The position numbers and the translations under genes are program-made. DNA of 64,000 bases from Leptonemataceae bacterium. Its GTDB lineage: Bacteria; Spirochaetota; Leptospiria; Leptospirales; Leptonemataceae. Of the stretch, positions 1 to 64,000 are shown one piece after another. The notes under the pieces are model-generated. The model ran no database searches. It was not told where the DNA came from and was given only the letters and a program-made list of their open reading frames with translations. The stretch is taken from assembly GCA_965227295.1 (NCBI GenBank), contig OZ245742.1:768001-832000 (forward strand), in the 5' to 3' direction. How positions within the stretch are numbered: position 1 is the first letter of the stretch; every line of letters begins with the position of its first letter.

Positions 1-156
1 GTCGGTCGGTGATTGTAGTTGCAAACGTAGATTGCGTATTGCATACTTGCTGAAATGTGCTCAACAGGCACGCCGAAATATCTGCTGCAATGGCAGCGTT
101 TCGGATGAGATCAGAGGATCTTTAACAGGCACGCAGTGATAGTCTGAACGGACTCA

Positions 157-2667
157 TTGCGGCGAGATAGGTTGGCAGAGCTTAGTCTCTGCCGAAGCGA
201 TATGCTGAATTCCGCACACGTGTGCGGAATTCGCGCTCCGGACTACGGGGCCGTTCGGTTCGTTGCAACTAACGTTGGATTCGCGAGCGTTAGGGATGCG
301 GAGGGTCGCGAAGCGAGTCTTCGCGCAGCGAAGACCGAAGCCGAAGGCGGAGCCCGTAGCAGCCCGACGGCCGGCGCCTGGGCCTGGCGCCGGCCGGAAC
401 GCCCAAGGGAAAAAATCACGGCTCACATCACAGCCGGCGTTACGTTCCAGGAGCACCAGGGCATGGGTGCATACGCCGGTGCGAATGTCGGCTTCGACGG
501 CTTTGGACTCAGTGGTGGATTCAGCTATGATCCGGGCAACGGCCTCGGTGTGAATGCGGGCCTGGATCTTGGCGGCGGCAATGGCCGCTCCGGACTCGGC
601 CTTACGATTTCCGGCAGTCAGCGTGGTGGCACTACGATGGGCCTGTCGTACTCTCGCACGAATGCAACGGGAACGCAGAGTGGCAGCCTGGGTATCTTTC
701 ACAATAACTTAGCGGGAGTGGGACTTAACGCGAGCGTGACCGGTTACGGACGTCAGTACGGGGACGGTTCGCGCTTTGGCGCGACGAGCGGATTGACGCA
801 CTGGATAGAATCGGGCGCGACTTCGGCGGACATCGGCCTGCTTTACAAACCGCCGGAACTGGTGGGCGAAGCGAGCAATCCAGGCGATCCCGTGGACACT
901 CCGCGCGAGAAGGGCCTTCTCGATATTCTGCTTGCGAGCAGTGAAGCCACACGGCGGCGCATGGAAGGCGCGTGGAACAATCTTTTCGGCAGCGGTGCTC
1001 AAACCAGTGCGACGGGTCTTGCTTCGAGTAGCGCCGCCGCTGCCGCTGCAGATGCGGTGGCCGCGGATCAGAAGAAAAACATTACGCAAAACGACGCCAC
1101 GGACTGGTTGTTCGCAGCATTGCAGGCGAGTGGTCTGATTGAAGGCACAAACGCGGAGCGCGAAGCGATCGGCGAGATGATGTACAAAGATGCGAACGAC
1201 AAAGGTTTCGTGTCCGCCGCGGATATGCAACAGGTGTTGCTCGATGCGAACGGCGGCGACCCGCTGAATATTCCGGAAGGCGCTCTCGAAGCGGCTTACG
1301 TTGCAGAGATGCAACGTTACGAGGGTGTGCTCAAAGCGCGTCGCGAGAAGTTCGACGGCCTGTCGCAGAAGCTCTTCGGCATGAGCATCGATGAACTGCA
1401 ATCCGCGCAGCCGGGTGACTTTGCCGGCGAGACGTTGCTTGTGCGTGATGTGTTGATCCAGCAGGGCGTGGGTGCGTATGATTCAATGGCCGGCACGAAT
1501 CACAGTGCGAACTTGCAGAACGCTTATAACCAGGCGGGTTTGATCGGTTATGATCGCGTAACGACGCAGGCGTATAACTCGGCCGCGGCCGGGTTGAGCA
1601 ATAGCGCGAGCAATGCGTATCAGTTCTTTGCGGACAACGGTCTGGATTCCGTGCCGCTGCTGCACGCAATGGCCGCACGGGGCGCCGGCGAGTTCGCTTA
1701 CAATGCCGGTTCACAGATGGTAACTGATACTCAGAAGTACTTTGCGAATATGGGCACGGCCTACAGCGGCATGAGCGGCTGGCAGGCCGCCACCTCAACA
1801 GTAGCCGGCGTGAACCAGTGGGCTTACAATACGTCCATGGAAATGGTCATCGCCGGTATGACCGGTGTGTTTATGCCGCTTACGTTGATGGGTCTGAAGA
1901 TGGGCAACGTGAACTTCTTCGATGCGATGGGCGGCCGTGATGCCTTCAAGCGGGACTTCGTGGGACCGATGTCCGCGGAACAGGATGCGTACTGGAATAC
2001 GTGGAGCGACGGTACGGATGCGGCGACGGAGTTCGGCGCGGATCTGTTCGCCGGTGGCGGTGGTGTTGCGAAGAGTGGGGGGAAGAATGCGCTCAGTCGG
2101 ATTGTGAATCGGGTTTCGTCGCAGGCGAAAGGCATGTTCCGTTCCTCTGGCTGGAATAAAGCAGTCGCAGATCTTGCAGATGATATCTGGGACGCAGGAC
2201 GACTATCGGGAATCGATGGGCGGCCTGTTAGAGATGTCGGCGCCCACCCACTAGCTGGATGGACACCACAACAAATTGTGGCCCATGTGAAGGCTCTAGG
2301 ACTCAAAATTCCGCGTGATTCAACAGTTCTGTGGTCTGGTCTGGGCCGAGGCGGCGTTGCTCGATCGCAGGCATATGCGAAAGCCAACGGTGGCATGACT
2401 TTAGAAATGACTCCCGGAGGCCAGTGGCTTGACAGCATGGATCTCTTTGGAAAAAACTCGCCAATGACACCAGCCGAAGCAATCAAAGTTTGGGCCGAGG
2501 TCTCTCGCTCAATGGCTAATCAAGCCAGCGGTCATGTGAGAGCGGTGCTGGGGAGTATCCGACCAACCAGCGTTTATCGCAATATTGAGCTCCCGGAACT
2601 GGCAGCGAATCCCAATGTTATCGGCATAGAGGAAATTTTTCTTAAGCCTAAAATAGGATTAAAATAG
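157..2667 (+). CDS. Polymorphic toxin, probably a 5'-truncated/orphan C-terminal module; Gly-rich repeats plus C-terminal ADP-ribosyl cyclase-like (Tox-ARC) domain
   Basis: Gly-rich repeats from about nt 420; C-terminus has LWSG, TLEMT, W-x3-S-x2-MA-x2-ASG-x-V and S-x4-IELP motifs resembling CD38/ARC NADases. The first ~85 codons cross a dispersed repeat, so the true start is uncertain (about 410-463). Confidence 0.7.
287..406 (+). repeat. Multi-hairpin dispersed repeat, copy 1
   Basis: Conserved linkers AGGGATGCGGAGGG, GCGGAGCCCG and ACGCCCAA around variable hairpins; related copies at 9585, 9706, 27097, 29257. Confidence 0.8.
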
Positions 2668-2676
2668 CAGCGAGGT

Positions 2677-2973
2677 TTGAACATGTTCAAGCGACTTAAT
2701 AATCAAGGAGTACGGAGTGAGAGAGGATTCATTGTTCAAGTTAAAGATCGCTTCACAGTCGAATACAGTGAAGGATCGCGCAGGATGGATATAGAGGTTG
2801 AATTCGGCATTTTGGCAAACGGCAATCCTTGTGTGAACATCGATCGCTCTGCCACGTCCAGATGGAACGGACACAGCACGGACATACCAATAAGTGAACA
2901 AGATCGAATCAGGGAGAATTTTATAGATGCAATGAAGTACATGGATCTAACAACCGTAGTCTATGGTAACTGA
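2677..2973 (+). CDS. Putative cognate immunity protein (Imm74-like)
   Basis: Small ORF 9 nt after the toxin stop, lower GC; the family label is by recall of Tox-ARC/Imm74 pairing. Confidence 0.6.
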   Translation: MNMFKRLNNQGVRSERGFIVQVKDRFTVEYSEGSRRMDIEVEFGILANGNPCVNIDRSATSRWNGHSTDIPISEQDRIRENFIDAMKYMDLTTVVYGN

Positions 2974-3149
2974 AACGAAAATCAAGCACATTTGCCTGTC
3001 TATGACTCGCCAGACAAGCCTTTCGCTCTCTGCAAACATTCGCTTAACTTCCCCGCCAAGGAGAATCTTACAGTAGTTTTGGAATTTTAGTATATTACTA
3101 TTGTTTAATACGAAAATTGACTCGCTACCCTTTCATTGAATCAAACCTG

Positions 3150-3740
3150 CTACTCGTTTCCACAATCCAGCCTCTTCTCCAGAACAACGAACGCTTCCGC
3201 CTGATGCAAATTTTCAAAGATCCAACCAAGCAGTGACTCCAAATCAAGCTTATCGGGGCCTGAATGCCGCCCGTGATTGCCTTGCGAAACGTAAAGGCCG
3301 TCACCACGTTTCGTGACAAAGCAATACAGACCGGCTTCGTCAACGAACGTACTACCTGATCGAAACTTGAAGAAACTCAGTTCCCAGCCAGAGGGCATGC
3401 ATTGGAGCACAGTCCGGACTGCTTCCCTTGTAAGGCTCGCCGGCAGTAGATGAATTCGTTCAACGCTCTCATAGTGCCTTACGTGGGGTAGAGCGGACTC
3501 AGGTATCCACTCAGGCAATGCGGTGCGCTCCATTCTATTTTTAGTAAGGATGAAACCATCAAAGCGCAAGTAAGTTATTGAAGACTGGCTGCAAACTCGT
3601 GCAATACTCTTCTCGCACGCACCCGGCGGCAGACCACCAACAGGAGGACAAACAACGCCAAAAACCGCCATCCGCAGGACATATCCTGCCTGCGAATTCC
3701 ACAAAATCACTGGCGCCCTTAACGGTAGTCCTGATTCCAT
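3150..3740 (-). CDS. Hypothetical protein; start may be at MERTALPEW (about 3533)
   Basis: 196-aa ORF in the lower-GC island. Confidence 0.4.
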   Translation of the reverse strand: MESGLPLRAPVILWNSQAGYVLRMAVFGVVCPPVGGLPPGACEKSIARVCSQSSITYLRFDGFILTKNRMERTALPEWIPESALPHVRHYESVERIHLLPASLTREAVRTVLQCMPSGWELSFFKFRSGSTFVDEAGLYCFVTKRGDGLYVSQGNHGRHSGPDKLDLESLLGWIFENLHQAEAFVVLEKRLDCGNE

Positions 3741-3747
3741 TCATCGA

Positions 3748-4026
3748 ATGCCCTTTGGAAGCCGGATTACATACCACAACTCCAGTCGGCCAGTGCAAAC
3801 CGGCGATCGCGTGCGTATCAGGCGCCGCCTGCTACCGGATTTATTTTGCGAAGTCACGCATGTATATGATCCCGGCCTGCCATCGTTAATGAAAGGCGAA
3901 AATGAATTCGGCTTTACGCTCAAGCTACCGAACGGCACATACAGATGGTATGGATCTCAGCCTCCGAAAGAAGTGATTCTTATGGAAAAGCCCGGCTTAT
4001 TCGCCTCCAATCGAGCATCGCCATAA
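3748..4026 (+). CDS. Hypothetical small protein
   Basis: 92-aa ORF with protein-like composition. Confidence 0.5.
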   Translation: MPFGSRITYHNSSRPVQTGDRVRIRRRLLPDLFCEVTHVYDPGLPSLMKGENEFGFTLKLPNGTYRWYGSQPPKEVILMEKPGLFASNRASP

Positions 4027-4052
4027 TTGATCCTTCGTACTGATCGTAAGAA

Positions 4053-4385
4053 ATGCAATCTTCCGAGAATCCTCAGAATCTCACTCCGCAACTCGCCACC
4101 CTTCGCGCCCATCTTGTATTCATCCGAAGTATAATGATAACGGAATCCGAAACGAACTGGATTCCGGGCATTGAAACACTTCTCGGAGAGATCGATGCAG
4201 TCGGTGTTGAGCTCACCGATAAAGAGGCGCTCAATAATTTAAAAGATACTTACGCTGCAATGACCCGTGGAAAAGAGAGTTTCGCGGAATTCTTTCTCTG
4301 GAGCGAGGACTTTGAGGAACGCAAGGCACTGAATGAAGTCCTGGAGTATCATGTGGGCTATCTCAATCGAATACTCAAAAGGTGA
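4053..4385 (+). CDS. Hypothetical helical protein, possible orphan immunity protein
   Basis: 110-aa acidic ORF downstream of the toxin-immunity pair. Confidence 0.55.
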   Translation: MQSSENPQNLTPQLATLRAHLVFIRSIMITESETNWIPGIETLLGEIDAVGVELTDKEALNNLKDTYAAMTRGKESFAEFFLWSEDFEERKALNEVLEYHVGYLNRILKR

Positions 4386-4822
4386 CGCCTTTGCTGCAAT
4401 CTCAAGGGTCCCCTCCCCCTCCCATCACCCGCTCCGGTCGCATCCTTGTCTCGCCCGGATTCACCATCGGCCCGGAACTCACGCGCACACTCTTCCTGCA
4501 AGTCATGCCCCAGGCTGAACCTTTCGTGATCAACGGCAAGCATCACAGTTACAAGATCGAACTACGATGGCAGCAACCGTATATCGGCGTCCTGTTCTTC
4601 ACGGAAGAGAAGCTGAAGTTCATCACGCTCGGTCCGGACCTGGCGGACGAAGAACTGAGCTACGAATCTGCCATGCGCGAACGCGCCATCAATGATCGCA
4701 TGCTGAACGAGTGGTTCGGCAAACGCAACTGGCATCGCTCGCGTCGATATCGCTGGGGACGCATCGTCTCGTCCTTCGACCCCCGCAGCCTCCAATCATC
4801 CATCATCCTCACGTACCGCTAA
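4382..4822 (+). CDS. Hypothetical protein, possible orphan immunity protein
   Basis: GTGA overlap with the previous stop; ends YRWGRIVSSFDPRSLQSSIILTY. Confidence 0.55.
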   Translation: MTPLLQSQGSPPPPITRSGRILVSPGFTIGPELTRTLFLQVMPQAEPFVINGKHHSYKIELRWQQPYIGVLFFTEEKLKFITLGPDLADEELSYESAMRERAINDRMLNEWFGKRNWHRSRRYRWGRIVSSFDPRSLQSSIILTYR

Positions 4823-4864
4823 AAAACCACTTCCCGTACCACTCCCCCCTGCCCAACATAACCC

Positions 4865-5680
4865 ATGCGCCCGCTCGCCATCCAGCGCACCCGACACATA
4901 CGCAACATCCTGCGCGCCAGTGTCGCGGCGCTCTTCGTATACCACGGCCTCGGCGGCGGCGCCTACGGATTCGCGGGGGCCGGGCCGTACACGCACATCG
5001 GCATCACCACGGAAGCGCTGGATCGCTACGCCGTGGAGTCCGGGAACAGTGTCGCGCTCTACTGCGCGGAAATCTTACTCCAGGCGTCGGTGGTCTCGGA
5101 CAACGCGAACAACATGCCGCAGTTCACCTATCACTGCGACAACAACGACCTGGCCGGCTGTTCGTATCGCCTGGATCAATTCAAGGGCGAGGCGAACAAG
5201 GCCACGAGCCGTGAGGAAAGTCTCATCAAGATGGGACAGGCCCTGCACATCGTGCAGGATTTCTACTCGCATTCGAACTGGGTGGAGATCTTCGGCTTTA
5301 CGATGATCCGGGCGCCCCTCGAACAATTCAAGGACCTGCGCCCGCCGCCGGACATCCAGTCCGGGAACTTTCCGGACATCTTCCCCGACTTCCAGGCGCA
5401 GTTCGCGTGTTACCTGGTGCCCGAGGAACAGTGGGGCACCTACATCTACGGGGCCACCCACGGCTGCATGAACAAGGACTCCAACCAGACCTTTCGCGGC
5501 GGGCGAATCTATCCCAACAGCGGCCTCACCTATCACCAGCTCGCCGGCATGTACGCCGTGAATCACAGCGTGGAGTTACTCAAGTACTACGGGCGCAAGA
5601 ACCCCTGGTTCAAAACGTGCTTTTTGCCGCGCTCCCTCACCGGCGGCTGCAACAAACGAGTGCTTGACTGGGTACACTAA
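4865..5680 (+). CDS. Secreted HET-C/VWA7-like Zn-dependent phospholipase C/nuclease-fold protein
   Basis: Signal-like N-terminus; TH-x2-IT, HCDN and LHIVQDFYSHSNWVE motifs. Confidence 0.65.
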   Translation: MRPLAIQRTRHIRNILRASVAALFVYHGLGGGAYGFAGAGPYTHIGITTEALDRYAVESGNSVALYCAEILLQASVVSDNANNMPQFTYHCDNNDLAGCSYRLDQFKGEANKATSREESLIKMGQALHIVQDFYSHSNWVEIFGFTMIRAPLEQFKDLRPPPDIQSGNFPDIFPDFQAQFACYLVPEEQWGTYIYGATHGCMNKDSNQTFRGGRIYPNSGLTYHQLAGMYAVNHSVELLKYYGRKNPWFKTCFLPRSLTGGCNKRVLDWVH

Positions 5681-5701
5681 GCCGTCAGCCTGAGCCCTCC
5701 C

Positions 5702-7288
5702 ATGCCCGATTTTCTCGCCGCCCGCCGTCGCGAAATCCTCCTCGTCGTCGCTGTTGCCTTTGCGTTCTTCGCGGGCATCGGTGACCTTCCCCTCTTCGAT
5801 TGGGACGAGGGCGCCTTTTCCGAGGCCAGCCGGGAAATGCTCGTCAGCGATCCGCCGGATTGGACCACCGCGTACATGAACGGCGACCTGCGCTTCGCCA
5901 AACCCATTCTCATCTACTGGCTGCAGGCCCCGTCCATGGCTCTCTTCGGCGTGAACGAATTTGCCGCCCGCCTGCCCTCGGCCCTGGCCGCGGCTTTGTG
6001 GGCCCTGGCCCTCTACAGCTTCACCCGGCGCATCTTCGACGCCGGGATCGCGTTCTACGCCACGTTCTTTTTCGCCACCGCGCTGCAAATCGGCGTCATC
6101 GCCCGCGCCGCCATCTCCGACGCGGTGCTGAACCTGTTCATCGCCTGCGCCATGTTCAGCGTCTTTCTGTACTGGGAGTCCCGGCAGCGCCGCTGGATCT
6201 ACGCGGCCTTCGCCGCCATCGGCTTCGGCACGCTGACCAAGGGCCCCATCGCCATCATGATCCCGGGCTTCGCCTCGTTCGTGCTCTTCTTAACCTTCGG
6301 CGAGTTTAAGTTATGGTTGCGCACGTTGCTCAATCCCATCGGCATCGTCATCTTTTTGCTGATCACCGCGCCCTGGTACATCGTCCACTACCTGGAACAC
6401 CAGGATAAGTTCATCGACTCGTTCTTCTTAACACACAACATCGGCCGTTTTACCGGCGCCATGGAAGGCCACGGCGGCCCCGTCTTCTACTACATCCCGG
6501 TCATGTTACTCGGTTTTCTGCCGTTCACCAGCGTGCTGGTGCGTGCTTTCGAACGACTGCGCTCCGAGTGGCGAGACGATCATAACGTCTTCTTCCTGGC
6601 CTGGTTCGGTTTCGTCTTCGTCTTCTTTTCCCTCGCGGCCACCAAGCTGCCGCACTACGTCATCTACGGTTACACCCCGCTGTTCATCCTCATGGCGTTG
6701 TATCTGCCCAACGTAAAAAGCAACGCCTGGCTGTTCGGGCCGCCCCTCGCGCTCTGCCTGCTGTTCGCTCTTTTGCCGCAGTGGATCAGCCTGGCGCACA
6801 CCTACGTGCAGGACGACTTCGCCCGCATCATCCTCGCGGAGGCGCGGCCGTTTTTTACCGGTTGGTTCGTCTACGCCTTCTTCGGCTCCGCACTCATCTA
6901 CGCCGCCCTCATGTTCGTGCCGGCGGGCATGCTGGCCCGGGAGTGGCGCATCGTCATCGCGGGTTTTTTGCTCTCCGCACTCATGACCTTCGTCGCCTTC
7001 CCCACGTATGCGCAGGTCACGCAGGTGCCGGTGAAAGAGGCGGCGCAACTGGCAAAAAAAGAAGATTGGCCGGTCGTGCAGTGGCGCTTTCATTGGCCCA
7101 GCTTCGTGTTTTATCTTGAGAAGATCGTGCCGCAAAAAATACCGCAGCCCGGCGAAATCATCCTGGTAAAAGAAACGGAGCTGGAGTATTTCCGCGAGTA
7201 CGAGGTGCTCTATCGCAAGCGCGGCGTGGTGTTGATTCGCCTGCTGCGCATGGAGCAGTTGGACTACGCGCGCATGTTGTTGAACTAG
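5702..7288 (+). CDS. ArnT/PMT-family (GT-C) glycosyltransferase
   Basis: DWDEGAF, RFAKPILIYW, LTKGP and TKLPHY motifs; many TM helices. Confidence 0.9.
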   Translation: MPDFLAARRREILLVVAVAFAFFAGIGDLPLFDWDEGAFSEASREMLVSDPPDWTTAYMNGDLRFAKPILIYWLQAPSMALFGVNEFAARLPSALAAALWALALYSFTRRIFDAGIAFYATFFFATALQIGVIARAAISDAVLNLFIACAMFSVFLYWESRQRRWIYAAFAAIGFGTLTKGPIAIMIPGFASFVLFLTFGEFKLWLRTLLNPIGIVIFLLITAPWYIVHYLEHQDKFIDSFFLTHNIGRFTGAMEGHGGPVFYYIPVMLLGFLPFTSVLVRAFERLRSEWRDDHNVFFLAWFGFVFVFFSLAATKLPHYVIYGYTPLFILMALYLPNVKSNAWLFGPPLALCLLFALLPQWISLAHTYVQDDFARIILAEARPFFTGWFVYAFFGSALIYAALMFVPAGMLAREWRIVIAGFLLSALMTFVAFPTYAQVTQVPVKEAAQLAKKEDWPVVQWRFHWPSFVFYLEKIVPQKIPQPGEIILVKETELEYFREYEVLYRKRGVVLIRLLRMEQLDYARMLLN

Positions 7289-7289
7289 T

Positions 7290-8270
7290 ATGGCCAGAAA
7301 GCAGACAACCCAACGCGGCGGCGGCAAATCAAAGGCGCCGCAGTTCTCGTTCGTCATCCCCGTATACAACGAAGAAGAGAGCCTGCCCGAACTCTACGAA
7401 CGCATCGTCGAGAAAATGAAGGCCATGCGCTCCACGTACGAGTTCGTCTTCGTCGACGACGGCTCCACCGACGGTTCGTACGACGTCCTCACATCGTTGC
7501 ACAAACGCGACAGCAAGAACGTGCGCGTGATTCGTTTTCGCCGCAACTTCGGCAAGAGCCCCGCGCTGCGTGCCGCCTTCGAACTGGCGCGCGGCGAGTA
7601 CGTCTTTACCATGGACGCCGATCTGCAAGACGACCCCATGGAAATCCCGGCGTTCTTTCTCAAGATCAACGAGGGCGTCGGCTACGATCTGGTGAGCGGC
7701 TGGAAACGCAAACGGAACGATCCCTGGCACAAAACGTTTCCGTCGCGCATCTTCAACGGCACCATCTCCCGGCTCTTCAGCCTGGACCTGCACGATTTCA
7801 ATTGCGGCTTCAAGTTGTATCGTCGCGACGTCGTCAAGGACCTGGATATCTACGGCGAAATGCATCGTTTTCTTCCGGTCCTCGCCCACGCCCGCGGCTT
7901 TCGCGTCACCGAAATTCCGGTGCATCACAATCCGCGGCGCTTCGGCGTTTCGAAATTCGGCTGGCGTCGCTTCTATCGCGGCTTCTTCGACGCCCTCACG
8001 GTTCTCCTGCTTACAAAGTATCTCAAACGCCCGCTGCATTTCTTCGGCGGCGTCGGCATCCTCATGGGCCTGGCCGGCGGCGCCATCATGGCGTATCTCC
8101 TGGTCGAGAAAATCATCGGCCACGACATCGGCGGCCGGCCGTTGTTCATGACGGGCATCCTGCTGTGTCTCGGCGCATTGCAAACGCTGACGATCGGACT
8201 CATCGGCGAACTGTTGATCAATCGCAGCAGCAAACCCGACGACTCCTACAGCATCGAGTCGATACTTTGA
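7290..8270 (+). CDS. GT2 polyprenol-phosphate glycosyltransferase (ArnC/GtrB-like)
   Basis: VIPVYNEE, VDDGSTD, RNFGK and MDADLQDDP motifs; two C-terminal TM helices. Confidence 0.92.
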   Translation: MARKQTTQRGGGKSKAPQFSFVIPVYNEEESLPELYERIVEKMKAMRSTYEFVFVDDGSTDGSYDVLTSLHKRDSKNVRVIRFRRNFGKSPALRAAFELARGEYVFTMDADLQDDPMEIPAFFLKINEGVGYDLVSGWKRKRNDPWHKTFPSRIFNGTISRLFSLDLHDFNCGFKLYRRDVVKDLDIYGEMHRFLPVLAHARGFRVTEIPVHHNPRRFGVSKFGWRRFYRGFFDALTVLLLTKYLKRPLHFFGGVGILMGLAGGAIMAYLLVEKIIGHDIGGRPLFMTGILLCLGALQTLTIGLIGELLINRSSKPDDSYSIESIL

Positions 8271-8343
8271 AATCGTGGCGTTGAGTTACGCGGCGTTTGC
8301 CGTGAAAAACATAAAGTACGTCGCGGAATAGTTAAGGGGTTTG

Positions 8344-8524
8344 TATGGTTACGGCACCTGGAGAGTTGCGGTGAGTCGTTTTGCAAAGAATGTTGGCTTC
8401 GGCCCGGAACGCTGGTTGTGCAACTCAGCGACTGTAAGATGACAGTGACTCCCAAACGTTCCGGGCCGAAGAAACCGTTCGCCACCCCATAACATTCCGC
8501 AACTCTCCAGGTGCCGTACCCATA
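8344..8524. repeat. MITE-like nested inverted-repeat element
   Basis: Perfect 22-bp IR 8350-8371/8497-8518 and perfect inner 15-bp IR 8397-8411/8457-8471. Confidence 0.75.
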
Positions 8525-8597
8525 AAAGTCCTGATTTACATTGGCCGCAACTTATCCCACGATTCGGGGCGGCCGTGAAAGAAACGAAAGATCAGCC

Positions 8598-9524
8598 GTG
8601 AACAAGAACACCGCTATATACATAAAAAACGCGCTCGCGATTCTCTTTTTCGCGGCGGTCGCGTATTTTCTGTACCGCTACATCCAGAACCTGCGCTTCG
8701 ATCGTCTGGCGGAGGCGGAGCTGCATTGGGGCTACCTCGCCCTCGGCCTCGCTCTCGGCGTCGGCCATAAGTTCTTGTTTCCGCAAGTCTGGAAGGCGAT
8801 CCTCACGGGCAGCATGAACGCGCGACTCACCGGCTGGCGGCCGTTGTACTTCGTATACGCCGCGTCCTGGATCGGCCGCTACGTACCCGGCAAGGTCGCC
8901 ATGGTCGGGGCGCGGGTGCTGTACGCGGAGCGCGTGGGTGTGAGCCGATCCCAGGCGGCGGTATCGTTCCTGGTCGAGATGGGCGTGCAGATGCTCGTAT
9001 GGGGCACCGGCGCACTGATCTTTTTCGCGCTAACCGGCGGCGGGGAAATCTTAGAGCGTGAGCTGGGAATCTTCGCGTGGGCGCCGCTGCTGTTCCTGGT
9101 GGCGCTGTATCCGCCGCTGCTCAACTTCGGCCTGCGCCTGTTGTTTCAGCTCATGCGCAAAGAAGCCGTGGACGTCTTCATCGATTTTCCCACGATTCTC
9201 AGCGCCGCCTCGGTGCATCTAACGATCTTTCTGCTCTACGGCCTCTACAACTACAGTCTCGCCCTGGCCATTTTGCCGGCGGACGTTAATATCTCTTTGC
9301 TGTACGTTACGGCCGTCTTCGGCGGTTCGTTGCTCGTGGGCATGCTGGTGATCTTCATGCCCGCCGGTCTGGGCGCCCGGGAGTCCGTGCAACTGGCCCT
9401 GCTCGGCGCAATTATCGATCCCGCCTTCGCCCTCGTGATCGTGGTGCTACACCGGGTCATGGACGTCGGCTCGGACTTGATCTACTTTGCCGTGTGTTTC
9501 ACGGCGGGGCGGAAGAGCGGGTAA
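8598..9524 (+). CDS. Flippase-like membrane protein (lysylphosphatidylglycerol synthase TM/UPF0104)
   Basis: GRYVPGK and PAGLGARE motifs, multi-TM; GTG start at 8598 chosen (ORF open from 8541). Confidence 0.8.
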   Translation: MNKNTAIYIKNALAILFFAAVAYFLYRYIQNLRFDRLAEAELHWGYLALGLALGVGHKFLFPQVWKAILTGSMNARLTGWRPLYFVYAASWIGRYVPGKVAMVGARVLYAERVGVSRSQAAVSFLVEMGVQMLVWGTGALIFFALTGGGEILERELGIFAWAPLLFLVALYPPLLNFGLRLLFQLMRKEAVDVFIDFPTILSAASVHLTIFLLYGLYNYSLALAILPADVNISLLYVTAVFGGSLLVGMLVIFMPAGLGARESVQLALLGAIIDPAFALVIVVLHRVMDVGSDLIYFAVCFTAGRKSG

Positions 9525-9584
9525 GACGGGGCGTGGTTCGTGAGAGCTGAAAAGCCCGTGCAGGTTCGGAGACAGGATTTAGTC

Positions 9585-9686
9585 GGGCGCGTCGGCGCTT
9601 CGCGCCGACCGGGCTCCTCCGGGCTCCGCTATCGCTTCGGTCGCGCTACGCGCGACGGCCTTCGGCCCCCTCCGCATCCCTCGCGC
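9585..9686 (-). repeat. Multi-hairpin dispersed repeat, copy 2
   Basis: Reverse-strand copy with the same linkers; loops GAA, GTA, GAA. Confidence 0.8.
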
Positions 9687-9705
9687 GAAGAGCTGCGATA
9701 CACGA

Positions 9706-9818
9706 GCGTGAGGGACACGCAGGGTGGCGCGCAGCGCCAGTCTCGCGCATGCGCGAGACCGCAGCGCAGCGGAGCCCGGAGTGGCCCGACCCCGCGCACA
9801 GCGCGGGGGCACGCCCAA
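9706..9818 (+). repeat. Multi-hairpin dispersed repeat, copy 3 (divergent from copy 2)
   Basis: GCGTGAGGGA...GCGGAGCCCGGAG...ACGCCCAA. Confidence 0.8.
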
Positions 9819-9937
9819 AAGAATCGACGCGTTTGTAACTTTTGTTCACCGAAACTTACACACCGATTCGGGGCGTCGGCGATCACACAAGATTTTGCTG
9901 GCCCGCCCGCGCAAAGCGCGGCACACTGCCTGAAAAC

Positions 9938-11116
9938 ATGAACGGCACGTACGACGTCATCATCATCGGCACGGGGCCGGCCGGAACCTCGACGGCCCTG
10001 CACCTGTACCAGCGCGATCCAGCCTGGGCCGGGCGGGTGCTGCTGATCGACAAAGCCGTGCATCCGCGCGAAAAACTCTGCGGCGGCGGCGTGACGCACT
10101 ACGGAGAGGATCTCTTAACTGATCTTGGTCTAAAGTTTGAGCCGAGGCACTTCGATGTTCGTGAGGTGCGTCTGGACTACGAGGGCGAATCCTACAGCTT
10201 TCGCGGCTCGCCCGTCTTTCGCATCACTCATCGCGCGGAGTTCGATCACTGGCTGCTCGGCGAGGTTCGCAAACACGGCTTCACGATTCGCGAAGGCGAG
10301 GGCGTGACGGCCATCCACATCGCCGACGATGATAACGCCGCGGTCGATGCTGCCGCGCCGGTTACGGTCACCACGGAACGCGGCAAGTATCGCGGCAAAG
10401 TCTTGATCGCCGCCGACGGATCGAAGAGCACCGTGCGCCGATTGCTCGCCTGGCCGGAGCGGGAGGCGCCGCATCTGTCGCGCCTGGTCGAAACGTTGAC
10501 CGACGAAGACGAACGGCAGGCCGAGTTCGCCGACGGCCGGGCGATCCTGGACTTCAGCCGCATGACCGATCGCCTGCAAGGATACTACTGGGACTTTCCG
10601 AGTTATGTCGACGGTCGCCCGCGCATGAATCGCGGCCTCTTCGACAGCCGCATCCAGGCGCAGCGCCCCCGCGCCGACCTCAAAGGCAACCTGAACGATT
10701 TCTTAAGTCAACGCGAACGTAAGTTAGACGAAGGCGGCCTAAAAGGTCATCCCATCCGATGCTTCGATCCGCGGTCAACGTTCGCCCGGCCGCACGTCAT
10801 CCTCGCCGGCGACGCCGCGGGCGCGGACCCGTTGTTCGGCGAGGGCATCTCGTTCGCGCTCGCCTACGGCAAAATCGCCGCCGAAGCCGTGGCCGCCGCC
10901 TTCGATCGCAACGACTTCACGTTCGGCGATTACCGGCGCCGCATCTTACGGCAACCGCTCATGCGGCAATTGAAGCTGCGCGTGCGATTGGCGCGCATGG
11001 CGTACGTGTTGCACCGGCCGTGGTTCGTGCGAATGATGTGGCGGATTGCGGGAGCCGTGGTGCGGTGGACGCCGTGGTCGAAAGAGAGCTTTCGGCCGGC
11101 GAAGCGGGTGGGGTGA
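9938..11116 (+). CDS. FAD-dependent oxidoreductase, geranylgeranyl reductase family
   Basis: DVIIIGTGPAG, PREKLCGGG, AADG and GDAAG-x-DPLFGEGI motifs. Confidence 0.88.
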   Translation: MNGTYDVIIIGTGPAGTSTALHLYQRDPAWAGRVLLIDKAVHPREKLCGGGVTHYGEDLLTDLGLKFEPRHFDVREVRLDYEGESYSFRGSPVFRITHRAEFDHWLLGEVRKHGFTIREGEGVTAIHIADDDNAAVDAAAPVTVTTERGKYRGKVLIAADGSKSTVRRLLAWPEREAPHLSRLVETLTDEDERQAEFADGRAILDFSRMTDRLQGYYWDFPSYVDGRPRMNRGLFDSRIQAQRPRADLKGNLNDFLSQRERKLDEGGLKGHPIRCFDPRSTFARPHVILAGDAAGADPLFGEGISFALAYGKIAAEAVAAAFDRNDFTFGDYRRRILRQPLMRQLKLRVRLARMAYVLHRPWFVRMMWRIAGAVVRWTPWSKESFRPAKRVG

Positions 11117-11162
11117 TGCATCTGCTCACGCGGACTTGATCGGCGCCGGCTAATGATGTGGT

Positions 11163-11780
11163 TTATTTGAACTGAATCGTCAGGCGTTTGAAGTGAGTGT
11201 CCTTTAGTTCGAAGGGTGCTTCGAACATATCCATGTAAGCCTCATCATAGAAGTAGACCAGGAATATCGAGTCGTAAGGGAAGTCTTCGATTCGATACAC
11301 CTGGTAGCTGTTGAAGTAAATTTCAGAGATGTGCCATGCGACTCTCAGGCGCTGCTCTGTTTGGTCGAGCAGCTCTACACTGCGCATTTCCGGATAGGTC
11401 AGGCTATAGACGATTGCGCCTGGTGCCAGATCGGAAACGACCAGGGGAGCATTCATATCCCCGACTGCCAGTGCCCCTCCATGTGCGAAAGGCAGATCCT
11501 CTGTCGATACTCCCGGCCTTACCGAGTTATGGATCGATTGCTCCGTAGACGCGACAATGGAGGGAGAGTTGCCACAGTCTGCTTCGGTCGGGCAAAGGGG
11601 GATTTCGATAATTAGAGTAAAGGGTTCTCTGGCGAGGACCAGTCGGGAGCTATCTTCGTATTTCGTAATATGTATGGTTTGGTTGAAATGATCGGTTCCC
11701 TGGCAGCCAGGAAGGAAGGCGCCCACAATCGCAAATACGGCTGAGGTCTGCCAGGCTCTGAATTGAATGGGGAAAGACAT
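11163..11780 (-). CDS. Hypothetical lipoprotein
   Basis: Hydrophobic N-terminus ending LPGC; start MSFPIQ at 11780. Confidence 0.5.
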   Translation of the reverse strand: MSFPIQFRAWQTSAVFAIVGAFLPGCQGTDHFNQTIHITKYEDSSRLVLAREPFTLIIEIPLCPTEADCGNSPSIVASTEQSIHNSVRPGVSTEDLPFAHGGALAVGDMNAPLVVSDLAPGAIVYSLTYPEMRSVELLDQTEQRLRVAWHISEIYFNSYQVYRIEDFPYDSIFLVYFYDEAYMDMFEAPFELKDTHFKRLTIQFK

Positions 11781-11791
11781 AAGGTTGCCAC

Positions 11792-12295
11792 ATGGCGAAT
11801 CGATATGAGCAGGTACCGGACCGATTGTGGCAGCTGATCGAACCACTGATGCCCGCGGAAGAGCCGAAGCCGTACGGAGGCCGTCCCCGGAAGAGCTGGC
11901 GCGCGGTGATGAATGGGGTTCACTACAAGTTATGGACGGGGCGTCAATGGGAAGCGATTCCCTCGTCGATCATCAACGGCAAGACGTGTCATCGAAGATA
12001 TCAAGAACTGGTCGAAGCTGGTGTATTCGATCAGATTCTTGAGCTGATGCCACAAGAAGAAAGGTCTTCGATACCAATGGGCGACGCTGGATTCTTCGAT
12101 GGTGAAAGCGCCGAAAAAAGGGGGCTCACCGGTCCGAATCCGACTGACCGTGCTAAATCCGGCGTAAAACTGCACGTTTTGACGGATGAACGCGGCATCC
12201 CGTTGTCCGCCGGTATCACGGCCGCGAACGTTAACGATATTTTTCTCGTGGCTGCTGCCCTCGATCATGTTCGCATGCGCGCTCCCCGCGGGCCA
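11792..12295 (+). pseudogene. IS5-family transposase remnant, 3'-truncated
   Basis: GGRPR, WTGRQW, TCHRRY, GPNPTDR and KLHVLTD-x2-GIP motifs; A6G5 slippery run near 12114-12125; the DSSMVKAP segment lies in another frame, implying an extra indel near 12048; sequence breaks into a CRISPR repeat before DKGYD. Confidence 0.85.
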
Positions 12296-12296
12296 G

Positions 12297-12426
12297 GGGG
12301 ATGGACCGTTTCGCTTCGTCTTTACAAAATTGTATCACCGGTATTCCCCACGCGTGTGGGGATGGACCGACGTAGGCTATATCCCCGAGGACGTCGTCGA
12401 GGTATTCCTCACGCACGTGGGAATCC
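12297..12426 (+). CRISPR. Type I-E array 0 (remnant: half repeat, full repeat, degenerate terminal repeat; 2 spacers)
   Basis: GGGGATGGACCG at 12297-12308, full repeat at 12341, degenerate repeat at 12402. Confidence 0.85.
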
Positions 12427-12556
12427 TCTAATATTCATTGGAGTGCGATTAGCAGCCACAGCCAGATAGAACGTCACCGATCTGGAGGACACCCGACTCA
12501 TTCTTCCTTTTCCTCGTTGACTTGACATGCGGTAAAATACTAAACAGGTTGTTAGA
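12427..12556 (+). promoter_or_regulatory. CRISPR leader, type A
   Basis: Near-identical to 16562-16693; ends TTGAC...TACTAAACAGGTTGTTAGA. Confidence 0.85.
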
Positions 12557-13073
12557 GTATTCCCCACGCACGTGGGGATGGACCGTCGAGGCCGACTTGC
12601 GCGTCAGGTTCGGCGATGTATTCCCCACGCACGTGGGGATGGACCGAACGCAGCGCCCGCTTCCCGGGCATTACCAAGGTATTCCCCACGCACGTGGGGA
12701 TGGACCGGTGAGTACGGAAAAGAGTACAAAGACCAGGAGGTATTCCCCACGCACGTGGGGATGGACCCAATTCTGCTCGCCGGGACGCGGTTGTGTCCTG
12801 GTATTCCCCACGCACGTGGGGATGGACCGCCGCGTATAGGTGCTTCAACTGATCCCCGATCGTATTCCCCACGCACGTGGGGATGGACCGCCTTCAGGCC
12901 CATTCCGCCGTTGATTGCATCCGTATTCCCCACGCACGTGGGGATGGACCGGTGAACCTGAACCCGGTAGAGGCTGTCCGCCGGTATTCCCCACGCACGT
13001 GGGGATGGACCGTTTCCAACGAGCGTTTGAACGAAGTCGATATCGTATTCCCCACGCACGTGGGGATCTATCG
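12557..13073 (+). CRISPR. Type I-E array 1: 9 repeats, 8 spacers
   Basis: GTATTCCCCACGCACGTGGGGATGGACCG at a 61-bp period; last repeat degenerate. Confidence 0.98.
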
Positions 13074-13204
13074 CTAATATTTATTGGAGTTTGATTAGCA
13101 ACCTCATTCAGATAGGAACGCGTCACCTATCCGGCGGACATCCGAATCATCGTTCCTTTCCTTGTTGACTCGCAATGCGGGAAAATACTAAACAGGTTGT
13201 TAGG
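13074..13204 (+). promoter_or_regulatory. CRISPR leader, type B
   Basis: Highly similar to 15791-15922. Confidence 0.85.
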
Positions 13205-14332
13205 GTATTCCCCACACGCGTGGGGATGGACCGCCGTAGTGCCGAGAAGAATTGCGGACGAAAGAGTATTCCCCACACGCGTGGGGATGAACCGGGGAGC
13301 TGACGCTCCGCAACCCGTCCGAAGAGAGTATTCCCCACACGCGTGGGGATGGACCGACTGGTGGTAGGACTAATTTATTAATAACTCAGTATTCCCCACA
13401 CGCGTGGGGATGGACCGACAGTGGCGGGGCCACGACTTCGGCCCCGAACGTATTCCCCACACGCGTGGGGATGGACCGGGGTCAGATTACAGGTCAATTC
13501 AGGGGTCGCCGTATTCCCCACACGCGTGGGGATGGACCGATCACACCCTCTATTTGCGGCTGGCTCGTGAGGTATTCCCCACACGCGTGGGGATGGACCG
13601 TGGGTCAGCATGGCTGAGATCTTTTTGAGCCTGTATTCCCCACACGCGTGGGGATGGACCGGACGTGGGTGAGATGGTGGAACCACTCAACGCGTATTCC
13701 CCACACGCGTGGGGATGGACCGGTTCACAGCCTCGCCTCGCAAACATCTTTCGCGTATTCCCCACACGCGTGGGGATGGACCTGCTCTACAAGACTCCGC
13801 GTGTGCTCATCCAGCGTATTCCCCACACGCGTGGGGATGGACCGAAACACGCCGCCGAGAAGCAACGCCGCGCCTAGTATTCCCCACACGCGTGGGGATG
13901 GACCGCAGGGTGAAGCGGACTTCACTGAAGAACCACGGTATTCCCCACACGCGTGGGGATGGACCGCGAAGGCGCTCGCTCATTCTTGTTCTTGCGGCGT
14001 ATTCCCCACACGCGTGGGGATGGACCGGGCGGAAGCGTGATCGTCGGCAGGTTGCGCGGGTATTCCCCACACGCGTGGGGATGGACCGATCGTGTAGAGC
14101 AGCCCGTTTTGTGACGGTGTGTATTCCCCACACGCGTGGGGATGGACCGACAAGGTCTGCGACGGCGATCGTCTTCGGACCGTATTCCCCACGCGCGTGG
14201 GGATGGACCGAAAGAAGTGAAGGTTAGAACATCCGGGGATAGGCATTCCCCACGCATGTGGGGATCGACCGGCTCGATCCATAGCGCGCAGACATGCCAT
14301 GTCGCATTCCCCACACGCGTAGGGATCTCCCC
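13205..14332 (+). CRISPR. Type I-E array 2: 19 repeats, 18 spacers
   Basis: GTATTCCCCACACGCGTGGGGATGGACCG; degenerates at the 3' end. Confidence 0.98.
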
Positions 14333-14488
14333 TTCTCCCACTAAAGTACTACAAAACCAACCTAAGACCCCGCAATGACCGACCATCCAATCCAATAACC
14401 CCTCATAAATGCCCCGGAAAACCAGGGTCTCCACTCAAACCCACTCAAGGCCGCCAACTCCCGCACCGAAGACAAAACGAGGCCACAC

Positions 14489-15367
14489 ATGAACCGGGAC
14501 TTACAGGAAATACCGCGCTTCGATCATAACTGGTCGTTTCTATATTTCGAAAAAGGTCGCATCCAACAAGAACTGCAAACCGTTGCATACTGCTATCTCG
14601 AAAAGAAGATCCCCGTTCCCATCGAAACGTTGTCGCTGCTCATGCTCGGCCCCGGCACCAGCATCACGCACGAGGCCGTCAAACGCATCGCCGATTCCCG
14701 CTGCCTGCTCGCCTGGGTCGGCGAAGAAGGCATTCGATTCTATGCCGGCGGTTCTCCCGGAACGTACTCCTCGCGCCATCTGTTGCAACAGGTCTACAGC
14801 TACGCGAACGACATCGAGCGCATGAAGATCGTCCGGCGCATGTATCAGATGCGCTTCGATGAAGTCGTCGACACGAACGTTACCCTCGAACAACTCCGCG
14901 GCATGGAAGGCGCACGCGTACGCAAAGCCTACGCGGCCGCCGCCGAAGAATTCGGCGTCGAGTGGACCGGACGCAGTTACGACCAGAACGATTGGCGCGC
15001 CGGTGATCCGGTCAACCGCGCGCTCTCGGCGGCGAACTCCTGCCTCTACGGCCTCTGCCACGCGGCGATCCTGTCGCTCGGCTGTTCCCCCGGCATCGGC
15101 TACATTCATACCGGCAAACAACTATCGTTCGTCTACGACATCGCCGATCTCTACAAAACCGAGATCACCATCCCCATCGCGTTCCAGGAAGGCCAGGCAC
15201 CGGCAGCCGTAGAATCGCGCACCCGCCACGCCTGCCGGGATCGCTTTCGCGAAACACGTCTCATCAAACGCATCATCCCCGACATCATGGAGGTTCTGTA
15301 TGGTAATCGTCGTGCTGGAGAACGCGACACCGGGACAGAGGGGCGTGATGTCGCGGTTAACTATTGA
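14489..15367 (+). CDS. cas1: Type I-E Cas1
   Basis: LMLGPGTSITHEA, QLRGMEGARVR, HTGKQLSFVYDIADLYK. Confidence 0.97.
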   Translation: MNRDLQEIPRFDHNWSFLYFEKGRIQQELQTVAYCYLEKKIPVPIETLSLLMLGPGTSITHEAVKRIADSRCLLAWVGEEGIRFYAGGSPGTYSSRHLLQQVYSYANDIERMKIVRRMYQMRFDEVVDTNVTLEQLRGMEGARVRKAYAAAAEEFGVEWTGRSYDQNDWRAGDPVNRALSAANSCLYGLCHAAILSLGCSPGIGYIHTGKQLSFVYDIADLYKTEITIPIAFQEGQAPAAVESRTRHACRDRFRETRLIKRIIPDIMEVLYGNRRAGERDTGTEGRDVAVNY

Positions 15368-15641
15368 ACTCAAGGCCGGTGTCTTTGCCGGCAATCTCAA
15401 TCGCCGCATCCGCGACAAACTCTGGGACCGCATCGTCCACAAATGGAACGCGAACGCCTTGCTGATCTACACCACGAACACCGAACAGGGCTACGCGGCC
15501 CGTTCACACGGCGACACCAGCCGCGAACTTGTCGAGATCGAAGGCATGGTTCTTACGCAGTTCACCCGGCGTAAACATCGTAAGTCGAATGATGATGATG
15601 CGGTTGATGCGGATCATGTCGGCGGGGCTGGGGGCATGTAA
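15300..15641 (+). CDS. cas2: Type I-E Cas2
   Basis: MVIVVLE...ELKAGVFAG...IRDKLW...EQGY; overlaps the cas1 3' end by 68 nt. Confidence 0.95.
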   Translation: MVIVVLENATPGQRGVMSRLTIELKAGVFAGNLNRRIRDKLWDRIVHKWNANALLIYTTNTEQGYAARSHGDTSRELVEIEGMVLTQFTRRKHRKSNDDDAVDADHVGGAGGM

Positions 15642-15700
15642 GGCGCGGTTCCTTTTGTTCGTTGACTTGTGATGTGCGAAACTACTTAACAGGTTGTGTC

Positions 15701-15790
15701 GTAGTCCCCACGCATGTGGGGATGGACCGCGCCTGCGGCCCCCACTGCCCGCCCGGACTGTGTATTCCCCACGCGTGTGGGGATCCATCG
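15701..15790 (+). CRISPR. Type I-E array 3: 2 variant repeats, 1 spacer, short leader 15642-15700
   Basis: GTAGTCCCCACGCATGTGGGGATGGACCG and GTATTCCCCACGCGTGTGGGGATCCATCG. Confidence 0.9.
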
Positions 15791-15922
15791 CTAATATTTA
15801 TTGGAGTTCGGTTAGCAACCACATTCAGATAGGAACGCGTCACCTATCCGGCGGACATTCGAAGCATTGTTCCTTTTCCTCGTTGACTTGACATGCCGGA
15901 AACTACTAAACAGGTTGTTAGA
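15791..15922 (+). promoter_or_regulatory. CRISPR leader, type B
   Basis: Paralogue of 13074-13204. Confidence 0.85.
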
Positions 15923-16561
15923 GTATTCCCCACGCACGTGGGGATGGACCGGAGTCCCCCGCCATGGGAGAAGAAGATCAGCAGTATTCCCCACGCACGT
16001 GGGGATGGACCGGAGGCGCGGGCTCAAGATGAAAGCAGAGATTGCGTATTCCCCACGCACGTGGGGATGGACCGGTCACCTGGAATTCGATCCGGCACAC
16101 ATGGGTGTATTCCCCACGCACGTGGGGATGGACCGCCGTCGGAGGTAAAGGAAGATGAAAGCTAAAGGTATTCCCCACGCACGTGGGGATGGACCGCACA
16201 CCTACATCCGCCGGTCCCTAAAGATTGAGTATTCCCCACGCACGTGGGGATGGACCGGAGCACACAAGCGCATGAGGACTCAAGAAATCGTATTCCCCAC
16301 GCACGTGGGGATGGACCGATGCGCACTCAGGTTCCATCACAATTCTCTGCGTATTCCCCACGCACGTGGGGATGGACCGGGGCCCTGCCCGGTTACGCTG
16401 GCGGGGGTGGCGTATTCCCCACGCACGTGGGGATGGACCGTCGGAGGCGCGCCCGGCGGGTTGCTATACTTGGTATTCCCCACGCTCGTGGGGATGGACC
16501 GCTGAGCGATCGGCGCTACAACGAACTCCGTAAGTATTCCCCACGCACTGTGGGAATACCG
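15923..16561 (+). CRISPR. Type I-E array 4: 11 repeats, 10 spacers
   Basis: GTATTCCCCACGCACGTGGGGATGGACCG. Confidence 0.98.
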
Positions 16562-16693
16562 CTAATATTCATTGGAGTGTGATTAGCAGCCACAGCCAGA
16601 TAGAAACGCATCACCGATCTGGAGGACACCCGACTCATTCTTCCTTTTATCCGTTGACTTGACATGCGGTAAAATACTAAACAAGTTGTTAGA
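16562..16693 (+). promoter_or_regulatory. CRISPR leader, type A
   Basis: Paralogue of 12427-12556. Confidence 0.85.
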
Positions 16694-17637
16694 GTATTCC
16701 CCACGCGTGTGGGGATCGACCGATTACGAATCCATTCGGGCCGATTTTGTCGGGGTATTCCCCACGCGTGTGGGGATCGACCGGTGGCTGCACGGAAAAT
16801 GGAAGCAGATTTACTGTATTCCCCACGCGTGTGGGGATCGACCGTGACCCTGGAGGACGGCAACGTCCACGAGGGGGTATTCCCCACGCGTGTGGGGATC
16901 GACCGTATTCTCAGGCGTCTGATTGACGTCATTTGGTGTATTCCCCACGCGTGTGGGGATCGACCGGGTTGCCTGGTAGTCGAGGATTGGGGCGGCGAGT
17001 ATTCCCCACGCGTGTGGGGATCGACCGCGCCTGGAGCCTGCCATTCGTCCACTCATCGCGTATTCCCCACGCGTGTGGGGATCGACCGCAGGCCGCTATC
17101 GATAAGGCCCGGGAAGAATCGTATTCCCCACGCGTGTGGGGATCGACCGCCCGAGAAGATCGAACATGGGTAGGGTATTGAGTATTCCCCACGCGTGTGG
17201 GGATCGACCGCTGTGGGCGCACTTCGTGATCCTCTTCTGCCAGTATTCCCCACGCGTGTGGGGATCGACCGATCCCGCTGAGCGAATACCGCGAAGCCGT
17301 TGCGTATTCCCCACGCGTGTGGGGATCGACCGCCCCGACGCAGCCTCGTTGACGGAGTGTATGGGTATTCCCCACGCGTGTGGGGATCGACCGGTGCGGT
17401 CATCGTCGAGAATGCCGGCACACAAGTATTCCCCACGCATGTGGGGATGGACCGTGCTACCACGGGGACGGCGGTCGCGATCTTCAGTATTCCCCACGCA
17501 CGTGGGGATGGACCGCCGATTTTCGTGATGATTTCATGTTCCTTTAAGTATTCCCCACGCGCGTGGGGATGGACCGCCCCGAGACCCGGCTTCCACGCTC
17601 CAGGGTGAGTATTCCCCACGCGTGTGGGGATTAGCCG
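16694..17637 (+). CRISPR. Type I-E array 5: 16 repeats, 15 spacers
   Basis: GTATTCCCCACGCGTGTGGGGATCGACCG; distal repeats switch to ATGGACCG. Confidence 0.98.
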
Positions 17638-17784
17638 CTAATAAACATTTAGGAGTTGTTAGTATCGTTGATCTTCGATGCGCCTCTTGCAAAACAACAC
17701 GTCTCCTGATTGGTAGACATGCGAAGCACGACTCCTATTAATCGTTGACTTGCAATGCGCAAAAATACTAAACAGGTCGTTAGA
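17638..17784 (+). promoter_or_regulatory. CRISPR leader, type C (divergent)
   Basis: Starts CTAATA, ends GTTGACTTGCAATGCGCAAAAATACTAAACAGGTCGTTAGA. Confidence 0.8.
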
Positions 17785-18300
17785 GTATTCCCCGCGTATG
17801 CGGGGATGGACCGGTCGGGCGGGAGAAGAGCTACCACGCCGTCTTGTATTCCCCGCGTATGCGGGGATGGACCCAGCCGAACCCTACTACAGGCACTGGC
17901 GGAATCGTATTCCCCGCATACGCGGGGATGGACCGCCGTCGCGCCCGGACAGCCCGTTCGTGTCCGCGTATTCCCCGCATACGCGGGGATGGACCGCTGC
18001 TGACCAATTGATTGTCACTGTAGGCCAGTATTCCCCGCATACGCGGGGATGGACCGTCCACGGCCTCGCCGAGCTTCGGATTGTACGGGTATTCCCCGCG
18101 TACGCGGGGATGGACCGTGGACACCCTGGATCGGAACTTTGAGCTGGCGGTATTCCCCGCATACGCGGGGATGGACCGAACCAGTCACGCCGGAGGAGTA
18201 ACCAGAAAACGTATTCCCCGCGCATGCGGGGATAGACCGTCGATTTCGTCGTCTACGCCTTCGCCCTGGACGTATTCCCCGCGCATGCGGGGATCGGCCG
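17785..18300 (+). CRISPR. Type I-E array 6: 9 repeats, 8 spacers
   Basis: GTATTCCCCGC(GTAT/ATAC)GCGGGGATGGACCG. Confidence 0.97.
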
Positions 18301-18486
18301 CACGGCAATCACAGACCGGAAGCGCTCCTGCTCTTTTCCTCACGACGCGGGGCCGCGCAGCACGCCCCGCTTCCTACTCCCCAACGCTTACATGATGACA
18401 ATCATCCAACCCGTCCCCCCATCAGATAGAACGCCCTCCTCCGGAAAATCCTCGACACCCCTCCCCCGCCGCCCCTCCGTCAAACC

Positions 18487-21477
18487 GTGCTCACCTACAA
18501 CCAGTACTGGGGCAAAGCCCGCCCGTCTTCGAAACAGAAGGCCTCATACCACCTCCTCCCCCACCACTCCCTCGACGTGGCCGCATGCGGCGCGGTGCTC
18601 CTCGAACAGCGCCCGCGCCTCCTCGAACTCCTCGTCCACCAGAGCGATCTCCCCGCAAACGTCATCCGCGAACTAATCCCATACTATCTAACCATACACG
18701 ACCTCGGCAAATTCGCCCTCCCCTTCCAGGCCCTGGCACCGGATACGCTGCAAACCCTGAGCAATCGACAAACCGACCGCAAATACACCGTCCGCCACGA
18801 CCACCTCGGCTTTCTCGTCTGGCGCAAACGAATCCGCAAACTACAGCTCGCTAACTGGCAGCAAAAAGAAGTCTGCACCGCAGAAAACGCAAGCATCCTG
18901 CGCAACATCATAGACCCCGCCGTCATCGCGGTCACCGGCCACCACGGCCGCCCGTCGAACTACCCGCACAATTCTCAGGGGGAAGCATTCCTCGAAGACC
19001 ACTTCACCACCGAAGACATCGAGGCCGCCCTCGCATTCACCCTCGCCGCGTCCGACCTGCACCTCGACGCCACATACGAATACTTCCGAACAACGCTGCG
19101 CAACCACGCATCACAACCCGAAGCCATCCAACGCCGACACCGGCGACTCTCGCACTGGATCGCCGGCCTCGGTGTGCTGTGCGATTGGCTCGGCTCCCAG
19201 GCCGACGCATACTTTCCCTACAACGCGCAGGCCGCGTCATCTCTCGCCGAATACTATCACGAAGACGCCCTGCCCCGCGCCCGTGATGCCGTCCCGCACG
19301 CCGGCCTCGCCCCGGCTCCGGCGCGCGCGCTCACTTCGTTTGCGTACCTGTTTCCCGCGCTCCGGCGCCCCACCCCGCTCCAGCACGCTGCCGAAACCAT
19401 CCCGCTCCCCGCGGAACCGCAGCTCTTCGTCATCGAGGACAGCACCGGCTCCGGCAAAACCGAAGCGGCCGGCATGTTCATCCATCGCCTGCTCGCCGCC
19501 GGACTGGCCGACGGCCTGTACTTTGCCCTGCCCACCACCGCCACGGCCGATGCCATGTACACGCGCTTTACCGGCGCCGACGAATCCCTGCATAGTTTCT
19601 ATCGCAAGCTGTTTGCCGATGAAAGTTACCCGTCGATCGTCCTGGCACATAGCTGGAGTCGCCTGCATTCGGGCTTTCTCAGAACGATCATCACCCCGCC
19701 GGAGAATCTGCTCGCCGACCAGGGCGAAACCTACGGTGCCGACGACACCGGCGCCACGGCGTTCTGCAACATCTGGTTCACCGACCAGCGTAAGAAGGCG
19801 CTCCTGGCCGACGCCGGCATCGGCACCGTCGACCAGGCGTTGCTCGCCGTCCTGCAGGCGAAGCACCACGCCCTCCGTCTCATCGGACTCACCCGCAAGG
19901 TCCTCATCGTCGACGAGGTCCACGCCTACGATCCGTACATGCACCACACGCTCCGTCGACTGCTCCACTTTCACGGAGCCGGCGGAGGATCGGCCATCCT
20001 GCTCTCGGCCACCCTGCCCGCCCGCGACCGGAACGAGTTAATTGAAAGCTATCAAAGCGGACTGCGCATCTACCAGGAACTTCCGGAGCAGGAAGATGAT
20101 CCCGCCGATCCGCAAGACGATGCGGCCACCGCCGCTAAACATCCGGCGAGCGTACCTTACCCGCTGCTCACGCGGGCCGGCGCGTCCGGAATTCGCGAGT
20201 ATGCCGTAGAAACCACGTCGCGCAGTCGCCGCCGCGTGCGCATCAGGCGTATCCCCAATGCCGACGCGGCGCTCGATCACGTCCTCGAACAGGCCGCCCA
20301 GGGCAAATGCGTCTGCTGGATACGCAACACCGTCAACGACGCCATCGAAGCCTACGAACAACTACGCGCCCGCACGGAAAGAGCCGCACACACCACGGCC
20401 TTCCATACACCACCGGACATCCTCTTTCACGCGCGCTTCGCTCTCGGCGATCGACTCGCGATCGAACGCCGGGTCCTGGCATCCTTCGGCAAGACGAGCA
20501 CGGCCACAGCACGCCGCGGACGCATCGTCATCGCCACGCCCGTGGTCGAACAATCCCTCGATCTCGACTTCGACGTCCTGCTTTCCGATCTCGCGCCCAT
20601 CGATCTACTATTACAACGCCTCGGCCGCTTGCGCCGGCACCAACGCGACGCAGGCGGCAACCCACTCGCCACGGACAGCGACGACGGTCGCGGCGAAATC
20701 GAGTTCGCCGTGGTATCACCCGACCCGATCGACGAACCGTCGCCCGCATGGTACAAAGCCGACTTTCCCCGCGCCGAATACGTGTATCGCGACACGGGCC
20801 GCTTATGGCTCTCCGCCCGCGCCCTCTTCGAGCGCGGCGAACTACACATGCCGGACGATTCGCGTGCGCTCATCGAAGAAGTCTACGGACCCGGATCGCA
20901 CGAACGCATCCCGCCAGGCTTACGTGCGGCATCCGAAAAGGTACGCGGCAAAGCCGCCGCGGATCGCAGCACGGCCGATCACAATACCCTCGATCTGGAT
21001 ACCGGCTACAAAGTTGCGTACGGCGAAACTTACGCGGACGACTACCGCTCCCCCTCGCGTCTCGGCGAACCCACCGTGCGACTCTACCTCGCGCGCTACG
21101 ACAGCAAACAGCGGCGCCTGGCACCGTGGATTCAACCGGAAGCAGTGGATGATTCACAAACAACACAGCAAGATGCGGCAACCCAACAACGCCTCGCCGC
21201 GCTCCATGCGTGGGAGTTGAGCACGGTAACGGTGGCCACCCGCAAAATCGCCGGCCAGGCGCAGCCGGAACATCCCGAACATGCGCAGGCCCTGGCCGCG
21301 TGGAAAGAGTCCCGCCCGGATCGCGGTCGCTACAGCCCGGTCATTCTTCTTGAACCCGATGTCGCCACAAATCCCACCGCGGACCCGACCGGCGAATGGA
21401 CCGGCCAGGCCCGCAATGAAAAAGGCAGCCTGGTCCAGGTCCGCTACTCGGCGGAACTGGGGCTGCGGGTAGATTGA
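18487..21477 (+). CDS. cas3: Cas3 HD nuclease-helicase
   Basis: YWGKA, HSLDVAA, HDLGK, TGSGKTEA, DEVHAYD, LSATLP, QRLGRLRRH. Confidence 0.97.
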   Translation: MLTYNQYWGKARPSSKQKASYHLLPHHSLDVAACGAVLLEQRPRLLELLVHQSDLPANVIRELIPYYLTIHDLGKFALPFQALAPDTLQTLSNRQTDRKYTVRHDHLGFLVWRKRIRKLQLANWQQKEVCTAENASILRNIIDPAVIAVTGHHGRPSNYPHNSQGEAFLEDHFTTEDIEAALAFTLAASDLHLDATYEYFRTTLRNHASQPEAIQRRHRRLSHWIAGLGVLCDWLGSQADAYFPYNAQAASSLAEYYHEDALPRARDAVPHAGLAPAPARALTSFAYLFPALRRPTPLQHAAETIPLPAEPQLFVIEDSTGSGKTEAAGMFIHRLLAAGLADGLYFALPTTATADAMYTRFTGADESLHSFYRKLFADESYPSIVLAHSWSRLHSGFLRTIITPPENLLADQGETYGADDTGATAFCNIWFTDQRKKALLADAGIGTVDQALLAVLQAKHHALRLIGLTRKVLIVDEVHAYDPYMHHTLRRLLHFHGAGGGSAILLSATLPARDRNELIESYQSGLRIYQELPEQEDDPADPQDDAATAAKHPASVPYPLLTRAGASGIREYAVETTSRSRRRVRIRRIPNADAALDHVLEQAAQGKCVCWIRNTVNDAIEAYEQLRARTERAAHTTAFHTPPDILFHARFALGDRLAIERRVLASFGKTSTATARRGRIVIATPVVEQSLDLDFDVLLSDLAPIDLLLQRLGRLRRHQRDAGGNPLATDSDDGRGEIEFAVVSPDPIDEPSPAWYKADFPRAEYVYRDTGRLWLSARALFERGELHMPDDSRALIEEVYGPGSHERIPPGLRAASEKVRGKAAADRSTADHNTLDLDTGYKVAYGETYADDYRSPSRLGEPTVRLYLARYDSKQRRLAPWIQPEAVDDSQTTQQDAATQQRLAALHAWELSTVTVATRKIAGQAQPEHPEHAQALAAWKESRPDRGRYSPVILLEPDVATNPTADPTGEWTGQARNEKGSLVQVRYSAELGLRVD

Positions 21478-21565
21478 TCCCCACTTACGTGGGGAAGGAA
21501 AACGCACACGGAACACGTATGCGGAACATTCCCGGTGGATTCCCGAGAATGGACATGTTTTCTCG
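21471..21565. repeat. CRISPR repeat-like mini-array (pseudo-repeat, 33-nt pseudo-spacer, partial pseudo-repeat)
   Basis: Stem CCCCAC-TTAC-GTGGGG at 21479-21494; minus strand reads ...GGGAATCCACCG [33 nt] TCCTTCCCCACGTAAGTGGGGATCAATCT. Confidence 0.65.
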
Positions 21566-21642
21566 ACCAGGCCCAAAGCTCAATTCATCGTCCTTGGGCA
21601 CGTCCTTCATTACACAGAACACATATGCTTTGATTTTTTTCA

Positions 21643-21671
21643 TTGACATTGCCGACAAGGCGGGTTAATAT
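21643..21671 (+). promoter_or_regulatory. Sigma70-type promoter upstream of the small ORF and Cascade operon
   Basis: TTGACA-17 bp-TAATAT with an AT tract upstream. Confidence 0.75.
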
Positions 21672-21699
21672 CCCCGAAAGAACCGACAAGGAGCGCTCC

Positions 21700-21825
21700 A
21701 TGAAAATCGAATCCGATGTATATTCCTTAGTAAGGCTTCCGGAACGAGGAATTATTCTCATCATTAGACAAAATCAGATAGTAGTGCTAAGGGACTATCG
21801 TATCGTGCGCCACATTAACCTGTAG
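21700..21825 (+). CDS. 41-aa small ORF ahead of cas8e
   Basis: AAGGAG RBS at 21688-21693, ATG at 21700, AT-rich; stops 6 nt before the cas8e GTG. Confidence 0.55.
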   Translation: MKIESDVYSLVRLPERGIILIIRQNQIVVLRDYRIVRHINL

Positions 21826-21831
21826 TCGACC

Positions 21832-23508
21832 GTGTCCCAACTATCCTTCCACTTACTCGATGACCCCTGGCTCCCCGTCCGCCGCAGCAGCGGCGCCGAG
21901 ACCTGGATCACCCCCGCGGACATCACGTCCAATCCCGGCAATGATCCGGTCGTCGCCCTGGCGAGTCCGCGGCCGGACTTCGACGGCGCGCTGCTACAGT
22001 TTCTAATCGCACTGCTGCAATCCACCTGTGCGCCGACGTCATCCCAGGAGTGGCTCAAACGATTCGTAGATCCGCCCTCCCCCGGTGAACTACGAGAACT
22101 CTTCGCCGTAGACGAATCAGCCTTTGCCTTCGCGGGCGAAAAACTACCCTCGCGCTTCTTACAAGACGTCGAACTCGCCTTCGATCCCGACGACGCCGTG
22201 CCCATCGCCGGCCTGCTCATTGATTCCCCGGGCGCGAAGACCCTCAAGGACAACGCCGATCATTTCGTAAAGCGCGACCGCGTGAACGGACTGTGCGCGG
22301 CCTGCACAGCGACAGCCCTGTTCACGTTGCAAACGAACGCACCCTCCGGCGGCGTCGGCCATCGCACCTCACTGCGCGGCGGCGGACCACTGACGACTCT
22401 GCTCACTCTCGATCCGGCAACGACCTTACCGAACACACAGCGCCCCACACTCTGGCACGATCTCTGGTTGAACGTCCTGCCGCTGGCCCCCAGGGATGCG
22501 GGCCGGCGCACATCCAAAACGAAACGCGCAGACATCTATCCCTGGCTCGCTCCCACGCGCACCAGCGACAAGAGCGGCGTGCTCACCACGCCCGATGATG
22601 TCCACGCTCTACAAATGTACTGGAACATGCCCCGGCGCATCGTCTTCGATCCGGAGACGACGCCCGGCGATTGCGATCTCTGCGGGCGCAAAGATGAACT
22701 CTATACACGTTACGCGACGAAAAACTACGGCACGAACTACAGCGAAGGTTTTCGACATCCGCTCAGCCCGCACTACAAAGACGAGAAGACCGGCGCCACA
22801 TCACCCCTGCACCCCCAGCCGGGCGGCATGACGTATCGCTACTGGCTGCGACTCATGCTTCCGACAAAAGAAGCCAACAATCTGCCCGCGCATGTCGTCA
22901 CGGCCTTCGAAGGCCGGCGGCAGGACGGTGATCTGGAGGACATAGACGATCTCGATTATCTGCTCTACGCCTTCGGCTACGACATGGACAACATGAAAGC
23001 CCGCGCATACTACGAGGCGCGCATGCCGGTCCTGTTTGTATCCAAAGACGTTCGTGAAGTATTCGCGCGTCTGGTCGCGGACATGTTGAACGGAGCGAAT
23101 CAGTTCGCCGGCAATACCCGCAACGCCGTAAAGCAGGCCTGGTTTCGCCGGCCCCAGGACGTCCGCGGCAATGCCGACTTCATTCGCGATGAATTCATCC
23201 AGGCTACCGAAACCGGATTCTACGATCATCTCCACCGGCTGAAGCAGCAGGGCGAAGATGGCCGAACGGTCCTCACGGAATGGCACGCGCATCTACATCG
23301 CGCGTCTCTCGCGACGTTTCACAAATACGCTCCGCCGCCCCAGGCCCGCTCCCGGCACATGCAGCGCTACGTCGAAGCGATCCGCTTTCTCTTGATGTGC
23401 AACTATTCGAAGAAGCTCAAAAACTTGCTCAACGTTCCCGAGAAAAAGTTCGTCCCACCGGAGGACGCAATCGAAGGCATCGCACGGGAGGACGCATTAC
23501 ATGCATAA
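21832..23508 (+). CDS. casA: Cascade large subunit Cas8e/Cse1
   Basis: LLDDPWLPV, RPDF, NADHFVKR, APSGGVGHRTSLRGGGPLTTL, WNMPRRI. Confidence 0.95.
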   Translation: MSQLSFHLLDDPWLPVRRSSGAETWITPADITSNPGNDPVVALASPRPDFDGALLQFLIALLQSTCAPTSSQEWLKRFVDPPSPGELRELFAVDESAFAFAGEKLPSRFLQDVELAFDPDDAVPIAGLLIDSPGAKTLKDNADHFVKRDRVNGLCAACTATALFTLQTNAPSGGVGHRTSLRGGGPLTTLLTLDPATTLPNTQRPTLWHDLWLNVLPLAPRDAGRRTSKTKRADIYPWLAPTRTSDKSGVLTTPDDVHALQMYWNMPRRIVFDPETTPGDCDLCGRKDELYTRYATKNYGTNYSEGFRHPLSPHYKDEKTGATSPLHPQPGGMTYRYWLRLMLPTKEANNLPAHVVTAFEGRRQDGDLEDIDDLDYLLYAFGYDMDNMKARAYYEARMPVLFVSKDVREVFARLVADMLNGANQFAGNTRNAVKQAWFRRPQDVRGNADFIRDEFIQATETGFYDHLHRLKQQGEDGRTVLTEWHAHLHRASLATFHKYAPPPQARSRHMQRYVEAIRFLLMCNYSKKLKNLLNVPEKKFVPPEDAIEGIAREDALHA

Positions 23509-24133
23509 CGACAACCCATTCGAACGCCTGGAGGTCGCCAGGCAATTCGCCGGGCTGCTTGAGCGCGTCAACGAATCACGCGGTGATCGTGCGATGCTCC
23601 GGCGCTGTCGCGATCCGCACGAAGTTCTCGGCACGCGCATGTTCGCGGAATACTCGCGCCGTCTTCTCGGCAAGGAATTCCCGGAACTCATCAACAATCC
23701 CCCCGAGGACCACCAGCTCGGCATGGCCGCCGCTATCGGCCTGCTGGGTCATGTACGCCGAAACCGTGTCGTTCGGTTTTCGTACGCTGTGGACTTTCGC
23801 TCCCGCTTCGCCGCACAGTTAGGGAAAGGACCGGAAGATTCACGACCACGCCTGAGCGAATTGCGTTTCCGCCGTCTGGTAGCCTGCCAGGACCGCATCA
23901 CCCTCTATCCTCAAATCATTCGCGCCATCCATCAACTCGGCGATAGCGTCGACCTCGTCAGTCTCGCCGGGGCCCTGTACGACTGGCGACCGGGTGCGAC
24001 CGGTGATCCGCTGCGGCGACGCTGGTCATACGCATACTACAGTACCTTCACCGAAAACTATCCCACATCCTTCCAGGAAGGCAGCCCCGGACCTGCCGGA
24101 AATACAACGGACTCAACGGAGAACACCGAATGA
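23501..24133 (+). CDS. casB: Cascade small subunit Cse2/Cas11
   Basis: RGDRAMLRRC, LSELRFRRL, RRWSYAYY. Confidence 0.93.
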   Translation: MHNDNPFERLEVARQFAGLLERVNESRGDRAMLRRCRDPHEVLGTRMFAEYSRRLLGKEFPELINNPPEDHQLGMAAAIGLLGHVRRNRVVRFSYAVDFRSRFAAQLGKGPEDSRPRLSELRFRRLVACQDRITLYPQIIRAIHQLGDSVDLVSLAGALYDWRPGATGDPLRRRWSYAYYSTFTENYPTSFQEGSPGPAGNTTDSTENTE

Positions 24134-25257
24134 AACGCTTCTTACAACTACACATCCTCACGAGCTATCCGCCATCGAACGTCAACCGTGACGATCTCGG
24201 CCGGCCGAAGACCGCCGTAATGGGCGGCCGGGAGCGGTTACGCATATCCTCACAAAGCCTCAAGCGCGCGTGGCGGACCTCGGAAGTCTTCGAAGCGGCG
24301 GTCGCGCAGGAGCATCGCGGTGTGCGCACGAAAGAACTCGGCAAGCAGGTATACTCTAAGCTTCTCGAAGAAGGCGTCAAAGAAAAGGACGCGCGCGAGT
24401 GGGCCCGAGACGTCGCCGGAGTATTCGGAAAGCTGCGTAAGCCCGCGGAATCGAAAAAGTCAAAGAAAGACGATTCCGAAAAAACGAGCCAGCGCAAAGA
24501 ACTACAGGACCTGGAGATCGAACAACTGGTGCACGTCGGCCAACCCGAACTGGACGCCATCGCGGAACTCATCAACGAATTGGTGAAGCGCGGCAAAGGA
24601 CCGACGGACGAAGACCTCGAGTTACTGCGCAAAGAGACCCACGCCGCGGACATCGCCCTCTTCGGACGCATGCTGGCATCCTCGCCTAACTACAACGTCG
24701 AAGCGGCGGCCCAGGTCGCCCACGCGCTCACCGTGCATTCGGTCGCCGTCGAGGACGACTTCTTCTCCGCGGTCGATGATTTGAATCGCGGCGACGAAGA
24801 CAGAGGCGCCGGCCACCTCGGCAGCACCGAATTCGCGGCGGGTCTGTTCTATCTCTACATCTGCATCGATCGCAATCTATTGCAAGACAACCTGCGCAAC
24901 GACGGCCAGGTAGACCCCACCGCTGCGGAACAGGCCATCCGCGGCCTCGTCGAAGCCGCCGCCACGATTCCGCCCGGCGGCAAACAGAACTCGTTCGGCA
25001 GCCGCGTCTACGCCTCGCGTGTGCTCGCCGAAAAAGGCGACGGCCAGCCGCGCTCGCTATCGGTGGCGTATCTTCGTCCCGTAAACGAGGCGGCCCATAA
25101 CGAAGATCTTCTCGCCGACGCAATACAGGCCATGGACCAAACGCGAGAAGATTTCGAACGCGCCTACGGACCTACCACCGCCGCACCCTACAATCTCGAC
25201 GTGCCCGGCCGCAAAGGTACGCTCGCCGAACTCTTAGACTATTGCGTAAGCGAATGA
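24130..25257 (+). CDS. casC: Cas7/Cse4
   Basis: YPPSNVNRDDLGRPKT, RISSQSLKRAWR, DIALFGRMLA. Confidence 0.97.
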   Translation: MKRFLQLHILTSYPPSNVNRDDLGRPKTAVMGGRERLRISSQSLKRAWRTSEVFEAAVAQEHRGVRTKELGKQVYSKLLEEGVKEKDAREWARDVAGVFGKLRKPAESKKSKKDDSEKTSQRKELQDLEIEQLVHVGQPELDAIAELINELVKRGKGPTDEDLELLRKETHAADIALFGRMLASSPNYNVEAAAQVAHALTVHSVAVEDDFFSAVDDLNRGDEDRGAGHLGSTEFAAGLFYLYICIDRNLLQDNLRNDGQVDPTAAEQAIRGLVEAAATIPPGGKQNSFGSRVYASRVLAEKGDGQPRSLSVAYLRPVNEAAHNEDLLADAIQAMDQTREDFERAYGPTTAAPYNLDVPGRKGTLAELLDYCVSE

Positions 25258-25276
25258 GCACAGCAGACGATCATCG

Positions 25277-26059
25277 ATGAGCAAGAACCGCGCATATCTA
25301 CTCTTTCGTCTCTATGGACCGCTCGCCTCGTTCGGAGACACGGCCGTCGGAGAGTACCGTCCGACCTACGACCGCCCCTCGAAGTCCGCGGTGCTGGGCC
25401 TCGTCGCGGCGGCGCTGGGCATCCGTCGCGACGAGATCGGTGTTCACGAAAGCCTGGAGCGACAGTTAGGCTTCGGCGTGCGGGTGGAATCCGCCGGCAT
25501 GTTGATGCGTGACTTTCACACCAGCCAGGTCCCGCCGGCACGACTGCATCGCATCTATCCCACGCGACGCACAGAGTTGCTTTCATCGGATCTTACAACC
25601 ATCCTGTCCACGCGCGACTATCGCTGCGACGCGCTGTATCACGTCGCACTCTGGCACGTGCCCGGCCAGACGAAAAAACTCGTGGCATCACTCGAAGACA
25701 TTCAGCAAGCGTTACGGCAACCGAAGTTTACACTCTATCTCGGACGCAAATCATGTCCGCTCGCCTTCCCGCTCGCTCCGCAACTCGTCGAAGCACGCAA
25801 TCTTCGATCGGCTTTCCACAATGCCGGGACAAAGAATACGGCGGACTCCGCACAAGAACAGCTCCTGCAGCAATTGAAGCGCGGTCTGCGCATTCGCAAT
25901 AGCGAACGAGCACGAATCTATTGGGAAGGCGACGACTCGGGTTTCCAGGCGCATACCGCGGCACAGCGCCGCGACCGCGTCACGAATCGACAACGCCAGC
26001 AGTTCGGCAACCGCACGGAGTACCAGGGCCTCGACGACACCGCAGGGGACGCAGACTGA
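25277..26059 (+). CDS. casD: Cas5e
   Basis: LYGPLASFG, PSKSAVLGLVAAALG, LYLGRKSCP. Confidence 0.96.
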   Translation: MSKNRAYLLFRLYGPLASFGDTAVGEYRPTYDRPSKSAVLGLVAAALGIRRDEIGVHESLERQLGFGVRVESAGMLMRDFHTSQVPPARLHRIYPTRRTELLSSDLTTILSTRDYRCDALYHVALWHVPGQTKKLVASLEDIQQALRQPKFTLYLGRKSCPLAFPLAPQLVEARNLRSAFHNAGTKNTADSAQEQLLQQLKRGLRIRNSERARIYWEGDDSGFQAHTAAQRRDRVTNRQRQQFGNRTEYQGLDDTAGDAD

Positions 26060-26748
26060 TGTACTTCAGTAAGATCGAAGTTCCGCCCCCCGGCTTCGGC
26101 CGTCCTCTGCCGTTGGGAGATCCCTACAGCGTCCACCAATCGATGTGGGCCCTCTTCCCCGAAGATCCCAATGCGCAGCGCGATTTTCTGTATCGCCAGT
26201 TGGATGATTCCGCGCGATCTTTTTACGTAGTCTCCGCACGTCGCCCGCAAGCTACCAGCGCACTCCCGTGGCAGATCCGCACAAAACAATACGATCCTCG
26301 CGTCTCGTCCGGACAACGACTCTGGTTCGAAGTCCGCGTCAATCCCACGGTGACACGCTCAGACGGCAGCCGACAACAGCGCCACGACTACGTCATCGAT
26401 TACAAAAAACGCCTGGAAAGCACGGCCGAAGCCGAACTCCCGTCCCCCGGCCGATTGCTACACGACGCCGCGTGTGAGTGGTTGGACAAACGCTGTGAGT
26501 CTCACGGCTTTACGTTCGAATCGCACGCGCTACGCGTACAAGATCGCGATTATCTTAAGTTTAAGAAGGGCTCAGCTTCGCCCGAAGTCACCATCGGCAC
26601 ACTCGATCTGGCCGGCCTGCTCACGGTCCAGGACCCGCAGCGCTTTCGCGAAACTCTCTATAACGGCATTGGTCGCTCTCGTAGCTTCGGCTGTGGTTTG
26701 CTGCTGGTCCGGCGTTCGGGGGGCCCGGGGATACACTCTTTACTTTAG
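26059..26748 (+). CDS. casE: Cas6e/Cse3
   Basis: Start MYFS at 26059; HQSMWALF, RDFLYR and the Gly-rich loop GIGRSRSFGCGLLL. Confidence 0.95.
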   Translation: MYFSKIEVPPPGFGRPLPLGDPYSVHQSMWALFPEDPNAQRDFLYRQLDDSARSFYVVSARRPQATSALPWQIRTKQYDPRVSSGQRLWFEVRVNPTVTRSDGSRQQRHDYVIDYKKRLESTAEAELPSPGRLLHDAACEWLDKRCESHGFTFESHALRVQDRDYLKFKKGSASPEVTIGTLDLAGLLTVQDPQRFRETLYNGIGRSRSFGCGLLLVRRSGGPGIHSLL

Positions 26749-27096
26749 CGGGGGCGTTGTTGGTCGGCGAATACGGCAGTCCCGACGATCAGCCGGCCAC
26801 CGAACCGCCGCGGTCCGTCTTTTTTCCGGCGGGATATGTCACCGATCCCCGGGAGGATTTGAATCCGGAGACGAGCGTGCGGTTACATTTTTTTTGGCAT
26901 AGATTAATGTAGCGAAGGTGAATTGCGTCTTACAAAATGTGGAGCTTTCTGCCGCCGCCCCGAAAACCAACGCAACCGCCCCGCCCCACAAGCGTCAGCG
27001 ATTGGAGCGATGGCCGAAGGCCAGGGGGTGACTAAAAAGTCCGCGGGAAATACAACGTGCCATATTTTGACAGTTTTGCGGCGAAGCCGCTCTTGG

Positions 27097-27256
27097 CGCC
27101 AGGGATCGGAAGGGTTGCGCCGACAGGCGCAAGTCCGGAGCACAGCGGAGGACCGCAGGCGAAGCCGGACGCCGACAAGGCTCCGCTCGTCGGAGCCGCG
27201 TCAGTTGGCTTCCCCTCTGGAGAGCCCGGTCGCCGCGCAAGCGGCGAGGCGCCCAA
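27097..27256 (+). repeat. Multi-hairpin dispersed repeat, copy 4 (expanded)
   Basis: GCCAGGGATCGGAAGGGT...AGCCCGG-hairpin-GCGCCCAA. Confidence 0.65.
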
Positions 27257-27372
27257 AAGAGCATTTCGGTTTTCTCATGTTTTTCAGTGAGAAATCAATG
27301 TGTTAACTTAAAATAAAACAATATTTGTATGGGCGTTCCCCTCCGTGCTTCGCGCTCGGTGGGGAAGAGAAG

Positions 27373-27404
27373 GAAAGCCGCCCCGACAAGCGGGGCGGCT
27401 TTCC
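27373..27404 (-). terminator. Probable intrinsic terminator
   Basis: GAAAGCCGCCCC-GACAAGC-GGGGCGGCTTTC hairpin at the STAS gene end. Confidence 0.55.
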
Positions 27405-27775
27405 TACCCCTGCACGGACATCACCGCTTCTTCTTCGCTGTCATACACTGCAAAGAACGAAATCAGCTTCGTCAACGTGAGCACGTGCCGGGTGGCCGGG
27501 GAGAGACACGCCAGAGCCAGGCGGCGGTCCTTCTTGCCTAACTGCTGAGAAAATGAAATTAAGGCGCCGACGCCGCTGGAGTAGATCGTCTCGACGTTTT
27601 CCATGTTGATGACGACGTGATTATCCGAAGTTTCGAGACAATCCTGAAGGATGTCGCGCAGGGCCGGCATGTTGTAGATGTCCATGACACCCCAGACCTC
27701 GAAGATCGTGACGCCGTCCTGTTGTCGCTGCTCAATGTCCATGAGTTCGTCGATACTTCGCGCAGTAGACCGCAT
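27404..27775 (-). CDS. STAS-domain anti-sigma factor antagonist (start 27775 or 27742)
   Basis: G-x-MDIYN, VVINMENVETIYSSGVGAL. Confidence 0.85.
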   Translation of the reverse strand: MRSTARSIDELMDIEQRQQDGVTIFEVWGVMDIYNMPALRDILQDCLETSDNHVVINMENVETIYSSGVGALISFSQQLGKKDRRLALACLSPATRHVLTLTKLISFFAVYDSEEEAVMSVQG

Positions 27776-28722
27776 CAGTACAATCGCGTCAAAACAAAAC
27801 CGCGATTTTCGAGCAGTTGCAGCACGCCTTCCTTGCCGGGCAAATGCAGAGCCCCCACGGCCACGAAGGCCCCGCCGGCACGCATGTAGCCGTCCATGCG
27901 ATTGGTCATAACGTGATTGCGATTGTTCAGGAGACGCCGGTGCACGCGGGCCAGCAACGGATTGCCCCGCTCCTGATCCGTCAGGGATTGGACGATGCGC
28001 GCAAGATTTCGTTCGCTGTACGCGCGGATGAGGTCGTCGAGATCGAGATTGCCGCGATTGTCGAGGTCCTGCACGGCCGCGCGGATCAGTGCGACCTGAT
28101 CTTCCCGGGAAAGGCCGTCAAAGATGGCGACCTGTTCATCCACCGTCTCCAGTTCCACCACGAGCATTTCCCGTTCCAGGGCGCGGCGGTAGAGCATGAC
28201 GTCCAGAACCTCGGCTTCGCCCTCGCCCAGGAGGGCGCCGCGTAACACGGCCGATTGCGGCGGCGTGCTGAGGATCATGATCACGGCCCAGGGTTGCATA
28301 AACCGCGCCGCGTCCTCCGGAATGCCGTAATCTTCGAGCAGGTCTTCCGTGCTTTCGTAGAGCGACGGCCCCAGGGCTTCTTCCAGGGTGCGACCGTCCC
28401 GATAAAACATGCGCATGGACAGCCGCGCGAGATTGGCCGGATCCATGGCGATTTCGGGATGAAAAGATTGCGAAGATGTGAAGGCCTGCTCCACCACCGG
28501 CGGCAAATTCGTGACCCGCGGATCGTCCACGTGAATGGTGCCGAAGACAAAGGCCGGTGAAGATTGGCCCGGCGCTTCGATCTTCCAGAGCAGGCCCTGG
28601 CCGTAGGGAATATCCGGTACCGGGGCGGGAACCGGCCGCGGACGTTGCTGCCCGGCGCAGGCGCCCAGAAGAACGAGCGCAAACAACAGCGCGGATCCGG
28701 AAGACGCAAGCCGGCGAGTCAT
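27775..28722 (-). CDS. TraB/GumN family lipoprotein
   Basis: LGAC lipobox; LLWKI, FGTIH, LETVDEQ, RNHVM, VAVGALHL. Confidence 0.92.
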   Translation of the reverse strand: MTRRLASSGSALLFALVLLGACAGQQRPRPVPAPVPDIPYGQGLLWKIEAPGQSSPAFVFGTIHVDDPRVTNLPPVVEQAFTSSQSFHPEIAMDPANLARLSMRMFYRDGRTLEEALGPSLYESTEDLLEDYGIPEDAARFMQPWAVIMILSTPPQSAVLRGALLGEGEAEVLDVMLYRRALEREMLVVELETVDEQVAIFDGLSREDQVALIRAAVQDLDNRGNLDLDDLIRAYSERNLARIVQSLTDQERGNPLLARVHRRLLNNRNHVMTNRMDGYMRAGGAFVAVGALHLPGKEGVLQLLENRGFVLTRLY

Positions 28723-28771
28723 TGGATGAGAATAACAGGTTTCATTCGAACGTCAATTGCTATTGTAGAAG

Positions 28772-29212
28772 ATGATCCTCAAGCTGATCTTTCTCGCTCA
28801 TCTCGGAGCGACGATCTACATGACCGGACTCATCTGGTTCGTGCAGTTGGTCCACTATCCCCTCTTCGCCCACGTCGGCACCGATGGTTTCGTGCGCTAC
28901 GAGGCACTGCACACACGATGGACCACGCTCGCCGTCGGCCCCATGTTCTTTGAAGCATTGACTCTACCGGTGCTGTTTTTGTACGCACCCGTGGCTCAGT
29001 TCAACGTAGCGGTCTGGATCGCCGCGGCCCTGGTGCTGATCAACTTCGCGTCGACGGCGTTGCTACAGGTGCCGCAACACACCAGGCTGACCCAGGGCTT
29101 CGATGCCGCGGCGCACCGATTTCTGGTGCGAAGCAACTGGATTCGGACCAGCGCCTGGTCGTTGCGGAGCGGGATTTTGCTGGCGCTGCTCTGGGCGATG
29201 CTACCGGGATGA
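28772..29212 (+). CDS. Conserved 4-TM membrane protein
   Basis: GLIWFVQLVHYPLF, QVPQH, NWIRT. Confidence 0.8.
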   Translation: MILKLIFLAHLGATIYMTGLIWFVQLVHYPLFAHVGTDGFVRYEALHTRWTTLAVGPMFFEALTLPVLFLYAPVAQFNVAVWIAAALVLINFASTALLQVPQHTRLTQGFDAAAHRFLVRSNWIRTSAWSLRSGILLALLWAMLPG

Positions 29213-29256
29213 TTTCTTGTTCAAAATATGCCCGAGGTGATAAGGTAATATTTTTT

Positions 29257-29372
29257 TTGGGCGCGTCGCCTGCGGCGACCGCGCTGCTCCGGGCTCGCTG
29301 TTCGCTCGTTCCTGCGTTCGCTTCGCTCGCTACGGAATTGCGCTTGCGCGCAACCCTCCGCATCGCTCGCGC
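29257..29372 (-). repeat. Multi-hairpin dispersed repeat, copy 5
   Basis: TTGGGCG...CTCCGGGCTC...ACCCTCCGCATC on the + strand. Confidence 0.75.
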
Positions 29373-29530
29373 GAAGAAACGAACTCAAACATCGCCCACC
29401 AACTCACCAACCACGAAACCCCTCCCACTCTTCCCTCGGCGCCTCGGTGTAAATCTTCCTCTTCGACCTCGTACACGAAAAACCCGGGACGCCTTGCGAC
29501 GCCCCGGGAGCTACGTGACAGACTTCCGAC

Positions 29531-29722
29531 TTACGCCGTGAAGTCGACGGAGTGGCCGGATTCGGGGTTTTGTACCTTTGCTTCGACGTTGACTTTCAGA
29601 AGCTTCGAATCCATGGACTGGCCGGCATCGACGATTTTTTGATTCAGCTGATTGAGCTGATCCACCGATCGTGAGACCTGGGCCATTGCCTGGCCGGCGT
29701 TGAATGCCGATCCTACTTGCAT
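29531..29722 (-). CDS. Small protein, YjfB/motility-protein-like
   Basis: 63 aa ending GHSVDFTA; followed by a CCCGGG hairpin and T-run (about 29478-29508). Confidence 0.6.
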   Translation of the reverse strand: MQVGSAFNAGQAMAQVSRSVDQLNQLNQKIVDAGQSMDSKLLKVNVEAKVQNPESGHSVDFTA

Positions 29723-29862
29723 ACTTCTACCCCCGGAGTGTAGTGTTATCAGATACGGAATTCCGGGGGCTCAACCTTAGGCCGGAGGAGCGGTTTTTTC
29801 GTGGATAACCGGGCGAAATCCGGCTTTACAGCGGTCCAATCAGGAGCAGACTCCCATTCAAC

Positions 29863-30814
29863 CATGCTCGGTTCCGCTCATCGCTCGCCGGCCCCGTTCC
29901 CGTGGTTCCTGCTTGCCCTGCTCCCGGCCGCGGTCCTGCTTTCCGGCTGCGCCCTTTTGCCGAACGCCTGCCTGCTCAACAGCTGTCCGTGTCGGAGTTC
30001 CTACACCATCTACGAACCGGAGAATCCGACGCGCATCGTCGTCCGGCAGTCGCCGGGCTACGACAAACTCTTCGACTCCTGCTCGTGCCGCAAACGCCTG
30101 CAGCCCTACGGGGCCCGGGTCGCCCTCATCTACAACAGCGATCTTACGAACGAATGCCGGCCCATGGCCGCTCTGGAAGCCGGCATCTACGAACCGGTGG
30201 AGGGCCATGAGGCCCGCAACATTCTGCGCAACGCCGCCGGCCAACTCGGCGCCAACGCCGTGGTCCTCGACAGCTTCGAACCGGGCCTGGGCGTCACCGG
30301 GCGCGCCCTGCACTGCTCCGATGATTTTCTCACGAAGTTCGGTTACGGAACCATCCGCCGCAAAGAGCCCGGGCCTAAAAAGAAAGACGAACCGGACGAG
30401 CCGCAGACCAAACTCGCCTGGCAACGTTGTTCCTACGGCCAGGGCGCCGCCCGCGAAACCTGCACGGGCGACGCCCTGAGCAGCACATACATCGAAGCCC
30501 GCAGGTACTGCGAGAACCTCGACGCCGACGGTCGCACCTGGCGCCTGCCCGCCGTCGAAGAACTGCGCCGCCTCCTGGACGCGAAACAGCCGGACACCGC
30601 GGCGCAAATCGATCCGCAACGCTTTCCGAATACGCGACGCCACGTCTACTGGACCGCCACGCCGTACCGCAAGGAACCGAACACCATGTGGGTCGTTGAC
30701 TTCGAGACCGGCGAGGCCTACGGCTACGCCGACGACAATCCCGGCTTCGTGCGCTGTGTTTCCGAGGAAAAACCGGACGACGGTCCGGGCCGCGGCGTGG
30801 CGAAGCGACCTTAA
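29863..30814 (+). CDS. Lipoprotein with C-terminal DUF1566 (Lcl) domain
   Basis: LSGC lipobox; LAWQRC, WRLPAVEEL, YWTAT, VRCV. Confidence 0.85.
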
Positions 30815-30855
30815 CGCGTATCGCAACTTACGGAACGCAGAACTGAAAGTCTAAG

Positions 30856-31992
30856 CTACCGAAGCAGCCCGCGCACTTCGGCCAGCAGCGCCTGCGTATA
30901 CTGCACCCGCCCCTCGAAGTTCATGTGCGAGCCGTCGAAGTACAATTCCGCCTCGCTCTCGAAGACTTCCGGCGCGAGCCGCACATACTTCACGTTTTCG
31001 TATTGATCCGCCGCCTCACGAAACACCGCGCGCACGTGCTCCTCAAAGCCCGCGTCACGTTCCGGAAAGAGCAGAATGTTCGGCGTCTCCAGCAACACGA
31101 ACGTCGTCTGTGGATGCTGCTGCGCAAGCGCGATGATGCGGCCGAACTCCGCCACGTCTCCGGCACTAATCTTCTCCGGCGAGTACTTAGCGTACTGCTC
31201 GCGCCAGAGTTGCAGGCGCGGGTCTTCGCCGGGGACCGTTGCCGGAGCCTCTTCTGCGTTCGGCCCGTCTCCGACATCGTCCTCGCCGTCATCCGCCGGC
31301 GTCCCGGGCGCGCCGCTTGCGTCGACCGGCGCGCCGCCGCCCGCCGGGGTTCCGCCTAAATCGAAGATCGGCGTATCATCCTGCGACTCCCACTCAACGC
31401 CGAAGACCTTCGCGATCTGTTTACCGATGGCCCCCGCACGATTATAGATCCGCGCGCCGATGAAGTAGCTCACGCCGTTCAGGCTGCACGTGCGAAAGAT
31501 ACGTTCTACGTATAAATCCCGGGCGGCCATTTTTTCCGCCAGGTACTCGCGCAGTATGCCTTTGTGATAGTAACCGATCAACGGCCGGAAGGCCCCGGCA
31601 GGATAACGCTCCGCATGAAACGAGTACTTATCCGTTTCCAGAATGATCAGCGCGGGCGGTGACTCGCCGTGGCGTTCGAAGTATTCCTCAACCAGGTGCC
31701 GGCGTATTTCCATGTTGCCGCCGGGCACGCTGAGCATCGCAAACTCACGGCCGGTGGCCTGGCTCAGAAATTTCACGTCGATGTCCCAGAAGACGTGCGA
31801 CGAGCCCACAACCACGGCGTCGCTGCGTTCTTCAATCGCGCCGAGTTTGTGCAGATCGTTGAACCACGGATACACCGCGAAGTAAATCAAGGCGTCCATG
31901 AGAAAGACGCTCACGAGAAAGATCAACGCGCGCAGCGCAAAGCGCGGCCAGGGCGTCGCCTTAGAACTGGAAGTAGATGAAACTCTGTCCAT
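30856..31992 (-). CDS. SGNH-like partner of MBOAT (AlgJ/DltD-like)
   Basis: N-terminal TM, VGSSH, DGSHMN; overlaps the MBOAT gene. Confidence 0.75.
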   Translation of the reverse strand: MDRVSSTSSSKATPWPRFALRALIFLVSVFLMDALIYFAVYPWFNDLHKLGAIEERSDAVVVGSSHVFWDIDVKFLSQATGREFAMLSVPGGNMEIRRHLVEEYFERHGESPPALIILETDKYSFHAERYPAGAFRPLIGYYHKGILREYLAEKMAARDLYVERIFRTCSLNGVSYFIGARIYNRAGAIGKQIAKVFGVEWESQDDTPIFDLGGTPAGGGAPVDASGAPGTPADDGEDDVGDGPNAEEAPATVPGEDPRLQLWREQYAKYSPEKISAGDVAEFGRIIALAQQHPQTTFVLLETPNILLFPERDAGFEEHVRAVFREAADQYENVKYVRLAPEVFESEAELYFDGSHMNFEGRVQYTQALLAEVRGLLR

Positions 31993-33451
31993 AGAACGCT
32001 CCCAGTAAAAGAATCGCCGCGCACAAGAACGCGTAGTACGCGTAGTTCAAACCGAATCGCCGCATGCCCGGCAGGCCGCGCTCCACGAAAGAGCTGGCCC
32101 GCAACGCTTCGAACAGAACTAGCAGCACAATCACCACGACACCGGTTTTACGATAAAAAACCTCCAGCGGGAAAATGTGCAGCGCGACCCGGTCTTCGGC
32201 AAAAAGATGCGTGAGCACATACGCGGCGTCTTCGAAGCCCGGCGCCCGAAAGAAGACCCACGCCAGCACGGCGCAGTGAAAAACGAAAATCATCTTCAAG
32301 CAAGCAACAGCCGTCGCCGCCCGGCTGCCCTCCGCGAAGAGCGGGCCGCCGTACACGCGCACCCACAAACCGCTCGCAATCCGCTCCAGAATCAAGAGCG
32401 CGCCGTGAATACCGCCCCAGATCACGAAGTTCCAGCTTGCCCCGTGCCAGAGCCCGCTCACGACGAACACGATCATTAAGTTTACATAAACGCGCATTAG
32501 TCCGGCCCGGGAACCGCCCAGAGGAATGTAGAGGTAGTCCCGAAACCAGGTGGACAGCGAAATGTGCCAGCGCCGCCAGAAGTCCGCGAAGCCCGTGCTG
32601 AAGTACGGCGTGCGAAAGTTCGTCATAAGCCGCACGCCGAGAACGCGAGCCGCGCCGATGGCAATGTCCGAGTAACCGGAGAAGTCGCAATAAATCTGAA
32701 ACGCGAAGAAGTAGGTCGCAACGATCAGCGGCCAGCCGGAAAACTCGCCGGCGTTGTTGTAGACCGGATCCACGTACATCGCCAGACGATCGGCCACCAC
32801 GAGTTTCTTGAAGAAACCCCACAGCATCAGCTTGAGTCCGCTCACGGCCTCGTCGCGGTCGAAGAACCGCCGGGCCTGCAATTGCGGAATGAGATTCGCC
32901 GGGCGTTCGATGGGCCCGGCCACAAGCTGCGGAAAAAACATGACGAACAGCGCGAGCATCTGCGGATCCTGCTCGGCATGCTGATCGCCGCGATAGACTT
33001 CGATCAAATAACCGGCGGACTGGAACGTATGGAACGACAACCCGATCGGCAGAATTAACTGCAGCGCCCAGGGTTCCACGGCGACACCGAAGAACTGCGC
33101 TACGGCGTCCACGTTTTCGTTGAAGAAGTTGAAGTATTTAAAGACAAACAGCACGCCGAAGTTCGCGATCAACGAAAGCACCAGTACAATGCGCGCGTTC
33201 TTCTTGCTGATGCCCGCGGCCGCCACGCCGTCGACGGCCGGGCCGGCGTGGCGGCGTTCCAGGTACAGCGCGGCCGCGTAATCCACGGCGATGGTCGCGA
33301 GCAAAATGAAAATGTAGTACCACACGAAGAACATGTAGAACACGCAGCTCGCGATCAAGAGCAACGTCTTCCGCCAGGCGTGGGGAATCGAGAAGTGCAG
33401 CAGGACGACGGCGGGGAAGAAGATCAGAAAGTGCCAGGAGTTGAATAGCAT
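31961..33451 (-). CDS. MBOAT O-acyltransferase (AlgI-like)
   Basis: MLFNS, LPIGLSFHTFQ, QIYCDFSGYSDIAIG, FWRRWHISLS, SGLWHGA. Confidence 0.95.
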   Translation of the reverse strand: MLFNSWHFLIFFPAVVLLHFSIPHAWRKTLLLIASCVFYMFFVWYYIFILLATIAVDYAAALYLERRHAGPAVDGVAAAGISKKNARIVLVLSLIANFGVLFVFKYFNFFNENVDAVAQFFGVAVEPWALQLILPIGLSFHTFQSAGYLIEVYRGDQHAEQDPQMLALFVMFFPQLVAGPIERPANLIPQLQARRFFDRDEAVSGLKLMLWGFFKKLVVADRLAMYVDPVYNNAGEFSGWPLIVATYFFAFQIYCDFSGYSDIAIGAARVLGVRLMTNFRTPYFSTGFADFWRRWHISLSTWFRDYLYIPLGGSRAGLMRVYVNLMIVFVVSGLWHGASWNFVIWGGIHGALLILERIASGLWVRVYGGPLFAEGSRAATAVACLKMIFVFHCAVLAWVFFRAPGFEDAAYVLTHLFAEDRVALHIFPLEVFYRKTGVVVIVLLVLFEALRASSFVERGLPGMRRFGLNYAYYAFLCAAILLLGAFYGQSFIYFQF

Positions 33452-33598
33452 GGTGCCGGTCGAGAACTCAGGGAACTATAGATCCGGGACGGGGAGCGAA
33501 AGCAACAGGAAAAGCGCGGCGATTTCACGACGGGAAAAACCCCTGCACAGCCGCGGAATCGATTGACCGATCCAGGCGCGCCGTGCAAAGAAGGGCAT

Positions 33599-34948
33599 AT
33601 GATGCAACCAGCGAGCCTCCGCCGCGAACGCGCCCCGTGGTACGAAATCCTCGGATTCGCCATCTTCGACTTCGCGAACTCCGCGTACACCACCGTAATC
33701 ATCACCGTCGTTTATTCCGTCGTCTACCCCAAGTACATCGTCCAGGACCTGCAGTACGGCAACTTCATGTGGTCCGTCGCCCTGGCCATTAGCTACTGCT
33801 TCGTCGTGATTACGGCCCCCATCTTCGGTGCGATCATGGACTTTTCCGGCTCCAAGAAAAAGTTTCTGCTTGTCACGTATCTCATCACGGTCGTAGCGTC
33901 GGCGGCACTGTTCTTCGTCGCCCCGGGCGCGCTCTTCCTCGGCGCATTGTTCATCGGCATCTCCAACTTCGGTTTCGCCAGCGGGGAGAACATCGTCTCG
34001 GCCTTCCTGCCGGAACTCGGCCCGCCGGAGTCCCTGGGAAAAATCTCCGGCTACGCCTGGGGCCTGGGGTACTTCGGCGGCATCGCCTCGACGCTGCTCG
34101 TGATGGGCGTCACCGGCAGCCCCGGCGAAGGCGACTTCTACGAAAGCGGCAAACAATGGATCGGCCCCATCACCGGCATCTTTTTTCTCATCGCCGGCAT
34201 CCCCACGTTCCTTCTAATGAAAGAACGTGCCGTTAAGCACAGCCTCCCGGCCGGCGAGTCTTACGTCAGCATCGGCTTCAAGCGGCTCAGCAAAACGGTC
34301 TCCGAACTCGGCGCGTTCAAAGATCTCATAATCTTTCTGGTTTCGTACTTCTTCGCGTACTCCGGCCTGGCCATCGTCATCAGCTTCGCGTTCATCTACG
34401 GCGACCAGGTCATCCAGTGGGACGAGGGCACTCCGGCATTGATGTTCGCGCTCACGAACATCTCCGCGGCCATCGGCGCCGTCATCTTCGGTTTCATTCA
34501 GGATCGCATCGGCGACAAACTTACGTACAACATCACCTTAGGAATCTGGGCGGTAGCCGTCTATCTCATCTACGATGCGGTAAACGTCACGCTCTGGATC
34601 AACGGCGCGCTGGGCGCCGACTACGAAACCCAGACGGTCTTTCTGTTCATCGGTTCGCTGGCGGGCCTGTGTCTCGGCGCCACACAATCGGCGTCCCGCG
34701 CGGTCACGGGGGTCTTCAGCCCCACGTCGAAGTCCGGGGAATTCTTCGGCTTCTGGGGCATCTCCACGAAACTCGCCGCGGCCATCGGCATCTTCAGCCT
34801 CGGTTTGTTGCAGTACAACGTCGGCCTGCGGAACGCCATCCTGCTCTGCGGGGCGTTCTTCCTGATCGGCCTCTTCATCAATCTCTTCACGGATGAAGAA
34901 CGCGGACGGCGTGCAGCCATCGAACACGACGAACGTCCTCCGGCGTAA
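33599..34948 (+). CDS. MFS transporter (UMF1/Atg22-like)
   Basis: FDFANSAY, ISGYAWGLGYFGG, QSASRA, EFFGFW. Confidence 0.92.
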   Translation: MMQPASLRRERAPWYEILGFAIFDFANSAYTTVIITVVYSVVYPKYIVQDLQYGNFMWSVALAISYCFVVITAPIFGAIMDFSGSKKKFLLVTYLITVVASAALFFVAPGALFLGALFIGISNFGFASGENIVSAFLPELGPPESLGKISGYAWGLGYFGGIASTLLVMGVTGSPGEGDFYESGKQWIGPITGIFFLIAGIPTFLLMKERAVKHSLPAGESYVSIGFKRLSKTVSELGAFKDLIIFLVSYFFAYSGLAIVISFAFIYGDQVIQWDEGTPALMFALTNISAAIGAVIFGFIQDRIGDKLTYNITLGIWAVAVYLIYDAVNVTLWINGALGADYETQTVFLFIGSLAGLCLGATQSASRAVTGVFSPTSKSGEFFGFWGISTKLAAAIGIFSLGLLQYNVGLRNAILLCGAFFLIGLFINLFTDEERGRRAAIEHDERPPA

Positions 34949-34957
34949 GAATTGTCC

Positions 34958-35100
34958 ACTCCGAGGACCGAGGCACCGAGGGGAAAGAAGAAGAGAAGAA
35001 AGTCTTTATTCTAAACAGCTAACGCGCGCATTCTTAGCCCGATTGCACAAAGGCTACGATTGCTCTCCCCAAAAAACCTCGGTCCCTCGGTCCTCGGAGT
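34958..35100. repeat. Element with 24-bp terminal inverted repeats made of 8-mer units
   Basis: ACTCCGAGGACCGAGGCACCGAGG versus CCTCGGTCCCTCGGTCCTCGGAGT (23/24 match). Confidence 0.7.
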
Positions 35101-36026
35101 CAAATCTTCATCTTCGCAGTTGCTTCACGATCCAAACGCAACTGCTCCACCAACTCCTCCACCGAATCGAACTTCACCTCGTCCCGCAAACGATCCCGGA
35201 AGAACACCCGCAGCTCCTGGCCGTAGAGATCCTCGTCAAAGTCCAGCAGATGCGCTTCGATGCTCAACTGCTCCTGACCGAACGTCGGATTGTAGCCGAC
35301 ATTCACCATCGTCTTGAAACGCCGGCCGCCCCACTCGGTGACGGCCGTGTAGACGCCGCGACCGGGCACGGTCTTCGTCGGCGATACGTCCAGGTTCGCG
35401 GTGGGAAAACCGAGGTCCGTGCCGCGTTGTTTGCCGCGCACCACCAGCGCGCTGATGAAAAAATCGTGGCCGAGCATGCGGTTCGCCCCGGCCACGTCGC
35501 CGTCCTCAATCCGTCGGCGAATCTTCGACGTGGACACCACCTCGCCGCGAAACTTCACCGCGCCGATCTGCTCCACGCGAAAATCGTAGCGTCGGGACAT
35601 CTTCTTTAAGAACGCATAGTCACCCTTACGCCCCCGGCCGAAGCGCTGGTCGTAACCGATGATGATGTGTTTCGCATGCAGCTTTTCGAGTAAGATTTCT
35701 TTTAAGTATCGCAGGGCGGACATTTGCGCCAGCTCGCGCGTGAACGGCAGAAAGATGACCGCGTCCAAATCGAAGCGCTGGTACAGGGCGATCTTTTCGT
35801 TGTAGGTAAACAACTCCGAACGCCCCGCATCACGTTTGCCCAGGACCAGGTCCGGATGCGGATGATACGTCACCAGGATGCGCGCGTGCGCGTCGCCACG
35901 GCTGCGCTTCTGCACCCGGGAGATCAGCGCCTGGTGACCGCGATGCATGCCGTCAAAGACGCCCAGGGTCAGCGCCGAGGACTGCCAGCCGGCCTGAAAA
36001 TCGTTGAGATCGTGAATGATGTGCAT
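35100..36026 (-). CDS. ribF: Bifunctional riboflavin kinase/FAD synthetase
   Basis: GVFDGMHRGH, VSTSKIR, LGFPTAN, EAHLLDF. Confidence 0.97.
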   Translation of the reverse strand: MHIIHDLNDFQAGWQSSALTLGVFDGMHRGHQALISRVQKRSRGDAHARILVTYHPHPDLVLGKRDAGRSELFTYNEKIALYQRFDLDAVIFLPFTRELAQMSALRYLKEILLEKLHAKHIIIGYDQRFGRGRKGDYAFLKKMSRRYDFRVEQIGAVKFRGEVVSTSKIRRRIEDGDVAGANRMLGHDFFISALVVRGKQRGTDLGFPTANLDVSPTKTVPGRGVYTAVTEWGGRRFKTMVNVGYNPTFGQEQLSIEAHLLDFDEDLYGQELRVFFRDRLRDEVKFDSVEELVEQLRLDREATAKMKI

Positions 36027-36067
36027 ACCGATACTAAGAAGGGGACCAACCCCGGAGACGCCGAACT

Positions 36068-36649
36068 ATGCCAGGACCCTTTCTCTCAGCCCCGCGCCTC
36101 ATCGTCTACTGTATGATCATCCTCAGCGCCGGTACGCTCCACGCCGACGCCGCCCTGCGCTTGCCCTACGAACACAATTTCGGCACCGATCCGCAGCATC
36201 GGGACTATCTACCGGACCGCGAAATCGAGCTGTGGGCCCGCAATCAGAACCTCATCCTCGTCCCCGATGATCCCGGCTACAATCTCCAGGACTTCGAAGC
36301 CGAGACGATCCCGCCCTACGGCAAGACCTTTGAGCTCGGCGCGCCGGGGGACGGCCGGGTCTATCTGCACCTGGACCTGGTGGCCTTTCGGCCGCTGGAA
36401 AACGGAGATATCCCGCGGGTGCGCTGGTTACAGGTCTTCGTCAACGACCACCTGCTGGCCACGCTGTACCGCGGCGGAGGCGCCTTTCTGGAATCCCCCC
36501 AGGTCATCCTGGTGGAGCGAGAGCATACGATGGACCGGCGTCTGCAGGTCTATTTGCGGCCGTCCCCGGGGGACGGCTACTTTGCCATCTGGGATGCGTA
36601 CGTGACGAAACGCGGAACGCCGACGCTCAGCCCGCCACGCGATTTTTGA
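36068..36649 (+). CDS. Hypothetical secreted protein
   Basis: Signal peptide-like N-terminus, 193 aa. Confidence 0.65.
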   Translation: MPGPFLSAPRLIVYCMIILSAGTLHADAALRLPYEHNFGTDPQHRDYLPDREIELWARNQNLILVPDDPGYNLQDFEAETIPPYGKTFELGAPGDGRVYLHLDLVAFRPLENGDIPRVRWLQVFVNDHLLATLYRGGGAFLESPQVILVEREHTMDRRLQVYLRPSPGDGYFAIWDAYVTKRGTPTLSPPRDF

Positions 36650-36962
36650 AATCTTCGGGCGAGAGGATTTCAAAGTACGAGGTGAGCCCGCTGACCTTGA
36701 AGACCTTTTCGATGGCGGGCTTCAGGTTGGCGACGCTGAGTTTGCCTTTGAGCCCCTGCACGTAGTTGAGGGCCTTTATGAGAATGCCGATGCCGCTGGA
36801 GTCGATGTACGTAAGGCGGTCCATGTCGATGATGACATCCAGGTTCTCGTCCTTCACATGTTCCTCAAGCGCGGCCTTGAGATCGAGGGATGTGTAGATG
36901 TCGAGACTGCCTTCCAGTTCGTAAATAATCTGATTTCCGTTTTTTTTGACGTTGATTTCCAT
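36627..36962 (-). CDS. STAS anti-sigma factor antagonist
   Basis: GSLDIYTS, YIDSSGIGILI, VFKVSGL. Confidence 0.9.
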   Translation of the reverse strand: MEINVKKNGNQIIYELEGSLDIYTSLDLKAALEEHVKDENLDVIIDMDRLTYIDSSGIGILIKALNYVQGLKGKLSVANLKPAIEKVFKVSGLTSYFEILSPEDFKNRVAG

Positions 36963-37165
36963 ATACAGGACGTGCAGGATGAGGAAGTGCGGGTGCTCCC
37001 GCTGCAAGGCACAGGATCGGGGGCTTCAGTCAAAATTCAATGAAAAAAAATAATGAAAATGAACCCTCCGCCCGCCGGAATTTAAGCCCCACCCGGCTCG
37101 ATTTTAGGGCGGCTTCCGCCGATATTCGCAGAGACCGTCCTTATCCTCGAAGCTGAGGCCCGGAT

Positions 37166-37951
37166 ATGAACACCATGAATTTTCGTCGAATCGCACTCAT
37201 CCTCATCGCGCTGCTGATCAGCGGCCTCTTCGGCCTCGCCGCGACACCGGAATTTTCCGGCGTAAGGAAGCCGGACCCGGACCAGCTCCGGGTCATGAAG
37301 ACGCTGAACCGCCAGATCGCCATTGAGCAAAAGGAGATCGCCGCCTATCACGAAGACCTGCAGGAACGTGAATGTACCGCCACCCACGGCGGCGAACAGA
37401 TCTTTTGCTCCTACTACCAGATCGACGAAAACGGCGAGTCGCTGATCCCGCTCAATGCCGTCATCGAGACCTATTACGGCCAACGCCAGCGCTTCGTGCG
37501 CAACGAACTGGCCAGGGTCCGCTGGGAAAACGAGAAGCCCGTCTTCTTTCAGTTCGAGGTCCGTCGCGGAGCCATCGGCAAGGGCGCCGTCCTCATCAAA
37601 CGCATCTGGGGCAATACCATCGCCGAACAGGCCGAAGCCGACGAAAACGAAGTCACCACCCAGGCGCCCCTGGACCTGGTCGTGAACGAGCTGCTTTCGT
37701 CCGGCAAGGGCGACTTTGTGAACTTCCGCTTCCCCACCGAGGAAGTGGTCCGGGACAGCGTGCAGGAAGTCGAAATCGACGGCAAGAAGACCGAAATCCA
37801 GGTCATCTACGTTCGGGATCCGGCGCAGAAAATCAACATCATGAAAGAGTATCTGCGCATGCTCCGCCTGCTGAACCGTCGCCTCGACTGGACCGTGCGT
37901 TCCAAGAATGCCCGTCAGGCCGCCGACATCGAGCGCATGCTGCGACAGTAA
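37166..37951 (+). CDS. Hypothetical exported protein
   Basis: Signal peptide, 261 aa, typical codon usage. Confidence 0.75.
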   Translation: MNTMNFRRIALILIALLISGLFGLAATPEFSGVRKPDPDQLRVMKTLNRQIAIEQKEIAAYHEDLQERECTATHGGEQIFCSYYQIDENGESLIPLNAVIETYYGQRQRFVRNELARVRWENEKPVFFQFEVRRGAIGKGAVLIKRIWGNTIAEQAEADENEVTTQAPLDLVVNELLSSGKGDFVNFRFPTEEVVRDSVQEVEIDGKKTEIQVIYVRDPAQKINIMKEYLRMLRLLNRRLDWTVRSKNARQAADIERMLRQ

Positions 37952-38009
37952 CGGCCCCGAACACATGCGAAGTGCTGGATTTCCCGGCGGGGATTTGGTA
38001 GCGTTACCT

Positions 38010-38699
38010 GTGAACGCAACCGGCGCTCAACACCAGGTCTTCGTCGATCACTACGCGAGTCTCGGCATCAGCGTCGCGGCCTCGCTGGACGAAATCAAAC
38101 GCTGCTTCCGCCGCCTGGCCAAACAACACCATCCGGACCTCACCGGCGGCGACGGCTTTCGTTTTCACGAGATCTACACCGCGTATCGCGTCCTCGCCGA
38201 TCCGCAGGCCCGGAGCCTTTATAATCGGCAATACCGCAATTATCTGCTCGGTCTGGCCCGCCGCAGTCAGGACCTGGTTCCGCGGATCCAGGTGCCTGCG
38301 ACGCGCTTGAAATTTCCGGGTGACATCAAGAGCCTGGCAAAACTCGGCCTGCTGCGCAAACGCTGGAGCAGCCGGCGCCGACACTACTTCTTGAATATCG
38401 ACTACGACATCGAAGTCCTGCTTTCCCGCCGCGAGCTCATGTCGCGCATTCGGGTGAGCGTACCGGTCATCGCGCGGAGCGTTTGCCCGGACTGCCTGGG
38501 CAGTGATCCCGACTGCTACGCCTGTTACGGTCGCGGTTCATACAAAAGCTCGCGCACGATTCACCTGGACTTCGAAGGCGGTCTCACCAACGGTCAAATC
38601 ATCGAAGTCAATTTGCGCGGCCTCAAACCGGCACCCATGAGTCATTACAAGCGCCGTCGGCTGCGTTTGAAAATCAGCGAACTGGTTAAATCTGCATGA
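38010..38699 (+). CDS. J-domain (DnaJ-like) protein with Zn-finger motifs
   Basis: DHY-x2-LG, HHPD, CPDCLGS, CYACYGRG; start uncertain. Confidence 0.85.
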   Translation: MNATGAQHQVFVDHYASLGISVAASLDEIKRCFRRLAKQHHPDLTGGDGFRFHEIYTAYRVLADPQARSLYNRQYRNYLLGLARRSQDLVPRIQVPATRLKFPGDIKSLAKLGLLRKRWSSRRRHYFLNIDYDIEVLLSRRELMSRIRVSVPVIARSVCPDCLGSDPDCYACYGRGSYKSSRTIHLDFEGGLTNGQIIEVNLRGLKPAPMSHYKRRRLRLKISELVKSA

Positions 38700-40441
38700 A
38701 AAAAATCGTCATCATTCTCATCGCGGCGCTGGTACTTGTGCCGCTCCTCGGTGTGGGAGCCTGCCTCGTGGCCCAAGAAATCGAAGAGCGTCGCCTGCAA
38801 ACGCTGCTCGAACAAACCCCGAAGGACATCGTTTCCCGGATGTCGCTCGAAGAAAAGGTCGGCCAGATCATTCACATCGGCATGCGCGGCAAACGTTTGA
38901 ATCCGCTCGTGCAACGTGAGATTAAAGACTACAAGGTCGGCGGCGTCATTCTGTTTGCCGCGAACTTCGGCAACGCGAAAGAAATTCAAAAGCTCTGCGA
39001 AGATCTTCAGGAGAAGTCCCTGGAAGCCACGGGCATTCCGTTGTTCATCAGCACGGACCAGGAAGGCGGCCGCGTGGTGCGTGTGGACGAAGACGGCACG
39101 GTGCAGTTTCCTTCGGCCATGGCGCTCGGGCAAACGGGGAATCCGGAGCTGGCCGAAGACGCCGGCCTCGTCACCGGCTACGAACTGCGCAAGATCGGCA
39201 TTAACCTGGTGCTCGCCCCGGTGCTGGACGTGAACAATAATCCGAAAAACCCGGTCATCAACGTACGTTCGTTCGGCTCGCGGCCGGAGCTGGTGAGCGA
39301 GATCGGCACGGCCCATGCCCGCGGTTTGCGGCGCTCGCTGTCCGTGCCGGTCATCAAACACTTCCCCGGACACGGCGATACGGACACGGACTCGCACCTG
39401 GCGTTGCCGCGCATCCCCCGCGACCTGGACGCCCTGGAAAAAACCGAGCTGGTTCCGTTTCGTAAAGCCATCGGCGAGGGCGCCGAGGCGGTCATGACGG
39501 CGCACATCCTGTTCGACTCCCTCGACAAAGAAAATCCGGCGACACTATCCCGTGAGATTATCGAAGGTTTACTGCGCAAGAAGTTAGGCTTCGACGGTTT
39601 GGTGATGACCGACGCCATGGAGATGCACGCCATCTCGAAGCGTTATACGAACAAGGTATCCGCGAAGAAGGCCTTCGCCGCCGGTGCCGACGTCATCCTG
39701 CTGACCAGCGATGGTCCCATCGTCACGGAGATGTACGATTCCCTGCTGGAAGGATTTCAGAGCGGCGAGCTTTCGGTGGAACAGTTGGATCGGGCCGTAG
39801 AGAGACAGGTTACGTTAAAGTTTCGCCGCGGCCTGTTTCATAAGTGGCAGGCGCCGCGCACGCCGACGGACGCGCAGTTGAAAGAGTACTTTGCGAACCT
39901 GGAAGATCGCGCGCGCCAGGCCTACGAGAACGTCGAGGCGAAGTATGCGAAGCGGGGCGTTACGCTGAACGAAACCATCTCCCGCGCCGGTGTCGCATCG
40001 CTGCGCAAGGCCTTCGAGGGAATCCCGGCGGCCGAACGCGACAATGTACACGTGATCTTTCGGAGCGGCATCATGCGCGCCGAGGCACGGAACCTCGGCA
40101 TCGCCCCCGCGAATATCTACACCGCGCGGCGCAGCAGTGATCTGTATCTCGTACTAAAAAAGCGCAAGGCCGGGGAAATCTGGATCGTCGAAACGGATAA
40201 CGCCTGGCTATCCTCGTACAATCGTCTCGTGCGCATCCTGGAAGCGTCGGCCCTGGATCGTTACAAAGGGCAGTTGATCGCGCTGCACGTCGGCAACCCG
40301 TTTCTGCCCATGCGCGTTCCCGCGAACGGCGCGGTGCTCGCCTCGTTCTCGCCGACGATTGAATCGCGCAAGGCTCTCGTCTTTCGCGCCCTGAACGGCG
40401 AGTCGGTGCCCGCCGCGGACCTGACGTTGCCGGAGGAATAA
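38696..40441 (+). CDS. GH3 beta-N-acetylhexosaminidase (NagZ-like)
   Basis: DQEGGRV, APVLDV, RSFG, KHFPGHGDTDTDSH, TDAMEM. Confidence 0.93.
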   Translation: MKKIVIILIAALVLVPLLGVGACLVAQEIEERRLQTLLEQTPKDIVSRMSLEEKVGQIIHIGMRGKRLNPLVQREIKDYKVGGVILFAANFGNAKEIQKLCEDLQEKSLEATGIPLFISTDQEGGRVVRVDEDGTVQFPSAMALGQTGNPELAEDAGLVTGYELRKIGINLVLAPVLDVNNNPKNPVINVRSFGSRPELVSEIGTAHARGLRRSLSVPVIKHFPGHGDTDTDSHLALPRIPRDLDALEKTELVPFRKAIGEGAEAVMTAHILFDSLDKENPATLSREIIEGLLRKKLGFDGLVMTDAMEMHAISKRYTNKVSAKKAFAAGADVILLTSDGPIVTEMYDSLLEGFQSGELSVEQLDRAVERQVTLKFRRGLFHKWQAPRTPTDAQLKEYFANLEDRARQAYENVEAKYAKRGVTLNETISRAGVASLRKAFEGIPAAERDNVHVIFRSGIMRAEARNLGIAPANIYTARRSSDLYLVLKKRKAGEIWIVETDNAWLSSYNRLVRILEASALDRYKGQLIALHVGNPFLPMRVPANGAVLASFSPTIESRKALVFRALNGESVPAADLTLPEE

Positions 40442-40499
40442 CCGACTTTCTTTTGATATATTGAGATATCTGCATATCTCAACAGGCGGATATCTCAAT

Positions 40500-41720
40500 A
40501 TGCGGATACATCGAAACTCCGATGCCACCGGCATCTACATCCATTATCCGTACTGCATCCGCAAGTGCGCGTACTGTGATTTCTACTCGGTGGGCCTCGA
40601 AGAGTCCGGACATTACGAACGCGGGCGCGGCGTTGCTCCGGAGTTGCAGCGGGCGTATTACGACGCCCTGGTCCGGGAACTCATCACACGCGCGCCGGCC
40701 TTTCAGCGCTGCGGCCAGGTGAACACGATCTTCTTCGGCGGCGGCACCGCGTCGCTGCTCCCGCCGGACATCATCGCGGACATCCTCGCGCGGATTCGCG
40801 AGCACTTCGAAATCACCGCGGACGCCGAGATCACCCTCGAAGGCAACCCCGAAAACTTTCACTCATCGTACCTTAAGCAACTGGAAGACATCGGCGTCAC
40901 TCGCGTAAACGTGGGCCTGCAAACATTTCGCGAGGATTTGTTAGATCTGGTGAATCGATACTATGATCCGGGCCGCTACGACGAGGTCCTCGCCAACCTG
41001 GCGAACAGCAGCATCGCGGCGGTGGGCGGCGATCTCATCTACGGCTTTCCCGGACAGAGCCGCGACGACTTCGAACACGATCTGCAACGTGTACTGGAAC
41101 ACCAGGCCATCAACCATCTTTCGATCTACAGCCTTACGGTAGAACCGGGCACGCCGTACGCCGCGCAGCTCCGGCAGCGCAAGATCGCCGCGCCGTTGGA
41201 AGGATTACAGGAAGAAGTCTTCCGCGATCTGCCGGCGATCCTGCGCGCGGCCGGCTTTGATCATTACGAGGTCTCGAACTACGCGCGACCGGGCTTCGCG
41301 TGCCGGCACAATCTACGCTACTGGTTGTACGAAAGTTACATGGGCCTCGGTCCCGGCGCCCACGGCTTCGACGGCCGGTTTCGCTACGGCAATCCGCGCA
41401 ACGTGGCGGCCTGGCAACGCAATCCCGCGGGGGCGGAGCAAAGCGAGCACGAGCCGTTGAGTGATCTGCCGCTCATGTATTTGCGACTGTGCTCGGGAAT
41501 TCGCGCGGAGGTGTTTGAGCAGGTGCTGCAAGATGAGCAGTACACCGGACGCCGCGATATTGCGCGCCTCGTAACGGAACAATTCCAGCGCTGGGCATCC
41601 CGGGGCCGCGGCCTCTTCGCGGACGATCAGTTTTCCTGGAGCATGAGCGGACTGCTGAACCTCGACGAACATGTCCTCGAAATGAGCGCGGCCCTGGAAG
41701 CCGTCGCATCGACGACGTAA
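40500..41720 (+). CDS. hemW: Radical SAM heme chaperone HemW/HemN-like
   Basis: YIHYPYCIRKCAYCDF, GGGT, HYEVSNYA, HNLRYW, GLGPGAH. Confidence 0.9.
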   Translation: MRIHRNSDATGIYIHYPYCIRKCAYCDFYSVGLEESGHYERGRGVAPELQRAYYDALVRELITRAPAFQRCGQVNTIFFGGGTASLLPPDIIADILARIREHFEITADAEITLEGNPENFHSSYLKQLEDIGVTRVNVGLQTFREDLLDLVNRYYDPGRYDEVLANLANSSIAAVGGDLIYGFPGQSRDDFEHDLQRVLEHQAINHLSIYSLTVEPGTPYAAQLRQRKIAAPLEGLQEEVFRDLPAILRAAGFDHYEVSNYARPGFACRHNLRYWLYESYMGLGPGAHGFDGRFRYGNPRNVAAWQRNPAGAEQSEHEPLSDLPLMYLRLCSGIRAEVFEQVLQDEQYTGRRDIARLVTEQFQRWASRGRGLFADDQFSWSMSGLLNLDEHVLEMSAALEAVASTT

Positions 41721-41745
41721 CCGAGGGCCAGGCCGGAGCCGGGGC

Positions 41746-43374
41746 TCAATTGCGAGACATGGACAGCATGCCCACGATCATGGGCGTAATCTCCACGTTA
41801 AACATCTTACTGCGCATGGGCTCCGGCGCCTGCTGCTTTCCCCACTTAATGACCCGCAGCATTTTATCGATGTTCAGATCCACGCCCCTGGTCTTCGGCG
41901 AATGCAGCGCGACGATGTCCCGCGGCAGGTACTCCGCTTCACCGAGGATTTCAAAGATGCGTGCGGCGCCGGCCTGAGGCGGCATCGCGCCGCTTTCCAC
42001 CTGATCCAGCACCTCGCCGGCCTGCATCACCAGTCGCTTCGTAAATTCGGAGTAGGCACTGCTGTCCCGGAACATGGGCACCAGCTCTTGATTGCGGGTG
42101 GTAATGTACTTGATGACCAGGCCGAAGGCCCACAGGTCCTGGATCATGCCGAGGGCGGTCCAAACCATGATCATCGCGTTCCACAGCTCAGGATGTACCG
42201 TGGATCGATACATGTCGGCGATAAAGGCGTCCGTAGCATCCAGCGACTGCGCCAGTTTGTTCAGTCCGGCGAAGTCATCTTCCGAAAAGCGATTTTGCTT
42301 TAGAGCAGTATCCAGGCGATCCGCAATGAAGTGCACGAAATTCAGCGAGCTGATGAGCCCGGTGGAGAACAGGGGATCCACAAAGCCGTAGACGTTGCTC
42401 ATTAAGGCCCAGCGTTTACCGGCCGCGTTCTTTGCCGAGTACTGCAAACGTCCCGTCGATACAAAGGGACGCGTGGACTCCGCGTGACGCAGGTGTTCGG
42501 CGACGCTGGGAAATTGCTTCACGTATTTGAAGAACTCTTCTTCCGGACTCAGATCCGTGGGCGGATGCACGTTCCCGTCCAGAGTCACGCCCACGCTGCA
42601 CAGCTCGTTGCTTCCGTTGCGTCCGTCCTCGTTGTTGAACGGAATGATCCAGAACCAACCGCCTTCGAAGACGTGATGCATGGTACCTTCGTGCAAACTA
42701 CGCGACAATCCCTCGGAGGGGCCGATCTCATCGTACGCGGGGATATTCTTAAAGTGCGTGAAGATCGTGCGGGAGTTCGTCTTAAAACGAGTGGGCTCCT
42801 CCCGAAGATCGAGCATCTGGACGAGCTTCGAATTTTTTCCGGTACAATCGACGAAGAACTTTCCGGTAATCGTCCCTTTATCTTTCAGGCTTACCGTAAC
42901 CCGGTCATCGTCCAGATCAATGTCGGTAAGCTCCGTTTCTTCCATGTAATCCACGCCGTAGGATTGCGCGGTTTGTACCATGAAGTGATCGACCTGCTCG
43001 CGAAAGAAATGGCTCTCGCGGATGACGGGAAGCTCCGGCGGAATGAGTTGCCGGCCGTGATCCGCCAGTTGTGCCTGGCCGGGCTGATGGTAAGCGAAAC
43101 CGAACGAACGTTTGATGCCGCAGGCCTTCGCGAAGGCATGACGAGAGCGCGGCGGATTGGCCAGGTCCACCAGTTCCGGAATGTTGTAATGCTCTCCCAG
43201 GATCCACAACCAGATGGTACTCTGGGGTTGCATGGCTTCTCCCAGGGCGAACCGCGGATGGCTGCCCCGCTCGATCATGCTTACGGCATGGCCCTGCTTT
43301 GCCAGAATCGTGGCCAGAACACTGCCGGCCAGGCCCGAGCCGAGGACAATCACATCGGTTTCTCTATTCATCAC
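41746..43374 (-). CDS. Flavin-dependent halogenase, PrnC-like
   Basis: GSGLAG, HPRFALGE, GIKRSFGF (candidate catalytic Lys), GWFWIIPF (WxWxIP), FVDPLFSTG. Confidence 0.88.
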   Translation of the reverse strand: MMNRETDVIVLGSGLAGSVLATILAKQGHAVSMIERGSHPRFALGEAMQPQSTIWLWILGEHYNIPELVDLANPPRSRHAFAKACGIKRSFGFAYHQPGQAQLADHGRQLIPPELPVIRESHFFREQVDHFMVQTAQSYGVDYMEETELTDIDLDDDRVTVSLKDKGTITGKFFVDCTGKNSKLVQMLDLREEPTRFKTNSRTIFTHFKNIPAYDEIGPSEGLSRSLHEGTMHHVFEGGWFWIIPFNNEDGRNGSNELCSVGVTLDGNVHPPTDLSPEEEFFKYVKQFPSVAEHLRHAESTRPFVSTGRLQYSAKNAAGKRWALMSNVYGFVDPLFSTGLISSLNFVHFIADRLDTALKQNRFSEDDFAGLNKLAQSLDATDAFIADMYRSTVHPELWNAMIMVWTALGMIQDLWAFGLVIKYITTRNQELVPMFRDSSAYSEFTKRLVMQAGEVLDQVESGAMPPQAGAARIFEILGEAEYLPRDIVALHSPKTRGVDLNIDKMLRVIKWGKQQAPEPMRSKMFNVEITPMIVGMLSMSRN

Positions 43375-43383
43375 GGATCCTGC

Positions 43384-44217
43384 TCAGTTCGAATGATCGT
43401 AAGTTTCGATGACGACCGCGTGTTCGTGCTGTCCGCCCATCTGAGAACGGAAGCGATGAACGAATACGATCTCATCCGTTCCTTTACGCAGTTCGGTTTC
43501 AATCGTGAAGTCATCGTACAAATACAAGGGCCGGCTGAATTGCAGGTCGACCTTCGTAATGGAACGACCGAGCAGACCCTGGAGTTCCGGATGCCCTTGC
43601 AGCCCGGCGCCCATTTCGAGCAGAAGCTTCTCTCGCGCGGACGCCGCGAACACGCCGGCTTCGATGTACGACCATTGATCGGCCGCTTCGCAATCATGAC
43701 GATAGATGCGATGACTGACCGAAGAAGTCGCCACTAACTCGTGATTGCGCAGTTTGGCGATCTGCGGTTTCAATCTCCAGCTCACAATGCGTTTGGTGAT
43801 TTTGTCCGGCGGAAAGTAGTCCAGCACCGGCGAACCCACCGGTTCCGGTGAGGCGGCCCACTGGCCGTCTTCCAGTCGCAAAGGACAGCCCAGCATTTCC
43901 AGCGAGGCGAAATGACCCTGGCCGTTTCCGAAGAAGGCTTCCCCCCAGATCACCGTGCGTTTGTTTACGAGTTCCATTTCCGTGCTTACGTTAAAATCTT
44001 CGCTGTCAAAAAACGTGTGCGGCTTTAAGTAGCGAATCCGGGCCCCGAGCACGGCAATGCCGAACTGATCTTCAGTCAGCAGCTTCGGAAAACTCTTCAG
44101 ATGCGCCTTCACCGTCTGGGCCCAACTGCGCATGCCGATTTGCAGCACCGCCCGCGGTTGCATTTGATGCGAGTCGAACAGACTCGTGTCGTGGAGAACG
44201 TTCAGTGTAGTTTGCAT
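43384..44217 (-). CDS. Putative double hot-dog (thioesterase-like) protein
   Basis: Two similar halves with 'I-x-Y-x2-P' and 'LQFSRPLYLYD' strands typical of 4HBT-like folds. Confidence 0.55.
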   Translation of the reverse strand: MQTTLNVLHDTSLFDSHQMQPRAVLQIGMRSWAQTVKAHLKSFPKLLTEDQFGIAVLGARIRYLKPHTFFDSEDFNVSTEMELVNKRTVIWGEAFFGNGQGHFASLEMLGCPLRLEDGQWAASPEPVGSPVLDYFPPDKITKRIVSWRLKPQIAKLRNHELVATSSVSHRIYRHDCEAADQWSYIEAGVFAASAREKLLLEMGAGLQGHPELQGLLGRSITKVDLQFSRPLYLYDDFTIETELRKGTDEIVFVHRFRSQMGGQHEHAVVIETYDHSN

Positions 44218-44484
44218 TCAGCCCCCCGCGATCGCGGTAATAATGTCCAGCCTGTCGTTCGGCCCGACTCGATTCAGCAAGGCATCTTCCTGGATCTGCT
44301 CGCCGTTCAAGAACAGCCGGTGAATGGAACGTACGGTGCCGTCCGCCTCGAACAGAATCTTCTTCAGCTCCGGATACGTCTCCGAGAGCATCTCCAGACC
44401 CTGGGCGACGTTGTCGGCCTCGGTCATGTGGTTGCGTTGATAGTTGGTAAAACGCTGCAAAGTGCCTGTTACGGTGATGTTCAT
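44218..44484 (-). CDS. MoaD/ThiS-family sulfur carrier protein
   Basis: 88 aa, LFLNGE, C-terminal AIAGG. Confidence 0.92.
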   Translation of the reverse strand: MNITVTGTLQRFTNYQRNHMTEADNVAQGLEMLSETYPELKKILFEADGTVRSIHRLFLNGEQIQEDALLNRVGPNDRLDIITAIAGG

Positions 44485-44524
44485 ATACTTGCTTCTCCCT
44501 GTGATCTTATGGTTGATTACTTCG

Positions 44525-45685
44525 TTAAATGAAATCGAAGAGTGTTTGCACGCCGGTATTGACTTCCAGTACGTCCTGCGCCCCGGCCCCGGGGATCATG
44601 CCGTAGCAATCACGCACGTAACGTTCAATGGGATTCGAGCAGAGATACGCGTTGCCGCCCATCAACTCAAAGGCCCACCGGGTTACATTCACGACGGCTT
44701 CCGTGCATTTGTACTTGGCGATGGACGGCGTATCATCAAAGGTCCCGTTCAACTCCGCCCCGGTAATCGCATCCAACGAGCCGTAGATCAGAGACTTCGC
44801 GGCCTCGTACTCCACGCGCATGCGGCCCAGCTTCGCCTGGACGGATCCCAGGGCCGAGATGGGCTGGCCGTGACGCACCGTTCGATTCAGGTGATCCACG
44901 CAGAGATGGATCGTGCGGGCCATGCGTCCCAGGGAAGCGGCGGCCAGCAGCGTGCGGCGCGGGTTTAAGAATTTCTGGACGTGCGTTAGTCCGCCGTCCG
45001 GAGCCAGAATTCTGTTTTGCGGAACTCTAACATCTTCCATGACGATCTTAGCGAGTCCGGCGGAGCGAAAGCCCATGGTTTCCAGCGGCACCAGACGCAT
45101 CCCCGGATCACCGGGTTCGAGCATGACCACGCAGAGTTCATCCGCGGCTTCATCGACGACGTAGGTCATGAAGGCGTCGGCGAGCATGCCGCCCGTCACC
45201 ATCACCTTCTCGCCGCGCACGACGAGGTCGTCGCCGTCTCGCTTCGCGACGCTTTTCAGATTCAGCCCGTCCGCGTTTTCGGTATAAGCGAACGAGGCCA
45301 GGGTATCGCCCGTAGCCAGGCCGCGAACGTAACGATCGATGAGATACTCATTGCCGGAGGAATGGATCATGTTCGCCACGGCGGGAAAGAGACTGATCGT
45401 CAGTCCAAACGAACCGTCATCGCAAATTCGTCCCATCCGCTCCAGCACACGCCCCCACTGCGCTGCCGTACAACCGCGGCCCCCCACTTCCACGGGCAAC
45501 GAGGCCCGTAACAGCTCGCAGGCTTCCGGCGTTTTTAACAGCGCGCGATCGAACGTTTCGCACTTTCGGTCCCGCTCCGCGCATGTGCGGGATACCTCCG
45601 CCAGGAAACTACCCGCAACGGAGTCTACCCACATGGGAATATCCTCTAACTGCTCGCCGATCGACTCTTGCATCTTAACGTTCAT
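44525..45685 (-). CDS. Acyl-CoA dehydrogenase family protein
   Basis: SFAYTE, GEK-x2-VT, TMGFRSAG, VQAKLG, MGGNAY, ERYVRD. Confidence 0.88.
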   Translation of the reverse strand: MNVKMQESIGEQLEDIPMWVDSVAGSFLAEVSRTCAERDRKCETFDRALLKTPEACELLRASLPVEVGGRGCTAAQWGRVLERMGRICDDGSFGLTISLFPAVANMIHSSGNEYLIDRYVRGLATGDTLASFAYTENADGLNLKSVAKRDGDDLVVRGEKVMVTGGMLADAFMTYVVDEAADELCVVMLEPGDPGMRLVPLETMGFRSAGLAKIVMEDVRVPQNRILAPDGGLTHVQKFLNPRRTLLAAASLGRMARTIHLCVDHLNRTVRHGQPISALGSVQAKLGRMRVEYEAAKSLIYGSLDAITGAELNGTFDDTPSIAKYKCTEAVVNVTRWAFELMGGNAYLCSNPIERYVRDCYGMIPGAGAQDVLEVNTGVQTLFDFI

Positions 45686-45890
45686 TTGCGGCTCCCATCC
45701 GAACGATGGCGCCGCGGTGTTGCTTTGCGAGAAGATTTAGCCGGACATAGTCGGAATCCGGAGAAACACTCCCCAAAGGAGAGAGTGTCGCGCGATTTGC
45801 TGCACCGGCAACGATTTAGATGCTGACGATTTCGGTGACCGGGGCGGAATACTGGCTGTAAAACTATATATGGAAGCAGGTTGGAGTAAC

Positions 45891-47051
45891 ATGAAATCAC
45901 AAACAGTCAACAAACCACTCATTGCGAGCGAGAGCCTGCCGGAACTGGAGCCCGCGGAGGTCCGCCGTTACGACCGGCACATTATTCTTCCGAACGTTGG
46001 CCGCGAAGGACAGCAGAAACTCAAGGCCGCGCGCGTACTGATCATCGGCGCCGGCGGCCTGGGCTCACCCATCTCCCTGTATCTGGCCGCGGCGGGAGTG
46101 GGAACGCTCGGCCTGGTTGACTCCGATACCGTGGACGAATCGAATCTCCAGCGCCAGGTGCTCTACGGTTCCCAGGACCTGGGACTTTCCAAAGTAGACA
46201 GAGCGGAAGCCCGTCTCAATCAATTGAATCCCCGGACGGAAATCGTAAAGTTCAAAGACAGACTGAGCTCGGCCAACGCCCTCGATATCATCGGGGACTT
46301 TGATCTGGTCGTGGACGGTACGGACAACTTCCCCACGCGCTACCTGGTCAACGATGCGTGCGTCATGCTGGGCAAGCCCTTCTGTTACGGCAGCATCTAT
46401 CAATTCGAAGGGCAGGCGTCCGTCTTCCATCACGCAGACGGGCCGTGCTATCGCTGTCTGTATCCGGAACCGCCGCCGCCGCACCTCGCCCCTTCCTGTT
46501 CCGAGGGCGGCGTGTTCGGTGTTTTGCCTTCGATCATCGGTTCGATCCAGGCCACGGAAGCGATCAAGCTCATCCTCGGCCAGGGAGATGTCTTGAGCGG
46601 ACGTTATCTACTCTTTGACGCGCTCTCCATGGACTTCCGGGAGCTCGCCATCAAACGTAAGTCGGACTGCGCCGTATGCGGGGATGCGCCGACGGTGACC
46701 GACCTCATCGACTACAATCAATTTTGCGGCCTGCCCCCGGTTAACACGGACCCGGGTTACAAAGAAATTACCGGCGCGGATCTCAGGACCCTGCTCGCCG
46801 AAACGAATCCACCGGTGCTGTTGGATGTTCGGGAAGACCATGAGCGCGCCGTGGCTCTCATTCCGGAGTCCATTCACATTCCCATGCACGACGTCGCGTC
46901 TCGCCTGAGCGAGCTGGACGCGCAGCGACCCACCGTCGTGCATTGTAAGATGGGCGGACGTTCCGCGAAGATTTGCGGTACGCTGCTGGCCGCCGGCTTC
47001 ACCGACGTCAGTAATCTCAAAGGTGGAATCGACGCGTACTACGCCGGGTAA
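45891..47051 (+). CDS. moeZ: MoeB/E1-like adenylyltransferase-rhodanese fusion (MoeZ)
   Basis: RYDRHI, GAGGLG, SNLQRQ, PCYRC, C-terminal rhodanese DVRE...HCKMGGRS. Confidence 0.93.
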   Translation: MKSQTVNKPLIASESLPELEPAEVRRYDRHIILPNVGREGQQKLKAARVLIIGAGGLGSPISLYLAAAGVGTLGLVDSDTVDESNLQRQVLYGSQDLGLSKVDRAEARLNQLNPRTEIVKFKDRLSSANALDIIGDFDLVVDGTDNFPTRYLVNDACVMLGKPFCYGSIYQFEGQASVFHHADGPCYRCLYPEPPPPHLAPSCSEGGVFGVLPSIIGSIQATEAIKLILGQGDVLSGRYLLFDALSMDFRELAIKRKSDCAVCGDAPTVTDLIDYNQFCGLPPVNTDPGYKEITGADLRTLLAETNPPVLLDVREDHERAVALIPESIHIPMHDVASRLSELDAQRPTVVHCKMGGRSAKICGTLLAAGFTDVSNLKGGIDAYYAG

Positions 47052-47077
47052 CCGGCGGTACGCGAGCCGCTCCGTGT

Positions 47078-48517
47078 TTAGAACTGAAAATAAATAAACT
47101 GCCCGCTCGCGTCGCCGTAGACCGTCACCAGGTAACCGACCACGAACGTGCCGACGAACACTAATACGTAACGAAGCACAGTTTGCCGGCCGAGCCATTC
47201 TTTGATGCCCGGGTAGTACTGCGGAATGTTAAACAACAACGCCGTAAGACTCAAGAGCAACGTGCCGTCGAAGGACCCCACGGGATTCGCGCGCTGGAAC
47301 GTGAAGATGCCGTAAAAGAGATCCATGGCCTTATCGAAACCCGGGGCCGCGAAGAACACGGCGGTGTAAGCAAACAACAGATACGTACGCGCGCCGCGCA
47401 AAAAGTTCGCCCAACGGGCGTCATCGGGTAGAATCTGCCAGCCGCGTCCCACCGTAAACTGTTCCCAACATAATATTAAGCCGAGCAGCACGCCCCATAC
47501 GAACATCGTCCAGGTGGCCCCGTGCCAGAGGCCGCCCAACGCCATAGTGATTAACACGTTAACATATACCCGGGACGGCCCGACCCGCGAACCGCCCAGC
47601 GGAATGAAGATGTAATCGCGCAACCACATGGTGAGCGTGATGTGCCAGCGTCGCCAGAGCTCGCGCATGGACTTCGCGAGGAACGGACCCGCAAAGTTTT
47701 CGGGAATCTCGTAGCCGATCATCTTCGCCATGCCGCGGGCCATGTCCGTATAGCCGGAGAAGTCGCAGTAGACCTGTGAGATGAAGGCAATCGGAGCGAG
47801 GATCAGGGCCGTGGCGTCGTACTCGGCGGGGTTTTGCCAGAGCGGCGTCATCACCATGCCGATGCGATCGGCGATCAGCACTTTCTTAATGACGCCCTGT
47901 AAAACCAGCAACGAACCGTTCAGCATCTTATCCCGGGACGGCTGCGGATTGTCGATCTGCGGAATGAAATCCGAAGAACGCATGATCGGCCCGGCGATGA
48001 ATTGCGGAAAGAACAGAATGAAAATGACGTACTTGCGAAAGGAAACGCCGGAACTAACGCCGTCTACCTCGGTCTCTTTGATCTCGCCGCGATACGCGTC
48101 GACGAGAAAGGCGACGATCTGGAACGTATAGAACGAGATGGCGATGGGCAACTCGATGCCGAAGTCGTAGTCTTCGATCCAGTTGCGCCGCAGGTCGGCG
48201 ATGTAAGGATCCCCGATGAGCACGCCGGCGGATTCTGCGAAGAAATAAAAATACTTAAAGAATGCAAGGTTCCCGATGTCTATGACCAGGCCCACGATCA
48301 ACGGCCACAGCATCTTGCGTTTCATAAGCAAGGCGCTGAGATAGTAGTTTATGCAGATCAGCAGTAGAAAAACGCCGAGGAAAAAGGGGCTATACCAGGC
48401 GTAGAAAATAAAGCTTGTCAGGATGATGAGAAGCTGCTTTCCTCGAACCGGCAACGGCCAGTAGAGCAGATAAAAAACAAAAAAGAGTACGAGAAAAACT
48501 GCCGAGTTGAACAGCAT
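47078..48517 (-). CDS. MBOAT O-acyltransferase (second copy)
   Basis: MLFNS, LPIAISFYTFQ, YCDFSGYTD, WRRWHI, GLWHGA. Confidence 0.95.
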   Translation of the reverse strand: MLFNSAVFLVLFFVFYLLYWPLPVRGKQLLIILTSFIFYAWYSPFFLGVFLLLICINYYLSALLMKRKMLWPLIVGLVIDIGNLAFFKYFYFFAESAGVLIGDPYIADLRRNWIEDYDFGIELPIAISFYTFQIVAFLVDAYRGEIKETEVDGVSSGVSFRKYVIFILFFPQFIAGPIMRSSDFIPQIDNPQPSRDKMLNGSLLVLQGVIKKVLIADRIGMVMTPLWQNPAEYDATALILAPIAFISQVYCDFSGYTDMARGMAKMIGYEIPENFAGPFLAKSMRELWRRWHITLTMWLRDYIFIPLGGSRVGPSRVYVNVLITMALGGLWHGATWTMFVWGVLLGLILCWEQFTVGRGWQILPDDARWANFLRGARTYLLFAYTAVFFAAPGFDKAMDLFYGIFTFQRANPVGSFDGTLLLSLTALLFNIPQYYPGIKEWLGRQTVLRYVLVFVGTFVVGYLVTVYGDASGQFIYFQF

Positions 48518-48576
48518 TCTGCCAGAAAGGGCGCCGGGACATCGATGTCAATCAGGACCGCCTCTCCCCCACTTCC

Positions 48577-48876
48577 ATGCAAATCAAAAGAGAAGGTGAC
48601 ACAGTACACATTCGTTTCGAAGGCCCCGCCACCACGGAACTGGACCGCAACGAGCTGGATTTCCCCGACGACGGCAGCGTCCGTGAATTCAACCTGGAAT
48701 TCCGCGGCGTGAAACTCATCTCGTCCATGGTCCTGGCCAGCATGATGTTCCTCATGGACCGCCACCGCGGCAAAGCGAAGATCCGTCTCATGAATCTGGA
48801 GCCGGAAATGCGCAATTTGCTCACCCGCACCGGCCTGGGCTCCTGGCTGGAGATGGCGGAAAGCTCAGACAAATAA
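48577..48876 (+). CDS. Small STAS-like protein
   Basis: LEFRGVKLISS...LLTRTGL pattern. Confidence 0.65.
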   Translation: MQIKREGDTVHIRFEGPATTELDRNELDFPDDGSVREFNLEFRGVKLISSMVLASMMFLMDRHRGKAKIRLMNLEPEMRNLLTRTGLGSWLEMAESSDK

Positions 48877-49045
48877 TTCCCCGACTCACTACAAAAAAGC
48901 TGGTTTTCCCGGGCTGGAGTCCCATACTCTTCTCCACCGATATTGCAACATGGCGTAAGTCGACCGGTAATGAGACGCGTTCTCAGAAAAAATCTTGCCG
49001 CGAGCACGCTTTCAGGCTAACGTAGAACTATAGAGAGGATCAGCC

Positions 49046-49462
49046 ATGCACAGGGGAATCTTCGGAAAGACCAGACGGGAGATAGCCGCCATCCTGAGAC
49101 AATGCGGGGTAAACCCGACTACGCAACGTGTAGAAATCGCACATTTTCTTCTGCGTCAGCCCCAGCACCTTTCGGCAGATGAGGTACTTCAAGGCCTGAA
49201 CACCGAGTACGAATGCGTCAGCCAGGCTACGGTTTACAATACGCTCCGTCTGTTCGTGGAACGAGGTGTCATCCGCGAGCTGGTCATCTCACCGGATCGC
49301 ATCTATTACGACTCGAACACCTCGCTGCATCACCACTTCCTGGACGTCGAGACTGGCAGCATTCACGACGTCGACGCCGGACAGATCGCCCTGCCGGAGA
49401 TTTCCCTCGATGCGGAGATCGACGAGGTATCGGTGCTGATCAAAGGCCGGTTCAAGAAATAA
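49046..49462 (+). CDS. Fur-family regulator (Irr/PerR-like)
   Basis: TTQR, HLSADE, SQATVYNTL, YDSNTSLHHHF. Confidence 0.92.
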   Translation: MHRGIFGKTRREIAAILRQCGVNPTTQRVEIAHFLLRQPQHLSADEVLQGLNTEYECVSQATVYNTLRLFVERGVIRELVISPDRIYYDSNTSLHHHFLDVETGSIHDVDAGQIALPEISLDAEIDEVSVLIKGRFKK

Positions 49463-49495
49463 GGGCCGGACGACGGAAGTACTGCACGACCTCAT

Positions 49496-49714
49496 ATGCT
49501 CCAGAACATAGGCATCGATGGCGGCGATCTTGCCCGCGTCTTTCGCGCCCTCGCGAATCCGGCGCGTTTAAAAATTCTACGCATCCTCGGCGAAATCGAA
49601 GGCACGAAGTCCTGCTACTGCCTGAACTACGGTACCCTGCGCCAGTTTCGCGGCTGGATGAATACGTATCTTGCCGATCTCCCGGACGGCGACGACGATC
49701 CGCACTGCTGTTGA
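49496..49714 (+). pseudogene. ArsR/SmtB regulator with an internal in-frame deletion of the HTH
   Basis: FRALANPARLKIL joined directly to GEIEGTKSCYCLN; C-terminal CC. Confidence 0.65.
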
Positions 49715-49734
49715 GCCGGGGCAGCTAACTTACA

Positions 49735-50367
49735 GTGAACGCATCCTTACGAGAGTATCTGAACGCCCGCGCCGCGGAGTTCGACAAGATTCCCGAGGAA
49801 CGCCGCTCGATTCTGGATCGCCTGGGCACATTCGCGCGCGAGCGTATTGCGGCCGGCGAAACGGCACAGTTGATCTTTATTTGCACGCACAACTCCCGGC
49901 GCAGTCACCTCGCCCAGGCCGCGGCGCTGTCCGCGGCGGAGTTCTCCGGATACAACCAGGTCGGCGCTACGCAAAACGTCGCGGCCTACTCCGGCGGCAC
50001 CGAAGCCACGGCGATGTTTCGTCGTTCCGTGGACGCACTGCGCGACGCGGGCTATCATATAACAGACGGTGACGGCGGCACCGATGAGAATCCGGTCTAC
50101 GTGATTGCCACGGGCGAGGACGACGCGGGCGTGCGTTTCTTTTCGAAGCGTTTTAATGACGCGGCGAACCCGCAAGGAGGCTTCGCCGCCATCATGACCT
50201 GTTCCCAGGCGGATGCCGAGTGCCCCTTCGTGCCCGGCGCCGCGGCGCGCATCAGTCTGCCGTACGAAGATCCCAAACTCTTCGACGGTACGCCGCGGGA
50301 GTTAGAGAAATACCAGGAACGCTGTCGGGATATTCATCGGGAGATTTTGTACGCGCTGCGAGTTTGA
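49735..50367 (+). CDS. LMW-PTP/arsenate reductase-like protein
   Basis: FICTHNSRRSH, YSGGTE, TCSQAD-x2-CPFVPGA, YEDPK. Confidence 0.88.
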   Translation: MNASLREYLNARAAEFDKIPEERRSILDRLGTFARERIAAGETAQLIFICTHNSRRSHLAQAAALSAAEFSGYNQVGATQNVAAYSGGTEATAMFRRSVDALRDAGYHITDGDGGTDENPVYVIATGEDDAGVRFFSKRFNDAANPQGGFAAIMTCSQADAECPFVPGAAARISLPYEDPKLFDGTPRELEKYQERCRDIHREILYALRV

Positions 50368-50416
50368 AGCATTAACTCCGAAGACCGGGGCCCCTCGGTC
50401 CCCGGAGTAATCATCT

Positions 50417-50971
50417 TCACCCCGGCAAATACATCGGCGCGGCTACTTTCTCGCGAACCTCTTTGCCGCAGAGTTGTTCCACTAACTCCAGCGCAAATTC
50501 GAACGCACTCCCCGGCCCGATGCTCGTAGTAATCTTTTCATGGCGCATGAGCCGGGCGTTCTGCACGTACTTGCCGCCCTGGCCGTCTTTCAACGTCGCC
50601 GGATGCAACACGAACGGAACGTCCCCGCTGACGATGCCGTGATTTCGCAGCACGTTCGGTGCCGCGCAAATGGCGCCGATGTAACGATCCTGGTCGCGCA
50701 TCTTTTGCAGGAGTTCCGTAACGACGGGATGCGCTTCCAGATTGCGCGCGCCCTCGGCGCCGCCGGGCAGGACGATCATGTCGAAGTCCTCGCCGGCAAC
50801 ATCGTCAATGAGCGCGTCCGCCACGTGTTTGGTTCCGCGGCTGGCAGTGATGGGTCCGGCATGCAGACCGGCGGCAATGACTTCGAGGTTCGCCCGGCGC
50901 AGGACGTCGATAATGATGATGCCCTCCATCTCTTCGAATCCGTCGGCGAGGGGGACGAGCACTCTCGGCAT
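50417..50971 (-). CDS. DJ-1/YajL family glyoxalase
   Basis: GFEEME, LPGG, AICAAP, GPGSAFEFAL. Confidence 0.93.
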   Translation of the reverse strand: MPRVLVPLADGFEEMEGIIIIDVLRRANLEVIAAGLHAGPITASRGTKHVADALIDDVAGEDFDMIVLPGGAEGARNLEAHPVVTELLQKMRDQDRYIGAICAAPNVLRNHGIVSGDVPFVLHPATLKDGQGGKYVQNARLMRHEKITTSIGPGSAFEFALELVEQLCGKEVREKVAAPMYLPG

Positions 50972-50998
50972 GTAAGTTCCTCCAATATAAAGTTAAGA

Positions 50999-52084
50999 TC
51001 AGGAGACGGGTTCTGCCACGTAGTCTTCCAGGTAGAAGATGCGCGTGTCTTCCCGTTTGCCGCGCAGTTTGTTCACGCGCAGGCGTTTTACCCTGGCATG
51101 CGCGCCCAGGGCGTCGCGGGTAGCACCGTCTATGAGTATATCGAGGTTCGCGCGCTTGGTCAACATTTCCAGGCGGCTGGCCACGTTCACCGGATCGCCC
51201 ACCACGGAGTACTCGATGTGCCGGACCGAGCCGATGTTGCCCGCGAAGACCCGACCCGTGGCGATGCCCATGGCCGCTCGCAACGGTTCCGTAAGGTACT
51301 CGGGGCGGACGTCGTTGTACGTGCTGAGGTACTCGCGGATCTGCAACGCGCAGCGAACGCAATTCGCAGCGTCCTCCGGCGAAGAGACCGGGCAACCGAA
51401 TGTCGCAAAAACACCGTCGCCGGTCATCTTGTTGACCGAGCCGTGATTGCCGTATACCAGGTCCATAATGTCCGTAAAAATCTCCGAAAGAAATGAGGAG
51501 AACTCTCGCGGCCCGAGGCTTTCGCCGATCCCGGTACTGTTTCGCAGATCGAAAAACATCAATGAAGCCGTGACGTTGGCGCCGGCCATATCCGCGTCGT
51601 CGTCGTTCAGAATTTTTTCGATGAGTTCGTCCGAGAAGTAACGGGCGAGCCGGTTGCGTTCGCGGGCCAGTTTATCGTTCTCCGCCTTCATGTACTGGCG
51701 GTAGTGCTTGAGCTCGATGAGGTTGCGCAGGCGAATGGCCATCTCCGCCAGATTGAAGGGTTTTTGAATGTACTCGTCCGCGCCGTGCCAGAGCGATTTG
51801 ATCTTCACCTTTTCGCTCTCATCGTCCGAGATGATCATGATCGCTGTTTCTTCGGGACGGCGGGCCTCCTTTACGCGATCGATGAGCTGAAGATTGTCCG
51901 GCCCGGGGTTCTCCATGCCCAGGAGCACGACGTCCGGACGCACATCGCGAACGAGCTCTTCGATCTGCTTCGCACTCGAACTGGTTTCAATGACGTAGCC
52001 GAGTTCGCGGACAGCCTGTTCCAGCAGCGCCAGGGTTTTCGTATCTTCATCCACGGCCAGCAGGCGATGGTTCTCGGTGCCCAT
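50999..52084 (-). CDS. Receiver domain plus class III adenylate/guanylate cyclase
   Basis: REC (VDED, PDVVLLG, GADEYIQKPF); cyclase FFDLRNST, KMTGDG, GDPVNVASRLE. Confidence 0.92.
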   Translation of the reverse strand: MGTENHRLLAVDEDTKTLALLEQAVRELGYVIETSSSAKQIEELVRDVRPDVVLLGMENPGPDNLQLIDRVKEARRPEETAIMIISDDESEKVKIKSLWHGADEYIQKPFNLAEMAIRLRNLIELKHYRQYMKAENDKLARERNRLARYFSDELIEKILNDDDADMAGANVTASLMFFDLRNSTGIGESLGPREFSSFLSEIFTDIMDLVYGNHGSVNKMTGDGVFATFGCPVSSPEDAANCVRCALQIREYLSTYNDVRPEYLTEPLRAAMGIATGRVFAGNIGSVRHIEYSVVGDPVNVASRLEMLTKRANLDILIDGATRDALGAHARVKRLRVNKLRGKREDTRIFYLEDYVAEPVS

Positions 52085-52149
52085 AGGCGACCAGAGTTGC
52101 AGCTCCAGGCGATGATTGTCTACAAAGAAAGAATGCGCCGATGCTAAGG

Positions 52150-54885
52150 CTACAGCGGCAGTTGAATCGAAAACTCGGTAAACCGTCCCGGGGCGAAGCT
52201 TGTGCGAATCTTACCGCCCAGGTCCTGAATCCCTTTTTTAATGATGTCCATGCCGACACCCCGGCCGGCGAGCTTATCCGATTCATCGGCCGTAGAAAGG
52301 CCTGGCATGTAGATGAGCCGGGCAATCTGCGCCTCGGACCAGGCGTTGATTTCGTCGGCGCTCCACCGGCCGGACTCCAGGGCCAGGCGCCGCAGCTTAT
52401 CGATGGCCAGGCCGCGACCGTCGTCCCGGATCGTAAGATTCAAGCGCCGCTGATCGTTGTCTTCGAGGATCTGCGCCGCGAGCTGAATGGTACCGCAGGC
52501 CGCCTTGGCCGCACCCACGCGCTCGTCCGGTGTTTCGATGCCGTGCGACAGGGAGTTGCGCACTAACTGCACCAGAATGTCCTTTAGCGGCTTACGGAAT
52601 TTCTGCGGAATCATTTCGGCTTCGAAAGCGGCGTGATCCAGGACGCACTCTTTGCCCAGCTCCGTGCTGAGTTTTTCCACGACTCCGGCGAGGCTCTTCA
52701 GGAAGGCTTCGCGGAAACCGCCGACATCCCGCCCGTCGCCCGCGGTGGCGCTGCTGTAATCGGTGAGGCGGCGACTCAGTCCGCCCAGTTCGTCCAGGAG
52801 TTCCTGCATGCGACTCATCATAAAAACCAGCGGCAAAAAATCCGTGCGGCCCAGTTCCGGATTGGCCTTCATTTCCGAGAGACGCTCCTCGAACTCGTGG
52901 GCCTGGTCCGCCACGAAATTCAGTTCCAGGAGTGACGCGTTGCCTTTGATCGTATGCATGGCCCGGTAGATCGCGTCGAGCTTATCGGGAAGGGATAGCG
53001 ACGGGTCGTCGGTACGCAGAATGGTGTTGATGTTTTTAACTTCGGCATTGGAGTCTTCGATGAACTCCGCCAGCGTGGCGGGCTCCACGTGCAGCACGCT
53101 GAAGAGGCGCTCCATTTGTTGTTTGTTCTTTTCTTCGTTGGCCCGCAACTGCCGGGTGAGCATCACCTGTTCGGTTACGTCTTTGACGGCGCCCATCAAG
53201 TGCGTGATCGCCTTGCCGTCGTAGATGCGGCTGAACTTGCACTGTAAGATTTTCGTCGTCGCGCCGCGCACGGTATCGTCGAAGTGAATCTCGAACTCCT
53301 GCATGGGATTCAGGTCGCGCACCCACACGACGTCCATGTCCGGCTTGAGCATAAGTTCCAGGTAATCCTGAATAGCCTGCTGTTCTTCCGGAGTCACCAG
53401 GCGACCGATCATGGTGCCGAAATTTTCCTGGGCCAGGCTCTCGCGCTGGAAGATGCGTTCCAGGGCCTTACTGTACTGCGCCCCGATGATCATATCCGGC
53501 CCCATGAGAAACAGGCCCTCGTCCACGTTTTCAAAGATGGCGTCGCGTTCCTTGAGCGTGGCCTCGAGACTCGACATGACCGTGTTGTAGCGATACGCGA
53601 TCTGGCCGACCTCGGTGAACGGCTCCACGGGAACACGAATGCTCAGATCCCCGCTCCGCGCCTGAGCGTCCATGGCCTGAAACAAATCGATGAGTTCGGT
53701 AGTGGCCCCGTGCTCGGCGACGTTCAGGCCGATCTTCTCGTCCTCGGCACTAACTCTCAGCGGGATTATCTTATCGATCGTCCACAACATGAGGAACCCG
53801 ATGCCGAAGGCCCACACCGCACACGTACCCACACCGAGGGCCTGCGCGCCGAGCTGCTCCCACATGCCAAGGCCGGTACCGAGAATTTCCGGATCGCCGA
53901 AGAGCGCGACCGCGAGCGTCCCCCAGATACCGGCAGCGGCGTGCACCGGGAAGGCGCCCACCGCGTCGTCGATGTGCAGGCGCTCCAGTAACTCTTCAAC
54001 GGCGAACATTACCAGACCGCCGATGCTGCCGATGAGCACGGCGTACGGAGCGGTGACCGCATGACAACTGGCCGTGATGGCGACGAGCCCGGCCAGGCTG
54101 CCGTTAATAATGAACGTAACCTCGGCAACACGTTTGATGGACCAGCCGACGAGCAATGCGGCGACGCCGCCGGCGGCCCCGGCGAGCACGGTGTTGGTAA
54201 TGATGCGCGCAACGCTCGCGTCCATGGCCAGGGTCGAGCCGCCGTTGAAACCGAACCAACCGAACCACAGAAGCAACGAGCCGAGAATCGCGTTGGGAAT
54301 GTTGGAACCGGCAATGTCCCGGGTGGTACCGTCGTCGCCGAAACGTCCGCCCCGGGGTCCGAGTTGAATGACCGCGGCGAGTCCGACCCAGCCGCCGACA
54401 CTATGCACGACGGTGGAACCGGCGAAGTCCACAAAGCCTTCGCCGCCGAGCCAGCCGCCGTCACCCCAGACCCAGTGACCGAAGAGCGGATAGATCAGAC
54501 CGGAGACGACCAGGGTGGCGATGAGATAACTGGAGAAGCGCATGCGTTCTGCCGCGGCGCCGGAGACGATGGTGGCGGCCGTGGCACAGAACATGGCCTG
54601 GAACAAAAAGAACGAGGTATGCCACATCTCGCCGGCGGTATCGAGGAGAAAGGAGTCCGTTCCAACCCAGCCCTTGTAGGTGGCACCGAACATGAGAGCG
54701 AAACCGAAAGCCCAGAAGAGCAGAATCGAGAAGCCGAGGTCGCTCATGTTCTTCATGGCGACGTTGATGCTGTTTTTCGAACGCGTGAAACCGGATTCGA
54801 GCATGGCGAAGCCCGGTTGCATGAGGAATACGAGTCCGGATGCGAGCAGCACCCAGAGAATGTCAGTCAGGCTTTTCTCCGGCAT
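52150..54885 (-). CDS. Ammonium transporter fused to a PAS-like region, HPt and CheA-like HATPase
   Basis: Amt: FQAMF, DFAGSTVVH, WFGFNGGS, DDAVGAFPVH. Kinase: HTIKG, RNSLSHGIE, DDGRG, GRGVGMD. Confidence 0.93.
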   Translation of the reverse strand: MPEKSLTDILWVLLASGLVFLMQPGFAMLESGFTRSKNSINVAMKNMSDLGFSILLFWAFGFALMFGATYKGWVGTDSFLLDTAGEMWHTSFFLFQAMFCATAATIVSGAAAERMRFSSYLIATLVVSGLIYPLFGHWVWGDGGWLGGEGFVDFAGSTVVHSVGGWVGLAAVIQLGPRGGRFGDDGTTRDIAGSNIPNAILGSLLLWFGWFGFNGGSTLAMDASVARIITNTVLAGAAGGVAALLVGWSIKRVAEVTFIINGSLAGLVAITASCHAVTAPYAVLIGSIGGLVMFAVEELLERLHIDDAVGAFPVHAAAGIWGTLAVALFGDPEILGTGLGMWEQLGAQALGVGTCAVWAFGIGFLMLWTIDKIIPLRVSAEDEKIGLNVAEHGATTELIDLFQAMDAQARSGDLSIRVPVEPFTEVGQIAYRYNTVMSSLEATLKERDAIFENVDEGLFLMGPDMIIGAQYSKALERIFQRESLAQENFGTMIGRLVTPEEQQAIQDYLELMLKPDMDVVWVRDLNPMQEFEIHFDDTVRGATTKILQCKFSRIYDGKAITHLMGAVKDVTEQVMLTRQLRANEEKNKQQMERLFSVLHVEPATLAEFIEDSNAEVKNINTILRTDDPSLSLPDKLDAIYRAMHTIKGNASLLELNFVADQAHEFEERLSEMKANPELGRTDFLPLVFMMSRMQELLDELGGLSRRLTDYSSATAGDGRDVGGFREAFLKSLAGVVEKLSTELGKECVLDHAAFEAEMIPQKFRKPLKDILVQLVRNSLSHGIETPDERVGAAKAACGTIQLAAQILEDNDQRRLNLTIRDDGRGLAIDKLRRLALESGRWSADEINAWSEAQIARLIYMPGLSTADESDKLAGRGVGMDIIKKGIQDLGGKIRTSFAPGRFTEFSIQLPL

Positions 54886-54936
54886 GGGATGGTCCTGTGG
54901 TTGTAGAGTGGCGGCTTAAGAGATAGCGAATGGAAC

Positions 54937-55380
54937 TTACTCGATGCCGGCGACGATGAACGACTTGTGCCCCTTCCAGATGACGGGAATGACGTAGGTC
55001 GGAATACGGACCGGCAGATTGATGCTGGGTTTGCCCACGATGACGATGGGCACCGAGATCATGAAGTTGCTGCCGAAAGACTTGCGCGCGTTGCCGGAGA
55101 TGGTGTTGGCGATTTCACCGACCATGTCCTTCATGGCGTCTTCGGTGGCGTTGCCTTCGCCCAGTACCACTTCCACGATAGCCGTGAGCATGTCCCTGCC
55201 CGTGGTGAAGTAGACGCACCCCTTGCGTTCGCCGGAAATCCCGATGGCCCCGGTATAATCGAGGATGACTTCTTCTTCGCCCTTGAGATACGGGAGGCCG
55301 ATCTCCGGCTCAGAGCCGCCGACCTCACTGAAGTAGTTCAAGGTACCGTTAACAAAAACCTGTACGTCCTGTTCCTGCAT
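54937..55380 (-). CDS. cheX: CheX phosphatase
   Basis: IGISG, DMVGEIANTISGN, ISVP. Confidence 0.93.
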   Translation of the reverse strand: MQEQDVQVFVNGTLNYFSEVGGSEPEIGLPYLKGEEEVILDYTGAIGISGERKGCVYFTTGRDMLTAIVEVVLGEGNATEDAMKDMVGEIANTISGNARKSFGSNFMISVPIVIVGKPSINLPVRIPTYVIPVIWKGHKSFIVAGIE

Positions 55381-55381
55381 C

Positions 55382-55744
55382 TCAGGCGCCCTCCATCAGC
55401 CGGTCGAAAGCTTCTTTGAGTTTGTCTTCGGTGAAGGGTTTGCCGACGAAACCCTTTGCGCCGAGCTTCAATGCTTTGAGGGCCGTGGCCTGATCGCTCA
55501 GGGCGCTGATCACCAGGATGCGCGCGGAACCGTCGATCTTCAGCATCTCTTCGAGAGCGCTGAGACCGTCCATCTCGGGCATGGTGATATCCATGGTCAC
55601 GAGTTCGGGCTTTTTCTCCTGAAACATTTCGATGGCCGTCCGCCCGTCGCCGGCTTCGCCGACCACTTCCAGCTTGTACTGTTCGAGATATTTCTGGATC
55701 GCTTTGCGGATGATGCTGCTATCATCCACGATGAGTATCTTCAT
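55382..55744 (-). CDS. cheY: CheY-like response regulator
   Basis: VDDS, MDITMPEMDG, SA, KPF. Confidence 0.9.
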   Translation of the reverse strand: MKILIVDDSSIIRKAIQKYLEQYKLEVVGEAGDGRTAIEMFQEKKPELVTMDITMPEMDGLSALEEMLKIDGSARILVISALSDQATALKALKLGAKGFVGKPFTEDKLKEAFDRLMEGA

Positions 55745-56066
55745 GAGCCACCTGCGCCGTCGGGTTCCATTGCAAATGTTATACCAGGGTTAAATCGGCC
55801 TATTCTGATGATATCAAGCCGAAAAAACAGGCAGGTTGTTAAAAAAACGTGAGGGGTGCTGTTTCCACGCTCAGGTTCTGGGCGGAGAATTCGCGATAGC
55901 TGAGTCGCAAACCGACGTCCGGGTCGAGGCGGACAATGTTAACAAAACGACTTACCACAACTCCCGCGAGCCGTAGCATAAAAATCCCCGCCAGGGTTTC
56001 GCAACTTACTTCATGTTTCCCACGGCAAACGCCGCGAAGTTCGATGCTACGAAACCCCGGGCTCGT

Positions 56067-57080
56067 TTATAACAACTCCGCAATCTGCACGGCATTCAAC
56101 GCGGCGCCCTTGAGAATCTGATCCCCGCAACAGAACAGATCGATCTCGCGGCCGTCTTTAGAGTTCGCGGCCTTGCGCAGCCGGCCCACGAACACCTCGT
56201 CCACGCCGGAGGATTCCAGAGGCATGGGAAAGTAGTTCTTCTCACGATCGTCGATGATCTTCACCCCGGGCATCTTCGCGAGGGCGTCTTGAATGGCACC
56301 GAGGTCCGCCGGGTTTTCCAGTTCCAGGTGCACGGACTCAGCGTGCGCGCGAAACGTGCCGATGCGAATGCACGTCGGAGAAACGCCGATGTCCTCGGTG
56401 TGGAGGATCTTGTGCGTCTCTTTGATCATCTTCGTCTCTTCCTGGTTGTAGCCGGTATCCGGGTCCATCGGTGAATTGTGCGAGAATGCGTTAAACGCGA
56501 TGGGAAACGGAAACGCCTCGGGTTTGATCTCCTTGCCGTCGAGGTAGTCCCGCGCCTGGTCTTCGAGTTCCTGCATGGCCGCGGCGCCGGCGCCGGAGGC
56601 CGCCTGGTACGTCGAGACGACGATGTTCTTCACGGGATTGATGCGATGGATCGGAAACACCGCCATGAGCATGATGATGGTCGAACAGTTGGGATTCGCG
56701 ATGATTCCCTTATGCAACTTCACGTCCTCGGGGTTGATTTCCGGAACGACGAGCGGCGTGTTCGGGTCCATGCGAAACGCCGACGAGTTATCGACGACGA
56801 CGGTACCGGCTTCGACGGCGAGCGGGCCGAACTTCTTGCTTATGGAACCGCCGGCGCTGAAGAGCGCAATGTCGATGCCGGCATCTTTGAAAGACGTCTC
56901 CGTGAGTTCCTGCACGGTGTACTCGGTGCCGCGAAACGTCTGCTTCTTCCCGGCGGAGCGCGCGCTGGAGAGCAACGTCAGTTTGCCCAGGGGAAAGTTG
57001 CGTTTTTCGAGGACCTGCAGGAGCTCCACGCCGACAGCGCCGGTGGAGCCCACGATGGCTACGTGCGGAGAATCTTTCAT
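56067..57080 (-). CDS. asd: Aspartate-semialdehyde dehydrogenase
   Basis: GSTGAVG, DNSSAFRM, ANPNCSTI, KGAALNAVQIAE. Confidence 0.97.
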   Translation of the reverse strand: MKDSPHVAIVGSTGAVGVELLQVLEKRNFPLGKLTLLSSARSAGKKQTFRGTEYTVQELTETSFKDAGIDIALFSAGGSISKKFGPLAVEAGTVVVDNSSAFRMDPNTPLVVPEINPEDVKLHKGIIANPNCSTIIMLMAVFPIHRINPVKNIVVSTYQAASGAGAAAMQELEDQARDYLDGKEIKPEAFPFPIAFNAFSHNSPMDPDTGYNQEETKMIKETHKILHTEDIGVSPTCIRIGTFRAHAESVHLELENPADLGAIQDALAKMPGVKIIDDREKNYFPMPLESSGVDEVFVGRLRKAANSKDGREIDLFCCGDQILKGAALNAVQIAELL

Positions 57081-57130
57081 AGTATAACCACAGATTCGCG
57101 GGGCTTCCTGTACGTAAACGCAATCGAAGG

Positions 57131-58195
57131 CTAGCGGCGAGCAGCAATCTGCTTCCGAAACGCCCCCGGGGAAACCCCGGTCTTGCGCCGAAAGGCTTCG
57201 TAAAACACGGAGTTGGTGTTGAATCCCGCTTCAAAACCCACGGCAGTCACCGAAAGCTCCGGCCGCTCCGCGAGCAACTGCCGCGCATACTCCACGCGGT
57301 ACTCATTCACGAAACCGTAGAAGTTCGTATCGAAGCGCGTGTTGATCAGCTCCGACAACTGATGCGCACTCAGGTCCAGGCGTTCCGCGAGGCCGCTCAA
57401 ACTCAGCGAATCATCCTGAAACAGACGCTCGGCTTCCATTATAGAACGGAGTCGTTCCGCGAGGTCGTTCACAGGGAGACCGCGAAGCCGGGACTGTGCG
57501 TAGCGCGCACGTTCGGCCTCTTCCCGCAGAATTTCGAGAAAGGCCGGATGGCGATTGCCGGTCCAGTAGAGCAGAATCAACATTACGGTCACAAAGGCGT
57601 TCAGGATGTCGTGGGGCGCGAAGATTTCGGCCAGGCCGAGGAGGCCGACGGGGATGGCCAGCAGCAGGGCGGCGCGGCGGATTTCCGGGGGCAGGCTCGC
57701 GGATGAATGCCACAGCCCGGCAAACTGATACAACACGGCCAGGGTATACACGACCATCAGGATCGCGGAGGCGTAACCGACGAGGATGACCTGCGGCGGC
57801 ATAAGGAAGTCCGGATCGTTCCACTGCGAGCGACGGAGGACCGCGTAGACGATGAAACTCGCGCCCGCCAGCAGACCGGGAACGAACAACCAGAACGAGC
57901 GGCGGCGTCCTTCCTCGGAATCACCGGCCAGGCCCTGGGTGAAATAGAGATAGAGGAGCGGCCCGGTCCAGAGATACGCCGTGATGGCTCCCAGGTGCAG
58001 GAGATGGGCCGCGGGTCTCTGTCCGTGTTGGACCAGTACCGGATAGAGGCCGCTCGCGCACTGCCAGCCCGCCACCGAAGCCAGCAGGGCCGGCAGGTAT
58101 CGGCTGCCCCGGCCGCCGCGGACGAGCTGCCCGCCGGCCAGGACGGCCGCCAGAAAGCCACCGAACAGAATCCACGCGCTGAACCAGTGAATCAT
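57131..58195 (-). CDS. Membrane-anchored AraC-family regulator
   Basis: Multi-TM N-terminus; HQLSELIN...VNEYRV...GFNTNSVFY; start MIHWF at 58195 chosen. Confidence 0.88.
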   Translation of the reverse strand: MIHWFSAWILFGGFLAAVLAGGQLVRGGRGSRYLPALLASVAGWQCASGLYPVLVQHGQRPAAHLLHLGAITAYLWTGPLLYLYFTQGLAGDSEEGRRRSFWLFVPGLLAGASFIVYAVLRRSQWNDPDFLMPPQVILVGYASAILMVVYTLAVLYQFAGLWHSSASLPPEIRRAALLLAIPVGLLGLAEIFAPHDILNAFVTVMLILLYWTGNRHPAFLEILREEAERARYAQSRLRGLPVNDLAERLRSIMEAERLFQDDSLSLSGLAERLDLSAHQLSELINTRFDTNFYGFVNEYRVEYARQLLAERPELSVTAVGFEAGFNTNSVFYEAFRRKTGVSPGAFRKQIAARR

Positions 58196-58231
58196 AATGA
58201 AAAAGTTCTCCGGATGTATCCAGACGGATGC

Positions 58232-58260
58232 AATGAGACTGAGAATGAGATTAAATCCCA
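58232..58260. promoter_or_regulatory. Fur-box-like hexamer array
   Basis: AATGAG-ACTGAG-AATGAG-ATTAAA between the divergent AraC and PepSY/TonB genes. Confidence 0.45.
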
Positions 58261-58297
58261 AAAAGAATTCGGGGCCGGCCCCGGCCAGTCAAAATTC

Positions 58298-59446
58298 ATG
58301 CAACCGCGCACGATTCGCAAACTCCACACCTGGCACGCCTGGACCGGGCTCATCTCCGGCGTCAACGTTCTCATTCTGAGCCTCACCGGCTCCGTGCTCG
58401 TTTTCGTCCATGAACTGCACGAGGCCCTCGGTCCGGAAATTCCCGTCACCATCGACGCCGATCCCGGACTCTACGCCGACCTCCCGCTCCAGCCCCTGGT
58501 CAGCGCCATGCGGGCGGAGTACCCGGACGCCCTGCCCGGCACCGTGGGCATCCCCGATCCGGTGGCGGCCGTGGAGGAGCCGGACGAGTTCCTCTACTTT
58601 TTCGAAGTGTTTCCGCGGGCAGGCGGCGAGGAGATCGAGTTTTTCTTTGATCCCCTGGACGGTCGGTATGCGCAGGCCTCGGACGAAATCGACATCCCCG
58701 CATGGATCTGGCATCTGCACGCGGATCTCTTCGCCGGTCTGCCGGGGCGCATCTTCCTCGGCTTCGTGGGTCTCGCCCTGCTCTTTTCCACCGTAAGCGG
58801 TCTGTTGCTCTACGCCCCGTTCATGAAGGGCCTCGCCTTCGGGACGATTCGCCGGGGCGTCGCGACCCGACTCGCCGTCGCCGACGTGCACAAACTCGTC
58901 GGCATCGTGGCTCTATTCTTTAACATGTTAATGGCAACGACCGGCATCCTGCTTACCCTGGGGCAGCTGCTCATCAATCTCTACAGCTACCAGGTCATCC
59001 GCACGCTCGAACCCGTGGACGTTTCCCCGGGCACCGCCCGGGTGGACGTGGACCGGGTGCTGGCCTCGGCGCGGAGCAACTTTCCGGAGAAACATGTTCG
59101 CTGGATCACCTTTCCCGGCGGCATCCAGGGCGAGCACCACTACGTGGCCTTTGCGTACGAGCGCACGTTCTTTCTTTCGCGCATCCCGTACGTTTGTCTC
59201 ATCAACGCCTACGATGCAGAAGTCGATCTCACCGTGGACCTGCCCTGGTGGATTACGATGATCTACGTCGCCGTGCCGCTGCACTTCGGCGACTTCGGCG
59301 GTCTGGGCCTGCGCCTCGTGTACTGCGTCTTCGGCCTCGCCACCGGAGCCCTGAGCATTACCGGGTTCGCCATGTTTTACCTGAAGCGCCGCCGCAAGAA
59401 CGCCCCGGCACAAGATTACTCTGAAAGGAAGTTAGAGAAAGTATGA
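58298..59446 (+). CDS. PepSY-associated TM helix protein
   Basis: RKLHTW, LTGS, WHLHADL, DVHK, PLHFGDFGG. Confidence 0.92.
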   Translation: MQPRTIRKLHTWHAWTGLISGVNVLILSLTGSVLVFVHELHEALGPEIPVTIDADPGLYADLPLQPLVSAMRAEYPDALPGTVGIPDPVAAVEEPDEFLYFFEVFPRAGGEEIEFFFDPLDGRYAQASDEIDIPAWIWHLHADLFAGLPGRIFLGFVGLALLFSTVSGLLLYAPFMKGLAFGTIRRGVATRLAVADVHKLVGIVALFFNMLMATTGILLTLGQLLINLYSYQVIRTLEPVDVSPGTARVDVDRVLASARSNFPEKHVRWITFPGGIQGEHHYVAFAYERTFFLSRIPYVCLINAYDAEVDLTVDLPWWITMIYVAVPLHFGDFGGLGLRLVYCVFGLATGALSITGFAMFYLKRRRKNAPAQDYSERKLEKV

Positions 59447-61794
59447 CTCGATTTCTTAAGATTGCCGTGATTGCGCTGCTGATCGCCGCGCCTGCCGCCG
59501 GCCTGCGCGCTCAGGAACAGGAGCCCGAACCGCAACCGAACGATGAAGACATCATCATCGAAGCCGAGTCGGATTCCGGGAAGTACATTCGCAAGCGCGC
59601 GCCCGGGGTGCTCAAGTCCGACGTGCCCATCATGAACACGCCGCAGAGCGTGCAAATCGTTCCGGAGCAGGTGTATCGCGATCAGCAGGCGCAGGATCTC
59701 AGCGAGGCCACGCGCAACGTGAGCAACGTAACGACGCTGTTTCCGAGCGTCGGCGTGCGCGACTCTCTGGCCATCCGCGGTTTTCAGGTAACGTCCATGT
59801 TGATTGACGGCCTGCCGAACATTACGACCAGCGCCGGCTTCGCTCGACGCGAACTATTGATGTACGAACGCCTGGAAGTTCTGAAAGGTCCGGCTTCGGT
59901 CACGTTCGGCGCCATTGAACCGGGGGGTGCGTTGAACCTGGTAACGAAACGCCCGCAGGGGGAAGCGCGACGTGAGGTGGAGCTGTCCCACGGACGCTGG
60001 GACAACAACGCCGCCACCGCCGATCTGACCGGCCCGCTGAACGAAGACCGCACGTTATTGTACCGCGCCCTGGGCGCCTTTCGTTCCTCACTGAGCTATC
60101 GCGACGAAGTGGAGTCCGAGCGTTACTTTCTCGCGCCGTCGCTTTCCTGGCTCGTGACGCGCGATACGACGATCACGCTCTTCGGTCACTATCAGCGCGA
60201 CAGCGTCGTCAACGATTGGGGCAGCCCGTCCATTCGCGATCCCTATACCGTGGCGTCCCGCGATGTTTATAGCGCGTTGGTGCCGGACCTCATCGAACAG
60301 GCGTACCCGGCGAGCGAGGCCTTTCCGGAAGAGTTTCGCGTGGATGAAAACATCTACACCGAACGTTTCTTCGGAAACGAAAACAACAATCGCAACGAAC
60401 AGGACCAGGGCAGCGCCGGTTATCTCTGGGAAACCGACTTCGGCAACTGGGTCTTCCAGCATCGCAGCCAGGGCGAAAGCGCGTCAACTCACGAGGGACT
60501 GACCTACAATCTAAGTACCATCGAAGATGACAACCGCACGGTGCAACGCGGCTTCGCGAAGCGGGCCTACTACATCGGCACCTACAGCACGCAGTTCGCG
60601 CTGAGCGGCGAGCTGGAGGACGGCTCCGTAACCCATCGCCCGCACATCGGCGTGGACTTCACGCATACGTTTTACCAGGTGAACATCAGCGAGAGCTACC
60701 TCGACGCCGGCACGAACGACATTTACTTAACTGAAAGTGAGCGTGCCTTTGTCGACAACCTGGCGGCGCCGAACCTGGAATTTCTGTGGCTGCACGAGTT
60801 CGACAAACCCATCAACCTGGCGTCGGGGCAGCTACTGCCCGTGGAACAGAAGTTGCGCGCGAATTACGGTGCCGTGTACGGCCGGCATCAGGTTTCCTTC
60901 GGCGACCTGCTGCACGTGAGCGCGGGCGCACGGTTCGACCAGGTGCGCGGCAAGATTCGCGATCAGAACTACGGCATTCGCGAACAGTTGTTCTTTGTGC
61001 CGTCGATTTTTCCCACGCTCTTTACGAACCCGCGGGAGCGTTCGTTAAACGGGGACTTCATCAGTCCTCAGGGCGGCGTGGTGCTGCGGCCCATCAAGTA
61101 CGTTTCAATTTTTGCCAGCGCGTCGGAATCTTACAACCACGACTTCAGCGCGCTGACCCACGGCAATCTCACACCGAAACCGATTCGCTCCGTGGGCTAC
61201 GAGGGCGGGCTGAAGTTCGCGTTCTTCGACGAAAACCTCATCGCCACCACCACCGTGTTTGAAATTACGAAAACCAACGTCTTGATCGACGACCCGCTTC
61301 AGGCGAATCGCCTGCTGCAAAGCGGGGAACAACGCCACCAGGGTTTCGAGTTCGACCTGCTCGCGACACCGGTGGAAGGTCTGAACATGATCGCTTCGTA
61401 TGGTTACATCGACGCAAAGATCACGAAAGACGACACCCGCGATCCCGAAACCGGTCGCAAACTCATTGAAGGCAAACGACCGAACCTGGTGCCCGAGCAC
61501 AACGCCAACGCCTGGATCGTCTACGAACTTCAGGGCGGCCCGTTGCGCGGCCTGGGCTTCGGCGGCGGCGTGTATCACAACTCGTCACGCTACGCCACCG
61601 CGAGCAACGATCTGGTACTGCCGGAGTACACGATCGGCACGGGTCTGATCTACTACAAGATCTACGACGCGAAGCTCTCGGTAACCGCGAAGAACATCAC
61701 GAACAAACGTTACTATGAATCGGCGAACTCCCGCAACGGCATCATTGAGGGCCGGCCGTTCGAGGTCATCGTCGCGCTGAACGCGAAGTTTTGA
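59443..61794 (+). CDS. TonB-dependent siderophore-type receptor
   Basis: TPQSVQIV, IRGF, ERLEVLKGPAS, C-terminal Phe. Confidence 0.95.
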   Translation: MTRFLKIAVIALLIAAPAAGLRAQEQEPEPQPNDEDIIIEAESDSGKYIRKRAPGVLKSDVPIMNTPQSVQIVPEQVYRDQQAQDLSEATRNVSNVTTLFPSVGVRDSLAIRGFQVTSMLIDGLPNITTSAGFARRELLMYERLEVLKGPASVTFGAIEPGGALNLVTKRPQGEARREVELSHGRWDNNAATADLTGPLNEDRTLLYRALGAFRSSLSYRDEVESERYFLAPSLSWLVTRDTTITLFGHYQRDSVVNDWGSPSIRDPYTVASRDVYSALVPDLIEQAYPASEAFPEEFRVDENIYTERFFGNENNNRNEQDQGSAGYLWETDFGNWVFQHRSQGESASTHEGLTYNLSTIEDDNRTVQRGFAKRAYYIGTYSTQFALSGELEDGSVTHRPHIGVDFTHTFYQVNISESYLDAGTNDIYLTESERAFVDNLAAPNLEFLWLHEFDKPINLASGQLLPVEQKLRANYGAVYGRHQVSFGDLLHVSAGARFDQVRGKIRDQNYGIREQLFFVPSIFPTLFTNPRERSLNGDFISPQGGVVLRPIKYVSIFASASESYNHDFSALTHGNLTPKPIRSVGYEGGLKFAFFDENLIATTTVFEITKTNVLIDDPLQANRLLQSGEQRHQGFEFDLLATPVEGLNMIASYGYIDAKITKDDTRDPETGRKLIEGKRPNLVPEHNANAWIVYELQGGPLRGLGFGGGVYHNSSRYATASNDLVLPEYTIGTGLIYYKIYDAKLSVTAKNITNKRYYESANSRNGIIEGRPFEVIVALNAKF

Positions 61795-61833
61795 AATCGT
61801 CGGGCTCGCTCGATCGGCCGACAATCAACATGT

Positions 61834-62676
61834 ATGGCCGATCCTCGCGATTCGCAGGCAAACCGCCCGGAGTTTTCCGATCCGGACAACGGCGATTTTC
61901 GCGCGGCGCTCACCTGGTCATTGCTGCAGCCCGCCGCGCGCCGGGAGATTGCGAAACATCTTACGCTGGAAGAACTCGAACGCCTGAATCACGCCTGGAA
62001 GATTTTCCAGAAACTGCCGCGCGCGGACCGGCTGCGCATCGAACGTCAGGTGCATCGCGCCACGGCGAACAAGAACAGCCCCTGGCCCATGGCGTTGTCG
62101 CTGGCCGTCGGCATTCTTTCGGTCGGCCTCATGCTGATCCACACGGCGCAGGTCCCGCTCATGGCCTGGTCCAATCGCTCGTTGTTGTTCGCGCCGCTGC
62201 TACTTGCCACGATCGCCCCGCTCACGCTGTACCTGTTGCCGCGTTATCGTTTATCCGCGCTGTTTCTGCCGCGCTTCGATCCGCAGTCGCTCATCGCTGC
62301 TGTGTTGTGTTACGTCGGTTTGATCTGGATTTTGTTTTTTATCGGCGAGGAGCAGACCGGCGGCCAGGGTTTCGTGCGCCTGGATACGCTGTCGTTGCTC
62401 GTGTACTCCGTCGGCGCGTTCTTTGCGCCGTTGCTCGAAGAGATCGTGTATCGCGAGTTTTTACCGTCCATCGACGGCCGCCCGCCGCATTACATCGGTC
62501 ACTTCATCGGCGCTCTGTTGTTCGCGGCTTCGCATCTGCCGGATACGCCCGAGCTGTTCGTGCTGAATCTGAGCGCGGCGTTGTTGTTGTCCGGCGTGCG
62601 TTTGTTCTCCGGCGGTTTGCTCTGGTGCTACCTGGCCCACGCCGCGGCGAATGTGACCGTCCTGTGGATCGGCTGA
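61834..62676 (+). CDS. CPBP (CAAX/Abi) intramembrane protease
   Basis: EEIVYR, FAASH, HAAAN. Confidence 0.85.
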   Translation: MADPRDSQANRPEFSDPDNGDFRAALTWSLLQPAARREIAKHLTLEELERLNHAWKIFQKLPRADRLRIERQVHRATANKNSPWPMALSLAVGILSVGLMLIHTAQVPLMAWSNRSLLFAPLLLATIAPLTLYLLPRYRLSALFLPRFDPQSLIAAVLCYVGLIWILFFIGEEQTGGQGFVRLDTLSLLVYSVGAFFAPLLEEIVYREFLPSIDGRPPHYIGHFIGALLFAASHLPDTPELFVLNLSAALLLSGVRLFSGGLLWCYLAHAAANVTVLWIG

Positions 62677-62843
62677 AAGTATCGTGCCACGCGCCGGTTT
62701 TTCGCACGCGTCCCGAATCGTAGTGTAAGTAGCGGTCAGTGTACATTAAGCCTTTATTGGTCACGACTGGTTCCAGCTGACGAACGGAGGTCATGTCGGG
62801 GAATGTGGTAGGGCGGACCGGAACGGCGTCTTCCAGCCCCGCT

Positions 62844-64000
62844 CTATTTACGGGGCGGAGCGTCGCGCCTTCGCGCTGCTGCGAGCGTTCCGGTGACCTT
62901 CCATTTTTTCTCGAAGCCGAAGTGCTGCATCTTTTTCACGCCGTGCTTCGGCGGGATCAACGACATGGCCCGTTCACTCAGCGCCGTGATCGAAAGACTC
63001 GGATTCACGCCCGGGTTCGCCGGAATCATGGAACCGTCGCAGACGAGCATGTTCTCGTAACCGTGCACGCGGTTCTCCAGATCAATGACGCCTTCGTCCG
63101 CGCTCGCTCCCATGCACGCCCCGCCCAGGATGTGCGCGGTCGTGGGAACATCGAGCAACACTTCATTGTAGGAACTCCGCGCATAACCGCCGGTGCGTTC
63201 GGCCAGGCGGCGGGCGAAGTCGTTCGCCTCGGGAATGTACGTCGGAATGTGATCGCTGCCCTCGCTCGCATCGCTGGTGAGCGTCTTTTGAAACGGCCAG
63301 ATCCAACGCCGCTTGCGCACAAGATGAATGCTGTTGTCGAGCGACTGCATGACCAGCAGGATGATGGACTTCTGCGCGAAACCGAACGGAATCAACGTGC
63401 GCAAAAACGTAACGGGGTTGCGAAAAATGTTCAGCAAGAAACGCAACGGCCGCGGAATGTTTCCCCCGCCGTCGGTCATGATCGTTGCGAGCGATCCCAT
63501 GGCGTCCTGGCCCTTTGCGTAACGTACCGGTTCGATGTGCGTGTTTTCGTCGATGTGCACGCTCGAGGTGATGGCAATGCCGCGCGAAAAATCCGTCTCG
63601 CGCTTCGGCACCGTCACCCCGACGATGGACTCGCTGTTCGTGCGCACCGTCGACCCCAGACGATGCGAAAGACGGCTTAGATGATTGCGCTGCTTCAGCT
63701 TCGTAAGCAGACCCACGGTTCCCAGAACACCCGCCGAGAATACGACGCCCCGCGTGCGAAACTTGCGTCGCGGCGTACCGAACCAGCCCGTCGTGGATTC
63801 GGTACGAATCTCGTAACCGTGACTGCCGTCCGCATCGACGTCGAACTCGCCGTTCGCGTCGAGCGGCAATACATCGACGACTTTGGTTTCGGGAATGATT
63901 CTCGCGCCCAGTTGTTCGGCGAAGTAGAGGTAGTTTTTGTCGAGGGTGTTCTTGGAATCATAACGACAGCCGACCATGCAGCCGCCGCAAAAATTACAGC
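62844..64000 (-). CDS. GMC oxidoreductase/cholesterol oxidase (5' end outside the window)
   Basis: [28 protein letters not shown]-x2[20 protein letters not shown]. Confidence 0.92.

Follow-up and report, generated by a model that had tools for sequence, protein, structure and literature searches.

Why do many genomes keep several CRISPR arrays for one Cas set, and how do new arrays arise? Both questions are open in the field; a preprint by Weissman et al. (2018; 10.1101/148544) reportedly deals with multi-array Cas loci in general. In the available text of one survey, loci with about five arrays are said to "occur quite often" and loci with about ten to be "rare", the stated origins of multiple arrays are duplication, horizontal acquisition and splitting, and definitive evidence for the proposed benefits is described as lacking (PMC12814883). 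Canonical type I-E systems have one or two separate arrays. In contrast, six leaders and seven arrays lie within one 6-kb block of the Leptonemataceae DNA analysed here (a stretch of 64,000 nucleotides, hereafter the window).

Organization of the locus

The locus is one complete CRISPR-Cas system of type I-E, the spacers of which are split over seven head-to-tail arrays by six leader copies. In total, 69 repeats (one a 12-nt stump) and 62 unique spacers are found in seven co-oriented arrays between positions 12297 and 18300. A Hamming scan with the 29-nt repeat located 68 full repeats at 61-nt spacing from 12341 to 18300, in addition to the stump at 12297–12308; outside the array stretch, it returned only two repeat-like sites, both with 9 mismatches (21471–21502, on both strands, and 45567–45595). 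Nearly all spacers are 32 nt long (59 of 62; two are 33 nt and one is 31 nt). As in type I-E, the repeat is partly palindromic, spacers of 32–33 nt give a 61-nt period, and a Cas6e hairpin is present; none of the Rfam CRISPR-DR families reached its gathering score. The array separators are five long leaders (126–147 nt) and one 59-nt leader after cas2. The order proposed in the initial annotation, arr0-A-arr1-B-arr2-cas1-cas2-short leader-arr3-B-arr4-A-arr5-C-arr6-cas3, matches the repeat scan, including the embedding of cas1-cas2, which sits between arr2 and arr3.

All arrays lie on the + strand, and every one of them ends in a degenerate repeat. The cluster begins at a 3′-truncated IS5-family transposase gene (11792–12296, + strand; NCBIfam transpos_IS5_3, profile positions 4–167 of 258; DUF4096 and partial DDE_Tnp_1 in Pfam), which abuts the repeat stump of arr0 and the open frame of which continues into the array; no second copy of this gene exists within the window. 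Array arr0 (12297–12430) has lost its own leader and retains two spacers and three repeats: the stump, a full repeat and a terminal repeat that is degenerate and ends GGGAAT. It is followed by arr1 (12557–13073; 9 repeats, 8 spacers), which has the hairpin loop GCAC and a terminal repeat ending GGGGATCTATCG, and by arr2 (13205–14332; 19 repeats, 18 spacers), in which 16 leader-proximal repeats with loop ACGC are followed by two older variants, then by a terminal repeat that has decayed. A stretch of 156 nt of unrelated sequence separates arr2 from cas1. Downstream of cas2, arr3 (15701–15790) consists of 2 repeats and 1 spacer, its terminal repeat ending GGGGATCCATCG, and arr4 (15923–16562; 11 repeats, 10 spacers) has the same repeat as arr1 and a terminal repeat with a 1-nt insertion that ends GGGAAT. 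The 16 repeats and 15 spacers of arr5 (16694–17637) include 12 leader-proximal repeats with loop GCGT and a G-to-C change in the 3′ part, then three older variants and the terminal repeat. Finally, arr6 (17785–18300; 9 repeats, 8 spacers) has a stem with a compensatory A-U to G-C change and is separated by 186 nt of unrelated sequence from cas3, which begins at 18487.

The cas genes

The full I-E gene set is present on the + strand, each gene in single copy, and no cas relics are found elsewhere in the window. The adaptation genes are cas1 (14489–15367), which encodes a Cas1e of 292 amino acids (TIGR03638, 365 bits against a cutoff of 215.6), and cas2 (15300–15641), which encodes a Cas2e of 113 amino acids (TIGR01873, 70.6 bits; PF09707). 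The cas1 product matches I-E Cas1 chains in the PDB with E-values of 2.5e-79 to 1e-67, and its residues E140, H207 and D220 are invariant in an alignment of 39 sequences. After arr6 come cas3 (18487–21477; 996 amino acids, HD nuclease and helicase by NCBIfam and Pfam domain models), cse1/casA, the gene for Cas8e (21832–23508; TIGR02547), cse2/casB (23501–24133; TIGR02548), cas7e/casC (24130–25257; TIGR01869), cas5e/casD (25277–26059; TIGR01868) and cas6e/casE (ORF limits 25921–26748; TIGR01907). The true start of cas6e is probably later than the ORF limit, the family match beginning at residue 63. NCBIfam subtype models are above cutoff for Cas1e, Cas2e, Cse1, Cse2, Cas7e, Cas5e and Cas6e, in agreement with Pfam; Cas3 passes with the core and HD domain models but, at 457 bits, falls below the cutoff of 569 bits for the full-length equivalog.

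As in the canonical I-E systems of E. coli and Salmonella, the same eight cas families are present, the 29-nt repeats form a 7-bp stem, spacers are 32 nt long, the leader is AT-rich and the terminal repeat is degenerate. The usual order, cas3-cse1-cse2-cas7-cas5-cas6e-cas1-cas2-leader-array, is instead permuted: cas1-cas2 comes before cas3, with four arrays between them and another three ahead of cas1. Gene order is typical of type I-E but does not define the subtype.

A repeat-like hairpin at the end of cas3

The spacer region between cas3 and cse1 resembles a known type of regulatory mini-array and is a candidate for one. Such mini-arrays, or CreR crRNA-like RNAs, sit between cas3 and cas8e of I-E loci, according to the available text of two reports (10.1101/2023.03.10.532045; PMC10120712). 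Here, a solitary repeat-like hairpin lies at the cas3 stop codon (21474–21502, + strand). Its local alignment to the repeat scores 32, compared with a maximum of 26 in 300 shuffles, and the stem pattern of the repeat occurs outside the arrays only at this site (0 of 200 shuffles). Behind the hairpin, a 17-nt stretch (21506–21522) recurs at 21612–21628 with 15 of 17 positions matching, a value that none of 500 shuffles reaches. The recurrence ends 14 nt before the −35 hexamer of a near-consensus sigma-70-type promoter (TTGACA-N17-TAATAT, 21643–21671, + strand), which lies ahead of a 41-codon ORF (21700–21825) and cse1. A repeat-like hairpin in a long cas3-cse1 region is a feature shared with the CreR mini-arrays as described in those texts, and the stretch behind it, recurring beside the Cascade operon promoter, may be another. 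Unlike in them, no second repeat-like element is significant, as further pieces in the region score 12–14, below the shuffle median of 16; guide positions 1–3 are mismatched; and TTC occupies the PAM position, whereas the PAM reported for I-E is AAG, which may not apply to this system.

Leaders and the terminal repeats that precede them

The six leaders, all on the + strand, share a repeat-proximal core of about 60 nt, in which 41 of 75 alignment columns are invariant. A model built on this core (R1) has six matches in the window, all at leader sites: A1 (12431–12556; 126 nt, GC 0.45; 83.1 bits), B1 (13074–13204; 131 nt; 73.6 bits), S (15642–15700; 59 nt; 67.4 bits), B2 (15791–15922; 132 nt; 82.2 bits), A2 (16563–16693; 131 nt; 79.3 bits) and C (17638–17784; 147 nt; 75.3 bits). 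Because these sites score 67–83 bits with E-values of 1e-19 to 1e-23, the structure is far beyond chance; elsewhere in the window, the only match is one of 9.6 bits (E 0.98), at the terminal repeat of arr1. Leader S, directly 3′ of the cas2 stop codon, consists of the shared core only, and in leader C the distal part has diverged around a conserved core. The leaders are AT-rich (GC 0.41–0.47 compared with 0.59 for the window), and their conserved region lies beside the first repeat.

Across their whole length, the inter-array leaders (126–147 nt) are 65–95% identical. Core identity is 67–94% in all leader pairs; identity falls to 36–55% in the distal parts of C and S. The closest pairs are A1/A2 (95%) and B1/B2 (90%), with distal matches of 64/66 and 65/69, respectively, compared with 80–83% for A versus B. 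As initially annotated, the terminal repeat ahead of each A leader ends GGGAAT and that ahead of each B leader GGGGATC(T/C)ATCG; after GGGAAT, the tail is shortened in both A-type terminal repeats. Judged by alignment, A1/A2 and B1/B2 appear to be paralogous pairs, the similarity of which reaches past the leader into the degenerate end of the terminal repeat before it; both this and the pair identities support the earlier proposal that each leader was copied along with that end. The leader order, A,B upstream of cas1 and B,A downstream, is unexplained by simple tandem duplication, and the core of B2 is nearer to A1 (56/62) than to B1 (52/61), although its distal part groups with B1 (65/69).

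Comparison with related loci

In 78 of 80 related I-E loci, cas5, cas6e or cas7 lies directly upstream of cas1-cas2, giving the canonical cas6e-cas1-cas2-array order; the initial contrast with a typical locus therefore holds. Interference genes downstream of cas1-cas2, and leader-like inserts between co-oriented arrays, occur in none of the 80. At E < 0.1, the core model matches at most once per locus: in L006 (24.7 bits, E 2e-5), L001 (E 0.016) and L026 (E 0.071), each time immediately upstream of the repeat that comes first after cas2. Weaker matches are seen in L035 (E 0.29) and at a second site in L006 (E 0.91). The nearest relative, L006, thus has a recognisable leader core at the same position. 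Adaptation and interference genes best-match the same clade (L001–L007), L006 being best only for Cas1 and Cas2; the best Cas1 relative in the genome contigs searched is 67% identical.

Repeat variants and growth of the arrays

The leader-end repeats belong to a single array-specific variant in arr1 (8 repeats), arr2 (16), arr4 (9) and arr5 (12), followed at the leader-distal end by older variants and the degenerate repeat. The arrays had been said to carry different repeat variants, and most do, but arr1 and arr4 are identical (29/29). A fold with a 7-bp stem and a 4-nt loop is common to all array variants, including that of arr6 with its compensatory change in 9 of 9 repeats; damaged hairpins are found in the two A-type terminal repeats and that of arr2. 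The last repeat base varies in three repeats (C, T, C), as is typical of I-E acquisition.

Because the leader-end variants are uniform and array-specific, the sequences argue that at least five leaders have each served as an integration site in the past. For the annotated notion of independently acquiring leaders, this uniformity is indirect evidence of past growth at the leaders of arr1, arr2, arr4 and arr5, and implies neither present-day use nor growth in this genome; growth in separate genomes followed by later joining of the arrays would also give array-specific variants. Nor is growth evident at all leaders: arr3, behind S, has a single spacer. The arrays share no spacers, as initially noted: in an all-versus-all comparison of the 62 spacers in either orientation, the best of 1891 pairs has 19 matching positions, within the maxima of 18–20 from five shuffled sets. 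Spacer GC (0.58) is near that of the window. No spacer matches were found in the rest of the window (best exact run 14 nt), in the 80 related loci or in a phage collection, and plasmid matches to spacers were repeat-driven among the matches listed.

Transcription signals

Internal promoters in the leaders, as suggested initially, are not borne out. A −35-like hexamer, TTGACT or TTGACA, is kept in every leader, but the −10 match at a distance of 15–19 nt is at best 2–4 of 6 positions, and 3 of 6 after the shared hexamer; a consensus promoter scan detected no promoter in any of the six. No terminators are seen between arrays, and neither cas1-cas2 nor cas3 has its own promoter-like sequence.

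Discussion

The layout of this locus is probably best explained by seven co-oriented sub-arrays of one I-E system, made by repeated copying of a module of degenerate terminal repeat and leader, with several of the leaders used for growth. The module would have been copied several times within arrays, most likely through homologous or unequal recombination among repeats and among leader copies, which would have divided the store in seven. Each leader retains the core of about 60 nt, of which relatives have a single copy downstream of cas2. In type I-E, as established for E. coli, the repeat-proximal leader region is where Cas1-Cas2 finds the first repeat, so each junction of leader and first repeat may be a legitimate integration site. 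Judging by the sequence, arrays 1, 2, 4, 5 and 6, at least five in all, grew from their own leader ends once their first repeats had diverged. Going by sequence features, the arrays would be transcribed on the + strand and the transcripts processed by Cas6e at the hairpin preserved in every variant.

A smaller but real possibility is that the inner leader copies are passive relics, that only one or two leaders are used today (for example S, or a lost leader upstream of arr0), and that each array block is transcribed as a single precursor. This would fit the absence of a −10 element from every leader, the hairpins damaged in three terminal repeats, and Leptospira interrogans Lai, in which RT-PCR showed seven tandem I-B arrays to be co-transcribed and they were attributed to a single leader, according to the available text (PMC9372919). 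Neutral relics would not be expected to have the core as the best-conserved part of every copy, at 67–94% beside the 36–55% of distal C and S. A single growing end would also require a change of the first repeat and its reversion, since the G-to-C change in 12 arr5 repeats is absent from arr4 and the arr6 stem pair differs, and S, the leader in the canonical position, heads the smallest array. An origin of the arrays and leaders in separate but related genomes or plasmids, followed by joining through recombination at the shared repeats, is unlikely; A1/A2 and B1/B2 would then be diverged alleles rather than in-situ duplicates. The mosaic leaders (B2 with the distal part of B1 and a core nearer to A1), the repeat that arr4, behind B2, shares with arr1, behind A1, the A,B and B,A orders that misfit simple tandem duplication, and the IS5 fragment at the cluster edge all point that way, and horizontal acquisition is one of the three origins of multiple arrays listed in the survey text (PMC12814883). 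Nevertheless, the adaptation and interference genes point to one clade, spacer GC is close to that of the window, and the mosaic pattern rests on few positions and would arise equally by gene conversion between paralogous leaders in one genome.

Concatenation of strain variants of one or two arrays during assembly is very improbable. Repeat arrays are hard to assemble, and among the 70 related loci that contain an array, 40 continue for less than 500 nt past the last one, many of these ending inside it. However, Cas1 of the window lies on a contig of 5,938,550 nt, the window is without N, and the two array blocks end in unrelated, unique sequence running into cas1 and cas3. Concatenated variants should also share old leader-distal spacers, and none of the 1891 spacer pairs exceeds chance; their leaders should be near-identical, and the closest pairs are only 95% and 90% identical.

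The layout is unusual but not unprecedented. In Salmonella, one cas set serves two arrays, the leaders of which are more than 65% identical and which have no spacers in common (PMC2886076), and in Streptomyces avermitilis both arrays acquire spacers (PMC4762764), each as given in the available text. The closest precedent is the seven-array cluster of L. interrogans Lai, which is of subtype I-B, not I-E. As described in the available portion of that report, the stretch from cas2 to the effector genes holds seven short, co-oriented arrays with several repeat variants, the 112–229 nt between one array and the next being similar in sequence, and the authors concluded that there is one leader and one precursor transcript (PMC9372919). 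Co-oriented arrays between cas2 and effector genes, with mutually similar separators of 100–230 nt, are found here too. Unlike in that account, the inter-array sequences carry the core of the post-cas2 leader, each array is uniform at its leader end for a repeat variant of its own, and there are also arrays upstream of cas1. Terminal-repeat-plus-leader cassettes and leader copy number are not described in the available survey text (PMC12814883).

A bolder reading, which we regard as quite unlikely, is that the cassette is a selected, self-propagating module that subdivides a growing array again and again. All six leaders would act at once as integration sites and transcription starts, and every spacer would lie within 18 units of a leader. 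Since no promoter-like sequence belongs to cas1-cas2 or cas3, expression of these genes would come from array read-through, and a crRNA-like mini-array before the Cascade promoter would tune Cascade supply to the seven-array crRNA load.

The locus leaves the understanding of the type I-E mechanism unchanged. It offers a natural test bed: six related yet distinguishable leader-repeat junctions lie within 6 kb beside a single cas1-cas2, marked by array-specific repeat variants. Therefore, the choice of leader by the integrase, the key leader positions, and whether crRNA supply becomes more even when 62 spacers are split could be measured together. With terminal repeat and leader copied together, a likely route of array birth is recorded here, and the locus may serve to test ideas on the origin of CRISPR arrays and on the use of leaders by the spacer integrase.

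Architecture of the type I-E locus

A CRISPR-dense stretch occupies positions 12297-18300 on the plus strand of the window. A Hamming scan of the window locates 68 full 29-nt repeats between 12341 and 18300, with a spacing of 61 nt within each array, in addition to a truncated first repeat that persists as a 12-nt stump (12297-12308). Beyond the array block, only two weak repeat-like sites are found (21471-21502 and 45567-45595). The repeats are separated by gaps of 126-147 nt, plus one gap of 1368 nt that contains cas1-cas2, into seven co-oriented arrays (arr0 to arr6). Including the six inter-array leaders (A1, B1, S, B2, A2 and C), the layout reads arr0-A1-arr1-B1-arr2-cas1-cas2-S-arr3-B2-arr4-A2-arr5-C-arr6, followed by cas3-cse1-cse2-cas7-cas5-cas6e. 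The array order, coordinates and terminal-repeat endings of the initial annotation were all reproduced by re-scan and alignment. From arr0 to arr6, the arrays hold 2, 8, 18, 1, 10, 15 and 8 spacers (n = 62), of which 59 are 32 nt, two are 33 nt and one is 31 nt long. No spacer is common to two positions: in an all-versus-all check, in agreement with the earlier statement that none are shared, the best of 1891 pairs agrees at 19 positions, and five shuffled sets gave a range of 18-20. An Rfam search over 11000-19000 at gathering thresholds returned no family.

The eight associated open reading frames are assigned by NCBIfam, with Pfam in agreement, to type I-E Cas1e, Cas2e, Cas3, Cse1, Cse2, Cas7e, Cas5e and Cas6e. 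Every cas gene is single-copy within the window, and a search there for remnants of another cas set found none. The window Cas1 shares 53-78% identity with 38 aligned database homologues, the closest of which (71-78%) are mostly on short contigs. Residues E140, H207 and D220, which we take to be the counterparts of the E. coli Cas1 catalytic triad, are invariant across this alignment, and solved I-E Cas1 chains match the window protein with E values of 2.5e-79 to 1e-67. The eight families, the invariant Cas1 residues and the matches to solved structures make the I-E system look intact.

Comparison with related loci

A scan with the Cas1 alignment, using one genome per species, yielded a comparison sample of 80 I-E loci, which contains neither the genome of the window nor a close relative (best Cas1 67% identical). 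In 78 of these 80 loci, the gene immediately preceding cas1, in the same orientation, is cas5, cas6e or cas7, an arrangement that bears out the typical I-E order stated initially; the exceptions are L032, where the neighbor is divergent, and L040, a short contig without a match. Interference genes follow cas1-cas2 in none of the 80. An array is present in 70 loci, 30 of which have at least 500 nt beyond the last array, and no leader-like insert between arrays was found in the sample; apparent gaps correspond to variant repeats, N runs, irregular spacers or decayed repeats. L044 alone has arrays on both sides of cas1-cas2. This locus, from an Armatimonadota MAG, carries an I-E array between cas6e and cas1 besides the usual array after cas2 (9457-9972 and 11376-12135). 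The best matches of both the adaptation and the interference proteins of the window fall in the same small clade of loci (L001-L007). The permuted gene order thus reflects rearrangement within one system rather than a chimera of two.

Leader families and the conserved core

Alignment of the six junctions reveals two close leader pairs, A1-A2 (122/128 identical positions over the full leader) and B1-B2 (117/130). The A and B leaders are 81-86% identical to one another; C is more distant (65-66% identity with A and B), and S shows 55-62% identity with the other leaders. Within each pair, the terminal repeats ahead of the leaders are also similar at their degenerate 3' ends, which supports the proposal that each leader was copied together with the repeat before it. 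Since the similarity stops before the last spacer, the copied unit begins within the repeat.

A repeat-proximal core of about 60 nt is common to all six leaders, with 41 of 75 alignment columns invariant; it includes a TTGAC block and a TACTAAAC block. Leader S (59 nt), which immediately follows the cas2 stop codon, is made up of the core and nothing else. A model built from the core sequences without structure matches exactly the six leader sites in the window (67-83 bits); its sole further match (9.6 bits, E 0.98) is at the terminal repeat of arr1. In the sample of 80 related loci, the model gives a single match at E<0.1 in each of L006, L001 and L026, immediately ahead of the first repeat that follows cas2, and two weaker matches have E values of 0.29 and 0.91. 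The leaders are AT-rich, with a GC content of 0.41-0.47 compared to 0.59 for the surrounding DNA. The six elements are real leaders of one family, the ancestral position of which is that of the copy behind cas2. A conserved RNA structure in the five long leaders was considered and set aside: of 31 predicted pairs, only one is changed on both sides, and the covariation term is positive. A boxA antitermination motif was also considered for a conserved leader motif and rejected, as the by-eye match to the consensus in 10.64898/2026.07.09.737519 is weak.

Repeat variants as a probable record of growth at several leaders

Every acquisition in a type I-E system copies the first repeat, and changes in that repeat are therefore inherited by all later units. 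The loop sequence GCAC is found in the leader-end repeats of arr1 (eight) and arr4 (nine), ACGC in 16 repeats of arr2, and GCGT together with a G-to-C change in 12 repeats of arr5; a different stem pair is present in 9/9 repeats of arr6. Distal positions hold older repeat variants, and a degenerate repeat closes every array. To produce this pattern from a single growing end, reversions would be needed. We conclude from the repeat sequences that at least five arrays probably grew from their own leader, in this genome or elsewhere. The suggestion of independent acquisition at several leaders is thus upheld as past growth at at least five of them, marked by array-specific leader-end variants, but not as present activity. 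The description of the arrays as carrying different repeat variants applies to arr2, arr5 and arr6, which are distinct, but arr1 and arr4 have identical repeats.

All repeat variants keep a 7-bp stem and a 4-nt loop, in arr6 through a compensatory A-U to G-C change, and this preservation suggests that Cas6e processing is under selection. The older repeats include the palindromic loops GCGC and GTAC. Hairpin inversion was considered as a source of the reverse-complementary loop pairs ACGC/GCGT and GTAT/ATAC and was set aside, as single transitions from GCGC and GTAC explain them equally well. Three repeats end not in G but in C, T and C (12768, 13783 and 17874, respectively). In E. coli, the last repeat base derives from the protospacer side, and the three variants fit what would be expected if the same applied here. 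These last-base variants are also a hint of a PAM that usually ends in G.

Promoters and transcription

A TTGACT or TTGACA hexamer is retained in every leader, some 35-40 nt ahead of the first repeat. A hexamer scan did not find a corresponding −10 element in the leaders: the best hexamer at 15-19 nt agrees at 2-4 of 6 positions, and at 3 of 6 after the shared hexamer. A consensus promoter scan of 11500-19000 gave two sites compared to 3.7 expected, none of which is within a leader. That the organism uses such promoters is indicated by the near-consensus TTGACA-N17-TAATAT at 21643-21671, in the cas3-cse1 spacer region, where it would serve the Cascade operon. The internal promoters proposed in the initial annotation are unsupported. 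Given a −35-like hexamer without a −10, the conserved leader block may serve integration and not transcription. A search for terminators between the arrays gave 10 terminator-like sites compared to 6.5 expected, none at an array end. Nothing promoter-like was found upstream of cas1 (14333-14488) or cas3 (18301-18486), where the best candidates agree at no more than 7/12 and 8/12 positions, so both genes may depend on read-through from the preceding arrays.

Origin of the multi-leader block

Leader B2 is a mosaic: its distal part groups with B1 (65/69), whereas its core is nearer to A1 (56/62) than to B1 (52/61). The repeat of arr4, behind B2, is also that of arr1, behind A1. Mosaic leaders and a unit boundary inside the repeat fit several rounds of recombination or gene conversion, both among repeats and among leader copies. 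They do not fit one clean tandem duplication, and neither does the leader order A,B in one block and B,A in the other. An assembly artefact, in which strain variants were concatenated, leaves a small residual doubt. Such a concatenation should look different from this block: the window contains no N, its Cas1 is recorded on a 5.94 Mb contig, the leader pairs have diverged by 5% and 10%, and the arrays have no old spacers in common.

We therefore favor, with fairly good confidence, a single I-E system whose multi-leader spacer store arose by recombinational copying of terminal-repeat-plus-leader units (the degenerate last repeat of an array and the leader after it), with at least five leaders used for integration. 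Copying of these units by recombination would have split the spacer store among leaders, and integration of spacers at at least five of them would have led to separate array growth. The cluster once extended further upstream. An IS5-family transposase gene (11792-12296) is cut off at profile position 167/258, exactly where the arr0 stump starts; a deletion therefore took the 3' part of the insertion sequence and the leader end of arr0, and the arr0 leader was lost. The two array blocks end in unique sequence with no similarity to each other or to the leaders, and the sequences upstream of cas1 and of cas3 have no similarity to each other or elsewhere in the window.

A candidate regulatory mini-array between cas3 and cse1

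The 354-nt cas3-cse1 spacer region opens with a solitary repeat-like hairpin (21474-21502) at the cas3 stop codon. This hairpin matches the CRISPR repeat at 20/29 positions with equal stem and loop geometry, and its local alignment score of 32 exceeds the maximum of 26 in 300 shuffles. The repeat stem pattern has one occurrence outside the arrays and none in 200 shuffles. A 17-nt stretch that lies three nucleotides past the hairpin (21506-21522) has a second copy at 21612-21628. The two copies agree at 15/17 positions, a value reached in 0/500 shuffles, and the second copy stops 14 nt short of the −35 hexamer in the Cascade promoter. The same layout is seen in the regulatory mini-arrays for crRNA-like RNAs (CreR) known between cas3 and cas8e of I-E loci, as described in two reports (10.1101/2023.03.10.532045; PMC10120712). 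In contrast to CreR, guide positions 1-3 are unmatched, and the PAM position (21606-21608) is TTC and not an AAG-type PAM. A second repeat-like element in the region was not significant. By analogy, the element fits a candidate regulatory mini-array of the CreR or crRNA-like RNA class.

Between the promoter and cse1 lies a 41-codon ORF (21700-21825) with a strong ribosome-binding site, a GC content of 0.40 compared to about 0.6 in its neighbors, and several of the rarest codons of the window DNA (AGG twice, AGA and ATA). It matches no Pfam family, and among 1.84 billion representatives no relatives were found except itself and two weak matches in long proteins. The ORF may represent a leader peptide or a small gene of cargo or toxin-like type, or may be non-coding.

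Elsewhere in the window, the minus strand at 52150-54885 encodes a 911-aa protein with an ammonium transporter at residues 8-395 and a CheA/histidine-kinase-like part at its C terminus (734-911); the protein may be an ammonium-sensing fusion. For MoeB, the closest named relatives reach about 60% identity and belong to several phyla.

Spacer targets

The best match of the spacers to the rest of the window is 14 nt exact, and to the 80 related loci 19/20. A search of a phage collection returned 21 records, all of which are repeat-like or cas1 matches; the single match at 96% is a 27-nt stretch inside cas1. The best 15 of 204 records from a plasmid collection are all Thermus I-E arrays. A repeat-spacer-repeat segment of arr6 (18150-18243) is matched at 71-72% by an unannotated region in 16 records of Piccadilly/Ignacio-group Streptomyces phages. 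These phage genomes carry I-E-like repeats, possibly as phage mini-arrays.

Relation to known multi-array loci

Several arrays per I-E locus are common: PMC12814883 gives a median of two, with about five said to "occur quite often" and about ten "rare", and names duplication, horizontal acquisition and splitting as origins. Salmonella CRISPR1 and CRISPR2 are reported to have leaders >65% identical and no spacers in common (PMC2886076), and the S. avermitilis I-E system to acquire spacers in both arrays (PMC4762764). In architecture, the closest precedent is the L. interrogans Lai I-B locus, where cas2 and cas6 flank seven tandem arrays. Mutually similar sequences of 112-229 nt separate these arrays, which were reported as one transcript with one leader (PMC9372919). 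No description of terminal-repeat-plus-leader cassettes was found in the literature searched. The locus reveals no new mechanism, but as a natural substrate it is well suited to experiments on leader choice.

Follow-up and report, generated by a model that had tools for sequence, protein, structure and literature searches.

Within type I CRISPR-Cas loci, crRNA-like guides that direct Cascade to the locus itself have already been described. For CreR, the guide of the type I-E system of Salmonella enterica, reporter evidence is presented in a preprint (Liu et al., bioRxiv 10.1101/2023.03.10.532045). A second preprint describes type I-E mini-arrays that lie between cas3 and cas8, face the opposite way from cas3 and are directed to the cas8 promoter beside an AAG, with mismatches at sixth positions (Shmakov et al., bioRxiv 10.1101/2023.03.03.530964). 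The mini-array analysed here, located in a 64,000-nt window of a Leptonemataceae bacterium (contig OZ245742.1, positions 768,001 to 832,000), belongs to this CreR, crRNA-like kind published for type I-E and is not a new system. It would represent a further, rather divergent case of Cascade self-repression by a crRNA-like guide, in a host lineage for which the closest Cas8e in the two collections searched is only approximately 50% identical; no Cas8e above 50% identity was found in the genome and metagenome scans.

On the plus strand of the window, cas3 (18487-21477) encodes an HD nuclease and helicase (Pfam Cas3_HD, 2e-34; Cas3-like_C_2, 8e-34). It is followed by the Cascade operon (21832-26748, plus strand; Pfam CRISPR_Cse1, 1.5e-106, together with CRISPR_Cse2, Cas_CT1975, Cas_Cas5d and CRISPR_assoc), which comprises cas8e (21832-23508), cse2 (23501-24133), cas7 (24130-25257), cas5 (25277-26059) and cas6e, the last lying inside an ORF at 25921-26748. 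The cas8e gene starts with GTG and has no SD. A promoter scan predicted one sigma-70-like promoter directed at cas8e, TTGACA-17-TAATAT at 21643-21671 on the plus strand, which scores 10/12 and is the only promoter-like site within 21000-22300. An orphan ORF of 41 aa (21700-21825, plus strand) stands between this promoter and cas8e; it has a strong SD, AAGGAG at 21688-21693, 6 nt 5' of its ATG, and its stop TAG is located 6 nt before the cas8e GTG in the same frame. Both the promoter and the 41-aa ORF had been listed in an initial annotation of the window and are present. Across 20800-22600, contigs from two DNA runs of a single study show no difference from the window.

Within the cas locus and outside the arrays, two repeat-like sequences flank a spacer-like sequence at 21471-21550, between cas3 and cas8e. 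Judged from its sequence, this stretch is a degenerate mini-CRISPR, psiR1-psiS-psiR2, on the minus strand and opposite in reading direction to both genes. The unit psiR2 (21471-21499, minus strand), delimited by pattern count, identity, model alignment and fold, retains an intact Cas6e-type hairpin, CCCCAC-TTAC-GTGGGG at 21479-21494, in whose stem 21495-21489 pair with 21484-21478. The cas3 stop TGA (21475-21477) falls within this repeat-like 29-mer, in agreement with the initial annotation, which had reported a solitary repeat-like hairpin overlapping the cas3 stop. Of the 57 occurrences of the pattern CCCCACNNNNGTGGGG in the window (0.00 in 100 shuffles), 56 belong to the arrays and one to psiR2; the 5.94-Mb genome contains 58, and none of the reversed control pattern. 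The identity of psiR2 to the array repeat is 20/29 in either orientation. Genome-wide, an identity of at least 20/29 is reached at 79 plus-strand and 9 minus-strand places, and one of at least 22/29 at 67 places, all on the plus strand and presumably array repeats. An identity of 20/29 is by itself not beyond chance; psiR2 is distinguished by its exact stem and its location.

The degenerate repeat psiR1 (21522-21550, minus strand), placed by the covariance-model alignment at model positions 1-27, agrees with the array repeat at 15 of 29 positions by hand count and contributes a hairpin and a handle. In the RNA fold, 21551-21543 are paired with 21535-21527, and the 8-nt 5' handle AUGUUCCG (21529 to 21522) shares 6 of its 8 positions with the array handle AUGGACCG. 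The stem is unusual (UUCUCGG/CCGGGAA with a 7-nt loop) and departs from the CCC...GGG base of the family, so that Cas6e processing is not assured. The guide psiS (21500-21521, minus strand; position 1 at 21521) comprises 22 nt as against 32 nt in the array spacers, a difference that appears as a 10-nt deletion in the model alignment; it holds an internal hairpin of 8 bp (21523-21516 with 21510-21503), one of the three hairpins in the minus-strand fold of the mini-array. The initial annotation had placed a handle-like motif 33 nt from the psiR2 hairpin. This motif, GGGAATCCACCG, was confirmed at 21544 to 21533 of the minus strand, but it is the adjacent GGGAATGTTCCG that fits as the working handle, with a guide of 22 and not 33 nt. 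When GGGAATCCACCG is taken as the handle, the 33-nt guide finds no PAM-proximal target, its best seeds reaching 6/7 beside CGA or TAA as PAMs. The position of Cas6e cleavage is known for canonical I-E repeats, and since this position was applied to the model-based parse, a mature crRNA-like RNA of approximately 51 nt can be predicted (21479-21529, minus strand), composed of the 8-nt handle, the 22-nt guide and a 21-nt 3' hairpin.

The guide has a target site at 21606-21630 on the minus strand, made up of the PAM AAG (21630 to 21628) and the protospacer (21627 to 21606). Over its first 16 positions, the guide agrees with the target at 14, the exceptions being 5 and 12, and from position 17 onward it no longer pairs; the matched stretch (21627 to 21612) begins at guide position 1, directly behind the AAG, which is the PAM of the system. 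The 15/17 match between 21506-21522 and 21612-21628, 106 nt apart, that had been noted at the outset was confirmed. Of the two caveats attached to it, the one stating that no canonical AAG PAM is present proved wrong, as the minus-strand AAG directly precedes the match, and the one concerning imperfect seed pairing holds. Three non-self sites in the genome match the guide at 14 or more of 16 positions, and only the one upstream of cas8e has an AAG PAM. This PAM is separated by 12 nt from the -35 box of the predicted TTGACA-17-TAATAT, which places the target next to the promoter of the effector operon. Position 5 belongs to the seed in E. coli Cascade. With AAG as the PAM, the seed (positions 1-5, 7 and 8) is not intact, position 5 being mismatched, which weakens the claim of a guide working at full strength and leaves that of homology unaffected. 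Shifting the register by one base yields a clean seed, but with AAA as PAM and a poor handle.

Conservation in related I-E loci, raised in the initial annotation, was addressed with a covariance model, R1, which was built from 9 distantly related I-E loci with the window left out. R1 matches the window at 21478-21551 on the minus strand over its full length (positions 1-81) with 17.8 bits and an E-value of 2e-4 in 45.6 kb; E-values of this kind are rough, and the model is in essence a description of 'repeat-spacer-repeat' that a dead array unit would match too. In the alignment, AUGUUCCG falls on the handle of the family, and 21521 becomes the first guide position. A weak R1 match elsewhere in the window (27269-27367, 7.6 bits) scores equally on both strands with the filters off. 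Minus-strand matches upstream of cas8e were obtained in 27/80 genome loci and 24/80 metagenome loci, the two sets overlapping, and short-guide matches (59-71 nt) in 8 of the 27 related loci, with guides of 20-22 nt in the 7 of these 8 that were parsed. Among 26 elements parsed by coordinates, 21 have an AAG-flanked, perfect-seed target near the cas8e promoter, one target each and 54-130 nt toward cas8e, in comparison to 5/642 in a control in which guides were tested against foreign loci. According to a tally of the mismatch lists, mismatches in the family fall at positions 6 and 12 in 34/42 cells and at positions 9-11 and 13-15 in 8/126, which is the flipped-base pattern of Cascade. By coordinate reading, the -35 box of the cas8e-directed promoter overlaps the target or starts no more than about 20 nt from its cas8e-side end in approximately 15 of 22 cases, the window included. 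Compensatory changes are observed at 5/6 pairs of the family psiR1, in an alignment that had been fitted to the model, and 13 G-U/U-G cells would be mismatches on the opposite strand. The anatomy of the mini-array, its strand, its PAM and register, the statistical excess and the likeness to this conserved family are matters of observation. At the level of primary sequence, the intergenic DNA of the mini-array was found in 0/60 relatives.

The minus strand is supported as the functional strand by the full-length model match, the fold energies and the geometry of PAM and seed. It has been considered that the hairpins might instead belong to the plus strand, as the 3' end or terminator of the cas3 mRNA or as a plus-strand crRNA-like RNA, the 15/17 match then being due to chance or duplication. 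The 20/29 identity of the psiR2 hairpin in both orientations would allow for this, as would a plus-strand fold that also beats its shuffles (-30.9 kcal/mol, z -3.0) and a plus-strand R1 match that is partial and covers the hairpin only (11.6 bits, E 0.017). The idea is nevertheless very hard to maintain: the minus-strand fold is more stable by 7 kcal/mol (-38.1 kcal/mol, z -5.9), the full-length R1 match is confined to the minus strand, one U-G pair of psiR1 turns into a C-A mismatch if read on the plus strand, and no T-run follows the hairpins there. Plus-strand registers were also tried for the guide and offer neither a PAM-proximal seed nor an AAG for the match. A more serious competitor, although still an unlikely one, is that the mini-array is a decayed, non-working relic of a mini-array or of an array end, in which the homology is real and the RNA is not made, is not processed or is kept from useful binding by the seed mismatch. 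Several features would be in line with decay, namely the mismatch at position 5, the non-canonical psiR1 stem, the handle match of just 6/8, an R1 score that is modest next to the 22-80 bits of family members, the absence of a sigma-70-like promoter for a minus-strand mini-array RNA at the threshold applied, and the failure of a sequence-only nhmmer profile (A1, 24 family elements) to report the mini-array at E-values up to 10 while the arrays were found. Free drift would not be expected to keep the PAM-to-handle register, the pairing of 13 of 14 non-flipped guide positions and the intact hairpins together. The seed mismatch also loses weight when set against the five loci that have no strict target, two of which contain AAG-flanked near-matches, L057 with mismatches at 5, 6, 12 and 15 and L077 with mismatches at 1, 6 and 18; imperfect seeds, including single seed mismatches, therefore occur in other members. 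In type I-F, as reported in a preprint, mutation of the target at position 5 relieved repression only partly, 3.5-fold in comparison to 6.0- and 8.4-fold at positions 1 and 10 (bioRxiv 10.1101/2024.01.05.574328).

A further explanation, compatible with autorepression, is a toxin module of the CreTA/CrePA type, in which the promoter chiefly controls a 41-aa toxin that is released upon loss or inhibition of Cascade. The Cascade-repressed promoter would then also drive the 41-aa ORF, whose translation could deliver ribosomes to cas8e and also yield a harmful peptide in cells that have lost Cascade or in which it is blocked. The order of guide gene, target, -35 box, SD and small ORF corresponds to the layout of type I-F CrePA as published in the preprint, the SD of the ORF is strong, and the same slot of related loci holds small hydrophobic ORFs (13/27 sense versus 0/27 antisense; membrane peptides of 36-45 aa) or HicA/HicB-like genes (L080 and L079). 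The ORF itself argues against such a role. Searches for a homologue among 5.8 billion proteins returned none except itself, no Pfam family was assigned, and there is no likeness to the peptide family of related loci (hhalign probability 0.1%) or, by BLASTP, to the ORF of L070. Its Atlas features stay below the recognition threshold, with only eukaryotic beta-propeller fragments that are taken as noise. It is not hydrophobic, with a 17-residue hydropathy maximum of 1.04 versus at least 2.0 in the related-locus peptides, and its codon usage is poor (CAI-like 0.425 versus 0.64-0.73 for cas genes). In CreT RNAs, rare codons stand in tandem after the start. Here, the six very rare codons (AGG twice, AGA, ATA, CTA and TTA), which might otherwise speak for a toxin, are scattered. 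The initial annotation had proposed a CRISPR-regulated toxin-antitoxin or Cascade autoregulation module; its second half is supported, with place, strand, architecture and PAM-adjacent partial pairing fitting the published family, and its first half finds no support in this window, the ORF having poor codons and no homologue, Pfam family or peptide likeness. A toxin function of the 41-aa ORF is regarded as improbable. If it were true, the locus would present a CRISPR-repressed toxin of the protein type in a type I-E system, embedded in the leader of its Cascade operon, and the conserved membrane peptides of the related loci would be a more widespread version of this arrangement.

Cascade autorepression is the preferred reading: the guide of the mini-array probably lets Cascade repress its own operon through the cas8e promoter region. 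[quoted passage not shown] Cas6e would cut the minus-strand transcript into the RNA of approximately 51 nt with the handle and the 22-nt guide, and this guide, once in Cascade, would pair at 14 of its first 16 positions beside the only strong promoter before cas8e. The short guide and the partial pairing may permit binding without cutting by Cas3, and because of this, Cascade would stay parked at its own promoter and less cas8e-cse2-cas7-cas5-cas6e would be transcribed. Ordinary crRNAs or anti-CRISPRs that divert Cascade would lift the brake, which may be set weaker here by the 22-nt guide and the seed mismatch. The mini-array is chiefly of use for annotation, where it accounts for the long spacer between cas3 and cas8e, for the solitary repeat and for the AT-rich promoter region. 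Small leader ORFs recur in the clade, and if they are toxins, the CrePA concept of type I-F would apply to type I-E as well.

Compared with the known systems as described in the respective preprints, the mini-array is closest to Salmonella CreR. Both are degenerate mini-CRISPRs whose guide pairs partially beside an AAG upstream of casA/cas8e, psiR1 best keeps the 5' handle and psiR2 the 3' hairpin in each, and both would serve Cascade repression of its own operon, which reporters showed in Salmonella and which is a proposal here. Guide and target share 15 consecutive nt in Salmonella, in contrast to 14/16 with a seed-position mismatch in the present locus, where, in addition, the guide comprises only 22 nt and the psiR1 stem is rebuilt. 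With the I-E mini-arrays of Shmakov et al., the mini-array shares position, orientation, sixth-position mismatches and a downstream, AAG-flanked target located at the cas8 promoter; such mini-arrays are given for approximately 19% of bacterial I-E loci, and 27/80 loci of this Cas8e clade carry one. Their upstream repeat is described as highly array-like and the downstream one as decayed, whereas here psiR1 is the more degraded unit and psiR2 keeps its hairpin. CrePA of the Acinetobacter baylyi I-F system (bioRxiv 10.1101/2024.01.05.574328) likewise occupies the intergenic region between cas3 and the cas8 homologue, with a guide gene, a target immediately before the -35 box, an SD and a small ORF. 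CreP, however, is a 103-aa KilAC-domain protein of demonstrated toxicity, unlike the 41-aa orphan, which shows no sign of function and, in a further difference from CrePA, forms part of the Cascade operon's own leader.

The window contains a complete type I-E CRISPR-Cas locus, in which 65 plus-strand repeats are arranged in several tandem arrays (12341-18300) with the consensus GTATTCCCCACGCACGTGGGGATGGACCG and variants that differ slightly between arrays. The genes cas1 (14489-15367) and cas2 (15300-15641) are located between arrays, upstream of cas3 (18487-21477) rather than after cas6e, and cas8e, cse2, cas7, cas5 and cas6e follow in that order (21832-26748). An intergenic region of 354 nt separates cas3 from cas8e, and here the G+C content falls to 41%, compared with approximately 60-65% in the surroundings. 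A leader-like sequence measuring ~160 nt is present in four copies (13072, 15789, 16560 and 17651).

The initial annotation drew attention to a repeat-like hairpin at the cas3 stop, and all sequence features that it listed were confirmed. This hairpin, CCCCAC-TTAC-GTGGGG at 21479-21494, was recovered as the window's sole copy of the stem pattern outside the arrays; the pattern occurs 57 times in the window (0.00 expected) and 58 times in the genome, and the reversed control pattern is absent from the whole genome. The 29-mer around it matches the array repeat at 20 of 29 positions in either orientation, a value that by itself is also reached elsewhere in the genome. A covariance model termed R1, which was built from nine elements of related loci with the window excluded, aligns over its entire length to 21478-21551 on the minus strand, with a score of 17.8 bits and an E-value of 2e-4 in 45.6 kb, the top match outside the arrays. 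The R1 alignment divides this minus-strand mini-array into a degenerate repeat, psiR1 (21550-21522), with the handle AUGUUCCG, a guide, psiS, that starts at 21521 and measures 22 nt, 10 nt of the 32-nt consensus being deleted, and a second repeat-like unit, psiR2 (21499-21471). The handle-like motif singled out previously, GGGAATCCACCG, is present but falls within psiR1, in its loop and the 3' arm of its stem, and the working handle is formed by the next twelve bases. The minus-strand RNA would fold into three hairpins with -38.1 kcal/mol (z -5.9), compared with -30.9 kcal/mol (z -3.0) for the plus strand. Past cas6e, an AT-rich stretch between two hairpins (27269-27367), the second of which (~27335-27367) has the repeat-like ends GTTCCCC...GGGGAAG, gives weak R1 matches: with default filters the plus strand reaches 11.5 bits, and with filters off each strand reaches 7.6 bits. 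This stretch may be left over from a leader-repeat junction or may constitute a second mini-array, and it is followed by a strong terminator-like hairpin at ~27375-27405.

The guide CATACGTGTTCCGTGT matches the target CATATGTGTTCTGTGT at 14 of 16 positions, with mismatches at position 5 of the seed and at the flipped position 12, and is unpaired from position 17. The 15/17 match described earlier (21506-21522 with 21612-21628) is the same pairing with a seventeenth base, the handle's last G facing the PAM's G. In the corrected register, AAG (21630 to 21628) immediately precedes the match, contrary to the initial view that a canonical PAM is lacking, and the seed, noted there as imperfect, has a single mismatch, at position 5. 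Only three non-self genome sites match the guide at 14 or more of 16 positions, the target included, and the other two are far away with the PAMs CGG and ACG. The best non-self match, 15/16 with PAM CGG, is found outside the window at C1:2210272, where a 768-aa minus-strand ORF starts; by our estimate about 0.1 sites of this quality are expected by chance. Twelve nt past the end of the target's PAM lies the -35 box of the previously recognized promoter TTGACA-17-TAATAT (21643-21671); no other promoter-like site was detected in 21000-22300.

The cas3-cas8e intergenic DNA was found in none of 60 near relatives, and the nearest Cas8e proteins in genome and metagenome collections are at most 50% identical. 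Related I-E loci, in which conservation had been proposed at the outset as a check, nevertheless include many distant ones that carry an element of this kind at the corresponding position: upstream of cas8e, R1 matches the minus strand in 27 of the 80 genome loci and 24 of the 80 metagenome loci (some contigs being common to both). Read on the strand opposite to cas8e, these elements consist of a repeat-like unit that carries the handle ATGAACCG and a hairpin whose sequence varies, a spacer-like stretch measuring either 32 nt or 20-22 nt, and a second repeat-like unit, GTTCCCC...GGGGAT. In the model-fitted alignment, the first hairpin displays compensatory changes at five of six pairs and 13 G-U/U-G cells that would be mismatches if read on the other strand. 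The short form (R1 matches of 59-71 nt; where parsed, guides of 20-22 nt instead of 32) is present in the window and in 8/27 loci (L009, L010, L013, L022, L033, L064, L067 and L077), and short guides of 21 and 24 nt have been reported for phage-borne I-E copies.

With guides taken from coordinates, and with a target counted as strict when it had an AAG PAM and no mismatch in the seed (positions 1-5, 7 and 8), 21 of 26 elements have exactly one target in the examined locus, always 54-130 nt toward cas8e, compared with 5 of 642 pairs when guides were matched to foreign loci. Mismatches amount to 34 of 42 cells at positions 6 and 12 and to 8 of 126 at positions 9-11 and 13-15, as would be expected from guides used by Cascade, in which every sixth base is flipped out; pairing mostly ends after 15-20 nt. 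Five loci lack a strict target: the good match in L054 has AAA as its PAM, L057 and L077 retain AAG with mismatches at 5, 6, 12 and 15 and at 1, 6 and 18, respectively, L005 seems offset by one base, and L072 has no target at all. A sigma-70-like promoter facing cas8e, whose -35 box overlaps the target or starts no more than ~20 nt from the target's cas8e-side end, was read from coordinates in approximately 15 of 22 cases, the window included. Regulatory guides often contain an internal hairpin in which the seed pairs with positions ~15-25; their mean fold z is -1.2 (n = 27: 26 loci and window 21500-21523) versus -0.14 for 58 ordinary window spacers, and p ≤ 0.05 is reached by 7/27 versus 9% of ordinary spacers, the related loci not being independent. 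The window guide forms an 8-bp hairpin followed by UUUU, which a terminator scan flagged on the minus strand.

A toxin module, in which the repressed promoter would drive the 41-aa ORF that had been proposed before cas8e and is found at 21700-21825 with the Shine-Dalgarno (SD) sequence AAGGAG 6 nt upstream, is improbable. Its layout does resemble the I-F CrePA module (bioRxiv 10.1101/2024.01.05.574328), and related loci frequently carry genes or ORFs between the target and cas8e: in 13 of the 27 element-bearing loci a sense ATG ORF that is 30-70 aa long and has a membrane-like stretch precedes cas8e, versus 0/27 in antisense. These ORFs of 36-56 aa, located in the 230 nt before cas8e (L003, L004, L005, L006, L017, L029, L033, L045, L051, L054, L072, L074 and L077), include eight that can be aligned into a single family (consensus MPxLLE, then a hydrophobic stretch, then I-V-FK), for which a search of 1.84 billion proteins at E 0.001 gave only nine representatives; the one member scanned (L005) has no Pfam family, and the L074 ORF is a second type outside the alignment with a sub-threshold Pfam match only. 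In the same slot, L080 contains a HicA toxin gene (2281-2484; Pfam 9e-14) and L079 a HicB-like antitoxin gene (2328-2501; Pfam 6e-07), in agreement with the toxin-antitoxin enrichment published for this place (bioRxiv 10.1101/2023.03.03.530964); the main text of that study lacks the terms transmembrane, hydrophobic, peptide, small/short ORF and HicA. The window's ORF, however, has neither a homologue nor a Pfam family, shows no similarity to the peptide family or to the ORF of L070, and reaches a top hydropathy of only 1.04 and a codon-adaptation value of 0.425, against 0.64-0.73 for cas genes. Since it ends 6 nt before the cas8e GTG, in the cas8e frame with TAG and two codons in between (21700-21834), and no SD is visible for this GTG, the ORF is as likely to act in translational coupling as to be toxic.

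The main rival is a non-working relic, which we consider unlikely but far from negligible. R1 would also match a dead repeat-spacer-repeat unit, and the unusual psiR1 stem, a handle match of only 6/8, the seed mismatch, a promoter scan that found no promoter for the small RNA and a sequence-only (nhmmer-type) profile of 24 family elements that did not report the window element are all compatible with decay. Contigs from two DNA runs of one study match the window identically over 20800-22600. Function is favoured because the PAM-register match sits beside a promoter. The probable mechanism, and the most likely of those considered, is Cascade autorepression, in which a crRNA-like guide from the mini-array would lead Cascade to repress its own operon. 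The autoregulatory half of the initial interpretation is supported, with strand and register corrected, whereas its toxin-antitoxin half is unsupported. The element is of a kind already known, since Liu et al. (bioRxiv 10.1101/2023.03.10.532045) showed autorepression by a crRNA-like guide with CreR of the Salmonella I-E locus, and Shmakov et al. (bioRxiv 10.1101/2023.03.03.530964) predict it for about one fifth of bacterial I-E loci. The latter study already describes mini-arrays that are read from the opposite strand and target the cas8 promoter next to an AAG PAM, with mismatches at sixth positions.

Follow-up and report, generated by a model that had tools for sequence, protein, structure and literature searches.

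Organization of the locus

Five intact genes were found at positions 41746-47051 of the window (the whole 64-kb stretch of DNA analysed here). According to the ORF listing, four of them are co-oriented on the minus strand and code for an acyl-CoA dehydrogenase (ACAD)-like flavoprotein (44525-45685, 386 aa), a ThiS/MoaD-like carrier with a C-terminal Gly-Gly (44218-44484, 88 aa), a double hot-dog protein (43384-44217, 277 aa) and a flavin-dependent halogenase (41746-43374, 542 aa), with gaps of 40, 0 and 9 nt in this order. The fifth gene is divergent (45870-47051, plus strand, 393 aa) and encodes a MoeZ/MoeB-type E1 with a C-terminal rhodanese domain. Genes, order and gap lengths agree with those given in an earlier sequence-only reading of this DNA. 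The 184-nt intergenic region separating the four-gene operon from the E1 gene (45686-45869, read from the sequence) displayed no match to a sigma-70-like consensus.

None of the 65 window ORFs searched with Pfam (18 between 35.1 and 54.9 kb and 47 others of at least 90 aa) displayed an NRPS, PKS, ACP, AMP-/CoA-ligase, MoaE, ThiG or JAMM domain, and the earlier remark that moaE, thiG, NRPS/PKS, ACP and CoA ligase genes are lacking nearby holds over this whole set. Since the module comprises neither a scaffold-forming enzyme nor a CoA ligase, its substrate would have to derive from primary metabolism.

The MoeZ-type E1 and the carrier

The E1 matched Pfam ThiF (278.8 bits, 4e-83) and Rhodanese (55.6 bits, 8e-15), both above cut-off, and passed the NCBIfam MoeB subfamily model NF004281 (295.8 bits, cut-off 266). 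It scored 431 bits against the MoeZ equivalog NF005902 (cut-off 647) and 447.8 bits against PRK08762, just under the cut-off of 449. Its translation shows two CxxC pairs as well as the Cys of the rhodanese loop. This protein could also be the general MoeZ of the cell.

The carrier was recognized by Pfam ThiS (29.7 bits, 1e-6, cut-off 22.5) and remained below cut-off for each of the NCBIfam equivalogs SAMP1, MoaD and ThiS. It ends in TAIAGG, the last three residues (AGG) being invariant in 8/8 orthologues; family profile and C-terminal Gly-Gly together assign it to the ThiS/MoaD ubiquitin-fold group. A ubiquitin-like sulfur relay, as previously proposed, is the most natural reading of this couple and gains support here, because a rhodanese domain is present in the E1 and the Gly-Gly of the carrier is already free, so that no protease is needed.

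The carrier might instead be directed at proteins, as a Urm1/SAMP-like modifier or as a persulfide donor during the response to stress. Oxidation of the thiocarboxylate would then be the task of the flavoprotein, and the hot-dog protein would resolve acyl-disulfides or thioesters on proteins, with no dedicated small molecule involved. Consistent with such a role, SAMP1 ranked first among the NCBIfam matches to the carrier, and the module is devoid of scaffold-building enzymes. Yet, the SAMP1 score (39.5 bits) was under the cut-off of 60, Pfam detected no E2, JAMM or other deconjugating enzyme among the 65 window ORFs, and no PADLOC defence model was matched apart from generic E1 similarity.

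The ACAD-like flavoprotein

All three Pfam ACAD domains (N, M and C) were found above cut-off, and the best sequence matches in the PDB were Bcd (5ol2, E 4e-32), Ch1DH (7p98, E 4e-30) and AnaB (4irn, E 9e-22). The AF2 model (pLDDT 80.8) superimposed on SCAD, IVD, Bcd and AnaB with Foldseek TM values of about 0.8. Yet, judging from the alignments, this protein of classical fold has neither Glu nor Asp at any of the three known catalytic-base positions. R243 and A367 aligned with N241 and T363 of Ch1DH, i.e. with the positions where the canonical glutamates are replaced, and P101 aligned with its Asp91. No Glu occurred in column 367 of the family alignment (10 sequences), while the pair R243-R244 was invariant in 10/10. 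The position at which the prolyl-carrier oxidase AnaB has its base is likewise without one.

A Glu at the MCAD-type or IVD-type position is described as present in all dehydrogenating ACADs (PMC9293079, seen in excerpt). With every known base position empty, ordinary alpha,beta-dehydrogenation is therefore not to be assumed, which undercuts the simplest scheme, namely formation of an enoyl thioester to which a thiocarboxylate then adds. As to the earlier label of acyl-CoA dehydrogenase, the domains and the fold stand, whereas the known catalytic bases are all missing.

The closest parallels in this respect are Ch1DH and AcdA, which also combine a classical ACAD fold with replacement of both canonical glutamates, Ch1DH being in addition the second-best PDB match. 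In Ch1DH (N241, T363), Asp91 serves as the base (excerpt of PMC9293079); the corresponding residue is Pro101 in the window protein. AcdA is a 3-sulfinopropionyl-CoA desulfinase converting its substrate into propionyl-CoA and sulfite (excerpt of PMC6370202), and handles a C-S bond at the beta carbon of an acyl-CoA with no redox turnover (excerpts of PMC9293079 and PMC6370202). The score of the window protein against the NCBIfam desulfinase model was 91 bits, with a cut-off of 600. The excerpts of these two papers describe no pair equivalent to Arg243-Arg244 in Ch1DH or AcdA.

The double hot-dog protein

Sequence matches of this protein were weak: 20.7 bits (6e-4) against Pfam 4HBT_2 (cut-off 25.5) and 17.4 bits against NCBIfam YbgC/FadM (cut-off 68.7), while the family profile retrieved no PDB chain with an E value of 1 or less. 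Pfam 4HBT_2 was also matched weakly by 16/19 family members, and dehydratase families by none of the 19, suggesting that the protein is of the thioesterase rather than the dehydratase type. The AF2 model (pLDDT 87.8) displayed two helix-in-sheet units, and its best Foldseek matches were the acyl-ACP thioesterases 4gak, 2own and FatA (probability 1.00), followed by ACOT7 and LnmK (E 1e-13 to 1e-10, TM 0.6-0.74, identity 8-14%). The hot-dog-like identity initially suggested is thereby borne out as a double hot-dog fold. On this model the protein resembles thioesterases and acyltransferases, the fold being common to enzymes of differing activity.

FatA/FatB-type thioesterases and LnmK, an acyl-CoA-to-ACP transferase, share with it the double hot-dog organization and a length of about 250-300 aa. 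It differs from them by the low identity, by the absence of a PDB profile match and by a signature of its own, consisting of RxxCExxDxW, His254 and Glu271. The motif RxxCExxDxW was present in 147/166 family proteins. The family is small and unnamed, with 218 representatives among 1.84 billion.

The halogenase

The halogenase matched Pfam Trp_halogenase (2e-15) and, in the PDB sequence search, CtcP (7xgb, E 6e-97, residues 4-514) and PltM (6bza, E 6e-78, residues 5-407). Its GSGLAG (residues 12-17) and GWFWIIP aligned with the same motifs in both proteins and correspond to the FAD-binding GxGxxG motif and to the WxWxIP motif, respectively. In the alignments with CtcP and with PltM, Lys88 is matched by a Lys; it is the putative catalytic lysine; in PrnC a Lys is required and K97 is named (excerpt of PMC10770391). 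Its relatives had identities of 85% and 78%, then 43% or less. No flavin reductase gene lies within the five-gene module.

By sequence, the enzyme thus falls into the free-substrate CtcP/PltM group. The sequence-only reading had called it PrnC-like: membership of this group stands, and kinship with PrnC comes from PMC10770391, CtcP and PltM being given there as the closest structures to PrnC, with PrnC/PltM identity of 30-36%.

Conservation of the trio and of the five-gene module

Nine loci were compared: the window, seven from genome contigs and one from Streptomyces clavuligerus pSCL4 (tblastn). The conserved unit is the trio formed by carrier, ACAD-like protein and hot-dog protein, which occurred in 9/9 loci. 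The three genes were adjacent in 7/7 genome-contig loci and in pSCL4, i.e. in all eight loci other than the window, an arrangement that is more than chance. Judging by the record titles, the trio spanned four phyla (represented by Spirochaetota, Myxococcota, Burkholderiales and Streptomyces), with identities of 24-50% outside Leptospirales. A natural fusion of hot-dog and ACAD in a single 682-aa protein (P0100) was also recorded.

The other two genes were less constant. MoeZ lay within 10 kb of the trio in 4/9 loci and was absent from this interval in 5/9, two of these five ending early on one side at a contig end; the Roseateles cluster includes an E1 of the same ThiF plus rhodanese architecture. 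The halogenase accompanied the trio in 2/9 loci, both from Leptospirales, and is a lineage-specific add-on. The expected co-conservation of the five genes holds for the trio in all nine loci, and for MoeZ and halogenase in part of them. In both Leptospirales loci, the five genes form a discrete module whose flanks differ. Blastn between the 20.8-kb locus L001 and the 64-kb window showed similarity confined to the five module genes, with only two matches (MoeZ, and ACAD to halogenase) at 74-75% nucleotide identity, and none of four window flanking genes used as queries had a match in L001.

These data bear on the view that the neighbourhood is coincidental, MoeZ and carrier taking part in the synthesis of Moco, cysteine or thio-tRNA, the ACAD-like and hot-dog proteins being ordinary fatty-acid enzymes and the halogenase unrelated to them. 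The E1 does score well against housekeeping MoeB/MoeZ models (431-453 bits) and no product is known. Yet, adjacency of the trio in distant phyla and the displacement of five genes as a single block between two genomes largely refute this view; the hot-dog/ACAD fusion, the base-less ACAD-like protein and the small size of the unnamed hot-dog family also speak against it. Moreover, no MoaE, ThiG, CysM or other sulfur-acceptor gene was found in the window (Pfam, 65 ORFs), and no Rfam match, hence no riboswitch, upstream of the operon (40-50 kb scanned, E up to 1). We regard coincidence as highly improbable.

The other trio loci also contained genes for methyltransferases, a radical SAM enzyme similar to HemN, an exporter of the MFS type, regulators of the SARP and TetR families and an ABC-F protein, which suggests secondary metabolism. 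An AhpC/TSA-type redoxin was encoded within the cluster in 6/9 loci. The redoxin would fit the protein-directed role considered above, with a precedent in yeast, where Urm1 conjugates to the peroxiredoxin Ahp1 (excerpt of PMC7016264). Yet, the module of the window has no redoxin gene, and small-molecule biosynthesis is a better fit for a halogenase of CtcP/PltM type found with methyltransferases, SARP regulators and an MFS exporter in this family of loci, which makes a role on proteins quite improbable.

Proposed pathway

The trio is an uncharacterised and widely scattered cassette, probably for a sulfur-containing small molecule. For the window itself, we tentatively propose, at somewhat less than an even chance, a small specialised-metabolism operon in which a thiocarboxylate sulfur donor feeds a thioester-processing pair whose product is then halogenated. 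The MoeZ-type E1 would adenylate the C-terminal Gly of its dedicated carrier and the rhodanese domain would convert this Gly into a thiocarboxylate, a step deduced from the domains present and from the established chemistry of MoeZ and MoaD. Working together, the ACAD-like and hot-dog proteins would process an acyl thioester, formed either with CoA or with the C-terminus of the carrier itself, and the carrier thiocarboxylate would be the sulfur source. The flavoprotein, which has the Arg-Arg pair instead of a base, probably binds a negatively charged sulfur or carboxylate group, and its chemistry is probably non-canonical rather than a plain alpha,beta-dehydrogenation. The hot-dog protein may break or transfer the thioester between carrier and product, which would free a small acid bearing a thiol or thioacid and regenerate the carrier.

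In Leptospirales only, the halogenase would then, as its clade suggests, chlorinate or brominate the free product at an electron-rich ring or enol. Since it occurs in 2/9 loci only, "halogenated" describes the Leptospirales variant alone, and the halogenated sulfur metabolite of the sequence-only reading does not stand as a general trait. Given its absence from 7/9 loci, the substrate of the halogenase need not be the product of the trio. A literature search found no paper describing this combination of carrier, ACAD-like protein, hot-dog protein and halogenase, in agreement with the earlier statement that it was not recognised.

Comparison with known systems

In the thioquinolobactin (Qbs) and PDTC (Pdt) clusters, an E1 and a carrier encoded together with tailoring enzymes put sulfur into the product. 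In both, as in the chuangxinmycin cluster (Cxn), a JAMM protease unmasks the carrier, and the substrate is activated by an adenylating or PLP enzyme. E1 and carrier of Cxn likewise bring sulfur into a small molecule (excerpt of PMC5925218). The window shares with all three a MoeZ/MoeB-type E1 and a MoaD/ThiS-like carrier. By description, it differs from them in a carrier that already ends in GG, in the absence of JAMM (0/65 ORFs) and in its partners, an ACAD-fold protein and a double hot-dog protein with no ligase or PLP enzyme among the 65 ORFs.

A protein thiocarboxylate made through an E1 is also the sulfur donor in the scheme put forward for PtmA3/PtmU4 (thioplatensimycin) and TaaJ/TaaI (sulfenicin), where an acyl-CoA receives the sulfur (excerpts of bioRxiv 10.1101/2024.10.16.618611). 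Those cassettes consist of an acyl-CoA synthetase and a CoA-transferase, carrier and E1 being borrowed from primary metabolism; the window, in contrast, has no ligase or CoA-transferase, a dedicated carrier and enzymes from other superfamilies. The tropodithietic acid/tropolone pathway offers another couple similar by description, the non-canonical ACAD-like flavoenzyme TdaE encoded with the thioesterase-like TdaD of unclear role, and it can yield sulfur-containing products. In the excerpt of PMC8283759, however, this pathway has no sulfur-carrier protein or E1, and sulfur is thought to enter via PatB and TdaB.

The pyoluteorin system (PltF/PltL/PltE/PltA and PltM) also brings together an enzyme for activation, a small carrier protein, an oxidase of the ACAD family and flavin-dependent halogenases, among them PltM, the relative of the window halogenase. 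There, the carrier is a phosphopantetheinyl PCP and the activator an ANL adenylase, as opposed to a ubiquitin-fold carrier and an E1. Following the same logic as PltF/PltL/PltE plus halogenase, the ThiS-like protein might also carry the growing intermediate covalently, as a PCP or ACP would, and the E1 would take the part of the adenylation domain. The ACAD-like and hot-dog proteins would then act on the tethered substrate and the halogenase after release. In favour of this, scores of the ACAD-like family against prolyl-carrier-protein dehydrogenases (NCBIfam RedW and PigA) about equalled those against any CoA-dependent enzyme (AcrC): AcrC 123.5 and RedW 118 bits for the window protein; RedW 136, PigA 121 and AcrC 114 bits for that of locus L003. 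AnaB was among the structural matches (4irn, TM 0.83), the nearest structures of the hot-dog protein recognise carrier proteins (acyl-ACP thioesterases, LnmK), and a Cys adjoins the putative catalytic acid in 130/147 motif-bearing hot-dog proteins. All these NCBIfam scores are nevertheless far under the cut-offs of 500-650 bits, the rhodanese domain points towards sulfur transfer, and the halogenase is nearer to free-substrate CtcP/PltM than to carrier-dependent PltA (E 6e-97 versus 1e-24 only). To our knowledge, there is also no chemistry that would let the carboxylate or thiocarboxylate of a Gly-Gly end hold an acyl group stably. We consider such tethering unlikely. The broader proposal that the trio is a new biosynthetic template, with an E1-charged ubiquitin-fold handle on which the ACAD-like and hot-dog proteins build and release a sulfur acid, possibly heteroaromatic, is decidedly unlikely too; if true, it would make the trio a ubiquitin-fold counterpart of PCP/ACP thiotemplating whose product is then halogenated in this genome.

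Organization of the gene module

The module comprised five genes. Four of them were co-oriented on the minus strand, separated by gaps of 40, 0 and 9 nt, and coded successively for an acyl-CoA dehydrogenase (ACAD)-like protein (44525-45685, 386 aa, matching all three ACAD domains), a carrier with the C-terminus TAIAGG (44218-44484, 88 aa, ThiS match), a double hot-dog protein (43384-44217, 277 aa, with a 4HBT_2 match below threshold only) and a halogenase (41746-43374, 542 aa, Trp_halogenase in Pfam and NCBIfam). The fifth gene, coding for an E1 enzyme with ThiF and Rhodanese domains (45870-47051, plus strand, 393 aa), was located 184 nt from this operon. The ORF listing displayed all five ORFs intact at the coordinates assigned by the sequence-only reading, whose description of the arrangement proved correct in every particular (ORF listing, Pfam and NCBIfam). 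Its remark that moaE, thiG, NRPS/PKS, ACP and CoA ligase genes were lacking nearby also held: NRPS, PKS, ACP, AMP-ligase, MoaE, ThiG and JAMM were encoded by none of the 65 window ORFs submitted to Pfam (18 at 35.1-54.9 kb and 47 others of at least 90 aa elsewhere in the window). No riboswitch or other RNA element was detected by Rfam upstream of the operon.

Both flanking genes were rejected as members of the cluster. The HemW-like radical SAM gene (40461-41720), convergent to the halogenase gene, passed the HemW equivalog cut-off (211.8 vs 205.4 bits) and had no tblastn counterpart in the related Leptospirales locus L001, so that its adjacency looks coincidental; its identity to the HemN/ChuW-like radical SAM genes that form part of the clusters at other loci did not exceed 25-28%. 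On the other side, the MBOAT gene (47078-48517) was discarded because it was absent from all seven loci compared by tblastn, as were the window-flanking GH3 and 151-aa genes.

Conservation and distribution of the cassette

The hot-dog protein was the least common part of the module. In a word-indexed search covering 5.8 billion proteins, 19 relatives were recovered, including the window's own, and a scan of genome_contigs with their alignment led from 36 pattern matches to seven loci (L001-L007), which were compared by tblastn with nine window proteins as queries. Carrier, ACAD-like and hot-dog genes were adjacent in all seven. In the plasmid collection (tblastn), this cassette occurred only in pSCL4 of Streptomyces clavuligerus (three records), where the gene order ACAD-like, carrier, hot-dog was that of the window, with 33, 32 and 24% identity, respectively. 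Together with the window, the trio was therefore adjacent in nine loci out of nine, spanning, as judged from record titles, Spirochaetota, Myxococcota, Burkholderiales and Actinomycetota (Streptomyces). The sequence-only reading had treated the five genes as a single unit, which stood for these three genes; the halogenase was restricted to the two Leptospirales loci, i.e. the window and L001 (a MAG, the only one of the seven to carry it), and MoeZ was present in three of the seven (L001, L005 at the locus edge, and L006).

The hot-dog family grew to 218 members at E<=1e-3 (113 at 1e-30) when its profile was run exhaustively against 1.84 billion representatives, so that it comprises at least 218 lineages at the 50% identity level. 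Its taxonomic range rests on eight loci and an ESM Atlas listing, and the genomic context described here covers nine of these at least 218 lineages. Two fusions emerged from the exhaustive search: a 682-aa hot-dog/ACAD protein and an 810-aa malate synthase/hot-dog protein. A separate search among longer proteins provided no fused form, which is weak evidence; both fusions came from the exhaustive one. The 810-aa protein displayed all three malate synthase Pfam domains and a C-terminal hot-dog keeping RxxCExxDQW, and may be genuine or result from faulty gene calling; if genuine, it might hint at glyoxylate or acyl-CoA chemistry.

When the 20.8-kb L001 sequence was compared with the whole window (blastn), only two matches appeared, MoeZ and the segment from ACAD-like to halogenase, both at 74-75% identity. 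The five genes thus form a discrete block with different surroundings in the two genomes. That the module merely gathers housekeeping genes by coincidence is very improbable, being largely excluded by synteny, fusion and block transfer.

Neighbours of the trio in other lineages

Six of the loci, of myxobacterial or Burkholderiales origin (L002-L007, e.g. L003:5882-14704), contained the trio within a larger conserved gene set. This set includes a UbiE-type methyltransferase, a 115-aa protein without family, one or two TrmO-like proteins, a PF10118 'metal hydrolase', an AhpC/TSA-type redoxin, a PHB-depolymerase-like esterase, a HemN/ChuW-like radical SAM protein of about 490 aa and, often, an MFS transporter. 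This larger cluster is apparently undescribed. In the literature searched, PF10118 was mentioned in just two papers, both unrelated. The neighbours in pSCL4 were an ABC-F protein, an FAD aromatic hydroxylase, TetR regulators and a SARP regulator. Since accessory genes differ from lineage to lineage, the trio looks like a portable cassette dressed each time with other tailoring genes, a pattern of secondary metabolism.

Two of these loci deserve additional comments. The pSCL4 cassette (L008:8510-13833), located between the ABC-F-type ATPase and the SARP regulator, was the most minimal one (ACAD-like, carrier and hot-dog); pSCL4 is a 1.8-Mb linear plasmid for which the gene table of the collection shows no features at this position. 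In Roseateles aquae (L006:10877-16793), the cluster abuts prodigiosin-like genes (HapK/REDY-like, PigC-like PEP-utilising enzyme, phosphopantetheinyl transferase and a 624-aa ACAD), which probably form a separate pyrrole-pigment cluster.

E1, carrier and halogenase

The ThiF and Rhodanese domains of the E1 were both well over the Pfam cut-off. In NCBIfam, the protein exceeded the cut-off of the MoeB subfamily model and scored 431 bits with the MoeZ equivalog (cut-off 647). Its translation displayed two CxxC pairs and the rhodanese-loop cysteine. The carrier, of the ThiS/MoaD family, ended in a free AGG that was invariant in eight of eight orthologues; no unmasking protease is required. A Urm1/SAMP-like role, protein-directed or redox, is suggested by SAMP1 being the carrier's best match and by a redoxin gene in six of the nine loci. 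Yet neither E2 nor JAMM accompanies the carrier, and a small-molecule product is what the tailoring genes suggest; we consider such a role decidedly unlikely. An anti-phage ubiquitin-like system was also considered and rejected: PADLOC gave no match for six of the seven proteins, and MoeZ displayed only generic E1 similarity.

The closest solved relatives of the halogenase in the PDB sequence search were CtcP (E 6e-97) and PltM (6e-78), the carrier-dependent PltA being far more distant (1e-24). The nucleotide-binding glycines and the W-x-W-x-I-P motif were kept, and a lysine aligned with those of CtcP and PltM. The enzyme had initially been called PrnC-like. As PrnC groups with PltM (30-36% identity) and is closer still to CtcP, according to PMC10770391, this label is fair at the group level. 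The halogenase lineage itself was tiny, with relatives at 85% and 78% identity followed by others at 43% or less, within a family of 684 members at E<=1e-30 among 8000 candidates scored.

ACAD-like protein

The ACAD-like protein displayed a classical fold (TM about 0.8 to SCAD, IVD, Bcd and AnaB; AF2 model, Foldseek). Its second-best PDB sequence match was Ch1DH (7P98), in which, according to PMC9293079, N241 and T363 replace both canonical glutamates and Asp91 is the new base. R243, A367 and P101 of the ACAD-like protein aligned with N241, T363 and Asp91, respectively. Both R243 and R244 were invariant in a 10-sequence family alignment, where the 365-371 loop was Gly/Ala-rich and column 367 contained no Glu. 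Asp90, from an invariant C-D-D motif, was rejected as the counterpart of the Ch1DH base, Asp91 being paired with Pro101 in the alignment. Catalytic residues were assigned, here as for the other proteins of the module, from pairwise and family-wide alignments together with AF2 models. As no canonical base was indicated, an ordinary acyl-CoA dehydrogenase should not be assumed. AcdA, a 3-sulfinopropionyl-CoA desulfinase and another ACAD-fold protein without the canonical glutamates, breaks the beta C-S bond of an acyl-CoA (PMC6370202).

Double hot-dog protein

The AF2 model of the hot-dog protein was confident (pLDDT 87.8) and displayed a double hot-dog fold. The first Foldseek neighbours were acyl-ACP thioesterases (4gak, 2own and FatA), followed by ACOT7 and LnmK, an acyl-CoA-to-ACP transferase/decarboxylase, all at only 8-14% identity; the family sequence profile matched no PDB chain. 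In Pfam, 16 of 19 members matched 4HBT_2 weakly and none matched a dehydratase family (MaoC, FabZ), which weakened the possibility of a hydratase-like catalyst adding thiocarboxylate to an enoyl thioester.

Conserved residues among 138 full-length members were R173, C176, E177, D180, Q181, W182, R195, E196, P230, D235, H254 and E271. Of 166 family proteins, 147 contained the motif RxxCExxDxW, 130 of them with the Cys. In the AF2 model, the motif lies where the central helix of the second hot-dog begins, which is the site of the catalytic acid in 4HBT-class thioesterases. Complex prediction for hot-dog and carrier (scores 0.30 and 0.21, mark 0.32) weighs neither way.

Resemblance of the hot-dog protein to carrier-dependent enzymes, and that, weak and consistent, of the ACAD-like family to prolyl-carrier dehydrogenases (RedW, 118-136 bits), would fit a carrier serving as covalent template, i.e. 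as the ubiquitin-fold counterpart of a PCP. There is, however, no known means for a Gly-Gly terminus to retain an acyl group. This and the rhodanese domain of the E1 make a template function unlikely.

Putative pathway and relation to known systems

Our preferred reading is that the carrier acts as sulfur donor. An E1 with a rhodanese domain and a GG-ended ThiS/MoaD carrier would together yield a protein thiocarboxylate, a step resting on established chemistry. The ACAD-like and hot-dog proteins probably constitute the acceptor unit, because one organism has them as a single fusion protein and their superfamilies both act on acyl thioesters. The carrier thiocarboxylate would then be joined to an activated acyl substrate, and the hot-dog protein, given its structural kinship to carrier-protein thioesterases, probably cuts or transfers the resulting thioester, so that a thiol or thioacid is freed and the carrier returned. 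The simplest scheme, formation of an enoyl thioester followed by thiocarboxylate addition, is removed by the base-less flavoprotein; with Arg-Arg in the base position, the latter probably binds an anionic sulfur or carboxylate and catalyses a non-canonical reaction. The final step would fall to the halogenase, since it is of the free-substrate type, with an electron-rich ring or enol as target. Absence of a substrate-forming enzyme from the module counts against the scheme as a whole, which is put forward tentatively, its chances being somewhat short of even.

The module probably belongs to sulfur-carrier-dependent specialised metabolism, a known category; there is an outside chance of a categorically new system if the carrier proves a template. 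It would operate in the manner of the sulfur-carrier pathways to thioquinolobactin, PDTC and chuangxinmycin, to which it had been likened, and of the thioplatensimycin/sulfenicin thioacid cassette; E1 and carrier are all that it has in common with them. In contrast to these pathways, the module's acceptor enzymes come from different superfamilies, without JAMM, ligase, CoA-transferase or PLP enzyme. The sequence-only reading had not recognised the combination; likewise, full-text searches, in which subscription journals were mostly not covered, yielded no description of carrier, ACAD and hot-dog together. To our knowledge, few natural-product pathways employ dedicated sulfur-carrier proteins, and each of these uses an acceptor enzyme of its own; we know of no link between sulfur relays and either base-less ACAD-fold flavoproteins or double hot-dogs of unnamed family.

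Once solved, the chemistry of the cassette would reveal a new way of introducing sulfur into acyl thioesters, or else a novel use for ubiquitin-fold proteins. It would also assign a function to a Glu-less ACAD lineage, and genome mining would gain a three-gene signature of sulfur metabolites of a class not seen so far. With its five genes, the Leptospirales version is small enough to be expressed whole, and its halogenase would give the product a Cl/Br isotope pattern.

Other features of the window

A type I-E CRISPR-Cas locus was found at 12500-26750. A repeat of about 29 nt, present in some 64 copies 61 nt apart, made up arrays at about 12.5-14.3 kb and beyond about 15.7 kb, which flanked cas1 and cas2 (14489-15641). 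Downstream were cas3 (18487-21477), cse1, cse2, a cas7-like CT1975 gene and, with its end at 26748, a CRISPR_assoc (PF08798) gene. The first array was directly preceded by a fragment of an IS4/5-type transposase gene (11792-12469). Besides the MBOAT/DltB-like membrane O-acyltransferase gene next to the module, a second one occurred at 31961-33451, and each was followed by a gene without family match (48552-49007 and 30856-31992, respectively). Finally, a 911-aa fusion of ammonium transporter, Hpt and histidine-kinase ATPase domains was encoded at 52150-54885, adjoining a response-regulator/adenylate-cyclase gene (50999-52084).
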